A stretch of DNA of 64,000 bases from Acidobacteriota bacterium (GTDB lineage: Bacteria; Acidobacteriota; UBA6911; RPQK01; JAJDTT01), in NCBI GenBank assembly GCA_965231825.1, contig OZ246889.1:4601762-4665761 (forward strand). The letters run 5' to 3'. Numbering within the stretch: position 1 is the first letter of the stretch; each line of letters begins with the position of its first letter. A model generated the notes under the pieces. That model made no database searches, had not been told where the DNA came from, and saw only the letters and a program-made list of their open reading frames with translations. Below are positions 1 to 64,000 of this stretch, in pieces. The translations under genes were made by a program, and so were the position numbers.

Positions 1-922
1 TTGGACGGTAGCCGTGGCGACGCCGGATGAGATCCGGGACGTGGTTCGGCGACAGGCCGCGGCGGGTGCCGACATGATCAAGCTGTACTGGGACGTGACC
101 CCGGAGCAGATGGCCGCTGCCATCGAAGAGGCCCACAAGCTCGGTCTGAAGGTCGCCGGCCACCTCCATGCAACGAGTTGGACCCAGGCGGCACGGCTGG
201 GCATCGATGCCCTGCTCCACAGCGGCGCAGAAGGGCCGACCTGGGAGCTGGTCCCCGAAAAACACCGGGCCGAACTGCGGGCACTGCCTTACCGGGATTT
301 CTACGCCCGTTGGATCGAGTTGGTGGAGCTTGACGGCGAGCTGATGAGCTCCTTGATTGCTGCCCTCGTTACCAACAACGTGACCGTCGACCCGACTCTG
401 GTCGCGATGGAAAGCCTCCACTTCGGCGACGACCCGAAGGTTCTCGAAAGGCTCGAGCCTCAGCGGGCTCCACCCGCGGTCGTCTCCCTTTGGGGTCCGG
501 ACTGGCAGCAGCGAAACCCGTTCGTCTTCACCAACCCCATGGGAGTCGCCCGGGACCTCACGTCCGGCAAGGGCGTGTTTCCCGTCGCACTCGAGATCGT
601 GCGGAGGCTTCATGAGGGGGGAGTGAGGCTGACCGCAGGGAGCGACGTGGGAATGCCCTGGATCACGCCGGGCGTGAGCCTGCATCGGGAGCTGGAGCTT
701 CTGGTTCAGGCCGGCATCGACGAGGCTGACGTGATCATCATGGCGACTCGGAACGGCGCCGAGGGCCTGGGCCTGGAGGATCAACTCGGAACCGTCGAAG
801 CCGGGAAGCTGGCCGACCTGATCGTGCTCTCGGCGGACCCACTGGCGGACATCCGCAACACCCGCTCGCTGACCACCGTCTACAAGGCCGGAGAACTCGT
901 GTATCAGGCCACGCCGCCTTGA
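1..922 (+). CDS. Amidohydrolase family protein (5' end outside window)
   Basis: Motifs GADMIK, AHKLGLKVAGH, LTAGSD, GTVEAGKLADLIVL typical of the amidohydrolase superfamily. Confidence 0.85.
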   Translation, partial: WTVAVATPDEIRDVVRRQAAAGADMIKLYWDVTPEQMAAAIEEAHKLGLKVAGHLHATSWTQAARLGIDALLHSGAEGPTWELVPEKHRAELRALPYRDFYARWIELVELDGELMSSLIAALVTNNVTVDPTLVAMESLHFGDDPKVLERLEPQRAPPAVVSLWGPDWQQRNPFVFTNPMGVARDLTSGKGVFPVALEIVRRLHEGGVRLTAGSDVGMPWITPGVSLHRELELLVQAGIDEADVIIMATRNGAEGLGLEDQLGTVEAGKLADLIVLSADPLADIRNTRSLTTVYKAGELVYQATPP

Positions 923-935
923 AACGGGCGAGGAA

Positions 936-1056
936 GGGAGCGGCGGTTTCCTAACCGCCGGCTTCCGGAGTGTCCGTGAACGAGCGCGTATCGTGGGCGA
1001 CGGGTAAGCGCCCCTCCTTGTTTCTTAGAGGGGGACAGGAACGTCCCCCCTCCTAC
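936..1056. repeat. Cluster of REP-like palindromes between convergent genes
   Basis: CGGCGGTTTCCTAACCGCCG (similar copy at 60431-60455) and AGGGGGACAGGAACGTCCCCCCTCCTAC (similar copy at 54283-54310). Confidence 0.65.
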
Positions 1057-2027
1057 CGGGCGGCCAACTTCGCAATCGGGATTCGCAGGAAGAACAGTCC
1101 CGGTCCTCCCTCCTGATCCTTGTCGATGTCGTAAAAGACCACACCGATTGTCCTATCGTCGAGTTGCACGGTTCGGGGACAGGCCCGTCCGTTGATCGCC
1201 CGGCCCGGGTTGTAGTACTCGAACATGCCATCCCATGTCTGCCCGTCGTCGTATGAGATGCGATAGCGGATGCGCTCCCCGCCAAAGCCGGGTCCGAGAA
1301 TCTCCGAGGCCAGCAGCCAGCCGTTTTTCAGACCGACCATTTCATGCCGCCAGCCCTGCGTGCTGATGTCCGGAAAGCCGTCGATGGTCTTCCACGTCTT
1401 GCCGTTGTCCGTTGATCGGAGGCCGGCACCGCTGACGAACGTGCCTCGCGGCGTCTGCACGATCGGGATCAACCCGTGATCGCGGCCATCGCCGAACGGT
1501 GTTGCCTTGGAAGTGGCCGGATCAAACACAAACGTCCGGTCGATCAACGACGTGAGCCATTGCCCTGACTTCAGTTCGGTAACGGGGTGTCTGATGACGG
1601 ATCTGACTTCGGGATCACGCGGGAATGGCTGCGGGTCGCTCCACGAGACTCCTTCGTCACTCGACAGGGAGTACAAGACGGACCGTGGTTCTTTCTGAGT
1701 GACCGGCGTATCCCAGCGGTTCCAGCAGTGCAACAGACGGCCGTCGCTCAGCGTCGTCAGCGAGCCGGGGTAATAGGTCTTCTCGACGGTATGGACAAAG
1801 GGAACAGGTTCGGACCATGTCATTCCTCCGTCCGAGGATCGAGTGACGCGCAGGTCGACGTGATTCACTCGCCCGTACGTCACGACGATGGTCCCCGAGC
1901 GGGTGACGCAGGCCGCCGGGTGAATGTGCCCGTCGACCGGGACGGCAATCCGGACCGGTTTCAGTTGATGGTCGCTGGCGACGACCGTTGACACGGCGAA
2001 AAAACACAGCACGGCGAGTCGGTTCAT
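1053..2027 (-). CDS. Secreted BNR/Asp-box (sialidase-like) beta-propeller protein
   Basis: Repeated SxDxGxTW Asp-boxes; signal peptide MNRLAVLCFF; GGAGG RBS supports ATG at 2027. Confidence 0.8.
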   Translation of the reverse strand: MNRLAVLCFFAVSTVVASDHQLKPVRIAVPVDGHIHPAACVTRSGTIVVTYGRVNHVDLRVTRSSDGGMTWSEPVPFVHTVEKTYYPGSLTTLSDGRLLHCWNRWDTPVTQKEPRSVLYSLSSDEGVSWSDPQPFPRDPEVRSVIRHPVTELKSGQWLTSLIDRTFVFDPATSKATPFGDGRDHGLIPIVQTPRGTFVSGAGLRSTDNGKTWKTIDGFPDISTQGWRHEMVGLKNGWLLASEILGPGFGGERIRYRISYDDGQTWDGMFEYYNPGRAINGRACPRTVQLDDRTIGVVFYDIDKDQEGGPGLFFLRIPIAKLAAR

Positions 2028-2132
2028 CAGATGCCTCCAAGTGTTGAACGCGGGATCCTGTGCAAGAAGAGTAACCCAGACGCGATGAAATATGGAGTCG
2101 GAACAGGTTTCCGGCTTGGGGAACGGGTATGC

Positions 2133-2174
2133 GGAAAAGAGGACAGTCACCTTCTCTACCGTCACCCTCTCTAC
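2133..2174 (-). repeat. GTAG-tagged hairpin (partly duplicated) at the higB 5' junction
   Basis: Minus strand GTAGAGAGGGTGACG-GTAGAGAAGGTGACTGTCCTCTTTTCC; same family as 3541-3585 and 28268-28299. Confidence 0.7.
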
Positions 2175-2411
2175 GAATCGGAAACCAACCGCCGGTTCGC
2201 AACTATTTCGCGAGTCGCGCTGCGAAAATTGATCCAGATGAATCAGGCCTGTGAACTACGGGATCTTGCCATCCCGCCCGGCAACCGGCTTGAAGCTCTC
2301 AAGGGTCGCCTTTCTGGCCTCTTTTCCATTCGAGTCAACAACCGGTGGCGCATTGTCTTCAGGTGGACTGATGCCGGACCAGCACAGGTGGCGATCATAG
2401 ATTATCACTGA
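2170..2411 (+). pseudogene. higB: HigB (RelE-like) toxin with native N-terminus apparently replaced
   Basis: ALRKL..LRDLAIPPGNRLEALKG..FSIRVNNRWRIVFRW..IIDYH; the usual MIxSF start is absent and the upstream frame runs through the hairpin. Confidence 0.7.
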
Positions 2412-2443
2412 CGTATGATCCTATGACGTTATAGGATATAGCC

Positions 2444-2788
2444 ATGAAAGAACCCATCACTCCCGGTGAGATCTTGCTCGAGGAATACCTTAAACCGATG
2501 GGGATTTCACAGAATGCTATGGCCCGCGCCATCGGTGTCTCCCCAAGGGCGATCAACGAAATCGTCCTTGGCCGACGGTCGATCACTCCGCCCATGTCGA
2601 TTCGTTTTGGCGCCTTCTTCGGTCAGTCGGACCAGTTCTGGCATGGCATTCAGGTCGAGTGCGACTTTCGCAAGCTGGCGGGGGACAGGAATCGACTGAT
2701 CGGCGACATTCAAACGGCTGCGGCCTTGGCAGCCCCTGGCAAGAACCGCCGCGGCACTCGACCTGCACTGCGTTCTGGTAAACGGTAA
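2444..2788 (+). CDS. higA: HigA antitoxin (Xre-HTH)
   Basis: [32 protein letters not shown]; follows higB. Confidence 0.9.
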
Positions 2789-2792
2789 CGAT

Positions 2793-2821
2793 GGGGAGAA
2801 GGGGAAAGCCACCTTCTCTAC
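2793..2821 (-). repeat. GTAG-tagged hairpin just after higA
   Basis: Minus strand GTAGAGAAGGTGGCTTTCCCCTTCTCCCC. Confidence 0.65.
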
Positions 2822-2991
2822 TCCTTATTCTCATTAGGGATAGCGACGGTTCGTGCGCGGGTGTCTGGTAGTTTTCCACGGCGACCAGGCTGACCTCGTT
2901 TCTGCCACCCGATCCGGCCGGCCCCCAATAGTCCGACCCTGAGCCTGGATTTCTGGGTTCCACGACAACGCGGCTACCGCTCCAGTTCGGT

Positions 2992-3259
2992 CTAAATCCT
3001 CATTTGCAGGGCGACGCGTGCGGTCCGCGGGATGGCCGGATGGGTGTGCACATCGTCCACCCCCTCCAGCGGTTCTCCCTGGAGACGCGACGTATAGAAG
3101 TAGTCGATGTCCGACACCGGGGAGTTCAGGAGGTTGAACACCTCGAACGAGACGGTGACCCGCCGGTTGAAGCGGATGCCGAACTGGCCGCTCCACACGG
3201 TCGTCGAATCGGACCTGACGGAGCTGTCCTCGATCAAGGGCCGAGGACCAAAATGGCGC
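2992..3259 (-). pseudogene. Isolated 3' fragment of a TonB-dependent receptor (diverged copy of 3649-3916)
   Basis: RHFGPRPLIED...ALQMRI nearly identical to the adjacent receptor C-terminus; begins at the hairpin 3260-3283. Confidence 0.85.
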
Positions 3260-3291
3260 GGGAGAAGTGACTGTCCCTTTCCCGCCCCTAC
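3260..3291. repeat. Hairpin of the GACAGTC family at the TonB-fragment junction
   Basis: GGGAGAAGTGACTGTCCCTTTCCC followed by CTAC. Confidence 0.7.
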
Positions 3292-3540
3292 ATACAAACA
3301 TTGATCGTCTGACAGCAGTCCGTCGTGAATGCCTCACGTAGCACCGAGACCGGGGCTGCACCCGCCGGACAAGGCGCGACCAGGGAAAGCAACCCGAGAG
3401 AATTTGACCGAGGAGCAACGCGGTCCGCCGGGATTCAGATATGGTCGAGTGCAGTGACGACTTTTGACAAGGGCTGCTACGCTCCGTGCAGCTCGCTGCA
3501 GGATGGAGACCTGTAGCCGAGCGCCGATTCGCTCATGCCC

Positions 3541-3585
3541 GGAGAAGGGGACAGTCCCCTTCTCTACGACAGTCCCCTTCTCTAC
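3541..3585 (-). repeat. GTAG-tagged hairpin with tandem half-copy
   Basis: GAGAAGGGGACAGTCCCCTTCTCTAC then GACAGTCCCCTTCTCTAC. Confidence 0.8.
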
Positions 3586-3648
3586 TACTACCGCTGGGAA
3601 TGGATTCCTTGGTTCCGCGACAACGCGATGCAGCCGTCCCGGCTCGGT

Positions 3649-5985
3649 CTAGAACCTCATTTGCAGGGCAACCCGCACAGTGCGCGGGATGGAGGGATGG
3701 GTGTGCACATCGTCCACGCCCTCCAGCGGTTCTCCCTGGAGGCGCGACGTATAGAAGTAGTCGATGTCCGACACCGGGGAGTTGAGGAGGTTGAACACCT
3801 CGAACGAGACGGTGACACGCTGGTTGAGGCGGATGCCGAACTGACCGTTCCACACGGTCGTCGAATCGGACATCACGGAGTTGTCCTCGATCAAGGGCCG
3901 AGGTCCGAAATGGCGCACGCGAACGCTCCCGAACAGGCGCTTCACCGGCTCGAACGTGACGGCCCCGGAGAAAACGCGGTTGAGCGAACCTGGAATCCGC
4001 GGTCCGGCGGGGTCGTCGTCCGAGAAGCGCGCGGAGGTGAACGCGAGGTCGGCCTCGGCCGTCATCCAGGGTGTGAACCGAATATAGTTCGACCACTCGA
4101 CGCCGTAGCGGTGGCTTGGACGGCTGGCGGCCGTCACCCCCGCATCGCCCAGGAAGACCAGCTCCGAATCGAAGTCCAGGTACCAGACCGCCACCGTCGA
4201 ATGCAGCCCGTGCAGCCTCACCGTCCGCACGCCGATCTCGCCGCCGCGCGCCTTGACCAGCGGACGGAACCTCTGGGCCGGCTCCCCGGTGCGGGGGTCG
4301 ACCCGGATCGTTGCACAGCGCACGTCGTTGCTGTGGAAGCCCTCTCCCCAGTTGGCGTAGAACTCGGTCTGCTGCCACGGTCCCAGGATCGCCGTCAGCT
4401 TGGGGCTGACGATGGAATCCACGCCGGTGCCGGCGTTCAACGGATTGTTGGCGTCGACGGCGAACCGATAGACGTCGGCGCGAATCCCGACCGAGGTCCG
4501 GAAAAATGAAGTCCAATCGAGCACACCCTCGCCGAATAGGCCCAGCGACGTCTGGCGCAGCGCATCCTCACGCACCGTGTTGGTGCGGCGCTGCCGAACC
4601 GTGTCGTACAGACCGATGACACTGGCGTCGTCGTGGCGCAACTGGGTCCCGGCCTTCCATTCAATAGGCCGTCCAAGGAACTCCCGCAGGCGCCGGTGGA
4701 TGAGCTTGCCACCGGTCGAGGTGCGGCGGTCCACCTGCTCGAACTGGTCCCCGTCAATGGGATTGGACAGGAAATAGGTGAAGTTCTGGAGCAGGTTCAG
4801 TCCGTAACCCATGCCGAAGGCGGTGATTCGGGTCGAGGTCTCTCCGTTCGAGCGCAGGATGTCGGCGACGACGCCATGCCGGTAGCTCCGTCCGCCGCCG
4901 GTGGTATCGATGCCCGCGAACCGGTCGATCCGGCCGGATTCGATGGCCCGGACCGGCACCTGGTCCGTCGCGTGCCAATTCGCGGAATAGGTCAGGCCGG
5001 TGATGGAGAAGCCGTTTTGCCGGTCACCCCGGCTGTAGCGCAGGATGCCGTTCACCTTGCGCAGGTCGTCGGGCTCGACCCATGGACCGTCGTTCCTGCC
5101 AACTTCAACGCCGACGAGCAGGTTGCCGTCGCCCACATGAGGTGAAGCGGCGCCAAAGAAGCGGCTCCAGCCCTGGCCGCCGGTGCTGATGCTGGCCACC
5201 GGCTGCTCCAGCAGGTTCATGTAGCTGACGTTGGCCGAGCCGGCGGCGGCAAAGTCACCGTCTTCCGCGAAGTACGGCCCCTTTCTGAACTGGATGCCGC
5301 TTACCAGCTCGGGAATGATCATGTTGGAATCCGAGTAGCCGGACGCGTGGGCGCCGGACGGCATGTTCAGGGGCACTCCGGAGACGGTGGTCGCGAAATC
5401 CGTTCCGTGATCCAGGTTGAAACCGCGCAGGTAGTATTGGTTGGCCTTCCCCTCCCCGCTGTGCTGGCTGATGACGAGGCCCGGAACCGCCTCCAGCACT
5501 TCGCCCGGCCGCATGATGGGCCGCGCTTGGAGCTGAGCAGCGGTGATGGCGCCGACGCTGGCGGCGGAGGCGATCCCGACGAGGTTCTCCGCCGGCTTCG
5601 ATAGATCGGCGATGTTCCAGAAGGTGCGCTTGGCGGTTACTACGATGTCGGCGGTCAACGATAGGACCAGGACGACATCCACCGTCAAGACCTCGCCCTG
5701 GGCTACGGTCAGCTCACGGTGGGCGCTGGTGAAATTGATCAGCCGGAAATTCAGAGTGGCCGGTCCCGTGGGGACTTGGTCGATGCGCCACTTCCCCGTG
5801 TCGTCGGTGACGGTGGTGAGCTCAGCGCCATCGGCCTGGAGGTTGACGACGACACCGGCAAGGAGTTCCCCCGTTTCGTCGACGACGGTTCCCGTCAAGG
5901 CTCCTGTGGTCTCGGCGGAGGCGGCGCCGGCGCGCGCCAGGAAGAGGAGGAGGGCCAGGGAGGAGGTTCCATAGGAGATGACCAT
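3649..5985 (-). CDS. TonB-dependent outer-membrane receptor with N-terminal carboxypeptidase-regulatory-like domain
   Basis: Signal peptide; plug motif HSGEGKANQYYLRGFNLDHGTD; FNLLN; C-terminal Phe. Confidence 0.9.
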   Translation of the reverse strand: MVISYGTSSLALLLFLARAGAASAETTGALTGTVVDETGELLAGVVVNLQADGAELTTVTDDTGKWRIDQVPTGPATLNFRLINFTSAHRELTVAQGEVLTVDVVLVLSLTADIVVTAKRTFWNIADLSKPAENLVGIASAASVGAITAAQLQARPIMRPGEVLEAVPGLVISQHSGEGKANQYYLRGFNLDHGTDFATTVSGVPLNMPSGAHASGYSDSNMIIPELVSGIQFRKGPYFAEDGDFAAAGSANVSYMNLLEQPVASISTGGQGWSRFFGAASPHVGDGNLLVGVEVGRNDGPWVEPDDLRKVNGILRYSRGDRQNGFSITGLTYSANWHATDQVPVRAIESGRIDRFAGIDTTGGGRSYRHGVVADILRSNGETSTRITAFGMGYGLNLLQNFTYFLSNPIDGDQFEQVDRRTSTGGKLIHRRLREFLGRPIEWKAGTQLRHDDASVIGLYDTVRQRRTNTVREDALRQTSLGLFGEGVLDWTSFFRTSVGIRADVYRFAVDANNPLNAGTGVDSIVSPKLTAILGPWQQTEFYANWGEGFHSNDVRCATIRVDPRTGEPAQRFRPLVKARGGEIGVRTVRLHGLHSTVAVWYLDFDSELVFLGDAGVTAASRPSHRYGVEWSNYIRFTPWMTAEADLAFTSARFSDDDPAGPRIPGSLNRVFSGAVTFEPVKRLFGSVRVRHFGPRPLIEDNSVMSDSTTVWNGQFGIRLNQRVTVSFEVFNLLNSPVSDIDYFYTSRLQGEPLEGVDDVHTHPSIPRTVRVALQMRF

Positions 5986-6133
5986 ATATTCGTGATAACA
6001 AATCTTCTGCGGGGTCTGCGTCGGTGTTGGTTTGCGAACGAACGTGAATTCAGGCAGGGTCCGAACAGATTCGGCCCGTTGGAGATCCGGCAAGGAACGG
6101 AATCCGAGGGTTGCCAGACCATTTCAGGAAGTC

Positions 6134-6548
6134 TGCCCACGTTCCCTCATGCTCTACTTGATCCACATGGGGAATCATCCCGAGTTGAAGTATCGCGGGG
6201 GACAGAAGCCCATTGTTCATTTGAAAGCGGACCTTCGTCAGGCCGTTGCGTGGGCAGAGGACCACGGGCTGCGTTGGGCGTTCACACTTTCCAATGCAGG
6301 GTCTCATTACTGTCAAGACCGATGTGATCTGGCGGAATTGGGACAGATCGACTGGAGTGCGGTAGCGGTGAGAAACTGGCGAGGCTGTAAGGAAGAAAAG
6401 CAGGCGTGAATTTCTCATCGAGCGGCGATTCCCCTGGAAGCTGATCACACGCATTGGCGTTTACACAAGACAGGCCCGCCGCCAAGTCGCCAATCTTCTT
6501 GATTCAGCTATTCCGCCTGTCAGGGTCATGCGGGCTCGGTACAATTGA
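6134..6548 (+). pseudogene. darT: DarT DNA ADP-ribosyltransferase toxin, 5'-truncated and frameshifted
   Basis: CPRSLMLY..NHPELKYRGGQKPIVHL..SNAG..KQA then EFLIE..FPW..IGV in another frame (GCG-T-GAA at ~6407); directly upstream of darG. Confidence 0.85.
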
Positions 6549-6565
6549 TTGCGGAGGAGGAAGCC

Positions 6566-7606
6566 ATGATCGAGTACAAGATTGGCGATATCCTCACTGA
6601 AGACAGCGAAGCCTTGGTCAATGCCATCAACTGCGTCGGCGTTATGGGCCGTGGGATCGCATTGCAGTTCAAGCGTCGGTTTCCCGACAACTTCAAGGCA
6701 TACAGGACTGAATGCACGCGAGGCAGAATGAAGCCGGGATCCGTGTTCGTCTACGATACGGGCAAGATGCATCCACCCCGCTACATCATCAACTTTCCCA
6801 CCAAACGGCACTGGCGCGGCAAGAGCCGCATGGCAGACATCGAGTCTGGCTTGGCATCCCTGGCCGATGCAATCCGTTCGCACCGAATCCACTCAATCGC
6901 GATTCCTCCGCTCGGCAGTGGCTTGGGTGGTTTGGTCTGGTCGGAGGTGCGTGCGCGCATGCAATCAGTTCTGGGGGAACTGGATGACGTCAAGGTCGTC
7001 ATATTCGAGCCTGGAGACGGGCCCGCCGACACACGAGCCAATCGTTCGACCGACGTTCCTGCGATGACTCCGGGCCGGGCAACCCTGGTTAGATTGATGG
7101 ATACCTACCTGCGCGGCTGTTTGGATCCGTTTGTGACGCTGCTTGAGGTCCACAAGCTCATGTACTTCATGCAGAAAGCTGGCGAGAAATTGCGACTCAG
7201 GTATGCAAAAGGGCCCTACGGTCCCTATGCGGAAAATCTTCGGCACCTTCTACGCAAGATTAATGGACACTTCGTCTCCGGATATACCGCTGGGGATGAT
7301 ACGCCCGGTAAACACCTTGAACTGGTCGTCGGTGCAATTGAGGAAGCCGATCACTGCCTGGACGCGCACCCTGAAACGCTTCGGCGTCTCAACAAAGTCC
7401 AAAAACTAGTTGAAGGGTTCGAGTCGGCGTACGGGCTGGAGTTACTGGCCACAGTCCACTGGATCGTTACCCAGGAGAAGGCAAAGACTCTTCCTGATGT
7501 GGTTGACCACACCTACGCATGGAACGTTCGTAAGAAACAGTTCTCCCCGCGGCAAATCAAGATCGCCTACGAGACGCTTGCGGCCCAGGGGTGGGGGGTT
7601 CGTTAA
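6566..7606 (+). CDS. darG: DarG macrodomain antitoxin
   Basis: GDIL..ALVNAINCVGVMGRGIALQFK..INFPTKRHW..PPLGSGLGGL and C-terminal GFESAYGLELLATVHW; GGAGG RBS. Confidence 0.92.
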   Translation: MIEYKIGDILTEDSEALVNAINCVGVMGRGIALQFKRRFPDNFKAYRTECTRGRMKPGSVFVYDTGKMHPPRYIINFPTKRHWRGKSRMADIESGLASLADAIRSHRIHSIAIPPLGSGLGGLVWSEVRARMQSVLGELDDVKVVIFEPGDGPADTRANRSTDVPAMTPGRATLVRLMDTYLRGCLDPFVTLLEVHKLMYFMQKAGEKLRLRYAKGPYGPYAENLRHLLRKINGHFVSGYTAGDDTPGKHLELVVGAIEEADHCLDAHPETLRRLNKVQKLVEGFESAYGLELLATVHWIVTQEKAKTLPDVVDHTYAWNVRKKQFSPRQIKIAYETLAAQGWGVR

Positions 7607-7746
7607 TCCTTAGCGGCGCCACTTTCACTCGCGGTTAAACTGTCACCAATAATGCTGCGTACACGTAAATTATGAAGTAGTACCGCCCGACCGTGTGCGT
7701 GGTGATCCGAATCCAAGCTCCGATCTCGTTTCCCCTCCCTCAAACA

Positions 7747-8110
7747 CTATGGGTGAGGGCCTTTTTCCCGAATGACTCTCAAAGCAAGCTCGGGGTCGAT
7801 CTGGACGATCAACTCGGGCTCGCCCCGGACTCCCGCGGGCAGATCGAAACCCCCGACGGCACTGCGCGCGTGCCAGCCTGACAGAGATTGATCCCTGCCA
7901 TCTTCCGCAAACTGAGAGAGCGGTCCGCCGAAGACGTCATGAAAGACCTTGGAATACCCGTTGACGACCAGGTGCGAGAGGGTCAGGACCCCGCCGCCGG
8001 CCGAGTTGACCATGCCGAGACCTTTGACGCAGTAACAGACGTCGTTCAGCATCCCCAGAGGATGGAGGCCCCAGTGCAGAACCCGGATGTGTGCGATACC
8101 CGCCTGGTCG
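7747..8110 (-). pseudogene. RidA/YjgF-like protein, 3' fragment
   Basis: VKGLGMVNS..HLVVNG.S..F..VFG..HARSAVG..LP; no convincing N-terminus. Confidence 0.55.
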
Positions 8111-8186
8111 GTGCCAATTAGTGCTTGTGGGAGGCGGAGCGCTCGGTGGCCCCAAGCGCAAGTCACTGTCGCGACGGGCAAAGTAA

Positions 8187-8212
8187 TTTATGAGATACTT
8201 GTATCACGTAAA
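8187..8212. promoter_or_regulatory. Probable TA operator palindrome
   Basis: TTTATGAGATAC-TT-GTATCACGTAAA (10/12 inverted match) upstream of the antitoxin RBS. Confidence 0.55.
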
Positions 8213-8232
8213 CCATGCGAAGGAGGATCCCC

Positions 8233-8463
8233 ATGGCCCCTGTTTCTCTACGCTTGCCGGATGAAATCTCTCAACGCCTGCAACGGTTGGCCGACCTTAC
8301 AGGCCGTAGCAAGACCTTTTACATGATCGAGGCCATTCGGGAGCACTTGGCCGACCTTGAGGATTTATACCTTGCTGAGCAAAGGCTGATCGCCCTTCGA
8401 TCCGGGCAGTCTGGGACCGTGCCGCTGGAAGAAGTGATGCAGCGCTATGGGTTGGACGATTGA
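8233..8463 (+). CDS. RHH antitoxin (RelB-like)
   Basis: SLRLPDEISQRL..TGRSKTFY..EDLYLAE..PLEEV; AGGAGG RBS; overlaps toxin. Confidence 0.85.
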   Translation: MAPVSLRLPDEISQRLQRLADLTGRSKTFYMIEAIREHLADLEDLYLAEQRLIALRSGQSGTVPLEEVMQRYGLDD

Positions 8464-8716
8464 ACTGGATCGGGAGGCGGTCCGCGACTTGGCAAAGTTC
8501 GACCAGACCGTGGCACGGCGGATTCTTGCCTTTCTGCATGGTCGTGTTGCGGTTTTGGATAACCCGCGCCGCATCGGAAAGGCCCTCAAAGGATCCAAAA
8601 TGGGCGAGTTCTGGAGGTACCGGGTCGGTAATGTCCGCATCGTCGCGCACCTTGAGGACAACGTGCTACGTGTGTTGGTAGTGAGGATTGCCCGCCGGGA
8701 CAAGGTTTTCCGGTGA
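8447..8716 (+). CDS. relE: RelE/StbE-family toxin
   Basis: NPRRIGKALKG..FWRYRVG..RI..V.I..RDKVFR. Confidence 0.85.
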   Translation: MGWTIELDREAVRDLAKFDQTVARRILAFLHGRVAVLDNPRRIGKALKGSKMGEFWRYRVGNVRIVAHLEDNVLRVLVVRIARRDKVFR

Positions 8717-9102
8717 ACTGAGAAAGTCGTCCACCATTCATGGACTACACTGGGCGCACCCACCGGCAAGAGATCTGGGCCGAGAGTCCAAACCCATCAC
8801 CTACCAATTCCTCACTGCTTGCCTTTTCAGTCACGTTCTCTACCAATCCAGGCCGCATCCGCTACGAGCCTCTTATCCTTTAGCTCCAGACCTTCCAGCG
8901 GAGTCAACTCTAGCCGGTTCTGGGGGCTCTCACCCACCAGCGGCTTCCACAAGAGCGGCAAGTTTCGCGCCATGAACTCCGTCGAAGAGTGGGGTGCAAG
9001 CGACCACTGCCGCCTGCTGATCGAAGTCGCGGGCGAATTAAGAATTCCGCGAGAGTCGGGAGAGCCTAACCTCGGGAGAAGAAGACCGTCCCTTTCCTGG
9101 TC

Positions 9103-9450
9103 CTACGCATGAGGGCCACGCTCCCGGATGATTCTCAAGGCAAGCTCGGGGTCGATCTGAACGATCATCTCGGGCTCGGCCCGGACGATCTCTCCGGTGC
9201 CGAGCCGAACCCCGGACCAATCCGTTGACAGCAGCACGACGACACCGACTCGCCACCGGGCCAGATTCTGTTGGTGGGGCAGGCTCTGGTCGGTTTTCAC
9301 CAAGACGTCGTACGCCTCGCGCTCCGCGAGATCGGGCACCTCGCCGTTGCCCTTCTGGGACCAGCCCTTCTCCGCCAGCGTGTCCACGGAGTGCCCGTGC
9401 AGGTGTCTCAGCAACGGTGCGGGCGTGCCCTGATCGAAGAGCAGCTTCAA
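9103..9450 (-). pseudogene. DUF5615 PIN-like toxin, C-terminus replaced by a RidA-like tail
   Basis: LKLLFDQGTP..GWS..NGE..L..A...VLVKTDQ; last ~28 codons (9103-9186) match 7747-7830. Confidence 0.7.
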
Positions 9451-9674
9451 CGGGCCACCGCCGTTCTCAGCGCCTTCGCCTCGTGTTCGAGCACCGCACG
9501 GACTTGCCACTCATCGACGCCCGGAAACCACTCGACGAACTCGTCGATCGTCGCGCCGCTGGCAAGGTTCTCGTAGAGCACGAACAGTGGAATCCGTGTG
9601 CCCGAAAAGACCCAGGTCCCGCTCACCCTTCCCGGAACCCGCTCGACGGCCGGGCAGGTGTTCCAGTCCGTCAT
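9447..9674 (-). CDS. DUF433 antitoxin
   Basis: PGRVSGTWVFSGTRIP..L.ENLASGATIDEFVEWFP. Confidence 0.85.
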   Translation of the reverse strand: MTDWNTCPAVERVPGRVSGTWVFSGTRIPLFVLYENLASGATIDEFVEWFPGVDEWQVRAVLEHEAKALRTAVAR

Positions 9675-9903
9675 GGGATGTCCTCCTTCGCTATGTCGTG
9701 TTCGGTCGCATAATGCATGTTTGACTTCTCAGAAACGGAACGCCTCCCGGTACGTAGACGGTTGCTCCACCACGGAGTGTGCTTCCTGAACCGAACTTCG
9801 TGGCGAGATGACGCAACGCCGCCACCTCCCAATGCTCCGGCTCCTCCCCCTACAACTCAATGCCGGAGTCCCTGTCGGCCGGGACAGGACGTGAGGTTGG
9901 CGA

Positions 9904-10190
9904 TCATGACCTCACCTCGCCCAGGATCTCGCCGAACAGCGCTTTGGTCACCCTCCCTATTTGCAGGATGTAACCGCGAATCTCCTCCAGCGTCCGCATC
10001 GGCTCAGGCTTGTATGCGCGGTTGGGATCGATGCCTTCGATGCGCAACGGCCTTTCCACCGTCACCCTCCAGTAGTCGAAGCCGGCATTGTCGAAGATCT
10101 TGCTGTGCTCATTCTCCTTGAACGCGAGGAATGTCTCGCAGATCCAAGCGATGTTCTCCTCGCCGAGTTCGCAGTTCTTCTTCCCCAGGT
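9904..10190 (-). pseudogene. hsdM: Type I RM M subunit C-terminal remnant
   Basis: Hand translation LGKKNCEL..SKIFDNAGFDYWRVTVERPLR..YKPEPMRTLEEI..LFGEILG; internally deleted. Confidence 0.7.
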
Positions 10191-10198
10191 GCTTCCCG

Positions 10199-11070
10199 TC
10201 AAGAAGCTGGCCACCGAGAACCAGTCTTCATCCGCTCGGCAGATGCATTTGTTGCCAGTTCCCACGACTTCTTCGTGTATGTGACGTAGCTCACGGGGGT
10301 CCTGCAAGCCTTGCAGATCGCTCCCCGTTTCCTGACGTCGCGTTTGATGGCCCAGCCGCACGTGGTGCACCGCGCAATATAACGAGGCGGGGCAAATTCC
10401 ACTTTGTGGCAACGGTCGCCGGCGCATCCGATGGAACGCGCAACTGCCTTCCAGGCGGCATCATGATTATGCTTCGGGCTGACCAGGGCGTGAGCGATCT
10501 CGTGGAGAATCGTGTCCCTGACTTGCCGGTCGGTTGCGTGGAGGCAATAGAGGCGGGAGAGTCCATTGAGGCCGAAAACGCAGACTCCCGCCAGCTTGGA
10601 GACGTCCTCAAACTGAAAGCTCCATCCCGTGAGTCCGTGCCGGCTCATCAGACGCTCAGCCTCCGCCGCGACTTCGGACAATCGTCGGCCATCATCGCGA
10701 TCGGGGTCCGGTCCGGCTCGGGTTAGCAGACCATACGGAACGTAGTAGCTTCCGTGCTCCGTGGCGACCAGGGCGCGCATGGGCCCGAGACGCGCAACGG
10801 TGCCCTCGATCCTGCCCTGACCGTGCGGGATCAAGACTTCGTTCTCCGGGCGGAATTGAGCTTTCAGTTGGTCTCGCCTCAGAGTCACTCGCTTTCTACT
10901 TTCGGCTTCGTTTTCAGCGAGGAGGTCCCATGGCACCCGGTAATCGCCGCCGCCAGTTCCTACGATTTCGGCTCTCTGAGGAGTCTTGCGGGCGATGTGC
11001 CCGCTGATCCAGACACGGAGTACCTGAACTTCAGGGGATCATGAATGCAGAACTCCGCGGGGCGAGACAC
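10199..11070 (-). pseudogene. SprT-like zinc metalloprotease, copy 1 (frameshift near 5' end)
   Basis: TILHEIAHAL..HNHDAAWK, CxxC pairs; N-terminus frameshifted relative to copy 2. Confidence 0.75.
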
Positions 11071-11314
11071 TGTCGGAACTCACAAATCACTTGGCGGGCC
11101 CTGTCCGGAAACCGAATCCCCACAGTGGACGAAGGACCGGCGTCCCTCTGAGAGCCGGGACTATGAGCAGGATCAGCTTCGATCGTCTACGGCCCGTCGC
11201 TCCTATTGCTTCCCCCATTCCCGGTTGTTCCAGAGGGGGCGAGCTCATCATTCCTATGCGTCAGCGGGGTCGGATTTGCAGAACCGAACTCGCTGGCCCC
11301 GCCTTGTCGCCGAG
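10231..11314. repeat. ~1.1-kb direct repeat, copy 1 (copy 2 at 24232-25317)
   Basis: Collinear high similarity across the sprT-like gene and its upstream region. Confidence 0.9.
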
Positions 11315-11436
11315 GATAAGTAGACTATCCCCTACTCGGCTAAATCGTTATGGTCGAAGGAGGTGAGCCAGCCGGGCAAATAAGAATCCAGGTTGCTATA
11401 CGATTCCTATAGACGCGTTCCCAGATGCAAGTGCCA

Positions 11437-12564
11437 TCAGGTCTTTGCAAACTCCTCGTATTCCTTGATGATCTTGTCGCTCATGTACGACAAGTATTGC
11501 GTCTTGGCAAGGGTGTCAATTGAACTATAGGAGAGGAATGAGCACTGTTCGGACAACGGACCACGTTTGAGAAGCGAGAATACAGGTCGCCTTATCTCTC
11601 GCAGAACTTTTTTCCGCTTGTCATCTGGAGCCACGATATGCAAACGGATGTCCATGTTTGGCTGAAGAGCCAATAGGTCCGCCATTCGCAACAGTCCAGA
11701 ATATATCGCGGTTGTATGCTCGATTTCGAAGGCTCTGGCCATGGACCGGTCCTTGAGCCACAGAACATCTATCTGTTCAATGGTTTTTAAAGTGGTCTCA
11801 TTATAATTAAGAGGAAGTTTATCCAGAAACGCGTTCTGCATGCTGGTCGAAAGATGCTCCTGAACGCGCACTTTGTCGTTTCTTGGCACCCACACTTGAA
11901 ATCCCATCTCAACACCGATCTGCGCGACTTTGGACTGCATCCTAATCGATGTTGGAGTACTAGTTTCCGACGGGAATTTTATCGTTGGAGAAACGGGAAT
12001 AGAATCCTCTTTATCGTGATCTTTAACCTTTACTACCAGTTTTTCATCCAGAGTGCGTACCTTCGTCTTGAACGAAAGGTGACGCTTGTCCTTTTTGGTG
12101 AGCGGGTAATTTTTTGGATTTACGTTCTGCCCTTTCAACAACTGCATCAAGTGAGTTCCATCGCTCTCTTCGAACTTATTTAGGGAGCTTCTAAAAAAAC
12201 CTGTCCAATGCGTACTCCTTAGATCATACTGCCTCGTGATCGTCAGGGCGTTCCAAAGTTTATGGTCGTGGATGGGAATCGCCACTTCGGGATTCAAGAC
12301 GACGATTGGCTTGACCCTGAAGCGCACTATGAAGGGGTCCGGGTCAGCAAAGATAGGGGAATCATCGTGATACAGGTCCGACTCTACTTGCAGCAACCCA
12401 CACCATCGCGACAGACGAGTCAAATAACAGATAAAGATGTCTCCATGCTTTACTCGCTTTAATGCTAGGCGCCTTTGCCGCTCACGAAAACCGGTGACAG
12501 TTGCCCCGTTGCTTTGGAAACCACGCCATGTCTCAGGTGTAAACAGGTCCAACAAATAGTTCAT
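11437..12564 (-). CDS. EVE/PUA-like domain plus PD-(D/E)xK nuclease (putative modification-dependent restriction enzyme)
   Basis: N-terminus YLLDLFTPETW..GFR..VKHGDIFICYL; C-terminus IDVLW..AFEIEHTT.IYSGLLRMADL; low GC. Confidence 0.7.
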   Translation of the reverse strand: MNYLLDLFTPETWRGFQSNGATVTGFRERQRRLALKRVKHGDIFICYLTRLSRWCGLLQVESDLYHDDSPIFADPDPFIVRFRVKPIVVLNPEVAIPIHDHKLWNALTITRQYDLRSTHWTGFFRSSLNKFEESDGTHLMQLLKGQNVNPKNYPLTKKDKRHLSFKTKVRTLDEKLVVKVKDHDKEDSIPVSPTIKFPSETSTPTSIRMQSKVAQIGVEMGFQVWVPRNDKVRVQEHLSTSMQNAFLDKLPLNYNETTLKTIEQIDVLWLKDRSMARAFEIEHTTAIYSGLLRMADLLALQPNMDIRLHIVAPDDKRKKVLREIRRPVFSLLKRGPLSEQCSFLSYSSIDTLAKTQYLSYMSDKIIKEYEEFAKT

Positions 12565-12736
12565 TCGCTATCCTCTGCCCCTCAGCTAACGCAACCGATT
12601 TTGTTGAGTCACTCTTGCTTGGTAAGAAGCAACTTATCATTAGACCGAGATTACGTGCGTCGACAGAGCCGATATCTTTGTCTCTTGGCGCGACAAGAGA
12701 ATTTGCCTCTCTCTTTCTTTGTCGACGCACAGCAGG

Positions 12737-13669
12737 TCAAGACGATTCATGATTCCCGCTACGGGCCAAGATCCTCCTGAGCAACCAGGCTAGCACGCAC
12801 CCTGACAATAAGAAAAAAGGTAGCGTCATTTTTAGCACCGGTTCTAGAAACACCAACTCACTTGCCCCATCAAATAGTAGCCAACCCCACCAGTGAATCC
12901 ATCCACCGAGCACTAGACTCCATCCGATAAATCGAAAAATTGTTCCAGTTAACTTTCTCTTATCTACGGTATCAAATTGTGGTCCACCGTCTCTAGTGAT
13001 TGCCCAGACAATTAATGTTGTTGCAAGCAATAGGACGAGCTGGACAAATTTTGCCGTCGAGGTGAATGTCTGTGCCAAGTACGGCTCATTGAAAATTGTC
13101 CATGCGATCCAATGAAATATACCGAGCAATACCGACATTCCTACAATGATCTCAATGAACAACCGAAACAAACGTATCTGAAGTCGTCGAACTGAAATTA
13201 GTGGCCCTCGGGCTGCCAATCTTAGCTTTCCTAGTCCGATCTTCCCGATCAGGGGAATGTTCAAACCGAAGTTTATCTCTTTCTGTTCCATTTCTCTGTT
13301 TAATGTCGGTTCAATCGATTGTCGAATCATGTGTACAATTATTTTCGAGTTCTCGGGTGATAGTTTCTGCAACTGCTTGACGCCTCGTTCAAAGATTTCC
13401 TGAAATGTGGATCCCCTGTAATGATGAGCGAGCACACTCCAGTATGCCATCAACTGGTCCCTATCAATGTCGGATTGCAAGCCAACGGTCATTTTTCTTT
13501 TTGTAACAATGATCCGACTCATCTCTTGTCCCGCGACTGAGGCCGTTAGCTGACTCACAATTTCGCTACTGTCGTCTCGTGGAATGTATTGTTGGGCTTC
13601 TGTTAAATCCATCGGGATACCAGCGCCGCCAGTGTTGGAAGTGTCTTGGCCACCATTGATCTTTGACAC
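12737..13669 (-). CDS. Hypothetical membrane protein (about 4 C-terminal TM helices)
   Basis: Long low-GC ORF with hydrophobic C-terminal segments; start uncertain. Confidence 0.65.
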   Translation of the reverse strand: MSKINGGQDTSNTGGAGIPMDLTEAQQYIPRDDSSEIVSQLTASVAGQEMSRIIVTKRKMTVGLQSDIDRDQLMAYWSVLAHHYRGSTFQEIFERGVKQLQKLSPENSKIIVHMIRQSIEPTLNREMEQKEINFGLNIPLIGKIGLGKLRLAARGPLISVRRLQIRLFRLFIEIIVGMSVLLGIFHWIAWTIFNEPYLAQTFTSTAKFVQLVLLLATTLIVWAITRDGGPQFDTVDKRKLTGTIFRFIGWSLVLGGWIHWWGWLLFDGASELVFLEPVLKMTLPFFLLSGCVLAWLLRRILARSGNHESS

Positions 13670-13794
13670 GGCTCGTCCCTCGGTTTGACCTTGTCGGGTG
13701 CAATTGTAATTCGCAACACAATCTGATCCTGAACATAGAAAAAATGAGGTCTCAGGATTTGTAGATTGACCTAACAACCCACGTCCACCCTTAG

Positions 13795-15252
13795 CAGACT
13801 GTGGAAAAAGTCCTGATTCCTCGGACTATCGTTCTTTCCGTAATCTGATCTGGAGATGGTTTATTGATGCGTCCGGGCAGCCAAAAATCTCAAATCGAGC
13901 CGGATCGACGCCCAGAAGTGCTCCCAGAGCTGATTCCAGCCGATCAAACGGCCCTTTTTCGCTCTAAAAGGCGCAAAATGATGCGCCAGGACTCGGCCCT
14001 GCAGACTCCGGGGCGTCCCGACCCCCGTCAGGTGGCACATCAGCAATCCCAGGTTGAAACCACACACGTGGATCAGCAATCGCTTCCGGACATTGGCGTG
14101 ACCCCGGACGAAGATGCGGCGCAACCCGCCCGTGGTGAACTGATGCGCGAACGGCCGCTCCACCAACCCGCTCCGCTGCCGCTGCAGCCGTCGTCCCCGG
14201 CGGCCTCGGATCCGTCTCCGATTCGTGTACACCGGCGCTTGGTACTTCCGGTTCTTCCCCTTCCAGTTGCGCCGGCCCCGATCCGTCTCCGACAGATACC
14301 CCCGCAATCCCAGTTCCTTCAACTCTAACACCGTCTCGTTGCTGTGGTATCCCTTGTCCGCCACCACTTCCCGGACCTGTGCTCCCGACCCGACCGCCTC
14401 CACTTCCTCCCGCGCCATCCGGAGGGTGTCCCCCAACTCCTCCGGCGCCGTCACCGCCACCACCGTTCCCATCTCCAGGTCCACCGCCTCTTCCACCTTG
14501 TGCCCCAGACGGGTCCGTCCGTCCTTGAGCTTCGTGATCTTCGCGTCCGGGTCGTGCGGGTTCACCCATTCCCGGTTGCTCGTCTTCTTCTTGCGCTTCC
14601 GAACGAACCGAACCAGCTCCTCCCGGGTCGGTGTCGGGACTCCCGAGGCCTCCGCCAGTCCCTTCACGATGCTCTCATAGTCTTGCTCCGTGTCCCGGCG
14701 AACCAGACTGCGCATCGCCGCGTTCGCCTCCAACGTCGTCGCGTCGGCCCCGATCGTTTTCCCCCGCACCAGTCCCGCTTGTGCCAACTGTTTCAGCACC
14801 CAGATGAACACCTCCCCGTGCGTCTCCACGTCGATCCGTCGCCGGGTGCGCGACAAGGTCGAGTGATTCGGGGACGTCTCTTCCGGATCCAACTCCAGAA
14901 AAGCGCAGGCTCATCGAATCCGCCACTCGCCAAGCGATGGCCAGCTCCGAGTTCAGCCCTTCGAAGTACCCCACCAACAGCATCCGGAAGCACCGTCGCG
15001 GGCGCAGACTCGGTCGCCCGATCCCGTCGGCGTAAAACCGTGGGCACAGCGCTTCCACGACGACGTCGAAACCGGCTTTGTCCAGCACTTGGTTCAACCG
15101 CTCGTAGAAGGGATGCCCCGGACTCCGGGGCATTTTCTGGGTCGCCACCCACATCCCTCGTTGCCGTCTCGAAGACGGTTTCTCTCCCATGGCCATAGTG
15201 TCATTTTAGGTCAGAGGTCTGGCGTTGTTTCCCGGACTTTTGCCACGGGCTG
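13795..15252 (-). mobile_element. IS1182-like element with frameshifted DDE transposase
   Basis: Split ORFs 14675-15196 and 13861-14892 (GRPSL, DATTLEANA, VADKGY); imperfect 19-bp IRs CAGACTGTGGAAAAAGTCC / GGACTTTTGCCACGGGCTG. Confidence 0.8.
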
Positions 15253-15446
15253 ATAGGGCCCCCCACACCGATGAAAAACTCGCAATAGCTTGAGCTAAAT
15301 CCAAGCTCTCACGGCTGACGAAGCGCTCATTCACAACATCGATGACCGAACGCGCCGGCGTCTGAGCACAAGCACACCCCCTTTTTCGGTCGCGTCTCGA
15401 CCACCGCGCGCCGACGACACCGTCCGCCGTCACGGTTATGGCGCTG

Positions 15447-16382
15447 CTACTGTCGGAAGTCCACGATCTGAATCGCGATCGGCGACGTTAATGTTCCCCA
15501 AGACACGACTTCGTTGTGAGCGAGTTGGTTGCGTACGCGACGGAGCCAGTTCAGGCGCTGCCGTTCAACTCCAAGCGGGCTGCTCAACCGCGCTTGGACT
15601 GCCATATCTCCGATTTCCAGATCTTTCACACTCCGGATTCGGGTCCCGTCTTTACGAGTATGGGGCAGCCGCCAGAGAGCTCGATGAGCATTGAGAAGGC
15701 GCTGCCGTTCACGTTCCACGAGTGGAAACAGCACGGTGACCTGCGCTGCCCAGATACACTCACGGGGATGGTTTCTTGCTTCCAGTATTCGTCCCAGTGG
15801 GTCCCGCGACAACCTCTCGGCGAAAGCCAAATCAGTGCCGGCGAGCTCGGCGACAAGCGCGCTCCTGAGCACGATGTGTGCCGGTCGGTGGCCAGAGCGC
15901 CTACCGAGCCGTTCCACGAGGGCCCGAGCGTCCAGCGAGGTTACGAAATCTCGCCATAGGCGTCGGCGTAAACGTTTGTCCTCCCCACATGCTTCCGCGC
16001 ACGCCGCATCCATTGCAATGCACAGTCGCGGCATGTTTGGCAACTCGGCGAAGCGCCGAGCGTGGTCCGCCCACGCGGTTGCTGCTACATTCCCACCGGT
16101 TGCGTCGATCCACAGAACTGAGCCCGCGGCATTGCCGCCATCGAACCTCCGGGCCATGGAGTCGGATGGCACCAGTGTGTGCGCCTCGGTAGAACGTACA
16201 GCTTCCCACCGACCGAGCCTGCGATGCTTGACCAGATCCGCAATCTCCACGGCGAGTGTGGCGCTCTGAATTTCGTCGGGTAGACCAGCGAGAACGGACG
16301 TTCGGTCAGCCAGATCTTCAAGAACGGTTTCCAAAAAATCCACAGGTCCCGGCAGTCGAGCCCATGCACGCGGGAGACTCAC
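15447..16382 (-). CDS. Hypothetical protein with C-terminal HEPN-type motif (RNQLAH)
   Basis: GTG start 2 nt after the stop of the large ATPase gene; LRRVRNQLAHNE near the C-terminus. Confidence 0.7.
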   Translation of the reverse strand: MSLPRAWARLPGPVDFLETVLEDLADRTSVLAGLPDEIQSATLAVEIADLVKHRRLGRWEAVRSTEAHTLVPSDSMARRFDGGNAAGSVLWIDATGGNVAATAWADHARRFAELPNMPRLCIAMDAACAEACGEDKRLRRRLWRDFVTSLDARALVERLGRRSGHRPAHIVLRSALVAELAGTDLAFAERLSRDPLGRILEARNHPRECIWAAQVTVLFPLVERERQRLLNAHRALWRLPHTRKDGTRIRSVKDLEIGDMAVQARLSSPLGVERQRLNWLRRVRNQLAHNEVVSWGTLTSPIAIQIVDFRQ

Positions 16383-16384
16383 TC

Positions 16385-19300
16385 TCAAAGAACCCGTCTG
16401 AGGCCCTTCGCGTAAGTGGAATCGAGCCGATAGCCATTCACATCCCTGCACACGACGCCGAGATGGCTGGCCCAATTGAAGAAATCGATAACGTCTTCTG
16501 GGGACATGGTTGTGTCCTCGTCCTCAGACAGGCCCGAAAGAAGATCGACGGTCATCGACTCGTCCGGGAAAGTGGACAGGAGGTGAAGCGCCGTATCCGT
16601 GTTTTCGGATATACGAATAATGTCGGAAACATGACGACTGTGCTCGTCATTCAGCATGACTCTTATGGCCTCGTCGATCGACTCCAACTTCCTGTCCCGG
16701 GCAGCCGTTCCGACAACCAGGGGCCAAGGAAGATCCACCCGTTGATCGAGTTTTTCTAGGTCAGCATACGCTCGGGACTCCTGATCCTTTAGATAGGTGC
16801 GTGTGAAATCCAGTGCGCACGGACCAAGCCAGACATCTCGAAGTTCGACCCGCTCGTCGCTCGGCACGGTCTCATTCAACCACTTCCACGCATCCTCCGG
16901 ACCGCACAGAAATACAGGCCGAATGATTCGATCTTGCATTCGATTTTGCCGTTGATGTTTGCCGACGAATGCGAGCACGCGGGCCAACAACTCCAAGTCC
17001 CATGCGCCGCGCATGTCCACAAGAACGACATGGGTGCCGGGCTTCCGACTCCGTAAGACCCGCCGAAGCGCGCCACGTAGCGCACCAGTCGGCGCGAGCT
17101 CTTCGATGAACAATGACTCATCCCATTTGTCGGCCGCCTGCCTAAGAGAGTCGCCTACACGATGGAGTCCGGCTAGGTGCGTTCCGAAAACGAGGCCGAC
17201 AGCGTAGCGGCCGGAGAGCAACCGACTCTGCTGGTGGGTCGTAAGAGAGGACGGCGTGCCATCGCTCAACCTGCTCCGAAACTGGGCAGGGTCGAAGATC
17301 GGAGGTGCTGGCTTGTTCTTAGCGTCAGTGAATCTGCGCTCGATCTCTTCATCATTGCCAAGCAACATGCGGAGATTGCGCGTTCGGATAGCGTACTCCT
17401 TGTCCGCCGCTTCCCGCAGGATTCCAAGGCCAACCATCTCTTCCAATAGGACCTCGAACGTCCAGAAGCTGGAATCGGAGGCGAATCCCTTAGGCCACTC
17501 TCTCAGCGCCGCGTCCCGTATAGCCGCGATTGGCATGGCCTGCGGACGCGCATCTTCATTATCGAAACTCTCTTTCGCGATGAGATAAGTCAGGAACTCA
17601 TAACGGAGATCGAGTTGAATCGTCCATGAAAACAGGTTGCGTATGCGGTCTCGTGTTTCCCTGGCGTTGAAGACGCGATCAACCAAGTCTGGGTGGATTG
17701 GGTAGGGTGGTCCCGCGTCATTTAGCGCATAGGACTCCTCGCGTAGCGTCTTCAGCAGTTCTTTGCAGAACTGTTGCGCGAGTGCCGGATAGTAGTTTGT
17801 TTCCGCGGCGATTCGAATGACCGAGTCGTTCGAAACAAAACGATAGCCGAGCGCCTCAAGAGGGCCACTTATGAGATTCTGGATTTCGTCACCATCGTCT
17901 CCCGGCAGCATCGGGCCGATACGGACGGCTTCACCCATGTGAGCAAAAGGCGTGTTGGGGTCGCGGGCCGCGCGCTGGACGTTATGCAAACCAGCGAATA
18001 CGACCTTGAATCTCCGTTCGGTCTGTTCCATGAGTCGCTTGATCTGTTCCAGGACTCTATAACCCTGTTCCGGACTGCCCTCAGCGCGCAAAAAGGCGTC
18101 GGCCTCGTCTACCAACAGAAGGACACGACGGCCTTGGTCCATTTCGAGCCATCTTCTGACGCTCTTACCGATCGTCTCATGACGGCGCGTTCCACGTCCA
18201 ACGACCCCGTAGTCCGTGAGCTTCTCGGCGAATAACGGCCACAAATCCTCTGTTGGCAGATTCTCTCCAATACCCGTTCCCTTCAGGTTGATGAGCAATA
18301 CCAGCTCTTCCGATGCGTCCGGTTTTCTTGTCCTGTATTCACGCGCGACATCAGCTAGGAGAGTCGTCTTGCCGAGACGCCTACCACCGTATACGAAATG
18401 GGCCATGTCGTGGGACATGGCGAGAATCTTCTGCCGCGCGGCCGACCGGCCAAAGAACATTTCGGGAGAGAGTTCCGCTGCATCCGGCTCGAATGGCTGC
18501 GAGAAGGAGAAGGCTGACACACAATCATAAAATGCAGCGAGCCGGTCGCCAGACCAAGCGGCCAAAAAAACGACGAGCGATTCATCGAGCACAATGGTCG
18601 GGTCGTATTCGTTGGTCTGGAAATCACGCGCGAGTGAACGACGCGAATCGGCGTCGAGAATTCCCAAGAATAGCGCGATATTCGGGGAACTCCCGGCTCC
18701 GTTCCGCTTGCCCACTTCACGAATAATCGCTTCTCCAGTTGTGCGTCCGCGGACGGCGAACAGCCGATATGTGCCGCTGGCGCGCGAGCCGAAATCGGGT
18801 AGCTGGGCGATGCTGCGATCTGCGACCGGCACGGCCTGAAGTGTAAACACTCCCTCTCCACCAAGTGTCTCGTCGGTGGGTCCGTGCACCCTGGCTTGTG
18901 CGAAGCCAAGCGCACTCATGAGCGCGCGCAAGCTACTGATCGAGGTCGGGCCGTCGCGCAATGCAGTCCAGGCGTCGAGGAGATCGATCCCATCTTGGGC
19001 TGCGTCCTCCGAGAGCCCGCTGGCATCGATGAATTCCTCCGAGTCCCGACTGAAGATCACACGCCGAGCACCAACGATTCCATCTCCCTCCTTATCATCA
19101 AGAGCGGTATATTTCTCGGTGAACTGCGGAAAGAACCGATCGAACGGGCGATCACTCGTAGTCTCCGGGGTCGGCAATTCCTCGCCGTGCTCGATCCGTA
19201 CGACAAAGTCCTCCGCGACTTGGAAACGACCAGAATTGATGGCCGACTCGATCCGTTCCTTCTCGTCCCGCGAAACGCCGTGAACCTGGTCGAGTGATCC

Positions 19301-21694
19301 GCGTATCGCATCACGTCGGCGCGCCTGAGCATCGTCGATCTCTTTGTCGATTTCTTCGAGCGTCGCGAAGAGTGGCCGAAAGGCGTTGGTTTCCGAGAAA
19401 TAGTCGAGCGGAATCCGATCGCGCTGCTGCTCGTAACTCTCGAGCGCAAGTGTGCCCGCTGCGTAAGCCGAGTCTAGGCGATTGCTCGTTTCTGCGATCT
19501 TGTCCTTTAGTTCCGATTGAATGTGTGCGCGTTGGCCCTCAATCACAGCGCGTGTCCGATCAGCGTCTTTCTCGTCGAGCCGTCCGGTTCGTTCTGCGAC
19601 GTTGACAGCCGCTTCCGCACCGAAGAAGTCTCCGAGGTTCGCGCGCTCCATGGCGGCTTGTGCGAAGTCTGGAGTTTCCTGTTGCGCAAGATTCCACAAA
19701 ACATCGAAATCGACGGGAAGGTCGGACGGCTGGCCAGTGTCATCGAACACTATGTCCGGCTGCGCAAGCAGTTCCCCGTTCAGCAAGTCGGTCAAGCCAA
19801 CGGGTTGGTGATCCTTCTCACCGTCCGCGACGATGAACAAGGCTGCGTAGTGTCGGAGTAATTTCTGCGCACCCTCAGCCTTGTGCAATGGCACCGCATT
19901 CATTTCCTCGAGCGCCAGATCGACCTTGTTGCGCACCGACGTACGCAACACCGCCGCCTGCTCCGTTTGGAATGGCAGCCTCTTGTCTGGACACTCTACA
20001 ATCAGGCGAAGCCAGCGATCAGAGAGCGCCAAGGCTTGATTCACCTTGTTGCGAAGATTCACCCGGGGAGACCCCTCGATCTTGTTGGTGCGTTTCCAGC
20101 TCCGGTTCTCTCGATCAATCCGGTCGATTTCCTTGTCCCCGTGAGCCCGCCAATATTCGGATATTTGTGCAACGCTTTCCACATCGATATCTTCGATTGG
20201 ATTATCGACCACCAACGAAATAATACGGCCGAGCGAAGACTGACCGTTACTTCGTTCCCAATCTTCAAGCATTCGTCTCCACACTCTGGTGGCGGCCTGA
20301 AATTTTATCTTGGATTGACGTTCGTTCGTGATCCACGACGTCGTTTCGTTGCGGAGGGCCAGTGCTCTTTCGTGCCACCTTTCCAGAGAATCCTCCTCTT
20401 GCAGGAGAGCGATGGGTAGATAAACGCCCGTCATCGACACATCGGCTGCACTCTTTGCCAGCGCTCGCAGTGACGGCGTGTCGTCGAGCCGGGATTCGAG
20501 GAAAGTAAGTAACTGGGCGACTGGTCCCCCGGGAGCCGCTAGGGCGGGCGCCAGAGCGGCGCAGGTCGTGAAGAGTGCGTGTCTGCGCCAGCCCGGTCCA
20601 TTGTCTGCGACTGTCTCCGCTTCGTGAAGCAACGTAGCGGCGAGTTCGGACAGTTCTGCGGCGACAGGCGCACGCTCGTCGGTCACATAATTGCAGGCAG
20701 CTAGTTTGATGGAATTAGCGCTTGGGAACGCGCCCGGCGCCGAGAGAGAGAGATGGTAGGCGAGTCCGAGACGACCGTGCTCGATCAACGTCGCGATGGC
20801 GTCCTCGATCCGTTCGACTGAGCCATCTTCAGTGGTGTCTGATCGCGCCAGATCATCCGCCGCTTCCGCACGTGGCTCGTCGTCGTCCGGTCGTGTTGGA
20901 CTATCCGGTGCCGCGCCGCGTTGGCGCACTGTGCCCTCGTCGCTGGTTGGTGGGGCTTCCTCCCTAGCTGATTTCGGGGCGCCTTGGCCTAGGACCACCG
21001 TTCTGGGCGCGGGTTGGTCGGCCGACCGCTTGAGCTCATCCAGACCGTCCGCACGTTCCATCGTCTCGGGCTCAGAAGGTTGGGGCGGTTCACCGAAGTC
21101 CGCGTCGAGCCGACCGGACTCCGGCTTGGTAACGGCCCAGTCTAAGGCTGCGCAGACTTGGCTGCGCTCGACGGCGAGCGCTTCGAGAGCACCGTTTAGA
21201 GAACGCACTGACTCGAAATCGGCGTCGCTCGATGCCTGCTTGAGCTTTTCATGTGTTTCCCGGTAGCGGGCGTCTACCGAGAGCCATCGTTCGACGAGGT
21301 CGAGAGCTGCGCTGACAACCTCCCGATCCACGCCGCCTTCGTCGATCCGTATCCTCAAGGCTGCCAGAGCATCCGTCGCTGTCGCCGCCCCGGCGATCGC
21401 CTCGGCGTGCCGCGTCTCCCAGTCCTCGACCTGCGCCCTTTGGAACGAGATATCGCGATTTCGAAAATGCTGGGCCTTGGCTACATCGACCAAGCTCAGC
21501 GCGGCGTCAGAGAGCGCTCGGAGTTCTTCTTCATTCAAGTGGTCGACATCGATGTCTTCGGCGATTCGCCGAATGTGCTCGACGGTCGCAACGACTCCTT
21601 CCTCCGGGAGAGGCACTTCCTCATTGCCCTGTGCCTGAAGGCCAACCCCTCCGTGGCCTCTGACCCGAACCTGCTCTTCCACACTCCCAGACAT
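16385..21694 (-). CDS. 1769-aa STAND/AAA-like NTPase
   Basis: FFGR, Walker A GGRRLGKTT, Walker B LLLVDEAD, ETNYYPALAQ; long helical N-terminus; AAGGAGG RBS. Confidence 0.85.
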   Translation of the reverse strand: MSGSVEEQVRVRGHGGVGLQAQGNEEVPLPEEGVVATVEHIRRIAEDIDVDHLNEEELRALSDAALSLVDVAKAQHFRNRDISFQRAQVEDWETRHAEAIAGAATATDALAALRIRIDEGGVDREVVSAALDLVERWLSVDARYRETHEKLKQASSDADFESVRSLNGALEALAVERSQVCAALDWAVTKPESGRLDADFGEPPQPSEPETMERADGLDELKRSADQPAPRTVVLGQGAPKSAREEAPPTSDEGTVRQRGAAPDSPTRPDDDEPRAEAADDLARSDTTEDGSVERIEDAIATLIEHGRLGLAYHLSLSAPGAFPSANSIKLAACNYVTDERAPVAAELSELAATLLHEAETVADNGPGWRRHALFTTCAALAPALAAPGGPVAQLLTFLESRLDDTPSLRALAKSAADVSMTGVYLPIALLQEEDSLERWHERALALRNETTSWITNERQSKIKFQAATRVWRRMLEDWERSNGQSSLGRIISLVVDNPIEDIDVESVAQISEYWRAHGDKEIDRIDRENRSWKRTNKIEGSPRVNLRNKVNQALALSDRWLRLIVECPDKRLPFQTEQAAVLRTSVRNKVDLALEEMNAVPLHKAEGAQKLLRHYAALFIVADGEKDHQPVGLTDLLNGELLAQPDIVFDDTGQPSDLPVDFDVLWNLAQQETPDFAQAAMERANLGDFFGAEAAVNVAERTGRLDEKDADRTRAVIEGQRAHIQSELKDKIAETSNRLDSAYAAGTLALESYEQQRDRIPLDYFSETNAFRPLFATLEEIDKEIDDAQARRRDAIRGSLDQVHGVSRDEKERIESAINSGRFQVAEDFVVRIEHGEELPTPETTSDRPFDRFFPQFTEKYTALDDKEGDGIVGARRVIFSRDSEEFIDASGLSEDAAQDGIDLLDAWTALRDGPTSISSLRALMSALGFAQARVHGPTDETLGGEGVFTLQAVPVADRSIAQLPDFGSRASGTYRLFAVRGRTTGEAIIREVGKRNGAGSSPNIALFLGILDADSRRSLARDFQTNEYDPTIVLDESLVVFLAAWSGDRLAAFYDCVSAFSFSQPFEPDAAELSPEMFFGRSAARQKILAMSHDMAHFVYGGRRLGKTTLLADVAREYRTRKPDASEELVLLINLKGTGIGENLPTEDLWPLFAEKLTDYGVVGRGTRRHETIGKSVRRWLEMDQGRRVLLLVDEADAFLRAEGSPEQGYRVLEQIKRLMEQTERRFKVVFAGLHNVQRAARDPNTPFAHMGEAVRIGPMLPGDDGDEIQNLISGPLEALGYRFVSNDSVIRIAAETNYYPALAQQFCKELLKTLREESYALNDAGPPYPIHPDLVDRVFNARETRDRIRNLFSWTIQLDLRYEFLTYLIAKESFDNEDARPQAMPIAAIRDAALREWPKGFASDSSFWTFEVLLEEMVGLGILREAADKEYAIRTRNLRMLLGNDEEIERRFTDAKNKPAPPIFDPAQFRSRLSDGTPSSLTTHQQSRLLSGRYAVGLVFGTHLAGLHRVGDSLRQAADKWDESLFIEELAPTGALRGALRRVLRSRKPGTHVVLVDMRGAWDLELLARVLAFVGKHQRQNRMQDRIIRPVFLCGPEDAWKWLNETVPSDERVELRDVWLGPCALDFTRTYLKDQESRAYADLEKLDQRVDLPWPLVVGTAARDRKLESIDEAIRVMLNDEHSRHVSDIIRISENTDTALHLLSTFPDESMTVDLLSGLSEDEDTTMSPEDVIDFFNWASHLGVVCRDVNGYRLDSTYAKGLRRVL

Positions 21695-22022
21695 CCGGTG
21701 CCTCCTTCTCTTTCTGGACCTTAGAAAAGTTAGCTAAACTACTCTCCATGGACACTATACTATAGGGACTACTACTCTGACTCTTCACAAGCCCAGAAAC
21801 CTTTAGCGGTAAAATCTCTAAGGGTTTCCCCCGCACAGACCGGGATCTCTTGGGCTACGACCATTACTAAATTTATAGGACATTCGCTGGGGAATTTTGG
21901 TACGACATCGGGGTCTTGCCGTTTCTCTCGGAAGCATGCATCAGCCCTGACTCGCTCAGAAACACGGATCAGCAGAAGATCACCCGAAATGTTGAAGATA
22001 ACAGCTTCCGAAGACGCTGCCT

Positions 22023-23631
22023 TGGAGTTGACCCGCTTTCGTGGACACATCCAAAGTAAGGGGAAGGAGGGATCCACGATGGCAAGAAAGGGTCGACGGT
22101 ACCCGCCGGAGTTCCGGCGGGAGATCGTGGGGCTGGTGCGCTCAGGCCGATCACCGGAGGCGCTGGCCGAGGAGTTCGAGCCCTCGGCATCGGCGATCCG
22201 GAAGTGGGTCAAGCAAGCCGATCTGGATGAGGGGCGCCGCAACGACGGGTTGACGACATTTGAGCGCCAGGAGCTGCGCCAGGCGAAGCGGGAGATCAAG
22301 CGGCTGCGGATGGAGCGGGACATCCTAAAAAAAGCCGCGGCTTGGTTCGCCCGGGAGAGCGGCTCGATCCCCGGAAAGGATTCGAGTTCGTGAAGGCGCA
22401 CCGAGCCCGGTTTCCGATTCGGGTGATGTGCCGTGTTCTGGGTCTCTCCCCCAGCGGGTACTACGCCTGGTTGAAGCGCCGACCCTCGAAGCGCGCCCGC
22501 CGCGACGAGGCGCTTCGGAAAATGATCGTGCGGATCTGGAATGAGAACCGGAGAGTTTATGGTCGGCCTCGCCTGCATGCCGAGTTGAGAGCTCGAGGCG
22601 AACGGACGAGCCCGAAGCGTGTGGGTCGATTGATGCAGGAAGCCGGGATCCAGGGGGTGAGCCGGAGGCAGCGGAAGGCCGGGCTCACCCGGAGGGACCG
22701 GAAAGCGCGTCCGGCACCGGACTTGGTGAACCGGAACTTCGCGGCCGAGGGACCGGATCAGCTCTGGGTCGCGGACCTCACCTATGTCCGCACGAAGGCG
22801 GGCTGGTTGTATGTGGCCGTGGTTCTGGATGCTTGGAGCCGCTTGGTCGTGGGCTGGGCCATGGAGACGCATCTGCGCTCCGAACTCGTCGAGAAAGCGC
22901 TCGCCATGGCGGTGATCCGGCGCCAGCCGAAGCAGGTGATCCACCACTCGGACCAAGGGACGCAGTACACCTGCACTGCCTTCGGGAAGCGATGCCGGGA
23001 GGCTGGGGTGCGACCCTCGATGGGATCGGTGGGGGACGCTTACGATAACGCGATGTGCGAGAGCTTCTTCGCGACTTTGGAGTGCGAGTTGCTGGACCGT
23101 CACCGATTCCGGAACCCGGGTGAGGCGAGGCGGGCCGTCTTCGACTTCATTGAGGGATTCTACAATCGGCAACGCCGGCATTCGGCGCTGGGTTACGAGT
23201 CGCCGGCCCATTACGAGCAGCAGGCGGCGTAGGACCCACGCCGGCTTCGAGCGGCCCGACCACGAAGCCAGCACCGCCATCGTTGCACCAAGCGTCGCGC
23301 GCGACACGCTTGAAGGGGGCAGGGGGGCTCTGCCCCCCTGAAACCCCCCGGATGCAAAGAGACATATAAAACTCTTAAATCCCTGGAAACAGAGACCGAG
23401 GCCCCCTCGTTAAGCGGTATCCCATTGTGGAAAATCAGAGATTTCCCACAACGTGAGCCCTTTTGCTGACGCGTCCACCAGTCGCCCCCACACGGAAAGA
23501 AAGAGCGCTCTGTCAGTGGCCATTGACCTTCATCGGGAGGAAGTCTTGCTCCCCACGGACAGAAGGAGTATTACAAACAGGACCAACGTAGTCCGCACTA
23601 ACAAACCGTCCACGAAAACGGGACACCCTCA
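22023..23631 (+). mobile_element. IS3-family element, copy 1 (orfA 22079-22393, orfB to 23232)
   Basis: TG...CA ends with imperfect IRs; GCCT target duplication; A7G slippery site; WVADLTY, HSDQG, DNAMCESFF. Confidence 0.95.
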
Positions 23632-24220
23632 GCCTAAGTCCTACGCAGCGCACGATCAGACTAGTTTCGCGACCTCTGCTGGCCTTCATTTCAGGCATTC
23701 TTCCTCCTGAAATGCAGGGTGTGACGACGGGAGACGTGTTTCCACTCGACTCCGTTGACGGCGTAACCGCCGGGCCGAAATCGGCCATCGAGTAGCACTC
23801 ATAGGCAGAATATCGCTCCGTCGGTGTGGGAGTCGACTGTTGGCGGCCATGTAAAAGTGCAGGAAAGTGGCCGTCGAAAATGTCAGGCCTCGGGGGCGTG
23901 GGCGCGTGGTGACCCGGGGCTGACGCGTCCGTTCACGGCCACGAAAGGCCAAGGGCATCCGTTTCGATCAGGTGGAAAGATGCGGGGGAAGAGCGTAGCC
24001 GTAAAATACTAAGTTATTTTTGATGAGTGGTTTACGGAATTTTCAAGAACAGTCCGCCTGATGCAGGGACGGTCGAATGCCGTAACGACTATTTGCCACG
24101 GGCAGGTAAGCTACCGACCTTTCCTTACCGGAGACAGCACCTTTTCTCATATTTCTACTCGATGCGCCTCCAAATCCTTCGGATTCCAGGTGCTTCCCGT
24201 CAGGAACCCGATCACCGAAA

Positions 24221-25074
24221 TCACGCCTCCTTCCGCTCGTCAGATGCATTTGTTGCCAGTTCCCACCGCTTCTTCGTGTATGTGATGTAGGTCACGGGGG
24301 CCCGGCAGGCCTTGCAGATCCCTGTTTCCTGACATTTCGTTTGATTGCCCAGCCGCACGTGGTGCACCGCGCAATATAGCGAGGCGGGGCAAATTCCACT
24401 TTGTGGCAACGGTCGCCGGCGCATCCGATCGAACGCGCGACTGCCTTCCAGGCGGCATCATGATTATGCTTCGGGCCGACCAGGGCGTGAGCGATCTCGT
24501 GGAGAATCGTGTCCCTGACTTGCGGGTCGGTTGCGTGGAGGCAATAGAGACGGGAGAGTCCAATGACGTTGAGGCCGAAAACGCAGACTCCCGCCCGCTT
24601 GGAGGCATCCTCGAACTGAAAGCTCAATCCCGTGAGTCCGTGCCGGCTCATCAGCCGCTCAGCCTCCGCCGCAACTTCGGCCAATCGCCGGCCATCGCCG
24701 CGATCAGGATTCGGTCCGGCTGGAGTCAGCAGATCATACGGAACGTAGTAGCTTCCGCGCTCCGTGGCGACCAGGGCGCGCTTGGGCCCGAGACGCGCGA
24801 GAATGCCCTCGATCCTGCCCTGACCGTGCGGGATCAAGACCTCGTCATCCGGGCGGAATTGAGCCTTGATCTGGTCGCGCCTCAGAGTCACTCATTTTCT
24901 ACTTTCGGCCTTGTTTCGAGCGAGGAGGTCCCATGGCACTCGGTACTCGCCGCCGTCAGTTCCCACGATATCGGCTTTCTGAGGAGTCTTGCGGGCGATG
25001 TGCCCGTTGACCCAGACACCCCGGGACCTGAACTTCACGGGATCATGAATGCAGAACTGCGCGGCGCGAGACAC
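24221..25074 (-). pseudogene. SprT-like metalloprotease, copy 2 (internal stop at ~24892, 3' frameshift)
   Basis: HEIAH motif; split into ORFs 24892-25074 and 24292-24891. Confidence 0.75.
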
Positions 25075-25317
25075 TGTCGGAACTCAAGAAATCACTTGGC
25101 GTGCCCTGTCCGGAAACCGAATCAGCACAATGGACGAAGAATCGGCGTCCCTCTGAGAGCCGGGACCATGAGCAGGATTAGCTTCGAACGTCTACGGCCC
25201 ACCGCTCCTGTTGTTTCCCCCATTCCCGATCGTTCCGGAGGGGGAGCTTATCATTCCTATGCGTCAGCGGGGTCGGACTTGCAGAACCGAACTCGCTTGC
25301 GCCGCCTTGTCGCCGAG
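24232..25317. repeat. ~1.1-kb direct repeat, copy 2
   Basis: Matches 10231-11314. Confidence 0.9.
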
Positions 25318-25564
25318 TCAGAACCACTGGTGACGGGACTCCGCCAGAGCAACCATCAACAACCCGCCTCTGACGTCTTCCTGTCCAATTGGGATCCCTC
25401 CACCGATTCTCGCACCAATCGGCCAAGTGCGGGCCGATTATCTCTGTAAGATCGCAACCTGCCCCGACAACATGTGCACCGGCGCGCCACATGTCGTATC
25501 TTGGCTGCGACCCGGTTCCGCGAAATCGTCTTGGGCGAAGGGAGAATAAAGACAGCAAGGAAGG

Positions 25565-25668
25565 TGGCAAGCAGACAAACCGATGGCGGTGCGACGACAG
25601 GCTACGAGGCCGAGTTGTGGGCCATGGCCGATGCGCTCCGCGGATCGATACAGCCGAGTACAAGCACA
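25565..25668 (+). pseudogene. hsdM: Type I RM M subunit N-terminal remnant
   Basis: ATTGYEAELWAMADALRGS then AEYKH in a shifted frame. Confidence 0.65.
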
Positions 25669-25685
25669 AGGAAAGAAACAACGTC

Positions 25686-25907
25686 ATGAAGTACACCGTC
25701 GTGATTGAAAGGACCCCGAACAACTATGCAGCTTACGTGCCCGACCTGCCCGGCTGCGTGACTATGGCGGGCACCCGCGGCGAGCTGTTGGAGGAGATCC
25801 GGGAAGCCATCGAGTTTCACATCGAGGGTATACGCGAAGACGGCGAACCCATCCCGGAGCCGCAGGCTACCTCCAACGTTGTGGAAGTTTCGGCGGCAGC
25901 GGGGTGA
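25686..25907 (+). CDS. hicB: HicB-family antitoxin (no adjacent hicA)
   Basis: MKYTVVIE..NYAAYVPDLPGCV..G.T..E....IREAIEFH.E.....GEPIP. Confidence 0.85.
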   Translation: MKYTVVIERTPNNYAAYVPDLPGCVTMAGTRGELLEEIREAIEFHIEGIREDGEPIPEPQATSNVVEVSAAAG

Positions 25908-25910
25908 GCC

Positions 25911-26156
25911 ATGACTGTAGCGGAACTGATGAGCATATTGCAGAATCACGCTGCCGATTTGCGCGTGGTGGTCAACGGCTATGAAGACGGCTACGACGAC
26001 CTGTCGCCGGAGCAGCTCCGTGTCGTGAAGATAAGCCTGAACACCGGCAAGCATCCCTGGGAGGGAGCGCACGGGGACCCCGCTGGCCTGAGCAGAAGCG
26101 CGCCTGACGACGCGAAGTTGGTTGAAGCCCTTGTCTTGCGGCGCGTGTCCAACTGA
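25911..26156 (+). CDS. Hypothetical protein
   Basis: MTVAEL..L....DLRVVVNGYEDGYDD; closely follows hicB. Confidence 0.55.
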   Translation: MTVAELMSILQNHAADLRVVVNGYEDGYDDLSPEQLRVVKISLNTGKHPWEGAHGDPAGLSRSAPDDAKLVEALVLRRVSN

Positions 26157-26287
26157 GCGAATGGCCTCAATAGCAAAGCCGGACCCCATGGTTGTGCAGG
26201 AGGGAGCCGAGCAAACCACGGGGATGCGACGGCCCGAAAATGTCGGGCTGGAAGCTCTTATCAACTTGTTCCATGAATAATCCGAGT

Positions 26288-28240
26288 TTACGGCGGCCCC
26301 GTCGGTTTGTACGTTAGCCGGAACGACAGATTGCTCATCCACTGCTTGAAATCCGGATCGTCCATGAACTTCTTGAACAGTTGGGTGTCGTCCTTCATCA
26401 CCGCCATCATGACTCGTAGGAGAGCCTTGTCGTGCTCGATACGGGCGTTCTCCCGGTCCGAGTTCTTCTGAGCGTTCCTGAAAGCGGTGTCCTGCGCGAC
26501 TCGCGACGGAATCGTTTCGGTGATGAGCTGGAGCACCCGGTCTCCGTCCTCCCAGGGAATGTTGCCAAAAAGATCGTTGAACGCCTTGATGATGTTGGAC
26601 AAGAGGTCCAGCTCGGGATCGGCACGGCCACCGAAACCGGAGTCCGAACTGGGGCCGATCTCGGCATCCTCATCCGGCAGCAGGATCTTCTGCATCGCCT
26701 TCTTCTCGACCCGGTAGCTGTCCATGTCGATGGCGTCGAGGATGCCCTTGGACATATCCCCCTCACGCGGGGACGGTAACTTCGAGACCAGGAAGTTCAG
26801 GAAGATCGAGCGTTCTTCCCACTTGGCGTTGTTGTACGGCAGGACCGAAGAGAGGAAGGCGTAGGTTCTCAGGAATCCCTTGGCCTGGCGCTTGAACTGA
26901 ACCTGCCCGTCTTCGTCGAGGTCCTGCAGGTACACCTCTACGCAAGCCTCCAGGATGGGATCCAGCTCCTCGCGATCCTCGCCGGCCAAGTAGCGCGACA
27001 CGAAGTCTTTGACCTGCTCGGATGAATAGACCTGGGCGCCGTCCAGGTCGGCCTGGAGGTCGTGCAGCTTGTTGGGATCGGTTTCTTCGGACAGGATCGT
27101 CCCTCGATAGTAGTCGGCGAAGGCGTCTCGGATGGTGTCCGACTCGTTCAGGAAATCCAGCACGAACACATCGTGCTTCTTGGGGTGCGCCCGGTTGAGC
27201 CGGGAGAGGGTCTGGACCGCCCTGACGCCGGAGAGCGTCTTGTCCACGTACATCGTGTGCAGCAGAGGTTCGTCGTAGCCGGTCTGGAACTTGTCCGCAC
27301 AGACCAGAAAGCGGTACGGATCCTCCCGGAACCTCTCGGCAATCCTGTTCGACGGAAAGCCGTTCAGCTTGGACTCGCTCAGCTTCGCTCCGCCGTACTC
27401 ATGCTTCCCCGAGAAGGCTACGATGGCCTGGTAGCGGCTCTTTCGTTCCTTCAGGTAGTCGCGGATGGCATGGTAGTATTGGATCGCTCGTTCGATCCCG
27501 TTGGTGACGACCATCGCCCGGGCTCTGCCGCCGATCTTGCCATGGGACAGGACCTGGCTGTGGAAGTGGTCCACCACGATCTCCGACTTGAGGCGGATCG
27601 CGTGGTCGTGCCCCTCGACGTAGCGCCGCAGCTTCCTGCGGGCCTTCTTGACGTCGAACTCGGGATCGTCCTCCACCGTCTTGGCGAGCTTGTAGTAGCT
27701 CTTGACCGGCGTGTAGTGGCGCAGCACATCCAGGATGAAACCCTCCTGGATCGCCTGCTTCATGCTGTAGGTGTGAAAGGCGTGATGCCGGACCGTACCG
27801 TCGCTCTGCGGGTCCGCATCGCCGAAGATCTCCAGCGTCTTGTTCTTGGGCGTGGCGGTGAAGGCGAAGTAGCTGGCGTTGGGGAGGATCTTGCGCGATT
27901 CCATCGCGCGGTTGATCCGATCCTCGTAGGTCTCCTCGTCCTCGGCTTCTCCCGCCTTGCCCAGCGCCTTGGCCATGGCTGCGGCGGTTCTGGATCGTCG
28001 AGATGATGATCTTCTTGCCGGACTCGATGAACCGCCGCAGGTCGCCGGAACGCTCGGCGTGTCCCACCGTCGAGCGCACCTGGACGTATTTCCTGATCGT
28101 GTCCCGGATCTGCCGGTCCAGGATGCGGCGATCGGTGACGACAATGATGGAGTCGAAAACCGGAGCGTCGTCCTTTTCAAGCCGGATCAGTTGGTGGGCC
28201 AGCCATGCGATCGAAAGGCTCTTCCCGCTGCCCGCCGCAA
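26288..28240 (-). pseudogene. hsdR: Type I restriction subunit R, 5'-truncated with internal deletion
   Basis: AGSGKS.SIAW, VVTDR, FTATP, KFQTGYDEP, AVQTLSRLNR; DEAH box and nuclease domain missing; frameshift at ~27990. Confidence 0.9.
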
Positions 28241-28267
28241 CGCGCCATCGTACGCCATCGCGCCATC

Positions 28268-28299
28268 GTAGAGAGGGTGACTGCCCCCTTCTTTCTCCC
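28268..28299 (+). repeat. GTAG-tagged hairpin at the hsdR truncation
   Basis: GTAGAGAGGGTGACTGCCCCCTTCTTTCTCC preceded by three CGCCATCG micro-repeats. Confidence 0.7.
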
Positions 28300-28940
28300 C
28301 GGTGCGGCAATCGAGCACATCCGCCAGCACAGTGCCACCGGATCCCGTAGCCAACTCCGTTCTCCCTCATCAGTCGAAAGGCATAGTATCTGTGCGTTTC
28401 TCGTCGCTGGCCATGCCCATCTCCAACAAGCTAGCCTTGCGGGTCTCTGGACGACCAGTGACGCCCTCCCCGGTCCAAGGAGGCGGGCAAGGAGCGAAAA
28501 AAGCCATTCAAGTCGATGGCAGCAGTGAGTTTCAGGCCGACTCCGAGCAGGCCTGTCAGCGATTGAGGTTATCCTTACGTGTGGGTCGTAAATTCTCCGA
28601 ATCGGTGATTACTTTCTAGAGCCGTGGGCACCTACGAAGGGGACGGGTTCCGCACACTGATTTCGAGGCGGCATGAATAAGACTCTGAGGTGTCCGAGCG
28701 AGGACACGATAAGTGGTGCCTGTAATCATGAGACTGGATGCCCAATGGGGAAGGAATCGAACCGCTGACGGCGAAGAAAACAGGTAAGAGACAAAGGGCC
28801 AGAGTGCTTAGGGGCGAAGTCGGTAACCGTCAAGGAGAGCTCCTCACCGATTTCAACAGCGGAAAGCAGGTTCGTGCGACACTCAGGAAGTGGACGCTAT
28901 TCAGATCTTCGCTCGTCGTCTCGTTGAATATTTAGGAAAG

Positions 28941-30686
28941 ATGATGGCAGAAAGTATTGTAGAAGTCATAATGAGAGGGAACAAGAACAGCGCGGTTTCC
29001 CGAGTAAACACTTATAGCGACCGGTTCACTGATCTTGAAACCGATAAGCTCCGGGGGGGGTACTACACTTCTCCTGAGGTGGCAGCTTGGCTATCGTCAT
29101 GGGCGATTCGTTCGACAACAGACCGGATACTTGAACCAAGCTGCGGTGACGGTGCCTTCCTAGATGCCGCTGCTACGCGGCTGGAAGCCCTTGGTCTTCA
29201 TGGTCCTGCCGGCGCCAATCAAGTTCAAGGCGTCGAAATCCTCGGTATCGAGGCAGCCAAAGCTAGGCAGCGTCTCAGAGCCCGGTACGGACCGCACGCC
29301 GATGGTGTGGTGAAAACTGGAGACTTTTTCACTTGGTGGGATCGCGCTGATCGACCGCTGTTCGATTCCGTGATCGGCAACCCGCCGTTCATTCGATATC
29401 AGAGCATTCCGGAACCCCATCGCGGCCGAGCGATGAAAATCATGAAGCGCCTCGGTCTCGTACCCAACCGCCTCACCAACATCTGGGCCCCGTTTGCCGC
29501 CGCCGCCGCCGCGAGCCTGAGGCCCGGCGGTCGGCTTGCCCTTGTATTGCCCGCCGAGCTACTCCAGGTTAGCTATGCTGCACAGCTCCGTTCTTTCCTG
29601 ACTAACCGCTTTGGTCGCATCGATCTGATTTCCTGCAACGAGCTGTTCTTCGCGAACGCGGAACAGGAAGTACTCTTGCTGCTTGCCGACGACGCCTGCG
29701 AGCGCCCCTCGCCCGATAACCCGTGCGAAGTTACCTTGACGGCAGCTGCGACCGTTGGCGATATTGTTGACCAGCCTTTCACCAAAGTGCTTCGCGATGC
29801 CTCTCCTAAGACGATCAAGCACGACAGTGAAAAATGGCTCAAATATTTCTTATCGAACGCAGAGATCGGCCTTATGCGCGCGCTGCGCTCATCCGATAAA
29901 ACGACCACGCTTAAGACCTTCGCCGACGTGAATGTTGGCATCGTGACGGGCAAGAACCAATTTTTCGTTCTTCGCCAGAGTGAGATCGATCACCTCGATA
30001 TTGCCGATCATACCATTCCGTTGGTGTCCCGCTCCATGCACCTTAAAGGCGCGAAGATCGGCACGGCCGATTGGCAACAACTGGCGAAAGCGGATGATCG
30101 TGTTCACCTCCTACATCTGGCGCCGACCAACGGCTCGAAACCGTCGGCGGCACTCAATCGCTACCTCAGGCAAGGTGAAGCGCTGAAGGTTCATCAGGGC
30201 TACAAATGTTCGATCCGTGCGCCTTGGTACGCCGTGCCGGCGGTCTGGCGCCCCGATGCGTTCGTGTTCCGCCAGATTTACGACTTCCCTCGCGTTGTTC
30301 TCAATAACACCGACGCCACGTCAACCGACACCATCCATCGAATGAAGTGTCATACTAACCCTCAGAAAATCGTTTCCAATACCTACACTTGTTTGACCGC
30401 CGCATCGGCCGAGATCGAGGGGCGGAGCTATGGTGGAGGCGTTCTAGCATTGGAGCCGACTGAGGCCACTAACCTCCTCATGCCGTCCAAACTCACTAAT
30501 GCACTTTCGGTTGAGGAATGTGACCGTCTCATTCGGCAAAATCGGCTGGCAGACGTGCTCATCGAGAACGACCGTTTGGTTCTTCGCGACCATTTGGGGC
30601 TTTCAGCCCAGGAATGCGCGCAGCTCAAGTCAATATGGGAAAAAATGCGCGATCGGCGTCTGTCCCGCCGCCGCCGGCCTGCATGA
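28941..30686 (+). CDS. N6-adenine DNA methyltransferase (M.Eco57I-like)
   Basis: KLRGGYYT, ILEPSCGDGAF, IGNPPF, GRSYGGGVL. Confidence 0.88.
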   Translation: MMAESIVEVIMRGNKNSAVSRVNTYSDRFTDLETDKLRGGYYTSPEVAAWLSSWAIRSTTDRILEPSCGDGAFLDAAATRLEALGLHGPAGANQVQGVEILGIEAAKARQRLRARYGPHADGVVKTGDFFTWWDRADRPLFDSVIGNPPFIRYQSIPEPHRGRAMKIMKRLGLVPNRLTNIWAPFAAAAAASLRPGGRLALVLPAELLQVSYAAQLRSFLTNRFGRIDLISCNELFFANAEQEVLLLLADDACERPSPDNPCEVTLTAAATVGDIVDQPFTKVLRDASPKTIKHDSEKWLKYFLSNAEIGLMRALRSSDKTTTLKTFADVNVGIVTGKNQFFVLRQSEIDHLDIADHTIPLVSRSMHLKGAKIGTADWQQLAKADDRVHLLHLAPTNGSKPSAALNRYLRQGEALKVHQGYKCSIRAPWYAVPAVWRPDAFVFRQIYDFPRVVLNNTDATSTDTIHRMKCHTNPQKIVSNTYTCLTAASAEIEGRSYGGGVLALEPTEATNLLMPSKLTNALSVEECDRLIRQNRLADVLIENDRLVLRDHLGLSAQECAQLKSIWEKMRDRRLSRRRRPA

Positions 30687-33600
30687 CCGATCCAGCGGCA
30701 AAGGCGGCTGCGCGTGCTCGGGTCGCCGAGTTGGTTGGCCTGTTCAAGCGCAATGAGGCCGACTATCTCCGTGCGGCCTACAACGAGACTCAGGCGCGCA
30801 CGGAGTTCATCACGCCACTGCTCCACGCCTTCGGCTGGGACGTCTACAACTCCAAGGGACATCAACTCGCGCTCCGCGAGGTGATCGAGGAGGCCACCGT
30901 GGAGGTCGGCGAAGAGAAGTCCCACAAAAAGCCCGACTACGAGCTAAGACTTGCTCGCCAGCGAAAGCTGTTCGTTGAGGCAAAGAAACCCAAAGTTCCC
31001 ATCGATATCGACTTGGCCGCGGCATTTCAGATTCGGCGCTACGGCTTCTCGGCCAGCCTTCCGATATCGGTGCTAACCAACTTCCGCCAGCTCGCGATCT
31101 ACGATTGCCAGACCGCGCCGAATGCCACCGAGCCCGCCAATGTGGCCCGACTACTTATCATCGCCTGCGAGGAGTTCGAGGCTCGATTCGACGAACTGTG
31201 GCCGATGCTCTCCCGAGAATCCGTCTATTCCGGAGAGTTCGATCGTCAGTTTGACGTCGCCGGAACCCGCCGAGGTGCCGAACAGTTTGACGATCTGTTC
31301 CTGAAACAGGTGCGCGACTGGCGTGAGCGTCTCGCGATCGACATTCATCGGAACAAGCCAGGCCTCACGTCTGGAGAGCTAACCTATGCGGTGCAACTCT
31401 TCCTGTCCCGGATCATTTTCCTTCGCATTTGCGAAGACCGTGAAATCGAGAAATACGAGACGCTGCGGAACCTGGGCGGTGGCGGCATCTTCGATGCGTT
31501 GATGACTGAACTGAGGCGTGCCGACGCCTTCTACGATAGTGGCCTGTTCCGGCTCATGGACGACGCCAGACTCGGCATTCGGATCAGCGACGCTACCCTT
31601 ACGGCAATCATCAACGAGCTATACTATCCGACCAGCCCCTACACTTTCGCTGTTGTTGAGCCGGAGGTTCTCGGCGAAATCTACGAATTGTTCCTTGGTG
31701 ACGTTATAGCCATTGAGGCTGGCCACGTTAAAATCATCAGAAAACCCGAGGTTCGCGAAAGCGGTGGCGTCATCCCGACACCCCGCTATATCGCCGACAC
31801 CATCACTGAACGTACACTTCTCCCTCTACTCGCTGGCAAGAGTCCTGCCGAATTACAAGAATTCAGGGTCGCCGACATCTGTTGCGGCTCAGGCACCTTC
31901 CTGCTCGCAGCTTATGAGGTGCTGTGCGACCACTATCTGAACTGGTATCTCGACCACGACCGTGAAACCCATATCGGTCACCGGATTTACAAGGTAGTCG
32001 CCAACCAATGGCGGCTCACCTTCAACGAGAAGCGCTACATTCTGATTGCCCACCTTCGGGGTGTCGATATTGACCCGAATGCCGTCGAGATCACGCAGTT
32101 CAGTGTGCTCTTGAAGCTGATCGAGAACGAAACAGCCGAGGCCCTAAAGAACCACGTCGATCGCACTCATACGGCGGCCCTTCCATCACTAGATGATGCC
32201 ATCCGCTGCGGCAACAGCTTGGTCAGTCTCCCGGAATGGCGCTCCGCCTGTGGCGCCGATCGGATTGACGACCAGATTAATCCGTTCAATTGGCAGACCG
32301 AGTTTCCCCGTGAGATCGCAACCGGCGGTTTCGATGCGATTATCGGTAATCCACCCTACATCCGCATCCAGAATATGGCAAAATATTCGCCCGCAGAGGC
32401 TACCTTCTATCGGCAGGCTGCCTCGCCCTATTCGACGGCCGCGCGGGACAATTTCGACAAGTACGCTATCTTCATAGAGCGCTCGATTTGCCTAGTGAAG
32501 CCGTTGGGCCGCGTCGGCATGATTGTTCCGCACAAGTTCATGACCATCCAGGCGGGCCGCTCCCTCCGCCGTTTGATTGCCGCCGACCGCCTACTTCGCG
32601 AGGTGGTGCATTTCGGCGTAAAGCAGGTGTTCGGTGCCGATGCCGCCAACTACACGTGTATTCTCATCCTGGAACGCTCGACGGCAGACGAAGTACGCCT
32701 GGAGCGACCGGGGTCGTTAGAGGCGTGGCGCTATGGCGAGGCAGGTTCCATCAACCTGATACCTGCTGCTGAACTCGGCGAAGACCCGTGGCAGTTCGCC
32801 AACGCCGAGACGCGCGCCCTGTTCGATCGGATCAGCGCGGCACACCCTCAACAGCTGGGCACGGTCGCGGAAATCTTCGTCGGCCTCCAGACCAGCGCCA
32901 ATGATGTCTACATATTCCAAGCTGTTGCCGTAGACGGGACAACCTGCACGCTTCGCTGGAACGATCGCGATTGGTCGATCGAACGCGAGATTCTCCACCC
33001 AAGCCTACTCAAAGTGTCTCTCGTCCAATTCGCTCGACCGCAGCCAAACACCTGGATTATTTTTCCCTACGAATTGATACCAAACGCCACAGGCAGGGTG
33101 ACGGCTCATCTGATCCAACCCGCCGATATGGCCGCGCGGTTTCCCGGCTGTTGGACCTACCTCAATGCTCGGAGGCAAGAACTGAATGAACGTAACATTC
33201 AAGGCGGCCGCGTTGCCGAACGCCAATGGTATCAGTACGGTCGCTCGCAGAGCCTCACCAAATTCGACCGTGACAAGATCATCCTACCGATCCTCTCCGT
33301 CGAACCGCGCTATGCTTATGACGACCGGGGCATCCTTGTTACTGGTGGCGGCAATGGACCTTACTACATGATCCGGCGGCGTCCCAACGCGGACTTTTCG
33401 AACCACTACCTACTGGCGGTTTTAAACCATCCGCTCAGCGAAGCCTTTGTGAGGACCAATACGAGTCCGTTCCGTGGTGGCTACTACTCTCACGGCAAGC
33501 AATTCATCCAAACGTTGCCCATCCCCTTCCCCGACAATGCAGCGCGGCGTGAGATCGAGGCGCTGGTCATGGCGTTGATCGAAAAGCGTGACGGCCTCGG

Positions 33601-33745
33601 GTTCGATCGATCACCGCGTGACAGGATCCGCCTCGGTCGGGAATCCGCTGATCTCGCACAACAAATCGAGCAGCGCGTCAGCCAAGTATTCGGCCTTGTT
33701 CCCGAGGATCAAGCCATCATCGATGCAGTGCTGGTTCCAGACTGA
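30683..33745 (+). CDS. Type IIG restriction endonuclease-methyltransferase (Eco57I/BpmI-like)
   Basis: KPDY..FVEAKK nuclease, DICCGSGTFL, GNPPY, TaqI_C-like TRD; ATGA overlap with upstream MTase. Confidence 0.9.
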   Translation: MTDPAAKAAARARVAELVGLFKRNEADYLRAAYNETQARTEFITPLLHAFGWDVYNSKGHQLALREVIEEATVEVGEEKSHKKPDYELRLARQRKLFVEAKKPKVPIDIDLAAAFQIRRYGFSASLPISVLTNFRQLAIYDCQTAPNATEPANVARLLIIACEEFEARFDELWPMLSRESVYSGEFDRQFDVAGTRRGAEQFDDLFLKQVRDWRERLAIDIHRNKPGLTSGELTYAVQLFLSRIIFLRICEDREIEKYETLRNLGGGGIFDALMTELRRADAFYDSGLFRLMDDARLGIRISDATLTAIINELYYPTSPYTFAVVEPEVLGEIYELFLGDVIAIEAGHVKIIRKPEVRESGGVIPTPRYIADTITERTLLPLLAGKSPAELQEFRVADICCGSGTFLLAAYEVLCDHYLNWYLDHDRETHIGHRIYKVVANQWRLTFNEKRYILIAHLRGVDIDPNAVEITQFSVLLKLIENETAEALKNHVDRTHTAALPSLDDAIRCGNSLVSLPEWRSACGADRIDDQINPFNWQTEFPREIATGGFDAIIGNPPYIRIQNMAKYSPAEATFYRQAASPYSTAARDNFDKYAIFIERSICLVKPLGRVGMIVPHKFMTIQAGRSLRRLIAADRLLREVVHFGVKQVFGADAANYTCILILERSTADEVRLERPGSLEAWRYGEAGSINLIPAAELGEDPWQFANAETRALFDRISAAHPQQLGTVAEIFVGLQTSANDVYIFQAVAVDGTTCTLRWNDRDWSIEREILHPSLLKVSLVQFARPQPNTWIIFPYELIPNATGRVTAHLIQPADMAARFPGCWTYLNARRQELNERNIQGGRVAERQWYQYGRSQSLTKFDRDKIILPILSVEPRYAYDDRGILVTGGGNGPYYMIRRRPNADFSNHYLLAVLNHPLSEAFVRTNTSPFRGGYYSHGKQFIQTLPIPFPDNAARREIEALVMALIEKRDGLGFDRSPRDRIRLGRESADLAQQIEQRVSQVFGLVPEDQAIIDAVLVPD

Positions 33746-33789
33746 TCCCAAAACCGGCAGCCGTCCGACACGACTCGACGAACCAATCC

Positions 33790-34022
33790 AAGGTTTAATG
33801 CTGCAGCAACGGATTTCGAGGATGTCATGATGCGGCTTGACCTCTGAAACATCGCCATCGCCACGAATTGGCCCCAGCGAGTCATTCTGCGCTGCTTCGC
33901 GCCCCTGTGGTGCGCTCTCGCGTCCCTCTCGAATTCCTGTCTCGATACCAGCTTGACGAATGGCCCGAGTCCGATATTCTTGTGAGCCAGGGCTTGGATC
34001 TCCTTTGACTTGTCGGATTTAG
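33790..34022 (-). pseudogene. IS4-family (DUF4372) transposase N-terminal remnant; its left end lies at 40845-40913
   Basis: AHKN...KLVSRQEFE..A..HH.G...R..TRWGQFVAMAM.Q; AAGGAG RBS; probable terminus CATTGTTGTCCCACAAAG at 40913. Confidence 0.6.
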
Positions 34023-34025
34023 CCG

Positions 34026-35635
34026 TGGAGTTGACCCGCTTTCGTGGACACATCCAAAGTAAGGGGAAGGAGGGATCCACGATGGCAAGAAAGGGTCGAC
34101 GGTACCCGCCGGAGTTCCGGCGGGAGATCGTGGGGCTGGTGCGCTCAGGGCGTTCGCCGGAGGCATTGGCCGAGGAGTTCGAACCCTCGGCATCGGCGAT
34201 CCGGAAGTGGGTCAAGCAAGCCGATCTGGATGAGGGGCGCCGCAACGACGGATTGACGACATTTGAGCGCCAGGAGCTGCGCCAGGCGAAGCGGGAGATC
34301 AAGCGGCTGCGGATGGAGCGGGACATCCTAAAAAAAGCCGCGGCTTGGTTCGCCCGGGAGAGCGGCTCGATCCCCGGCAAGGATTCGAGTTCGTGAAGGC
34401 GCACCGAGCCCGGTTTCCGATTCGGGTGATGTGCCGTGTTCTGGGTCTCTCCCCCAGCGGGTACTACGCCTGGTTGAAGCGCCCACCCTCGAAGCGCGCC
34501 CGTCGCGACGAGGCGCTTCGGAAAACGATCGTGCGGATCTGGAACGAGAACCGGAGAGTTTATGGTCGGCCTCGCCTGCATGCTGAGTTGAGAGCTCGAG
34601 GCGAACGGACGAGCCCGAAGCGTGTGGGTCGATTGATGCAGGAAGCCGGGATCCAGGGGGTGAGCCGGAGGCAGCGGAAAGCCGGGCTTACCCGGAGGGA
34701 CCGGAAGGCGCGTCCGGCACCGGACCTGGTGAACCGGAACTTCGCGGCCGAGGGACCGGATCAGCTCTGGGTCGCGGACCTCACCTATGTCCGCACGAAG
34801 GCGGGCTGGTTGTATGTGGCCGTGGTTCTGGATGCTTGGAGCCGCTTGGTCGTGGGCTGGGCCATGGAGACGCATCTGCGCTCCGAACTCGTCGAGAAGG
34901 CGCTCGCCATGGCGGTGATCCGGCGCCAGCCGAAGCAGGTGATCCACCACTCGGACCAAGGGACGCAGTACACCTGCACTGCCTTCGGGAAGCGATGCCG
35001 GGAGGCTGGAGTGCGACCCTCGATGGGATCGGTGGGGGACGCTTACGATAACGCGATGTGCGAGAGTTTCTTCGCGACGCTGGAGTGCGAGTTGCTGGAC
35101 CGTCACCGATTCCGGAACCCGGGTGAGGCGAGGCGGGCCGTCTTTGACTTCATTGAGGGATTCTACAACCGGCAACGCCGGCATTCGGCGCTGGGTTACG
35201 AGTCGCCGGCCCACTACGAGCAGCAGGCGGCATAGGACCCACGCCGGCTTCGAGCAGCCCGACCACGAAGCCAGCACCACCACCGTCGCACCCAGCGCCG
35301 CGCGCGACACGCTTGAAGGGGGCAGGGGGGCTCTACCCCCCTGAGACCCCCCGGATGCAAAGAGACATAAATAAACTCTTAAATCCCTGGAAAGAGAGAC
35401 CGAGGCCCCCTCGTTAAGCGGTATCCCATTGTGGAAAATCAGAGATTTCCCACAACGTGAGCCCTTTTGCTGACACGTCCACCAGTCGCCCCCACACGGA
35501 AAGAAAGAGCGTTCTGTCAGTGGCCATTGACCTTCGTCGAGAGGAAGTCTTGCTCCCCACCGACAGAAGGGGTATTAAACTTACGAGCAACGTAGACCGC
35601 ACCAACAAACCGTCCACGAAATCGGGACACCCTCA
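34026..35635 (+). mobile_element. IS3-family element, copy 2
   Basis: Nearly identical to copy 1; CCG target duplication. Confidence 0.95.
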
Positions 35636-36787
35636 CCGCAATTTCTCAACACGGACGCGACTATCGTTTTTGTAACAGCATTTCAGTGGTTTTTTGTCCA
35701 CATGAATTCGAGGATCGCGCTGCGGGATCGAATGCGGTGACGAAAGGCGAAATCCAGGGCCATTTGACCTCCCATCGGCACTCATGAGCGATGTTTCTCC
35801 CCCAAGAGCCGACTCCAGGGCAGAGTCCGTCCTACGAACTCCCAATCGGGTGGCTTGCGGAGGGCTGATTTTCGCTAACAGCGAAGCGGGAGGGCTTGCA
35901 CTTGCGCCAGAGCCGTCCTCAACAACGCCGCATGGGGATAGCTCTCGGAAAACGACAGCCAGACCTTGCGCGTCGTGACCCGGACCTGGGCTCCGATCTT
36001 CAGCAATCTCACCCGCAGGGTCCAGCTCTGCGCCCGCGCCCACTTCGTCCCCGCCAGCCCCACCCGCCGCAACGTCTCCAGCATCAGGTAGCCGAACGCC
36101 GAGAAGTACAAACGCAGTTGATTCGCCGCCAGCTTCCGGGTCGACGTGCGGTCCGCAAACAGACCCAGCTGCTGTTCCTTGATCCGGTTCTCCATGTCTC
36201 CCCGCGCGCAGTAGATCTCCTCGTACAATCGTCGCCCGTCGCATTCTTGGACCGGAACTGAAGTCACGATGTACCGCGGGTTCTCGCCCCGGGGCAGGTG
36301 TTCCACCTTCGCCACCACCCGGCGCTCGCACGACCAGGTCTCCAGCGTCTGGTAGCACAGTTCCTGAAACTGCCTCGCCGCCTTCCCGGTCTCCCGCTGC
36401 AACTGCCGGACCACTTCCATCCGGTTCTCGATCCGGCGCTTCAGCCGTGGATTCTTCGCCAATCCCAGGACGTAATCGACCCCTTCCTCCTCGCACCAGA
36501 CCATCACCTCGTCGTTGGAGAATCCACTGTCCCCTCGAACCGTGATCCGCACCTGGGGCCAAGCCTCTCTGAGCCGCCTCACGATCCTTTCCAACTCGGT
36601 CACTACCCCGTGGGCCGGGCCTCGATCCGACGTGCGCAGCCGTGCACACAACAGATGCTCCCCACAGAAGACGTAAAGCGGGAGGTATTATGTTGCGGAC
36701 CTGATTATGTTGCGAACCAGATCCAAGTGCTTGAGAACATGGCGATTGGACTCTTGGATGCCAACATAACGCGGGCTACCCGGGAGA

Positions 36788-37801
36788 TTACAGGGAATCC
36801 AGAAACGCCATCAGTGTCGAGTCGCTGTGCCAAGTGGGAGTGGCGGATGGTGACAAGTCTGGCACGTTGTCCGCACAGGTTTCGAGGGCCTTCGCCTTCC
36901 GGTCCAGATCGACTTCAGCGTATCGGTTCGTCGTCTCGAGGGAGACATGACCCAGCCACGCGCGGATGGTATTGATGTCGACCCCGGCGCGGAGCAGGTG
37001 CACGGCGGTGGTGTGCCGCAGAGTGTGGGGGCTCACTCGCTTGGCGAGCAGGGACGGGGTGGTGAGCGCCGCTACCTGGGCGGTGCGCTTGACGAGCGCG
37101 TAGACACCGTGGCGGGTGAGGGGGCGGCCTTGCTTGCTGAGAAACACCGGGGCCTCGTGGGAGTTGTCGAGGCGTGCACCGAGCAGGTCGCGCAAGGTGT
37201 CCGCGGTGCGTGTCCAGAGCGGACAGACGCGCTGCTTGCGGCCCTTGCCGATGAAGCGCGCCGCGAGGGTCGCCGCGAGGTTGAGATCCGCGACCCGCAA
37301 GCCGGCTGCCTCGCTGGCCCGGGCCCCTGTGTTGTACAGCAGGAGCAGAAGAGCGTAGTCCCGGCGGCCCTGCAAGCGACGGCGATCCGGCACGGCGAGG
37401 AGGGCCTCGACCTCGGCCTTTTCCAAATAGGGGACGACGGGAAGCGCGGCGCGGCAGGGCGGAATGGCTTGGATCTGCGCGGCGTGGTCCACCAGTTCCG
37501 GCACGAGCCGTCCGGTGAAGCGGAACAGCGAGCGCAGGGCCGTGAGGCGCTGGTTGCGGGTGGCCGCGGAGCTTTTGCGGCGGTCTTTGAGATGGCGCAG
37601 GAACTCGCGTAGCAGGGTCGCGTCGACCTGCTCGACAGTCACGCGGGTCGGGTCGGTCCCGTGCCGCTCGGCGAGGAAGCGGAAGAGCAGTCGGATCGTG
37701 TCGCGGTAGCTCTTATGCGTGTTCGGGCTGAGACCCCGTTCGGCAACTTCCTCGACCAGGAAGCGGCGGACGAACGGGCCGATCGGGTGTGTGGGATTCA
37801 T
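36788..37801 (-). CDS. Tyrosine recombinase, RIT gene C
   Basis: LYNTGARASE, GKGRKQR, HTLRH, WLGH, Y. Confidence 0.92.
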   Translation of the reverse strand: MNPTHPIGPFVRRFLVEEVAERGLSPNTHKSYRDTIRLLFRFLAERHGTDPTRVTVEQVDATLLREFLRHLKDRRKSSAATRNQRLTALRSLFRFTGRLVPELVDHAAQIQAIPPCRAALPVVPYLEKAEVEALLAVPDRRRLQGRRDYALLLLLYNTGARASEAAGLRVADLNLAATLAARFIGKGRKQRVCPLWTRTADTLRDLLGARLDNSHEAPVFLSKQGRPLTRHGVYALVKRTAQVAALTTPSLLAKRVSPHTLRHTTAVHLLRAGVDINTIRAWLGHVSLETTNRYAEVDLDRKAKALETCADNVPDLSPSATPTWHSDSTLMAFLDSL

Positions 37802-38748
37802 TGTGGGTCTCCAGGCCCGCCGAGCGCGGCGTAGCGCTGGAAGCGCAACGAAGCCTCGGCCAGCAGTTCGGGGGTCATGGTGAGATAGGCCTGCGTGCTG
37901 GCCAGGCCGGCATGGCCGAGGTAGGTCGCCAGCCAGGGGAGGCGGGCTTGCACGTCCACGCCTTCGCGGTACCAGGCGACGAGGCGGTGAACGGCGAAGG
38001 TGTGCCGCAGATCGTGGAGGCGCGGCTGCCAGCGAGCGTCCGGCGGGTGGACGATGCCGACGTCCTCCCGGAGTCGGACGAACGCGCGGTGGAGCTGGGC
38101 ATACGAGAGCGCGCCTCCGTCCCCGGACGGGAATAGGGACGAGCGGTCACCTTCGTTGCGGGGCAGGTGCAGGCGGGCCTGCCGGTAGGCCCGGAGCGCC
38201 TCGCCCAGGGAGGTTCCGAACGGCACGAGGCGGGACTTGGAGAACTTCGTGTTCCAGATCGTCAGGACACGGCCCGCAAGATCCGTGTCGCACAGACGCA
38301 GCCGCAAGCCCTCGCCCGGTCGCAAGCCGGCCGCGTAGAGCAGCAGCAGTAGCGTGCGGAAAGTCTCTGGACGCAACGGGCGGCGGTGGTCCGCGAGGAT
38401 CTCCGTGGCATCCAGCAGCTGCTGGAGCTCCGCCCGCGAGTAGATGTGGGGCTGGAACGCGCCACGGATGCGCGGCGCCGGGTCCGGCAGAGGAGACCGA
38501 GCCAAGTGGCCGCGGGCCACCAAGTGTCGGAAGAAGCCTTGGAGCACGCGGTGCTTGGCCGGCCACCAGCGGGTGGGCGGGCCGGAGCCGCGGCAGAAGT
38601 CGCGGGCGGTGCTGGCGTCGATCGCTTGGACAGCAATGTCTCCTGCGGCGCGCGCGAACGATTGCAAGATGCGCAACTCGGAGTCGTAGACCGCCCCGAG
38701 CGCGCGCTTGAGGGTGACATAGGAGTAGACCGCTGCGGGAAGCTTCAT
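37798..38748 (-). CDS. Tyrosine recombinase, RIT gene B
   Basis: Start MKLPAAV; GLRPGE, TKFSKSR, HDLRH, YLGH. Confidence 0.9.
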   Translation of the reverse strand: MKLPAAVYSYVTLKRALGAVYDSELRILQSFARAAGDIAVQAIDASTARDFCRGSGPPTRWWPAKHRVLQGFFRHLVARGHLARSPLPDPAPRIRGAFQPHIYSRAELQQLLDATEILADHRRPLRPETFRTLLLLLYAAGLRPGEGLRLRLCDTDLAGRVLTIWNTKFSKSRLVPFGTSLGEALRAYRQARLHLPRNEGDRSSLFPSGDGGALSYAQLHRAFVRLREDVGIVHPPDARWQPRLHDLRHTFAVHRLVAWYREGVDVQARLPWLATYLGHAGLASTQAYLTMTPELLAEASLRFQRYAALGGPGDPQ

Positions 38749-39995
38749 GCGAGTCCCACCAGGTCTTCGAGTGCGACCAGGCGTAGCGACCGCAGGGCGA
38801 CCTTCGCATACGTGCGGGTGCTCTCGGGGCTGCGGTGGCCGAGATGGTCCCCCACTTCCTTGAAGCTGTGTCCGGCCTCGACGAGGTGACGCGCGCAAGC
38901 ATGTCGCAGACCCTGCGGGCCACGGCCTTTGCAACGGGCGGCCGACGCCGGCAGATACCTCTCGACTACTTGGTAAAGCCCGCTCGCGGACAGCGGCGCG
39001 TACGGTGCCCGCAAGCCGAGGAACACGGTCCTGCGAGCCGTCCTGGGCCGGGCTTGCAACAGGTAGCGGGCGATAGCCTCGCCGACCTGCGGATGCAGCG
39101 GGGCCGCGTCCTGCCCTCCGCCCTTGGACCGCTCGAAGCGGATCCGGTCCGCGGCCCAGTCCAGGTCGTCGAGGCGCAGCCGCCGGGCCTCGCCCGAGCG
39201 TACGCCATACACGGTGAGCAGCAGCAGGATCGCACGGTCCCGAATCGACCGCGGATCGTCGCCCACGGTGGAGGCGAGCATGAGACCGACGGCTTCCCAG
39301 GTCGGGCCCAGCGGCAGCCCCTCGTGGCGGTACAGACGTGGCCGCAAGACGGCGCCCGCCAAGCCGGCACGCATCCAGCCGCGCTGCCCACCGTACTCGA
39401 ACCACCTGCGCAGCGACGTGACGGTGATGGCCAGGGAGCGCTTGCTCCAGCGCTGCCCCATGCGTCGGAAATAACTGTCGATATCGTCCGCGGAGACGGC
39501 GCTCAGAGCGACTCCGCGCCGGTGCAAATCGTCGAGAAAGCGCTCGATCTGCCAGCGCCCGGTCCGGCAAGTCGCCTCCGACCGCCACTGCAGTTGGCGC
39601 TGGGCCCTGATGAACTCATCAAGCTTGCCGGAGTGCTCGCCGAGCGTGCGGGCCGGAGCCGGAAGCAGCCGCCCGAGACTGTCCAGGAACCCGGTCGCCA
39701 CTCGATTGAAATACCACTGCGGATAGCGGGGGCCGGACGCCTTCCCGGACGCGGTGCGCTCGATGGCCCATTGTGCGGCCCATCCCGCGACCTCCTCACG
39801 CGTGAAGCAGCGCTGGGGAGGCCAGTGGCGCAGCATGCGAGCGACACGTAAGCAGTACGCCGCGTGGTACACGAGCGTCCCGCGCGCCCGCCCCGTTGAC
39901 GCCAGCTGGCTCAGGTATGCCGCCCGCTCCTGTGCGAGAGGGCCGCTGCGATGTCGGCTCAGAGCAGCCGGACTGGTAAACAATGTCTCAAACAT
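38745..39995 (-). CDS. Tyrosine recombinase, RIT gene A
   Basis: YGVRSGE, LRHACA, HLGH..ST..YAK. Confidence 0.9.
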   Translation of the reverse strand: MFETLFTSPAALSRHRSGPLAQERAAYLSQLASTGRARGTLVYHAAYCLRVARMLRHWPPQRCFTREEVAGWAAQWAIERTASGKASGPRYPQWYFNRVATGFLDSLGRLLPAPARTLGEHSGKLDEFIRAQRQLQWRSEATCRTGRWQIERFLDDLHRRGVALSAVSADDIDSYFRRMGQRWSKRSLAITVTSLRRWFEYGGQRGWMRAGLAGAVLRPRLYRHEGLPLGPTWEAVGLMLASTVGDDPRSIRDRAILLLLTVYGVRSGEARRLRLDDLDWAADRIRFERSKGGGQDAAPLHPQVGEAIARYLLQARPRTARRTVFLGLRAPYAPLSASGLYQVVERYLPASAARCKGRGPQGLRHACARHLVEAGHSFKEVGDHLGHRSPESTRTYAKVALRSLRLVALEDLVGLA

Positions 39996-40943
39996 GGTGA
40001 GAACCTCCTGAAAAGAGGCTCTACCACGACGAGAATTATGTTGCCAATCCTCGTACGAACCTGTTTGTTCTCAATATGTTGGATCTGGTCCACAACATAA
40101 TCGGATCCGCAACATAATACCTCTTATGTTGTCAACAACATAAGAGGTAGCAGTACCGTTTGTAATATCCGTGGAAGTATCGTCCCTCCTGCTTGCCGTG
40201 CAGCGGATCGTCCGTGGCGTCCACGTCCAGGATCACCTCCTCCGGCGGCTCCGGGTGCGCCTCCACGAACACGTCCAGCAGGAGGGCGTCCATCCCCGCC
40301 GGGTCGGACACGATCTTCTTGTACACTCCCTCCGGTCCCTCCAACGGGGTCCGCTCCAACCGGTTCAGGGTGCTCTTGCCTGCCAGCGGCTTCCCTCGAT
40401 CCGACTCCAGGCGCCGAAACTCCCCCGTCAGGTCGTCTCGATCGCACAGCAGCGCCAACAGCCGGTCCCGGCACAACTCGTCGTGGTCGTTGAGGTCCTC
40501 GTAGCCCAGGCACAGCGCCAAGACCCGCTGCTTGATCAACGCTTCGACGGAATGCTCGATCCGATCCGGATCCCGATGGTCGGTGAAGCACTCGCTGAGC
40601 CGACCCAGAATCCGGGTCCGTTGCTCCACTTCGCGCAGGAGGATGCCCCCGGCGTCGGAGGTGATCTCGCCGCCGTCGAACCGGCCCACGACGTTGCGTC
40701 CATCCAGGCCCTGAAAAAGCAACTTAGTTCTGGTACACTCTGCGGTCATAAGGTCGTGCTCCTGTGGTTCTGTAAGTGGTTGTTGATAAAGCACTTATAC
40801 CACAGAACACGACCTTTATCTATCTTTCTATTGAGATTTCCGGGCTAGATGCAATCATAGCAATTTGGGCCCGTTCAGGCCGGCTTTCTTCTCAACTTTG
40901 TGGGACAACAATGACAGGCAATATGCTGAGCCAACCCTGCTAA

Positions 40944-41745
40944 CCCGCATTTCTCATCACCGAGGCGATAGTCGGTTAGTTTATCAGCATTTCAGTGGTT
41001 TTCTTATCCAAATGAATTCGAGAGCCCTCCTGCCGACTCGAATGCGGTGACGAAAGCCGAAATCCGGCGATGTCCAGGGGCATTTGACCTCCCACCGGCA
41101 CTCATGAGCGACGTTTCTCCCCAAAGAGCCGACTCCAGGGCAGAGTCCGTCCCACGGACTCCCAGCAGGGCGTCTGCCATAGGGCTGGTTCTCGCTAACA
41201 GCGAAGAGGATGGGCTTGCACTTGCGCCAGAACCGTCTGCAACAACGCCGCATGGGGGTAGCTCTCGGAAAACGACAGCCAGACCTTGCGCGTCGTGACC
41301 CGGACCTGGGCTCCGATCTTCAGCAATCTCACCCGCAGGGTCCAGCTTTGCGCCCGCGCCCACTTCGTCCCCGCCAGCCCCACCCGCCGCAACGTCTCCA
41401 GCATCAGGTAGCCGAACGCCGAGAAGTACAAACGCAGTTGATTCGCCGCCAGCTTCCGGGTCGACGTGCGGTCCGCAAACAGACCGAGCTGCTGTTCCTT
41501 GATCCGGTTCTCCATGTCTCCTCGCGCGCAGTAGACCTCCTCGTACAATCGTTGCCCCTCGCATTCCTGGACCGGGACCGATGTCACGATGAACCGCGGG
41601 TTCTTTCCCCGGGGCAAGTGCTCCACCTTCGCCACCACCCGGCGCTCGCACGACCACGTGTCCCGCGTCTGGTAGCGTAGTTCCTGAAACTGTCTCACCG
41701 CCTTCCCGATCGCACCCTGCAACTGCCGGACGGTCTCCATCCGGA
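40944..41745 (-). mobile_element. IS1380-family 3' remnant (second copy)
   Basis: ORF 41195-41740 resembles the C-terminus at 35875-36651; end CCCGCATTTCTCA. Confidence 0.85.
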
Positions 41746-41768
41746 TCGTCTCAGCGCGCCGAAAAAAA

Positions 41769-41793
41769 AGAGTAGGTGACTGTCCCCTCCTCC
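41769..41793. repeat. GACAGTC-family hairpin between IS fragments
   Basis: AGAGTAGGTGACTGTCCCCTCCTCC. Confidence 0.55.
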
Positions 41794-42125
41794 ACTGCGA
41801 GATACCGGAGGCAACAGAGAACTCGGTATTCTTGATGAGGTGAGTGGAGATCGCACGGTAGACGACGCCCAGGACTTAGCTCAGCACCAAGCGCTGGGCA
41901 GCAAACAGGAAGGGCAGCGGTTGGGGAAGGTGAGCACCGACCATCAAATGGGCAGTTTCCGCAGGACAGGGTCCACGAGGTGTACAGCGCTCTCCGCTCT
42001 CGACCATCCAATATGCACCACACGACGGGCAGAAGCCGCGTCGTTTGCAGGAAAAAGCCAACAGATGCTCGTGACTGCGGCGTTGCACTTGACGGGCAGA
42101 AGGGCGTTCTCGAGCAGGGCGGGAG
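41794..42125 (-). pseudogene. IS91-family transposase zinc-binding remnant
   Basis: HEHLLAFSCKRRGFCPSCGA. Confidence 0.75.
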
Positions 42126-42217
42126 AGTTATAGAGGTCCCGTAATGACGAGACTCAACACCTAAAACCTGAATCGAACCATATTAATCAGCGAAAACCTG
42201 TTTGCTTAGATACGACC

Positions 42218-43165
42218 ATGTTTAGAACACAACACCTGTTGGATGCCATAGACGCATCTGGACACGCGAAGATGCAAAAAGAGTTTTGGCGTGCGCGCCT
42301 AATGGACCCAGATCAAACGTTCTTTGACCAGTTTTCACAACCGCCACAGGTGCTATACAAATACATCCCTGCACATCGATTGGACCATGCTCTGCCTGAC
42401 GAGAAGCCGTGTTCTTTCCGCGCCACGCCGCCCAACGAATTAAACGACATCAATGAGATCAATTTCAAAACCTCGTTCGTTGATGACGAGAGGAATCGCG
42501 AGAAGATCAATCGAGAATATGCTTTAACCCTGACGGAACTATTCCCAACATCGCCAATTTCTGTCGATGATGTGGAAAAATATCGCCAGAAAAATCCTTT
42601 TGGGTATGGAGCCGAACTGACCTGCGACCAGTTGTCGAAACGATACGGAGTCACATCATTTTCGATTAGGAAAAATGATGTGAAAATGTGGTCGCATTAC
42701 GCTGACGATTGCAGAGGCGTTGTCATTGGCTACAACGTCAACCTTTGGGTGCAGCACCTATTTGGCACTTCGATAATCAGACAGGTGAAATATGCGGATG
42801 ACCTTCCTTTAGTTATGGGTCCGCGCGTTGTCAACCAAGAAAACGCATATGCATTCATGTCGAGCAAAGGAGCCGCTTGGGAGTATGAACGAGAGTGGCG
42901 CTTGATTACCCAATTGTCGAAAACACAGCAGTCTGGAAAGGATGTTGCGGTCATTACCGTCCCTCAAGAATCTGTGTCGTCCATCCTTATCACTGATCGC
43001 ACTTCGCAGGACACAGTGGACATCATTGTTCGGCGGCTGAACAATCCGTCGAACGACTACCGAATATGGCGGATTGACAAGATGCAAAGAGGGCGCGATG
43101 CCACCACATTAGCCTTCATCGGACAGATGAAAACGCGCGCTCAACGCAGCATTCAGACGGCGTGA
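42218..43165 (+). CDS. DUF2971-domain protein
   Basis: LYKY, LND, MWSHYA...GV.IGY, V.Y, K...WEYEREWR. Confidence 0.75.
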   Translation: MFRTQHLLDAIDASGHAKMQKEFWRARLMDPDQTFFDQFSQPPQVLYKYIPAHRLDHALPDEKPCSFRATPPNELNDINEINFKTSFVDDERNREKINREYALTLTELFPTSPISVDDVEKYRQKNPFGYGAELTCDQLSKRYGVTSFSIRKNDVKMWSHYADDCRGVVIGYNVNLWVQHLFGTSIIRQVKYADDLPLVMGPRVVNQENAYAFMSSKGAAWEYEREWRLITQLSKTQQSGKDVAVITVPQESVSSILITDRTSQDTVDIIVRRLNNPSNDYRIWRIDKMQRGRDATTLAFIGQMKTRAQRSIQTA

Positions 43166-43329
43166 CGGATTTCGTCAACGCATCCAATTTGGACACGGCA
43201 AGAGACGACCTCGTAGTGGTACCTGACCCGCGCGGGAGCGGCTCCGGGACGGCGTCCGGATGGGTTCGAAGCCGCCGTTCGCAGCGGGCGAATTGCGTCC
43301 GCGATCTCGGCGGCGGTCCAACGGTCGAA

Positions 43330-43480
43330 GATGACCTCGCTCCCAGGGCCAGGCACACGAGAGTCCACTCGGCTTCGACCTTCTTCAGGCCCCGGAAGCT
43401 GAATCGTCGAAATCCCATCACTTCTTTGATCCAGTCGACAGGCGCCTGGATTGTCCCTCCATATCGCCGAGCCTCCGCCG
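43330..43480 (-). pseudogene. IS1182-like transposase C-terminal remnant
   Basis: WIKEVMGFRRFSFRGLKKVEAEWTLVCLA. Confidence 0.7.
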
Positions 43481-43564
43481 CCGGCTACAGAACCGTATGA
43501 GCATCATCCCATGCCAGCGGAACAACAGCCTACGACCTCGACGGCCTCGGCTTCTGCCTCGTAG

Positions 43565-44195
43565 GTGTTGGCCCAGCGTGCGACCTGCCGGGTGCACCAC
43601 GCCTTTCCTCACATCGGGAAGATGCCGATTGCGGAGGTGACGAGCGCCGACGTAATCGGGATCCTCGCTCCGATCTGGCACGACAAGGCACCCACGGGCC
43701 GGAAGCTGTGCCAGCGCATCCGCGCGGACCTGGAGTCGACCGTGGCGATGGATCTTCGGCCCGACAACCCATGTGACTGGATCGGCCCTGTGCTCGGCGG
43801 GCAGGGGAACGCCGTGCGTCACATGCGGGCGTTGCCTCACGGCAAAGTGGCATCCGCGCTCCGGACGGTGCGGGCATCGAACGCGCGGCCGGTGGCGAAG
43901 CTGGCGTTCGAGTTTCTGGTCCTGACGGCGACACGCTCCGGCGAGGTCCGTGGGGCTGGTTGGACGGAGATCGACCGGGACGAAGGGGTGTGGGCCATCC
44001 CCGGCGGACGCCGGGTTTCCGAAGACCCTCTTGCTCCACTCCTTCCGGGTCCTAGTGGTCACGGACCTGCTCAGCCAAAACCTGCCGCTTGAGGACGTCC
44101 AGCACTTGGCCAAGCACGACCATCCACGCATCACCCAGATCTATGATCGGAGGAGGCGCATTTCACGCACCTTCGCGAGTGGATCTCCGTCTGGA
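43565..44195 (+). pseudogene. Fused tyrosine integrase remnants (P4-like core plus a second integrase C-terminus)
   Basis: FLVLTATRSGEVRGA.W.EID..W.IP; then HSFRVLVVTDLL..EDVQHLA.H..PR.TQ.YDRR. Confidence 0.7.
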
Positions 44196-44208
44196 TGAAG
44201 TTCCCATG

Positions 44209-44231
44209 GGAGATGGTGACTGTCCTTCTCC
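44209..44231. repeat. GACAGTC-family hairpin at a transposase truncation
   Basis: GGAGATGGTGACTGTCCTTCTCC. Confidence 0.65.
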
Positions 44232-44474
44232 GCGCGCTGGTTGGAAACGGCCCTGATCTCCTGGGCGAGTCGGTGATCGGTCCATAGGCTAGAGAGTGGA
44301 AGTTGATTCTCCCGTTTTCGTCGCATGTTTCAAGTCCTCGGTTTTTCGTAAGTCTTTTTTTATCTTTTGTTTGGAACCGACAGATTAACAAACAACTATG
44401 ACAAGAGCAGGGCTTGAAAATGCTTTCTAACCCCCTATTCCCCAATTACTTTCGGCTTTCCGGATGAGATCTAG
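44232..44474 (-). pseudogene. 5' remnant of an IS (IS5/ISNCY-like) transposase
   Basis: MRRKRENQLPL..LW.DH.LAQE.RA.S, ending at the hairpin. Confidence 0.5.
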
Positions 44475-44640
44475 CTAGGCATCATATCAAATTATCCCGC
44501 AGAGGTTTCTACACGGACGGTCATGACGTGCCCCGTCATTCACTATGATGAAAGGGAACCTCCTGCCCGTGCGGAGAGGAGGGGCAGTCAGCAACGATTA
44601 ACGCGCAAAGGCCGTTTTGATGTGAGACAATGAGCACATT

Positions 44641-46440
44641 GTGAACATTGCGCCAACATCGATGAAGGTTGCGCAGTTGCTCAGCGCCGATGACGAGCAG
44701 TATGTCGTACCAGCCTACCAGCGCCGCTATTCGTGGCAGAAGAAGCAGCTCAGGGAACTAATTGAAGACATTAGTCTTCTTGAAGACTCCGACACGCATT
44801 TGCTCGGCAGCATTGTCTGTCTCACTGGTTACCATGGGGCCGGGATCAATAAACTCGAACTGGTCGACGGTCAACAGCGTCTCACCACGATCTGCATTCT
44901 TTTTCGATGTATTGCAGACCGCTTGATACAGGACGGTGAACGCAGATCAGGCGAAGATGTAAATCGTTTACTACAGGCGCGGGCTCGAGACGGGTCGCCG
45001 CCCGTCCGCAAGATTCTTTTGGATTCGCTCGATTCCGGGCAATTTGAAGAGCACTTGGCCGGCAATTCGCCGACAGAACCTGACAACAGAGATCTAGCGT
45101 TAGCGTTCGCTACATTGCGGCAGTGGATCTCAGAGAGGACACCGGCGGAGTTAAACGATTTTCTATATCGCCTCAAGAATCAGTGTCTCGTCATACGACT
45201 CGATGTCAGTGAGGCCAAGGACGCGTTCAAGCTTTTCGAGACCATCAACAATCGTGGCCTGAAGCTAAGCCCGGCAGATATTATCAAGAACTTCATCCTC
45301 GGCAATGCGGCACGGTTTGGCCGAGAAGCGCTGGAGATGGCACGTGGGAAGTGGGCCGACTTGCTGTGCCACCTAGACGGGACCAGCATCGAATCGTTTT
45401 TCCGCCATTTCCTTTGCGCACGACTTAAGCGCAGAATCACGATTTCCTATGTTATTCCGAATTTCAAATCCGTATTCATGCAAGAGGTCACAGAAGCAAC
45501 CAAGCTCCCTGAGCGTCGCTGGTATGTCGAAGAAGAACCGATACCTGAAGCGGAGGAAGATGAGGGCGAAGGCAGTGCTGAAGATAGCGATGAGGAAGCG
45601 GCAGCAAAAGCCGGACAAACGTCTACCGTTTCTTTTGCAGAATTTCTAGAGGACATCGTCAGAAGTTCGAAGATTTATGGTCAAATTGTCCATGCAAATA
45701 CTGGGAACTCGTCAATTGACCGTCGCTTAACAAACCTGCGCAGGATCAATTTCGTTCAAAGCTACGGTTTCTTGATGGCATTGTACGCCGGAGAATGCAG
45801 CGATGAGGACTTCGACAAGGTTCTGGCAGTGACCGAAGCGTTCCTTCTTCGGCGCCACATATGCCGGGAACGAGCGAACGAGAACGAAACATTGTTCTCG
45901 AAGATGTGCGGCATCGGAAAATCGAATCCATTGCCGGACGTCATCGATTCATTCCGTCGTCTCTGTCCCACAGACGACAAATTCCGATATGAGTTCGCCA
46001 ACTTCCATTTCAGGTCCAGTTTGATCGAGCGTGCCCGTTACTGCCTTGAGCAGTTCGAGTTAAACGAACACGGAAAATATTCGGAATTACTCGTGGCCGG
46101 TCCAGACAATGTCCACGTGGAGCACATTATTCCGATCAAGATCAAGACAAAGAAGGCACAGGATGAATTTGGAGACTGGCCCGGGTACCTTGGTGAGGGA
46201 GCAGAAACGAAACATCCAGACTTCGTCTCAAGGATTGGTAACCTGACGCTGTTCGCGGGGCCGCTGAATATAGGAGCATCCAACAATCCCTATAGTCGGA
46301 AAAAGACCGCGTACCTACGCTCTTCCCTTAGCCTAACGAAAACGCTACCGAGCAAATTTCCCGAGTTCGGTTTTGGGCAAGTTGAACAGCGTTCCGTCAA
46401 TTTCGCTGGTCTGGCGGTGACGCTCTGGTCAGTCCCTTGA
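44641..46440 (+). CDS. GmrSD-family (DUF262 + DUF1524/HNH) type IV restriction endonuclease
   Basis: VPAYQRRYSW, VDGQQRLTT, FETINNRG, VEHIIP, IGNLTL..N. Confidence 0.9.
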   Translation: MNIAPTSMKVAQLLSADDEQYVVPAYQRRYSWQKKQLRELIEDISLLEDSDTHLLGSIVCLTGYHGAGINKLELVDGQQRLTTICILFRCIADRLIQDGERRSGEDVNRLLQARARDGSPPVRKILLDSLDSGQFEEHLAGNSPTEPDNRDLALAFATLRQWISERTPAELNDFLYRLKNQCLVIRLDVSEAKDAFKLFETINNRGLKLSPADIIKNFILGNAARFGREALEMARGKWADLLCHLDGTSIESFFRHFLCARLKRRITISYVIPNFKSVFMQEVTEATKLPERRWYVEEEPIPEAEEDEGEGSAEDSDEEAAAKAGQTSTVSFAEFLEDIVRSSKIYGQIVHANTGNSSIDRRLTNLRRINFVQSYGFLMALYAGECSDEDFDKVLAVTEAFLLRRHICRERANENETLFSKMCGIGKSNPLPDVIDSFRRLCPTDDKFRYEFANFHFRSSLIERARYCLEQFELNEHGKYSELLVAGPDNVHVEHIIPIKIKTKKAQDEFGDWPGYLGEGAETKHPDFVSRIGNLTLFAGPLNIGASNNPYSRKKTAYLRSSLSLTKTLPSKFPEFGFGQVEQRSVNFAGLAVTLWSVP

Positions 46441-46441
46441 G

Positions 46442-46675
46442 TTGCAAATAGACTTCCGTATCGCCGACACTTATGCAGACAGGCTCACACTCCTGACTGA
46501 CCATGAGCAGAAGGCTGTGAAGATGACTGCGTTCGACCTGCGACACAATCCCGCCAACCCCGGCGTGAGCTTCGACAGGCTCAACAAGACCAAAGATAAG
46601 AACTTCTGTATGGTGCGGTTAGCAGCAGGAACTATAGCGAATACAAATTTACTGAGCTATTCCCCCGAAGGATAG
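46442..46675 (+). pseudogene. N-terminal remnant of a RelE-like/UvrD helicase fusion protein
   Basis: DFRIADT....L..LT..EQKAVK.TAFDL..NPANPG.SF..L.K.KDKNF; stops prematurely. Confidence 0.6.
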
Positions 46676-46846
46676 AGCCGGACGACAGCCGTCCGGTTTG
46701 GGATTTTACCCTACGGCTTGAATTCCGGCCATAGACTTGCACTTACACTATGGGAGCCGCCATTCCTCCTAAAGAATTTCAACCAGCGGCGGCTCCCACA
46801 AGTCGTGATACACTGCATCGACCCACTCTACTAGAACGAGTCGCAT

Positions 46847-46993
46847 CTACTTCTTCTTTTTTCGATGCTTTCCAGGACTTTGTGCGAGTGCAGCACCGGC
46901 GAGGCTTTTCGCTCTCTTGGAGGCCCTGGGGTCTCTGAGTGTTCTGGCCGCTTCACTGGCAACTCGCTTCGACGTCGTCTTTTTATGGCCCAT
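46847..46993 (-). CDS. 48-aa basic small protein (below ORF-track cutoff)
   Basis: MGHKKTTSKRVASEAARTLRDPRASKRAKSLAGAALAQSPGKHRKKKK with GGGAGGTG RBS. Confidence 0.7.
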   Translation of the reverse strand: MGHKKTTSKRVASEAARTLRDPRASKRAKSLAGAALAQSPGKHRKKKK

Positions 46994-47078
46994 TGGTCTC
47001 ACCTCCCGTCACTCGCTGGAATGTAACAGAAGGGGCTGTCGTTAACGCGCAACCACGTCAGATGAGCCGTATAATATC

Positions 47079-47333
47079 ATGACCATGAATCGAGATATGG
47101 ACCTGATTTGTCAAATTCTCAAATACGCCCGAGACAATGCAACTGGGAGAGGAATCCAGGCTCCTGTTATCCCAGACGTATCCGAAGAGGCGTTGCATTA
47201 CCACATCGGGCTTTGTGAGGAGGCCGGATACCTCAAAGTCATACCTCGGCAGACCATTGGCAGCCTACCTCGCTTCGCTATCCTCAATTTGACTTGGGAC
47301 GGCCACGATTTTTTGGAACACACCTGCGGGTGA
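47079..47333 (+). CDS. DUF2513-domain protein
   Basis: RDMDL...IL..YH...C.EAGYL..LTWDGHDFLE; TATAAT just upstream. Confidence 0.75.
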   Translation: MTMNRDMDLICQILKYARDNATGRGIQAPVIPDVSEEALHYHIGLCEEAGYLKVIPRQTIGSLPRFAILNLTWDGHDFLEHTCG

Positions 47334-47689
47334 TTGTAGTTGGCATACCCGTAATTCTGTCTTGGTCCAAGATTCAGCTTGATTCCCCAGATTGCCGCCA
47401 AGGGCTTGACGGCTTCTCCCGGTTCCTGATATCAGTTAATGGACTTTGAATTCACGCCAATTTCAGTTAACGAGCGTAGACTAACTTGGAAGGAATACCA
47501 CCACAGAAGACCTGCTCCGCCTTGAAAAGCCGTCCATGACGGGGCAGCGTGGCCAGTTTCCGGAAATTTCTACCACTCGATGGCGCCTTTCCTCGCATAC
47601 TACCCCCACGGAGATCAGAAACATTTTGATCAGGCGAGTGTCGGGCGCGGGATCCAGGATCGGTTAGAGGGCTTCACCGAACAGATGCG

Positions 47690-49030
47690 ATGTCACGGAG
47701 AAACGTGCGGATGAGAAACGACATGGATCGCGCTGAGATAACCTTCAGGCCCTATGTCGGCGTTGGGCGGGATAGGCTGCCGAGCGCGACGCTACGGCAC
47801 TATCGTAATCTTCGGCGGCACAGAAGCACGATACTTGAGGGCGTCCGGCGGATCGCCGTGCGCAACATCAATCATCTGACGCGGACGATGAACCGCTTGG
47901 GCATCCAGGATCTGCGCCGAGAGGGAGATGCCAAAGCGGTGTTCAACGTGCTGTTTGAAGAGCAGGGAATGGGAGCGGATGTGAACAGTCGTCCTATGGT
48001 GGACTACATCAACATGATTCCCTGGGAGATGTATTTATGTCTGCTCTATGTCGAGCTGGAAAGCTACCGCTCGGCGTCAAGACGGGATCCCAGTCTTGCA
48101 TTCGGTCCGCTTGAGGAGTTGTTCGACTCGAAGAGCGCCGCCATCGAGGACCTGAAGACCGTTCGTGACAAGGTCCTGCACCCGGTCAAAGGCATTGAGC
48201 TTGGGGATGCACTCGACAGCTTCATGGAAGCAGGCGCACGTTTCGACGGTCACTACTTCAAGCTGGTGTTCGACGCACAACGACGACTGGACGCATACTG
48301 TTCTTGGCTGCGGGCATCGTTGTCTAGGTTGGTTGCCATCGAGCGCGCGGCCGCCGCCAGCCCGTCGGGGCAACAGCGCGGCATGGCGGCGAAGCTACAG
48401 ATGGCCAAGGCAGCCCTGTCCGGCCCATTACCTCAATTCATCGGGGAGCGCGACGATGGTGCATTGCAGACGCCGTTCGATCTCCGCAAGTGGCTCATAC
48501 TCGGGTTGAATCAGGCTGGGGATGGACGAAGCGGACTGAGCTATCCGGCTTTCCTTCGGAGAGCGAAAACGGACTGCAATCGGATGCTAATGCGGTCGCT
48601 CGTGTTCTTGAACGAGTTCGTACACTTGATTGACTTCCAGAAGCTGCGAGCTGTTAGGACGCGAGCAGAGCTTGATGCCCACGAACCATTCGAATTCCTC
48701 GAGGCGGAGACATCAACCATGACCGAGCAGCAGATCGAGGACCTGCACGCCCCGGTGAGGGTAAGCAATGCGCTGCTCGCCGAACCGCTACGACTTTACT
48801 TCCAGGCGGTGAAGGAGGCACCGTCGCTGCGTGATCGGGCGCTGGAGGAGATCGCGGGAGCGGGACCCATGTCGCCAGTGCTGGGCCGGTACAGGAATAT
48901 AGTCTTTCACGTCGGCTCGGACGGCGCCGATCCGACCAAGTCGGAGCTCGAATTCCTGGAGCAGATGGAGGAAGCGATGAACTCGCTATCGCTGCTGCCG
49001 CGGCTACTGAGTTTCTTCATGACAGTTTGA
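47690..49030 (+). CDS. Hypothetical helical protein with two RxxxxH (HEPN-like) motifs
   Basis: 446-aa ORF with VRDKVLHP and YRNIVFHV. Confidence 0.65.
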   Translation: MSRRNVRMRNDMDRAEITFRPYVGVGRDRLPSATLRHYRNLRRHRSTILEGVRRIAVRNINHLTRTMNRLGIQDLRREGDAKAVFNVLFEEQGMGADVNSRPMVDYINMIPWEMYLCLLYVELESYRSASRRDPSLAFGPLEELFDSKSAAIEDLKTVRDKVLHPVKGIELGDALDSFMEAGARFDGHYFKLVFDAQRRLDAYCSWLRASLSRLVAIERAAAASPSGQQRGMAAKLQMAKAALSGPLPQFIGERDDGALQTPFDLRKWLILGLNQAGDGRSGLSYPAFLRRAKTDCNRMLMRSLVFLNEFVHLIDFQKLRAVRTRAELDAHEPFEFLEAETSTMTEQQIEDLHAPVRVSNALLAEPLRLYFQAVKEAPSLRDRALEEIAGAGPMSPVLGRYRNIVFHVGSDGADPTKSELEFLEQMEEAMNSLSLLPRLLSFFMTV

Positions 49031-49319
49031 GCGGTCGGGAATAACGAGTGTGGGTGTAAATCGCCGAAAATTGCCAATTTCGGGTTGGAGTTGTTTCACT
49101 AGGATCAATTTGCATCGTTCTTTCTGGGCAGGGTTTGTGCATCTCAAGTATGCGTGAGGAGGCCGAGCGAATTGCGAACCGTATCGCGGGCGAGCTCTTC
49201 AGGGGCTGGGTGGAGCGCTCGTCCCCCGTAGACAGGGACCCTCCTCACTACTCCTCTCCCAATAGCGACATGAAGCGGCGTGACCACCGCAGGAAACGGG
49301 AGGCCAAGGGACTGGTTCA

Positions 49320-49347
49320 GACTACGATAAAGTATATTATCGTACTC
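49320..49347. other. dif-like tyrosine-recombinase core site
   Basis: GACTACGATAA-AGTATA-TTATCGTACTC: 11-6-11 layout, arms 10/11 inverted. Confidence 0.6.
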
Positions 49348-49741
49348 TGAGTGGCCGCCTCATACGTATTCACCGCCTGTTTCGTCAAATTATAAAGTGG
49401 CTGAAAAGAACTCGTTGCCTCTCAAACAATTACCTTTAACGGAGGTCTGGTTTCGATTTTATCGAGGTCGAACTGGGGTCACACCAAAGCCACCACAAGT
49501 CGGTTCTTGATCTCCGGTCATTTATGGCCAGAAGCCGACTTCCGTCCATGAGAACCCTCGACGTCCAGTGTGGGGCCGGGTCACCCGAACGGGACGGAGC
49601 GGAGCGGTGCTAAATACTTGACCAAGCCCCGCTTTGGAAGTTCCCGTCGCTGCTACACGAGTCGCTCCCAACGCAATTACGTTTCGACCAGCGCGACTTC
49701 GGTCCGCGGGTCGTGAACCCGGCGCCAAATGCCGAGGTGTG

Positions 49742-51412
49742 TCACGACCCTTCCGGGTAGCTGATCTCCAAGAAGATCTGGTGGACCATGACCGGGTCCT
49801 GGTCGGGCTGGATGACATTCTTGACTCGGCCGAAGGCCTGCTTGAGGAACTCGGCAGGATCGGCGTTGGGGGGCCCGATCAGACCCGCAAACGGGCCGGC
49901 GGCGGGGACGTTGGTGACCAGACTCACCTCATTCATTCCGTTACGAGCCACACCCGCCGGGATCTGGAAGTGGAACCAGTCCCTGTCCCGCTCGGGCTCG
50001 GCCATCAGGGTGTGGTTGAGACGAGCCCAGAGAGCGGTCCCCTTTCCGGCATTGGCCGTGTAGACGCTCAGACGCAGGCTGGCCTGCGGATCTTCGGCAG
50101 CGGGACCCAGATGGAGCCGGATCTTCCGTTCCACCCGGTCCAGAATTATGGGCAAGAGCGCCGGCTCGGAACCGTGATAGAACGGCCCCCCGCTATGCGC
50201 CGTCGGGTTGATGGCGTAGACCTTGTCCTTGCCGGCCATGGTCTCGGGCGCTCCCAACTCGCTCAGCACCCCCTCGAACTCCTCCTCGGTCAGCCGTTGC
50301 GTAGGTTCATGCCTGAAGTTGAACAGGTAGATCCCGTCGGCGCCCTGGTCCAAGTAGTAGTCCGCATACGCCCGCATTCCCTCGCGAAACAGAGTCTTAC
50401 CCCGCAGAGTCTCCCAAGCCCCGGCGCGCATGGTGTTGGGATTGATGGAGGGATAGACCTGCACCCCCGTCTCCCCGGCCAGGCGCACCCATTGGCCGAT
50501 GGCCAACTGGTCGGGCATGTAGCCCAGGCCCACCAGCAGCACGTCCACCAGCCCCTCCCGGGCCCAGGCTTCCACGTCCAGACCGATCTCCAGGTTGGTC
50601 TCCAGCGAATCCATCACGTGGACCGCCAGGGTGTAGGGCCGCCCCCGCTCGTCCCCGATAGCGTTCAGCCGCTCCCGGATCTGCCGCATCAGGTCCGTCA
50701 TCAGGTGGGCCTTCTGCCGTCCCTGTCCCATGGGGAAGTGGATCCCCATGCGGTTGAAGTCCAGCTCGTAGCCGTCGAAGTCGTGTCTGGCGGCGGTCTT
50801 GGCGATGTAGTCGAGACGGTGCTGCCGGACCTCCGGATGGGTGTAGTCGAGCGACACCCAGAGGCGCTGCTCGGTCAGCTCGGAAGGGAGCTGGCGGTCC
50901 GTCAGCGGCGCCATCAGGTACTCTGGATGTTGCGTCTTGAAGACGTCGTCCAATTCCTCCAGGGTCCGGGACCGGAAGGCCGCGTGAAGATCGCTCATGC
51001 GCACGGACCCCCAGACCTCCAAACCCTGTTCATGGCAGGCCCGGATGACGATGTCGTTCACCTGCTCGTAGGAATCGAAACAGTCCCAGAGCAGATCCGT
51101 TGGAATATTCCAAGGCGGCTCGGCCCCGTTTCCGATGTGCCACAGGTAGGTGTCCACCTGGGTGCCCTTGACCATGCGCACGCTGGCGTCCAGGAAATCG
51201 TCGTGGGTTTTGATGTCGTAGATGAGGCTCATGTACGGCTCCACCTTGCCCCGGTCCAGGTAGCTGTGCGACTGGATGGCGGCGGAGTCGTAGTAGAGGA
51301 TCCGCCGCTCCTTCTTCGGCTCGCCTTTCAAAGCGACGTCCGGCGTCTGGGAAGGACTGCCGCAGGAGAGGACGCCCCACAGGAGCGCCAGGAGGAATCC
51401 GTGTCTTTTCAT
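49742..51412 (-). CDS. Lipoprotein, glycoside-hydrolase-like TIM barrel (GHL10-like)
   Basis: Lipobox VLSC; SVRMSD.H, LDYTHPEVR, DFDGYELDF, GADGIYLFN. Confidence 0.7.
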   Translation of the reverse strand: MKRHGFLLALLWGVLSCGSPSQTPDVALKGEPKKERRILYYDSAAIQSHSYLDRGKVEPYMSLIYDIKTHDDFLDASVRMVKGTQVDTYLWHIGNGAEPPWNIPTDLLWDCFDSYEQVNDIVIRACHEQGLEVWGSVRMSDLHAAFRSRTLEELDDVFKTQHPEYLMAPLTDRQLPSELTEQRLWVSLDYTHPEVRQHRLDYIAKTAARHDFDGYELDFNRMGIHFPMGQGRQKAHLMTDLMRQIRERLNAIGDERGRPYTLAVHVMDSLETNLEIGLDVEAWAREGLVDVLLVGLGYMPDQLAIGQWVRLAGETGVQVYPSINPNTMRAGAWETLRGKTLFREGMRAYADYYLDQGADGIYLFNFRHEPTQRLTEEEFEGVLSELGAPETMAGKDKVYAINPTAHSGGPFYHGSEPALLPIILDRVERKIRLHLGPAAEDPQASLRLSVYTANAGKGTALWARLNHTLMAEPERDRDWFHFQIPAGVARNGMNEVSLVTNVPAAGPFAGLIGPPNADPAEFLKQAFGRVKNVIQPDQDPVMVHQIFLEISYPEGS

Positions 51413-51432
51413 ATCGGGCACTGTGGTCCGCG

Positions 51433-52938
51433 TCAGTGGAAGCGGATGGAGTAGAGGTCGGCGTCCTTCAGGACCACGCGCATCCGCACCGCCTTGCCGG
51501 AGAGCGAACTCAGGTCGGAGCCTCCCTTCCAGGCGACGGTCCGCTCGATCTGGTCGCCGATGATCTCAGGACACTCATCCAGCGTGAATCCGGGAATCGG
51601 CTGTCCCTTGGGGTCCTGCAGCTCGATCCGGATGCCGCCGGCCGCGCTGGTGGCGTAGTTGATCTCCAGCCGGCTTCCCTTGAAGCGCAACGGTTTGGTG
51701 ACCATCTCGCCCCCCTCGTAGGGCGCGTTCAGGCTGGCGAAGCCGTCCAGGCGCAGGGTCATCCGTTCCAGGAACGCCGAGTCTTCCTGACCATAGTTCC
51801 GCTGCATGTAGAACGACATCTCGCCGTCACCGGTGGGGACGATGCCGCAGGCCGGATAGTTGGTCCGGGTCGTCCAGTTGTTGACGCCGATTCCGGGCCG
51901 GACGAAGCTCTCCCGGAAGGCGAAGTCGTAGACCGTGGAGCCGGCCCGGGTGGTGAGCAGGACGGCATCGGAGTGGTCCCCCGTCCCCGCGGTGCCCATC
52001 AGGGGCATTTTCTCCTTGACGAAGTCCCGGAGCTCGGGCGAGATGATGCGTTGGCGCCCCCGTGCCAGCTCCTTGTCCTCCTCGCGCTTGATGTGCCGCG
52101 GGTCGGCAAAGATGATCCGGGCCGGCAGCGAAATGTAGATGTGGGGCGCCCGGAAATAGGGCTGGGTCTGGTTGGTGTAGAGGTGGTGCGAGGGAGTCGT
52201 CGTGCCGGTGTCGCTGTAGCTCATGAGGACTTGTGGAGTCCAGTTGATGAAATCCTTGGAGGTGGACCGCGCCGTGGCGCGCCGTCCCCCCTCCATGTGC
52301 CGGGCGTAGACCACGTACTGATCTTCGGCCTCCGACCAGAACGCGACGTTCTGCGAGTCGAAGTGGTTGATCAGGACCTTGGGCACGATGGGCTCGTCCC
52401 GGAGCATTCGCCAGCGGAGGCCGTCGCCGGAAAGGAAACCCACCAGGGCGTTGGGCTCGACCGGCCCCCGCGAAACCCCTTTGTATCGCTCCGAAGCAGG
52501 GACGCCGGGCCGGCGGTCGACGAAGGCGACGAACTGGCGCGCCTCGTTCAGGATCACATGGTTTTGAGAGGAGCCGTCGATGGAGACCAGTCCCAGATCG
52601 GGCTTGGTCCAAGTGATGCCGTCGCGGCTCTCGGCGTAGCAGGTGGTCTTCCTCTCGAAGAGCGCACCCCGGTAGTACATGCGGTAGACGTCGCCGTCCT
52701 TGAAGATGGTGGTGTAGAAGGCGGTGGAGTCTTCCACGGGAGTGTCGTAGCGGATGGCCACCCCGCCCGGCAGCGGTGTGCCCAGCCGCAGACTCGCTCC
52801 CACGAGCCGGTCGACCAGCAGATGATCCACGAATAGCTCGCGGCGCGAGCCGATGTCCACCGCGTCGGCGGCCAGGGCCGCGGGTGCGGACAAGAGGACG
52901 GCCAGGGCCAGGATCGCGGGAAAACGGATGAGTCTCAT
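51433..52938 (-). CDS. Secreted glycoside-hydrolase-like beta-propeller protein
   Basis: Signal peptide; RRELFVD, YAESRDG..W.KP, FDSQN, LRLDGFASL, ADLYS; GGAGG RBS. Confidence 0.7.
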   Translation of the reverse strand: MRLIRFPAILALAVLLSAPAALAADAVDIGSRRELFVDHLLVDRLVGASLRLGTPLPGGVAIRYDTPVEDSTAFYTTIFKDGDVYRMYYRGALFERKTTCYAESRDGITWTKPDLGLVSIDGSSQNHVILNEARQFVAFVDRRPGVPASERYKGVSRGPVEPNALVGFLSGDGLRWRMLRDEPIVPKVLINHFDSQNVAFWSEAEDQYVVYARHMEGGRRATARSTSKDFINWTPQVLMSYSDTGTTTPSHHLYTNQTQPYFRAPHIYISLPARIIFADPRHIKREEDKELARGRQRIISPELRDFVKEKMPLMGTAGTGDHSDAVLLTTRAGSTVYDFAFRESFVRPGIGVNNWTTRTNYPACGIVPTGDGEMSFYMQRNYGQEDSAFLERMTLRLDGFASLNAPYEGGEMVTKPLRFKGSRLEINYATSAAGGIRIELQDPKGQPIPGFTLDECPEIIGDQIERTVAWKGGSDLSSLSGKAVRMRVVLKDADLYSIRFH

Positions 52939-53024
52939 GACGATGTTCCTCCAGGAGGCGTTCCGGGACGCCTGGGTCGCCGGCGGCGGGCCGTTTGGCC
53001 CGATCGGCCTGTTTTGACGGTTTT

Positions 53025-54110
53025 CTACAATGCCCCGGCCACCAGGTCGCCGACTTGGCTCGTGGTGTAACCCATGCGGCCGGCGGACATGCTTTTCATT
53101 TTGGGGGTGGTGCGGCCGATGGCCTTGTCCACCCTCGTCCCGGCGCGAACCAGGTTGGGGAGGTCCTTCTGGTCTCCCAGCACGCTCAGCAGCATGCCCA
53201 TGGCTCCGATGGCGGCGATGGGGTTGATGACGTTCTGGCCCGTGTACTTGGGCGCCGAGCCGCCCATGCACTCGAACATGCTGCAGCCGCCCGGCTCCGG
53301 GTTGATGTTGCCGCCGGCGGCGACGCCCAGGCCCCCCTGAATCATGGCGCCCAGGTCGGTGATGATGTCCCCGAACATGTTGGGGACCACGATGGTGTCG
53401 TAGTACTCGGGGTTCTTGACGAACCACATGCAGGCGGCGTCGATGTGGTTGTAGTCGCGGTTGACCTGGGGGAATTCGGCTTCTCCCATGGCGTGGAAGG
53501 CCCGTTCCCAGAGGTCGGCGGCGTAGGTCAGGACGTTGGTCTTTTGGACCAGGGTGAGGCGCAGGCGGTCCTGACGGCTGATGCAGTGCTTGAAGGCCCA
53601 GCGCAGGCAGCGGTCGATGCCGTAGCGGGTGGCGATCATTTCCTGCGTGGCCACCTCGTGGGGGGTATTCTTGCGCAGGTAGCCGCCGGCGCCGCAGTAG
53701 AGGTCTTCGGTGTTTTCCCGGACGACGTCGAAGCGGATGTGTTCGGGACCCTTGTCTTTCAGGGGGCAATCCACGCCGGGGTAGAGGCGGACGGGACGGA
53801 AGTTGATGTACTGGTCGAGTTGGAAGCGGATGGTGAGGAGGAGGCCCTTTTCCAGGAGGCCGGGGGTGACGCCCGGGTGTCCGATGGCGCCCAGGTAGAT
53901 GGCGTCGAACTGGCCCAGCTCGTCGATCTGGGCTTCGGTGATGATCTCGCCGGTGGCGAGATAGCGGTCGCCGCCGTAGTCGAAATCGGTCCGCTCGTAG
54001 CGGACGTTCTCCAGAGGGGCGACGGCCTCCAGGACTTTAAGGGCTTCGTCGGTGACTTCGGGGCCGGTTCCGTCGCCGGGGATGACTGCGAGTTTTAACG
54101 TGTCGGTCAT
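53025..54110 (-). CDS. leuB: 3-isopropylmalate dehydrogenase
   Basis: IPGDGTGPEV, VVRENTE..Y, KTNV, NMFGDIITD, GSAP. Confidence 0.85.
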   Translation of the reverse strand: MTDTLKLAVIPGDGTGPEVTDEALKVLEAVAPLENVRYERTDFDYGGDRYLATGEIITEAQIDELGQFDAIYLGAIGHPGVTPGLLEKGLLLTIRFQLDQYINFRPVRLYPGVDCPLKDKGPEHIRFDVVRENTEDLYCGAGGYLRKNTPHEVATQEMIATRYGIDRCLRWAFKHCISRQDRLRLTLVQKTNVLTYAADLWERAFHAMGEAEFPQVNRDYNHIDAACMWFVKNPEYYDTIVVPNMFGDIITDLGAMIQGGLGVAAGGNINPEPGGCSMFECMGGSAPKYTGQNVINPIAAIGAMGMLLSVLGDQKDLPNLVRAGTRVDKAIGRTTPKMKSMSAGRMGYTTSQVGDLVAGAL

Positions 54111-54282
54111 GGGTTCGCACCTGTCTGAGTCATGAGTGGATGAACGGCGCCGGAACGGCCGGGGCCATGGGACGCCGGGATTATACTGGCGGGCGTCTGG
54201 TGGCTGCAAAGGTTGGGGGGATGGCAGACCCCATGTGTGGTTGCCGGCCACCCGATCGTTCGGAAACAAAGAAGAAGAAGAC

Positions 54283-54542
54283 GGGGGGGACAGGAATGTT
54301 CCCCCTCCTATTCGCCGCTCGTTTGGAGGGGCGTCATTCTTGGCGCCCTCTTTCGAGCTTTGAGTGTACTCGAAGCTCGGCGGCTCGACGTCTTGGCCTA
54401 TTGCTTGGGAGGGAAGGTCGGCCCGTTTGCTCTCTCTCGCGCCGTACGGGGAGGCCGAACTGAGGAAGGGAGAGACGATGCGTCCGCTCGGTTTTTCTTG
54501 AATTCGAGGTCGCAAGACGGCGCCAAGAATGACGCCCCTCCA
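54283..54542. repeat. REP/REPIN-like cluster
   Basis: Palindrome at 54283-54310; perfect 24-bp inverted pair TGGAGGGGCGTCATTCTTGGCGCC at 54324-54347 and 54519-54542. Confidence 0.75.
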
Positions 54543-54562
54543 CGTCGTCGCTCCTGGGAGGC

Positions 54563-55024
54563 TCAGGTGGAGGGTGGGGACTTCTGTTCTTCAAGCGAGT
54601 AGCGGTAGAGGTTGGTTACCCTCAGTGAGAATCCGAGGCGACGGTAGAGGCGGTTGGCGGCTTTTCGTGCGGACCGGGAGGTGAGGTCGACGTTGCGGGC
54701 GCTTGCGGATTGGGATCGCTTTATGGCCTCACGGCAGAGGAGTTCGCCGACTCCTTGTCTTCGAGCCGATGCATCCACGACCACATCCTCGATCCAGGCT
54801 CTTACGCCGGTGGGAATGCGGTAGATGATTAGGGTCAGGGTGCCGACGATGCGGTCTGCCTGGTTCGGGTCGCATGCGATGAGTAGTTGGGCGGCGCGGC
54901 TGGCCACCAGGTTCTCCAGGTGATCGGCGGTGGGGATCGTCGCCGAAGTGGAGAGCTGTGGGATCAGCCGGCTGATGGACTCGACGAGGTCTGGGGTGAC
55001 GGCCGTGACTTCGACGATTTTCAT
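54563..55024 (-). CDS. GNAT N-acetyltransferase
   Basis: WIEDVVVD..ARRQGVG, R.AANRLY..LGF. Confidence 0.88.
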   Translation of the reverse strand: MKIVEVTAVTPDLVESISRLIPQLSTSATIPTADHLENLVASRAAQLLIACDPNQADRIVGTLTLIIYRIPTGVRAWIEDVVVDASARRQGVGELLCREAIKRSQSASARNVDLTSRSARKAANRLYRRLGFSLRVTNLYRYSLEEQKSPPST

Positions 55025-55085
55025 TCGGAGGCGTTCGCGAAAAGGAGCGGCAGCGCAGATTTGCCGTTCTGACGGCGGGACAACT

Positions 55086-55853
55086 TCAATTGGAGTCTTG
55101 CCCGAAACCCCGGACCACGTAGGTGCCGCTTCGTGCGTCTTCCCCCAGAACCACCAGGTTGAATTTGGCGGCGTCCTCCAGGAGGGCCGAAAAGGTCCGG
55201 TAGCCGAACCGGGATTCGTTGAAGGCGGGCTGCTTCCGCTTCATGGTCTGCTTGACCATGGAGGAGTAGATCACTTCCTTGTTTTCGCGCATCAGCGCCA
55301 GGATCGACTCGATCAGCAGTTGAAAGGCGGGGCGTTTATCTTTGGCGATACGGGTGTTCAGGCGAGGCGGCTTGGTGGCGATCTGGTCCAGCTCCTCGTA
55401 GAAGATGAACTCGTCGCAGTTGTCCACCAGCATCTGGGAGGTGCTGCCCTGGGCTCCCAGTCCGATGACGTGCTTGCCGTTCTCCTTCAGCTTGGAAGCC
55501 AGAGGAGAGAAGTCGCTGTCTCCGGACAGGATGACGAAGGTGTCGATGTGTTCCTTGGAGAAGCACAGGTCCATGGCGTCCACGCAGAGCCGGATGTCGG
55601 CGGAGTTCTTGCCCGTCCTGCTCCGCTTGGGGATATCGATCATTTCGAAGGCGGATTCGTGCAACTCCTGTTTGTATTCGGAGAAGCGCGACCAGTCGGC
55701 ATAGGCTTCCTTGACCAGGATCTTCCCCTTCTCCACCAGTCGCTCCAAGACCTTGTCGATGCGGAACCGGGTTCGGTTCCGACCCTTCTCCATTCCCAGA
55801 GCCAGATTCTCCAGATCCAGGAAGAGGGCCAGCCGGCGTTCTATTTCGTCCAT
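55086..55853 (-). CDS. NYN (LabA/DUF88) domain protein with C-terminal OST-HTH
   Basis: FLDLEN, KNSADI, SGDSDF, CDEFIFY, F.E..FGY.TFS.LL. Confidence 0.9.
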   Translation of the reverse strand: MDEIERRLALFLDLENLALGMEKGRNRTRFRIDKVLERLVEKGKILVKEAYADWSRFSEYKQELHESAFEMIDIPKRSRTGKNSADIRLCVDAMDLCFSKEHIDTFVILSGDSDFSPLASKLKENGKHVIGLGAQGSTSQMLVDNCDEFIFYEELDQIATKPPRLNTRIAKDKRPAFQLLIESILALMRENKEVIYSSMVKQTMKRKQPAFNESRFGYRTFSALLEDAAKFNLVVLGEDARSGTYVVRGFGQDSN

Positions 55854-55979
55854 GGAGCTAAATTATCACAAAGAACTGTCTTAGCTTGATTTTCTCACGG
55901 CGGCGGACGAAAAATCCGGAGTGGACGGGGCCGCGGAAATACGGGATATTACACGTCCGGGTCCGAGCGGCCCGTCGGC

Positions 55980-56056
<77 letters not shown>

Positions 56057-56222
56057 CTTCCTTCCTCCAGGCGGTTACCGGTTTCGAGTGGAGCGAGCCG
56101 GGCGCCGCGCCAACATCGACCGGATGCGCGCTTCCAAGTCCGACGCCTCATAGTCGCTGGGAACCTCCAGGAGTTCGATGCCCGCTTTCCGGAGCGCCAG
56201 TTTTTCTCGGAATTGATGCAAT

Positions 56223-56282
56223 GGGGACCGGCGCCTGGAAAGACGCCGGTCCCAGTCGGCGACAGGGATGTCGCCGCTCCCA
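56223..56282. terminator. Two stem-loops between convergent tRNA and TonB genes (terminator or REP)
   Basis: GGGACCGGCG..CGCCGGTCCC and CGGCGACA..TGTCGCCG. Confidence 0.5.
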
Positions 56283-56288
56283 AAGGGA

Positions 56289-58967
56289 TCAGAAGAACCG
56301 GAGGATGTAGGTCAACCTGACGCCGCGGCCGATCTCGGGGGCCAGGTCCTTGATGAAGGACGAGTGGTTCCGATAGAAACGGTCGCCGATGTTGAAGACA
56401 TTCACAGCGAATTGGTGCGCCACGTGTTGCTGGGCGTAGGTGTAGGAGGCCTTCAGGTTTACGACACCGTATCCGGGAGTCCGGGTCTCGTCGGTGAAGG
56501 TCTGATTCTGCTCGCTGGCCACGACCAACTCCGGGTGAATCCGGAGTTTCCCGAGGTTGAAGTCCAATCCGATTTTGCCGCGAAGGGGCGGGATTCTGGG
56601 CAAGGGGGTGTCGGTATTCGTGTCCTGGGCGTCGACGCGATCCATTCCGAGATCGAGCCAGAGCATCCGGTTCAGCCGGAAACCCAAATTCGCTTCCGCC
56701 CCCACGTACCGGGCATCTCGCTGGGTGAATTCGATGACCTGCAGGCCGCTCTGTTGGTGCCCTGGCGCGAAGGGGAAGACGAAGTTCCGGAACCCGTAGT
56801 AGAAGAAGTTCAGGCTGCCGGTGACCTGTTCAGCTTCGTGGCGCAGCGACAGCTCAATGCCGTCGCCGGTCTCGGCGTCCATCCTCGGATCTCCGATCTC
56901 GAACGCGAGGCTCCCGGCGTGCGGGCCGTAGTTGTAGAGCTCTTCCAAAGAGGGGGCCCGGTAGGAATGGGAGTAATTCGCGACAAATGCCCCGCCCCGC
57001 CACGTGTCGGCATGGATGCCGACTGAGGCGGAAGCTCCGGTGAACGTCCTGTCGACGGCATCGGGGACCTCCTCTTCGTGGTCCTCGTGATCGTCCTCTT
57101 CTTCGTGTCCGTGGCCGTTGCCGGCACTGGGTGCGGCGAGGCCCGGATGATACCGCTGACTCTCCAGACGTCCCCCGAACTGGAGCTTGTAGGCCTCGAA
57201 ATCCAGCACCTGCATGGTGAAAAGGGCGAACCCGTTCTGATCGATCGGCGGTGACAGCGCTTCCTCTCCCGTAGCGGAATAGTCTCTGGCCAAACCCCAG
57301 AAGCCGAACTTTCCACTCAGCGGCCCCGCCTCCCGTTGCTCGAAAACCCCACGGTAGGTGAGCTGGGTGTTGCGGAACTCGGTGCCGACGAAATTGTCAC
57401 CGTCCGTCAGAAACTCGACCTCGTCGTGTGACCAGTCGGTGTAGCCCAGTCTCAGAACGAAGTGGTCGATGGCGCCGCCCAGGTCGTTCAGTCCCCAGTT
57501 GAAACGGTAGCCCACGCGCCGGGCGTCGACCACAATGCGATCGATCTCCTCTTCCCCGTGCCCGTGCTCGTCCTCGTCCTCGTCGTGGTCCTCATCCTCG
57601 TCGTGGTCGTGGTCCTCGTCCTCGTCGTGGTCCTCGTCCTCGTCGTGATCCTGGTCCTCGTCCTCGTCGTGATCCTCATCCTCGTCGTGGTCGTGGTCCT
57701 CGTCCTCGTCGTGGTCCTCGTCCTCGTCGTGGGCCTGGTCCTCGTCCCCGTCGTGGTCCTCATCCTCGTCGTGGTCGTGGTCCTCGTCCTCGTCGTGGTC
57801 TTCGTCCTCGTCGTGGTCCTGGTCCTCGTCCCCGTCGTGGTCCTCATCCTCGTCGTGGTCGTGGTCCTCGTCCTCGTCGTGGTCGTGGTCCTCGTCCTCG
57901 TCGTGGGCCGCGTCCTCTTCTCCGTGGTGGCCGTGGAAATCCTCGACGAAGGGGACGCCGTAAATCCCAGTGTCGTATTTGACCTCCATGCTGAAGAACA
58001 TCTTTTCGCCGTAGAATCCGAAGCCGCCGCCGCCGTTGGACATCTTGGACCGGGAGTTGTAGATGGCGCCTTGTTCGGGAGCCGTGTAGTCGCCGGTGCG
58101 CAATCCCCCGCCCCGTCCCCAGAACAACCAGTCGCCGGCCCCGAACTCGAAGCCGCCGTTGAGCCCACCCAGGGAGTTGGTGGTGCCCGCGGAGCCGGAG
58201 ATGAAGCCGCGCACTCCTTCATGCGGGTGATTGTGGACCTGGTGATGCCGGCTGATGGCATTGACCGTGCCACCCATGGCGCTTCCGCTGTAGAGCAGCG
58301 TGGCCGGACCCTTGACGACTTCCAGCCGCTCTATTTGCGCCGGGTTGATCAATTCCCCGTGATCGCCGGACTGGGAGGAAAGGGAGCCGGAACGGACCCC
58401 GTCCTCCATGATCAAGACGCGGTCACCGTCGAAACCGCGGACGATGGGCCGGGCCGGACCGGGGCCGAAACTGCGTTTGGCGATTCCGCTGCCCACTTTG
58501 TGGTCCAGCAACTCGCCGATGGTGGCATCCGCCGACTCGGCCATCTCGTATGGCCCGAGCGACTCGACACTCTGGAATGACTCGAAGACCGTTTCGTGCT
58601 CGTCGCGCGCCGTCACCGTGACTTGGTATCGCCGGGGCAAAAGCTCCAGGAAGATGTTCGCTACCGACTCCGCACCAGCCTCGACGTTCACCATGGTGGT
58701 GACCTCGGTGAACAGACTGTCCAGATGGGTGATCAGATGGTAAGTCCCGGGAGGAACGTCATCGAACCCGTAGTTTCCATCGTCGTCGGTGACGGTGCTC
58801 CGGTCCAACTCCTCGATGGATACGCTGGCATGGTGCAGAGGTAGGCCGGTGTCCCTCAGCGTAACCGTGCCCCTCAGTGAACCTTGCGATTGGGCGACTA
58901 AGACCGGCTGAAAACCCCATAGAAACAAGCCGAGCCAGACAGCCAGAAACCGGTGACCGATGCGCAT
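56289..58967 (-). CDS. TonB-dependent receptor (ZnuD-like) with His/Asp/Glu-rich insert
   Basis: FGPGPARPIVRG, DHG, EVVKGPATLLY, RIPP, C-terminal FF; GGAGG RBS. Confidence 0.9.
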   Translation of the reverse strand: MRIGHRFLAVWLGLFLWGFQPVLVAQSQGSLRGTVTLRDTGLPLHHASVSIEELDRSTVTDDDGNYGFDDVPPGTYHLITHLDSLFTEVTTMVNVEAGAESVANIFLELLPRRYQVTVTARDEHETVFESFQSVESLGPYEMAESADATIGELLDHKVGSGIAKRSFGPGPARPIVRGFDGDRVLIMEDGVRSGSLSSQSGDHGELINPAQIERLEVVKGPATLLYSGSAMGGTVNAISRHHQVHNHPHEGVRGFISGSAGTTNSLGGLNGGFEFGAGDWLFWGRGGGLRTGDYTAPEQGAIYNSRSKMSNGGGGFGFYGEKMFFSMEVKYDTGIYGVPFVEDFHGHHGEEDAAHDEDEDHDHDEDEDHDHDEDEDHDGDEDQDHDEDEDHDEDEDHDHDEDEDHDGDEDQAHDEDEDHDEDEDHDHDEDEDHDEDEDQDHDEDEDHDEDEDHDHDEDEDHDEDEDEHGHGEEEIDRIVVDARRVGYRFNWGLNDLGGAIDHFVLRLGYTDWSHDEVEFLTDGDNFVGTEFRNTQLTYRGVFEQREAGPLSGKFGFWGLARDYSATGEEALSPPIDQNGFALFTMQVLDFEAYKLQFGGRLESQRYHPGLAAPSAGNGHGHEEEDDHEDHEEEVPDAVDRTFTGASASVGIHADTWRGGAFVANYSHSYRAPSLEELYNYGPHAGSLAFEIGDPRMDAETGDGIELSLRHEAEQVTGSLNFFYYGFRNFVFPFAPGHQQSGLQVIEFTQRDARYVGAEANLGFRLNRMLWLDLGMDRVDAQDTNTDTPLPRIPPLRGKIGLDFNLGKLRIHPELVVASEQNQTFTDETRTPGYGVVNLKASYTYAQQHVAHQFAVNVFNIGDRFYRNHSSFIKDLAPEIGRGVRLTYILRFF
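57560..57910 (-). repeat. Intragenic tandem repeat encoding (HD)nEDED
   Basis: ~350 bp of TCCTCGTCGTGG-type units. Confidence 0.95.
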
Positions 58968-59139
58968 GCAAACCTCCCTGTGAACTTCACGCAATTCGAG
59001 CGGGAGTATCGGCCACGGGCCGTTCCGGGACCACAAAAAAATCGTGAAAGGGACGTAGACACCTGCGAAAGGGACCAGGGCTCCGTCGAACGGACGGAAC
59101 CGCGCAGGATAGGACCGTTCCTGCCCCGGATCGACGTTC

Positions 59140-60417
59140 CTATTCCAGGGACCGGGTCGAACGGCGAGCGGAGCTTTCCGGGCCGCGGCGGAGAAACGTG
59201 GTGTAGTTCTGAACGATTCCCGTCAGTTCGGGAATCGCGACCAGTTTCTTCAGGAGAATCTCCCTCGACTCCGGATCCTGGCGACCCCGGCCAAAGGAGG
59301 GATGGGAAAACTTCAGTTGGAAGTTTCCGGGATTCACCAGGAGATCGACGCCGTGCCGGGCGCAGAGGGGCCCGTAATCCCGGCTCAGGGCCTCTTCGAT
59401 GGGGGGCAGTCCAAGACCGTCCTCCTGGCTCTGGAGGTAGCCCATGGTCCGCTGGGTCCGCCGCGGATAGCGGGCGCGCTCGTTGGTGATGTGCCCCAGC
59501 ACCAGTTGGTCCACGATCCCCTCGGAGACCCAGCGCCGCCACTGGATCCTCATGTTGCCCAAGGGAGGACCCAAATGCTCCCCCTGCTGGACGCCCACCG
59601 CCAGCTTCTGTCCCCGTGTCCGTAGATGGTCCTTGACCTCCCTCAGGAAGGTGGTGAAGTACTCCCCTCTCAGATCCCGCCATTTCTCCAGGTCGAAGGG
59701 CTGGCGCAGGATGTCCCGCCCGTAGCGGCGCTGGTACTCCCGGACCACCGGCTCGTTGAACCCGAACTGATCAGCGTGGGCGGGCGGAGGCGCATGGGAG
59801 CGGAGGCTCAGGTATGCGCCATCCAGATCGAAGCGGTCCGTGAAGGTCCGGATGACTTTGAGCATGTACTGCCGGACCTCCGGGTAGGCGTATTCCATGA
59901 AACCCCAGTGGTATTTCCGGGCGTTGGGAGTGAGGCTCCGGTCGCAGGCCAGAAACTGGGGGTTCTCCTGGGTGAAACGGGACTGCCAGGGAAAGGGAAC
60001 GGAGTCGGAATAGAGGACGTCCGGCGGGCACCCCTCATCCAGTATCGTGATCCAGACGTAGGCTCGAATACCCGCCTCCTTCAAGGCGTCGACAGCCGCC
60101 TCCATGAGGTCCGACTCCCAGGCCGCCCGGGTCTTCTCCATCCCCGTCCGGTGTACCTCGGTGGTGGAGACGGAATCGTGAAAGAGCAGGACTCGGAAGT
60201 TGTCGCCGCGGAAGAAGACCTGGTCGACTCCCTGCGACTTCCAGGACCGGACGGACTCGCGCACCTTCTGGGGCGTGTCCAAGCGAGCGGCCCCTCGGAC
60301 CTGGGACGTGATGATGTCGCCCCAGCTCACGCTGACCACGTTCTGTTTGCCGCGGGCCTGGACCGGAATCGGCAGGAAGAGGAGGGCGGCGATCAGTGCG
60401 ACTGAGCCATTACGCAT
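59140..60417 (-). CDS. Secreted glycoside-hydrolase-like protein (GHL10-like)
   Basis: Signal peptide; EYAYPEVR, DLDG.YL, GFNEP. Confidence 0.7.
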   Translation of the reverse strand: MRNGSVALIAALLFLPIPVQARGKQNVVSVSWGDIITSQVRGAARLDTPQKVRESVRSWKSQGVDQVFFRGDNFRVLLFHDSVSTTEVHRTGMEKTRAAWESDLMEAAVDALKEAGIRAYVWITILDEGCPPDVLYSDSVPFPWQSRFTQENPQFLACDRSLTPNARKYHWGFMEYAYPEVRQYMLKVIRTFTDRFDLDGAYLSLRSHAPPPAHADQFGFNEPVVREYQRRYGRDILRQPFDLEKWRDLRGEYFTTFLREVKDHLRTRGQKLAVGVQQGEHLGPPLGNMRIQWRRWVSEGIVDQLVLGHITNERARYPRRTQRTMGYLQSQEDGLGLPPIEEALSRDYGPLCARHGVDLLVNPGNFQLKFSHPSFGRGRQDPESREILLKKLVAIPELTGIVQNYTTFLRRGPESSARRSTRSLE

Positions 60418-60430
60418 GTTCAATCCTCGT

Positions 60431-60568
60431 GGGAGTGGCGGTTTCCAACCGCCGGATCGCGAACGGGGGTTTTCCTACCCCCCGGTCTCGCAACCTGCAG
60501 TCCCTTGCCATGGGTCGTGGTTGGTCCGAAAGAGGGCGCCTGAAAGACGCCCCTCCTGCCCCCTCCTA
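60431..60568. repeat. REP-like palindrome cluster
   Basis: GGCGGTTTCCAACCGCC, GGGGGTTTTCCTACCCCC, GGGCGCCTGAAAGACGCCC resemble units at 936-1018 and 54324. Confidence 0.55.
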
Positions 60569-62590
60569 TAGAAACTGCAGGTCGCGCATCACGGCGGCCG
60601 TGGAGACGCAGGCGATGCTCAGAAAGAATATGGCGCAGGCCACCATCAAGACCCGGATGTACCAGGCCGGCTGCAATTCCCTGGGCAACAGTTTGCAGTT
60701 CACGGCCAGGACGCAGAGCGCGGAGAACCCCAGACCGAAGTTCAACGGGATGCCCGCGATCTTCACGATCATCATGCGGTCGGGAATCAGGGTCAACGCC
60801 ATCACTCCCCAGATGGCGTAGGCGGCCAGGAGTCCGTAGTAAACATACTTGACCTTTTCTTCCTCCAACCCCCGGGCGCGGGTGCTGGCGGTCCAGATCA
60901 GGTCGGTCCAACGCCGGCAGAAGGCGTCCGCCGCCGCGATCTGGGTGGGGCCCAGAACCAGGAAGCCGCAGAGCAGTGTGAGGAACCAGAAGATGGGTTC
61001 CCCCGTCTTCTCGACGACTCCCTGCGCCGTCAGGGCGGCCAGCGAATCGCCCCGGACCTGCTGTCCGGCGGCGAACTGAAGCGAGAGCAGGGCCGGAATG
61101 CCCATGCCCAGGATACAGCCCCCGACCCAGATCCCCAGTTGGTCGCGAATGGTGACCTTGCGCCACCCCGTCCACAGCTTTCTCGATTCCGGCGTGACGT
61201 GGAACACGCGGCCCTCGTGGAGCAGCTTGACGCCCTTCCCGCCCACGGCGCTGGCGATGGCGCCCACCCGGGCCCCCATGCCCCAGCCTTTGTCCCGGAC
61301 GTAGTTGGCGAAACTGGCGTTGCCGAGACCTCCGCTACCGGCAATGGCGGCGAAAATGGCCAACAGTCCCACGTCCAGAGCCGGCCTTGCGCCTCCGATT
61401 CCGAAGGTCCCCCGGAACAGTTCCGACCACGTCAGCGGGTTCCCGCCCACTTCGGGAAGCGCGCCGAATTTGACGAATCCGGAAAAGATCTCGACCCAGA
61501 CCCGCCATTCGACGTAGAAGACCCCCAGGAAGATGAGATAGCCCAGGACCAGGACCGTCTTGGCGGCCATGATCTTCTCCACCATGTTGTAGACCTTGCC
61601 GCCGAAGATCAGCGGGACGAAGGCAGAGAGGAATATGGCGTAGCCGAGCCAGCCAACAGTGCTCCTCTCCGGGTCGACCCACTTTTCCAGCACCGGTGCG
61701 GGCATGGCTTTCCACCGGTCCGTCACGCCATAGGCGCTCGGGTTCCGAGCCATTTCATGGACGATTTCGGCCGGAAGTCCGGTCTCGCGGATGACCTGGT
61801 CCACGGGAGCGAACAACTCCGGCCTCCCTTGAACCTTTTCCAAGACCTCGGGGTCCAGACCGGTTCTGGCCGCCACCTCCGTGACGGAGGCCCCGTCCTG
61901 CCACTCGGTGAGCGGATGGGGCAGGGGCCGCCAGCGGCGGGTGTCGCCGTAGTGCTCCGGATTCCGTGACATCTCCCGGATCACCTCGACCGGCAGTCCC
62001 GTGTCGCGCTCGACGTCCTGGACTCGTCCGAAACGGCCGGGGTGTTGCGACATCTCCTCCACCAGCCGAGCCGAAAGGCCCGTCTCGGCCACGACTTCTG
62101 CCTGGGAAAGGTAGGTCGTGGGAAGCGTCCCCGGGAGATGCCCCAGAAAGGCCGCCAATAGAGGAACCGCCGCGTTGGCGGACAGATAGGGCCAGATGGC
62201 GCCGAAGTCGACCACCAGGAAGACGCCGGTCCAGAAGCGCGGGCCCGGCGCCAATCGGAAAAAGCCGGTGAACATGGGCTCGCCGCAATACAGGGCGTAG
62301 CGCATCACTTCCAGGTTGTAGCAGCACTGGAACAGGATGCTCATGGTGGCGATCCACATCAGCACCCCGCCGTATTGCGCCGTCAGGGCGGGACCGGTCA
62401 GCCACTCCCCTCCTCCGATGGCCAATCCCACCATGAGCAGGCCCGGCCCCAGGAACCGGCGCAAATCGAAGCGGTCCGGGGGAGGAGTGGGAAGCGTATC
62501 CACTCCCCAGGCCGCCATTTTCCCGGCCGGGACGCGGAGGTTGGCGGTGGGATCCGTGCCGGGAGTGTGAGGTGGGTTCTGGTCGGTCAT
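60566..62590 (-). CDS. NRAMP-like membrane transporter with soluble repeat insertion
   Basis: LGPGLL..G.AIGGGEW..GP, RYALYCGEP, RDKGWGMG; many TM segments. Confidence 0.75.
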   Translation of the reverse strand: MTDQNPPHTPGTDPTANLRVPAGKMAAWGVDTLPTPPPDRFDLRRFLGPGLLMVGLAIGGGEWLTGPALTAQYGGVLMWIATMSILFQCCYNLEVMRYALYCGEPMFTGFFRLAPGPRFWTGVFLVVDFGAIWPYLSANAAVPLLAAFLGHLPGTLPTTYLSQAEVVAETGLSARLVEEMSQHPGRFGRVQDVERDTGLPVEVIREMSRNPEHYGDTRRWRPLPHPLTEWQDGASVTEVAARTGLDPEVLEKVQGRPELFAPVDQVIRETGLPAEIVHEMARNPSAYGVTDRWKAMPAPVLEKWVDPERSTVGWLGYAIFLSAFVPLIFGGKVYNMVEKIMAAKTVLVLGYLIFLGVFYVEWRVWVEIFSGFVKFGALPEVGGNPLTWSELFRGTFGIGGARPALDVGLLAIFAAIAGSGGLGNASFANYVRDKGWGMGARVGAIASAVGGKGVKLLHEGRVFHVTPESRKLWTGWRKVTIRDQLGIWVGGCILGMGIPALLSLQFAAGQQVRGDSLAALTAQGVVEKTGEPIFWFLTLLCGFLVLGPTQIAAADAFCRRWTDLIWTASTRARGLEEEKVKYVYYGLLAAYAIWGVMALTLIPDRMMIVKIAGIPLNFGLGFSALCVLAVNCKLLPRELQPAWYIRVLMVACAIFFLSIACVSTAAVMRDLQFL

Positions 62591-62777
62591 CTGGCCCCCT
62601 GGAGAAGACGCATCAGGTTATTCCCTGAAGCAGGTCATCTGAACTTGTCGAGATTGCGCCGGCGCGGATCGACCGACCAGCAGCCAGCGTTTTCGATTCG
62701 ATATCTGGCCGCAGGTTCGGCGGACATTCGATCGAATGCTAAAACCCTACCACGGCCAGGATTCCTGTCAAACGCGT

Positions 62778-62894
62778 GTAGAAGGGGACAGTCTGTTTTT
62801 CCGACAGGGACGACGTTTGGGCGCAGGCCGCCACGCCAGCGCGGAAGGAGGATGAATCAGAAGAACCGCATGATGTAGGTCACCCGCACACCGC
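62778..62894. repeat. Direct repeat (hairpin + spacer + receptor 3' end); second copy at 63884-64000
   Basis: Near-identical GTAGAAGGGGACAGTC...TCAGAAGAACCGCATGATGTAGGTCACCCGCAC. Confidence 0.9.
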
Positions 62895-63006
62895 GGCCGA
62901 TCTCCGGCGCCAGGTCCTTGATTAAGGAGGAGGAGTACCGGTAGAGGCGATCGCCCAGATTGAAGACGTTCACTCTGAACTGATGCGCCACGTGCTGTTG
63001 GGCAGT
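62857..63006 (-). pseudogene. Isolated 3' fragment of a TonB-dependent receptor
   Basis: TAQQHVAHQFRVNVFNLGDRLYR..IKDLAPEIGRGVRVTYIMRFF, paralogous to the C-terminus of 56289-58967; abuts hairpin 63007-63035. Confidence 0.85.
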
Positions 63007-63035
63007 AAGAGAAAGGGACGGTCTGTTTTTTCGAC

Positions 63036-63455
63036 TTACTTCCGGAATGGATTCGTGATGACGACGCCCGAAATCTGCTGTCTATGCTGAAGATCTTCGC
63101 TGTAGACGGTTCTGCAACCCCTTTCGATGGCGGCCGCGACGATCAGGCTATCGTAGAAACTGAGCTGATAGCGAGCTTGCAGGTCGAGGGCACTCTGGTA
63201 AAGCGCCCGTGTCGGGAAGACCCGACAGAGGGGCATCAAGATTCGGTTCAAAAGCTCTCGAGCCGCCTCCGGAGGCACCTTGAGCTTACGGGTCAAGACA
63301 TTGAGGGTTTCCTGGACGACTTGGAAGCTGATGCAACCGTTTTGGCGCTTCAAAGCCCGTTGAACCAAGCGCTCTGCTCGTTCCCGCTTGCTGGGGGCGG
63401 TCTCATCGAACAAGTAAACGAAGATGTTGGTGTCGAGGAAGTGTTCAACGCTCAT
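63036..63455 (-). CDS. vapC: VapC PIN-domain toxin
   Basis: FLDTNIFVY, QVVQE, SFYDSLIVAAA, SEDL. Confidence 0.9.
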   Translation of the reverse strand: MSVEHFLDTNIFVYLFDETAPSKRERAERLVQRALKRQNGCISFQVVQETLNVLTRKLKVPPEAARELLNRILMPLCRVFPTRALYQSALDLQARYQLSFYDSLIVAAAIERGCRTVYSEDLQHRQQISGVVITNPFRK

Positions 63456-63669
63456 TCATTTGATCCCGAGTGAACGTGCGTCCTCCGGTGAATATTCGGC
63501 CTTGCAGTTCACGGATAGCCTTCATGGCCTCGGCAGCCTGCTGCTCTCGGCGAACGTAGTCTTCAAGCCAAGCCCGAAATCGCTCGTTCAAGGTCGTGTG
63601 CTCCGCAGCAGCACGCCGGCGCGCCGCCTCAATCAGGTTCTCATCAGCACTCAATGTGATGTTTTTCAT
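63445..63669 (-). CDS. vapB: VapB-like RHH antitoxin
   Basis: MKNITLSADE.LIE.AR..A....TLN; overlaps vapC. Confidence 0.8.
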   Translation of the reverse strand: MKNITLSADENLIEAARRRAAAEHTTLNERFRAWLEDYVRREQQAAEAMKAIRELQGRIFTGGRTFTRDQMNER

Positions 63670-63962
63670 AATCAGACTCCGAACTTCGTCAGCTAGAATG
63701 CACGGGTTCAGTGTACACGACTCTAGTGTACTAGAATGGAGCCGACCATTGGCTCGTCGTTCGTCGAACGACGGTGTCCGGTTCCCAAAAGCCCACTTTG
63801 CACATTTCGCGCCAGGGGATCAGGACTGCAAAAGGGGACAGTCTGTTTTTCCTGCGTGTTTTTCCCGGGTCAAATCTTCGGGGGTAGAAAGGGGACAGTC
63901 TATTTTTTCGACAGGGACATCGTTTGGGCGCAGGCCGCCACGCCAGCGCGGAAGGAGATGAA

Positions 63963-64000
63963 TCAGAAGAACCGCATGATGTAGGTCACCCGCACGCCGC
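63963..64000 (-). CDS. 3' end of another TonB-dependent receptor (continues beyond window)
   Basis: GVRVTYIMRFF-stop. Confidence 0.6.
   Translation of the reverse strand, partial: GVRVTYIMRFF

Follow-up and report, generated by a model that had tools for sequence, protein, structure and literature searches.

A giant STAND-type NTPase and its dead-ATPase partner with a predicted HEPN domain, a probable two-gene counter-invader module in an Acidobacteriota genome

Two adjacent reverse-strand genes in the window (the whole stretch of 64,000 nucleotides analysed here) encode a giant NTPase and a smaller partner, which together are most likely an anti-virus or anti-mobile-element system. We favour, with a probability of about 0.62, the reading that they form a two-gene counter-invader module that is self-contained and horizontally mobile and belongs to the kind in which an active STAND protein is paired with an inactive STAND–effector protein. 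The giant carries a STAND/ORC-type NTPase module whose Walker A and Walker B motifs are intact, and this module is the only working nucleotide switch of the pair. The partner is a dead copy of the giant's ATPase fold, bearing a C-terminal domain that is predicted from its sequence to be a HEPN RNase, with an R-N-x3-H motif of invariant arginine and histidine. The pair itself, which has no name of its own, is widespread, crosses phyla and occurs on plasmids, and within the host's phylum it is rare, patchy and accessory. Its role in defence is an inference.

The giant gene is laid out as follows:

16385..21694 (-), giant gene, 1769 aa plus stop (ORF and translation)
20810..21694 (-), residues 1-295, conserved helical start, then a variable Pro/Asp/Glu-rich linker (alignment A2)
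18908..20809 (-), residues 296-929, all-helical and strongly conserved (alignment A2; residues 574-929 are long helices in the model)
18515..18892 (-), residues 935-1060, alpha/beta domain, three strands then helix-strand-helix-strand (AlphaFold model)
17354..18499 (-), residues 1066-1447, NTPase module of the ATPase_2/ORC-Cdc6/STAND type
18365..18388 (-), residues 1103-1110, Walker A, GGRRLGKT (translation)
18098..18121 (-), residues 1192-1199, Walker B, LLLVDEAD (translation)
16784..17290 (-), residues 1469-1637, second Rossmann-like alpha/beta domain (DSSP of the model, Foldseek)
16388..16768 (-), residues 1643-1769, helical, with a winged-helix-like unit at the end (DSSP of the model)

An earlier note, made from the sequence alone, had described an intact 1769-aa ORF with a set of NTPase motifs, and the frame is indeed open throughout; FFGR (residue 1080), Walker A, Walker B, LVFGTHLAG (residue 1501) and VVLVD (residue 1556), as well as RNQLAH in the partner, were all placed by translating the coordinates. 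The giant has 178 and the partner 164 detected homologues, in both cases with E-values down to 0, so with this many relatives they are real genes rather than chance frames. The giant is present in a single copy in its own genome. Its NTPase module follows the order that defines the STAND/ORC-Cdc6 type, namely a nucleotide-binding domain, a helical lid and a winged helix. Among Pfam families AAA_22 reached 29.2 bits, above its cut-off of 27, while NACHT and ATPase_2 remained below theirs; ATPase_2 also matched 13 of 16 diverse relatives at E<=0.5. These scores, together with the fold matches, bear out the assignment of the giant as a STAND-like NTPase. Across the 16 diverse giants, which share identity down to 23%, residues G1103, G1104, G1108 and K1109 of Walker A and D1196, E1197 and D1199 of Walker B are invariant, as is R1241 (16/16), a candidate arginine finger according to the model.

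No Pfam family matched residues 1-295, and none matched residues 296-929 either in the giant or in the 16 diverse relatives. In the first alpha/beta domain, the loop G969-S970-x3-G974 and D1037 are invariant among the 16 giants. For the second one, the earlier note had suggested a degenerate second P-loop, which agrees with the AlphaFold model (residues 570-1769, mean pLDDT 77.1): LVFGTHLAG is modelled as a strand, a glycine loop and a helix without the lysine, and VVLVD as a strand, in a second Rossmann-like domain. Its top Foldseek matches are tandem AAA+ proteins, and its G1504 is invariant in the same 16 giants.

The partner gene has the following features:

15447..16382 (-), partner gene, 311 aa plus stop, GTG start at 16382 (ORF and translation)
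15768..16382 (-), residues 1-205, inactive STAND/AAA+ module
15450..15767 (-), residues 206-311, predicted HEPN RNase domain of the Abi2/Swt1 type (Pfam on relatives, motif)
15516..15533 (-), residues 284-289, RNQLAH, predicted catalytic Rx4H motif (translation)

The earlier note had placed this 311-aa frame two bases downstream of the giant gene, which is correct: the junction reads TGA-GA-GTG. Forty-three homologues share this first position in the alignment, which supports the GTG start. The note had also presented the partner as a HEPN-motif protein. Its RNxxxH motif is conserved, but the partner is more than a HEPN protein, with the inactive STAND/AAA+ module making up two thirds of its length. 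In a fold search with residues 1-209 this module was recovered as a STAND/ORC-type ATPase, yet it has neither the Walker A lysine at the P-loop position nor a conserved Walker B acid. R141, a candidate arginine finger in the model, is only partly conserved (of 42 diverse relatives, 28 have R and 11 have H). In hhalign comparisons, no sequence similarity linked the giant's ATPase, its second alpha/beta domain and the dead module of the partner (probabilities <1%).

Conservation of the motif's arginine and histidine was complete: R284 and H289 are present in 42/42 diverse partner relatives, and at position 285, 33 of these have N, five H, three D and one R. The parts of a HEPN survey that describe the fold (PMC3710099) give as its hallmark that the arginine of Rx4-6H is followed by one of the polar residues N, D and H, and locate the motif where helix 3 ends, ahead of the last of four core helices. 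In the model, the partner's motif would end a helix (269-288), followed by a loop and short helices (295-306), with the assignment of helices 1 and 2 being ambiguous. The window's partner itself had no Pfam HEPN match at E<=0.5, and only more distant relatives did: HEPN_Swt1 matched 8 of the 42 (best E 2.9e-5), pEK499_p136 matched 3, and Abi_2, DUF4145 and HepT-like matched one each.

The two genes are closely linked: in 16 of the 18 loci with a partner match (the window, L002-L008, L011-L014 and L024-L027), the partner directly follows a giant gene. The other two loci, L009 and L010, hold partner remnants only, and across loci the genes often overlap by 4 nt. The partner family is large (1458 cluster representatives at 50% identity, E<=0.001). 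Within the host's phylum its profile, A4, matched 6/401 genomes. A search with the window's own partner found an orthologue in 0/8 other genomes of the genus and weak matches in the congeners G004 and G007; G004 and G005 match the family profile and are counted among the six. G004, G005 and G007 each hold a divergent giant/partner pair. Relatives that are 50-80% identical are labelled in their records as Bryobacterales, Chromatiales, Gemmatimonadota, Paracoccaceae and Pseudomonadales, and such high identity across phyla indicates horizontal transfer. A further copy of the pair was found on a Salinibacter ruber plasmid.

The suggestion of the earlier note that the architecture is undescribed did not hold. 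A two-gene nSTAND2 counter-invader operon was predicted computationally by Kaur, Iyer, Burroughs and Aravind (eLife 2021; PMC8195603), and consists, in the part of that paper that describes it, of an active STAND protein and an inactive STAND fused to HEPN, the common effector, or to GT4. As far as that description and the Pfam model allow a comparison, the two share mobility, two adjacent genes with a STAND module in each (both fold-matched here), and one eroded NTP-binding module fused to an effector, here the partner with its RNxxxH motif. In support of that, hhalign aligned the giant's NTPase to bona fide nSTAND2 proteins, represented by two sequences from one genome, with probabilities of 96.3% and 96.9% over 231 and 247 columns, against 33.6% over 18 columns for AAA_14 as an unrelated control. 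Both the giant and the nSTAND2 proteins carry EMFFGR and GxRRxGK[ST]. The predicted operon also calls for a conserved arginine finger in each protein, for which R1241 of the giant and the partly conserved R141 of the partner are the candidates. However, the Pfam nSTAND2 model (PF20702) matched neither the giant nor the partner at E<=1, missed both genes in a search of their own genome, and matched none of the pairs in five genomes (G004, G005, G158, G214 and G403), while its true match in G158 (E 4.7e-66) lies at a separate locus. That bona fide pair has proteins of 826 and 640 aa with Walker A kept in both, whereas the active protein of the giant family has 1769-2073 aa; in the giant, ~1065 residues precede the ATPase, which is followed by a second, dead alpha/beta domain. 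On these sequence comparisons, our verdict is that the pair probably represents a divergent branch of the predicted nSTAND2-like 'active STAND + inactive STAND-effector' kind.

In keeping with the earlier note, which had recognised no named system, no model of PADLOC (2023), the one library of defence systems scanned, matched the giant or the partner, and for this reason the pair is not linked to a validated defence system. The scan gave only mad8 (E 0.0073) and PDC-S01 (E 0.031), each over short stretches around the giant's ATPase motifs. Among the bacterial NLR-like STAND defence proteins, an Avs protein joins its N-terminal effector to a C-terminal repeat sensor within one chain. In contrast, the pair is made of two genes, has no Avs match in PADLOC, and shows no repeat sensor in the giant's modelled architecture (residues 570-1769). 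The archaeal ATPases PAB2304 (2qen) and SSO1545 (2fna) of ATPase_2 (PF01637) are stand-alone proteins of ~350 aa and have neither the giant's extensions nor a partner.

In the window, the pair sits within a restriction/IS island, with Macro, EVE and SprT-like genes, IS elements, integrases, GmrSD, an Eco57I-type methylase, a type IIG enzyme and a split hsdR as neighbours. The hsdR gene is broken into two overlapping frames (26288-28180 and 27399-28370), so that the earlier description of the neighbours as pseudogenes holds at least there. An apparent 511-aa ORF upstream of the pair (21772-23307) was rejected as an antisense artefact over an IS3-type element. The loci of the window and of L002-L008 have no neighbours in common. 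Enrichment in defence islands, which the earlier note had offered as a test, was not seen, since the neighbours in six other loci were mostly housekeeping genes (RNase J, DXP synthase, TonB receptors, AnmK), and a Pfam scan of the flanks found a defence-like one (AAA_14/DUF4143) in only one of the six.

Such flanks, together with the housekeeping roles that the excerpted HEPN survey gives to some eukaryotic HEPN proteins (PMC3710099), would also suit a cellular RNA-processing or stress-response machine with no part in conflicts with invaders. The rarity and patchiness of the family, its transfer across phyla, the occurrence of the pair on plasmids, and the fusion of the ATPase core to pPIWI-RE in a relative make this highly unlikely. 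Another reading is a BREX-related or DUF499/Hma-like ATPase that scans DNA for restriction, with its methylase, helicase and PglZ missing or encoded elsewhere and HEPN serving only as a back-up effector. In the parts of the two papers that describe them (PMC12839542; PMC3710099), DUF499/HmaC and BrxC resemble the pair in the series of ORC/STAND-type AAA+, winged helix, alpha/beta domain and winged helix, and in an associated Abi2/Swt1-type HEPN. By the same descriptions, however, HEPN lies on the N-terminus of the active ATPase and not on a separate dead-ATPase protein, and these systems need a methylase and a helicase, whereas no methylase, helicase or PglZ is conserved beside the pair (window and L002-L008, Pfam-scanned flanks), and an IS element separates it from the window's methylases. 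Moreover, the BrxC, PglY and Hma models of PADLOC and DUF499 of Pfam (E<=1) left the giant unmatched, DUF499 was absent for the 16 giant relatives among the 25 of 28 families listed, and PAB2304 and NLRs matched the giant's ATPase fold better than BrxC did. We regard a restriction ATPase of this type, like the RNA-processing machine, as highly unlikely.

The IS elements around the window's pair bear on two other explanations. A transposon accessory ATPase that chooses target DNA, like TnsC, MuB or TniB, can almost be dismissed: the flanking elements are unrelated complete units, one of which recurs 12 kb away, no transposase is conserved beside the pair in the other compared loci, and machinery of this sort has no use for a HEPN RNase. 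More can be said for a toxin–antitoxin-like addiction module, in which a HEPN toxin is kept in check by the giant and the pair persists because its loss kills the cell. HEPN RNases are common as toxins of this sort, according to the survey excerpts (PMC3710099), the two genes are tightly coupled, and the pair is found on plasmids and flanked by IS elements. Nevertheless, a strongly conserved ATPase of 1769 aa with intact catalytic motifs goes far beyond what neutralising a toxin takes, and the gene order and dead-ATPase docking module suit a regulated effector, which makes an addiction module unlikely as the explanation, even though toxin–antitoxin and abortive-infection roles can coexist.

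If the pair is a counter-invader module, as we prefer, its action can be outlined. The partner's dead module would dock onto the giant's ATPase, in the way that inactive subunits dock onto active ATPases in ORC and clamp loaders, and this would keep the RNase monomeric and inactive. The long, conserved N-terminal helical and alpha/beta region of the giant, or its C-terminal winged-helix regions, would read a phage or plasmid cue, which would drive ATP-dependent oligomerisation. This may pair two HEPN domains into a composite RNase site, and the cutting of cellular and/or invader RNA would then stop the growth of the infected cell (abortive infection). A bolder version, which we consider doubtful, is that a single live STAND combines with two ATPase-like modules that are dead, the first in its own chain and the second in the HEPN partner, into an ORC-like hetero-oligomer. 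This would be a distinct and widespread immune machine, with the ~1000-residue N-terminal region serving to read nucleic acid or the transcription machinery.

Should the pair defend cells, it would add a large family to the STAND/NLR-like immune repertoire and offer a clean case of a dead ATPase subunit delivering an RNase to an active switch, a principle that is familiar from ORC and clamp loaders and unproven in immunity. The source names seen among the relatives are all 'hypothetical protein', 'ATP-binding protein' or 'AAA family ATPase'. Annotation now gains a usable description for both genes.

Fusions in relatives suggest testable ideas about what such switches sense. An Azospirillum plasmid encodes a 3256-aa protein with a complete pPIWI-RE module and the same ATPase core; the partner-family protein that comes after it has an additional AAA_33 domain. 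The same core occurs in Brasilonema as a fusion to a complete sigma-70, and the next gene there encodes a PLD-SNF2 helicase. Module swaps of this type around an ATPase core are typical of immune systems. The likeness to pPIWI-RE systems (PF13032, PF13111, PF18157) is confined to the Azospirillum relative, the window's giant having no PIWI module. If the ORC-like version were true, these fusions would suggest that RNA-DNA hybrids or the hijacking of RNA polymerase are what is sensed, neither of which is, to our knowledge, a known class of trigger for STAND systems. In the Azospirillum and Brasilonema relatives alike, the pPIWI-RE or sigma-70 module precedes the conserved core.

The giant, a STAND/ORC-type ATPase, is encoded by an uninterrupted 1769-codon frame on the minus strand of the window (16385-21694). 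Its TGA stop is followed by GA and then by GTG, the start of the 311-codon partner frame, which ends at 15447. Translation of both frames bore out the intact giant ORF and the 311-aa ORF downstream of it described in an earlier note, made from the sequence alone, and every motif quoted there was found in its place when the coordinates were translated. The observation is confirmed, and its interpretation as a STAND-like NTPase with a HEPN-motif partner is largely right. A 342-codon reading of the partner, starting from a TTG within the giant gene, is disfavoured, as the GTG codes for the residue with which 43 homologues start. The pair is present in one copy in its own genome. A scan of window positions 14800-22100 found no promoter-like site, and the terminator-like sites in it were all within genes. 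The upstream '511-aa ORF' was ruled out as a third gene, as it is antisense to IS3-type orfA/orfB and recurs at 33709-35310. No sequencing runs with RNA are listed as carrying the window sequence; by sampled words alone, one run labelled 'sponge metagenome' contains half of them and other runs contain small shares.

No Pfam family was recognised in the window's partner, and its family profile found no relative of solved structure in the PDB at E ≤ 10. Sequence search returned 164 relatives, whose labels go no further than 'AAA family ATPase' or 'hypothetical protein', and the partner profile matched 1458 cluster representatives at E ≤ 0.001 and 631 at E ≤ 1e-10 among 1.84 billion, the majority being 'long forms' of 365-385 aa. 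The AlphaFold model of the partner, built from a 43-sequence alignment, was confident (pLDDT 92.9). The P-loop position of its ATPase-fold module reads AGLPDEI; since it lacks the Walker A lysine and shows no conservation at the Walker B position, this module is, judging by its motifs, a dead ATPase. In the model, residues 206-311 consist of helices and a small hairpin, and RNQLAH is located at the end of the helix 269-288. R284 and H289 are unchanged in all 42 members of the partner family compared, down to 20% identity, confirming the conservation of RxxxxH across homologues, and the residue after R284 is N, H or D in 41 of them. The same pattern of R followed by N, H or D and then by H, with the motif at the end of helix 3, is described in the part of the HEPN survey covered here (PMC3710099). 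When the 42 members were scanned singly, Pfam HEPN_Swt1 matched 8 (best E 2.9e-5), pEK499_p136 matched 3, and Abi_2, DUF4145 and HepT-like matched 1 each; no HEPN family matched the window's own partner. Because of the invariant R/H motif and the family profile matches, we accept the prediction of an Abi2/Swt1-type HEPN domain at the C-terminus. Thus, the HEPN-type domain proposed in the earlier note stood, but the partner is not a plain HEPN protein: it appears to be a dead-STAND–HEPN fusion.

The only Pfam domain found in the giant is the AAA_22 P-loop domain (residues 1097-1240, E 1.3e-6). Its 178 relatives found by sequence search also carry no label more specific than 'AAA family ATPase' or 'hypothetical protein', and its family profile retrieved nothing relevant from the PDB, the best match being a nucleoporin coiled coil (E 0.0042). 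By the alignment, the first 569 residues begin with a helical head, which is conserved, and continue through a variable linker rich in acidic residues and proline into further conserved helices. The remainder, residues 570-1769, was modelled with AlphaFold from 43 sequences (pLDDT 77.1, pTM 0.46). In this model, residues 574-929 form long helices and residues 935-1060 an alpha/beta domain, in which neither the loop G969-S970-x3-G974 nor D1037 varies, even among relatives at 23% identity. The modelled strand order of this domain would be compatible with a restriction-endonuclease fold; none of the PD-(D/E)xK residues is conserved on the expected strands in the model and alignment. The ATPase is followed by a winged helix, a second Rossmann-like domain (1469-1637), whose glycine loop lacks lysine, and a helical region, the last unit of which is another winged-helix-like one. 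Whole-model fold searches with the giant and the partner returned lists filled by ATPase domains; the top Foldseek matches of the giant were tandem AAA+ proteins, e.g., p97 and NSF, as would be expected if the modelled protein has a second module that is dead. According to the parts of PMC12839542 covered, an ORC/STAND ATPase followed by a winged helix, an alpha/beta domain and a winged helix is the order found in BrxC and DUF499 proteins, and the modelled giant appears to share this post-ATPase order with them. Pairwise hhalign comparisons among the dead module of the partner, the second alpha/beta domain of the giant, its ATPase and its domain 935-1060 all gave probabilities below 1%. The predicted complex of giant residues 1081-1769 with the partner scored 0.19 against a mark of 0.32, which says nothing either way.

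Neither protein gave a meaningful match in NCBIfam or in PADLOC-DB 2.0; the earlier note, too, had not recognised the architecture as a named system. ESM Atlas returned unnamed clusters and neighbours labelled AAA_22/nSTAND1, which serve as leads only. The claim that the architecture is undescribed did not hold, as such an organisation was predicted computationally in 2021 (PMC8195603). In the portions of the literature covered (including PMC12839542, PMC10853773 and PMC13092281, the supplements of which may list the family), this nSTAND2 prediction is the only named system with the architecture of the pair. As set out in the available portion of PMC8195603, the nSTAND2 operon is mobile and consists of two genes with a STAND module in both proteins; one STAND has eroded nucleotide-binding motifs and is fused to an effector, most commonly GT4 or HEPN, and the proteins were proposed to form a toroidal hetero-multimer. 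To that extent, the logic of the window's pair is the same.

The Pfam nSTAND2 model (PF20702) matched neither the giant nor the partner, nor related pairs in five other genomes. It did find a genuine nSTAND2 gene (E 4.7e-66) at a different locus in one of these five, G158, namely L028 (positions 3623-8030; contig C64), where adjacent genes encode proteins of 826 and 640 aa, both with the Walker A motif GERRxGK[ST]. This genome also carries a pair of the giant/partner family. In contrast to this locus, with Walker A in both of its proteins, the window's giant is much larger and its partner lacks the Walker A lysine. The NTPase profile of the giant aligned by hhalign with both L028 proteins, with a probability of 96.9% over 247 columns for one and 96.3% over 231 columns for the other, and EMFFGR and GxRRxGK[ST] are common to them; an unrelated AAA_14 ATPase, used as a control, gave 33.6% over 18 columns. 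Because PF20702 has no match and yet the profiles align at 96.3-96.9%, the giant ATPase is, as judged by sequence, a distant relative of the nSTAND2 family. The pair is predicted to work like an nSTAND2 system, and would constitute a separate, much larger branch outside the curated model, although the source data may list this branch.

The supposition that the two genes co-occur elsewhere was also borne out: a giant gene lies immediately upstream in 16 of the 18 loci with a partner match, all sources combined. Seven of the nine loci from species-representative genomes contain the full pair (one of these, L002, has its giant gene broken into two frames), and the partner typically overlaps the giant stop by four bases. 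At the other two, L009 and L010, there is no giant gene and the partner is reduced to C-terminal remnants around 10000-10450 (93- and 147-aa frames), probably through decay of the module. With the window's own protein as query, no orthologue of the partner was found in eight further members of the genus. Weak partner matches came from two of these genomes, which have a divergent version of the pair, with 1891- and 2008-aa giants and 372- and 371-aa partners. The pair at locus L011 is 27% and 24% identical to that of the window. A partner-family match was present in 6 of 401 sampled genomes of the phylum, that of the window included, and all six have a giant gene directly upstream. A Salinibacter ruber plasmid has the pair as well (1927 and 377 aa). 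No other conserved neighbours were found around the pair in the loci compared.

A tblastn search against plasmids found the giant core in 27 plasmid records. On an Azospirillum oryzae plasmid (L014, 1191-12631), the ATPase core of the giant is fused, within a protein of 3256 aa, to a pPIWI-RE module that is complete in having X, MID and RNase H domains. The 525-aa protein encoded downstream belongs to the partner family (profile E 3.7e-52), retains RRGMAH and has an extra AAA_33 (kinase-like P-loop) domain. 'RNaseH domain-containing' relatives resembling this fusion occur on Microvirga and Bradyrhizobium plasmids. The Brasilonema octagenarum plasmid pBOCT2 (L015, 6175-13044) encodes a 2289-aa relative of the giant that has a complete sigma-70 factor at its N-terminus (regions 1.2, 2, 3 and 4) and is followed by a PLD-nuclease/SNF2 helicase in place of the HEPN partner, and then by a relaxase. 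No partner was found among the neighbours checked of a Streptomyces relative of the giant (L016), and none of the 8 plasmid records matched by the partner is from Streptomyces. Prokaryotic immune systems are usually built around a switch that stays constant while front ends and effectors are exchanged, as is established for STAND and related systems and discussed in the covered parts of PMC8195603 and PMC10853773.

The mechanism that we propose builds on what was observed: which domains the two proteins contain, which of their motifs are intact and which eroded, the invariance of RNxxxH, and the linkage of the genes. The dead module of the partner would dock on the live giant ATPase, a trigger would cause ATP-dependent oligomerisation, and RNA cleavage would then lead to growth arrest. 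Candidates for the trigger-reading parts of the giant are its first 930 residues, which are conserved, the domain at 935-1060, in which the glycine loop is invariant, and the winged helices. The giant/partner family is a large one without a name in the databases searched, with a function predicted from sequence and models.

In the window, the pair lies within an island of mobile and restriction genes:

11437-12564, EVE-domain protein, beside the 346-aa ORF
12737-13777, minus strand, 346-aa ORF with no Pfam match
13861-14892, DDE transposase, likewise beside the 346-aa ORF
22019-23631 and 34022-35635, IS3-type copies (plus-strand orfA/orfB) with 96.7% identity over 1615 bp
26288-28370, hsdR (type I restriction R subunit), a broken gene in two overlapping frames
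27399-28370, N-terminal SWI2/SNF2-ResIII part of hsdR
26288-28180, remainder of hsdR, T1R_D3-like
between the IS3-type copies, Eco57I-type methylase and type IIG enzyme
36788-39588, two adjacent tyrosine integrase genes
42218-43165, DUF2971 gene
44641-46440, complete GmrSD type IV restriction gene
also in the island, Macro-domain protein and SprT-like genes

As the integrases, GmrSD and DUF2971 genes lie further along, the mobile/defence island reaches well past the pair. The neighbours of the pair in six other genomes are mostly ordinary metabolic or envelope genes, and the defence-island signal is therefore established no further than the window and plasmid. The two IS3-type copies are in direct orientation, 12 kb apart, and flank an SprT-like gene, the split hsdR, the Eco57I-type methylase and the type IIG genes; the 511- and 533-aa antisense ORFs over them are artefacts. 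The segment 12001-14000, which contains the 346-aa ORF, has a GC content of 0.47, compared with about 0.6 elsewhere.
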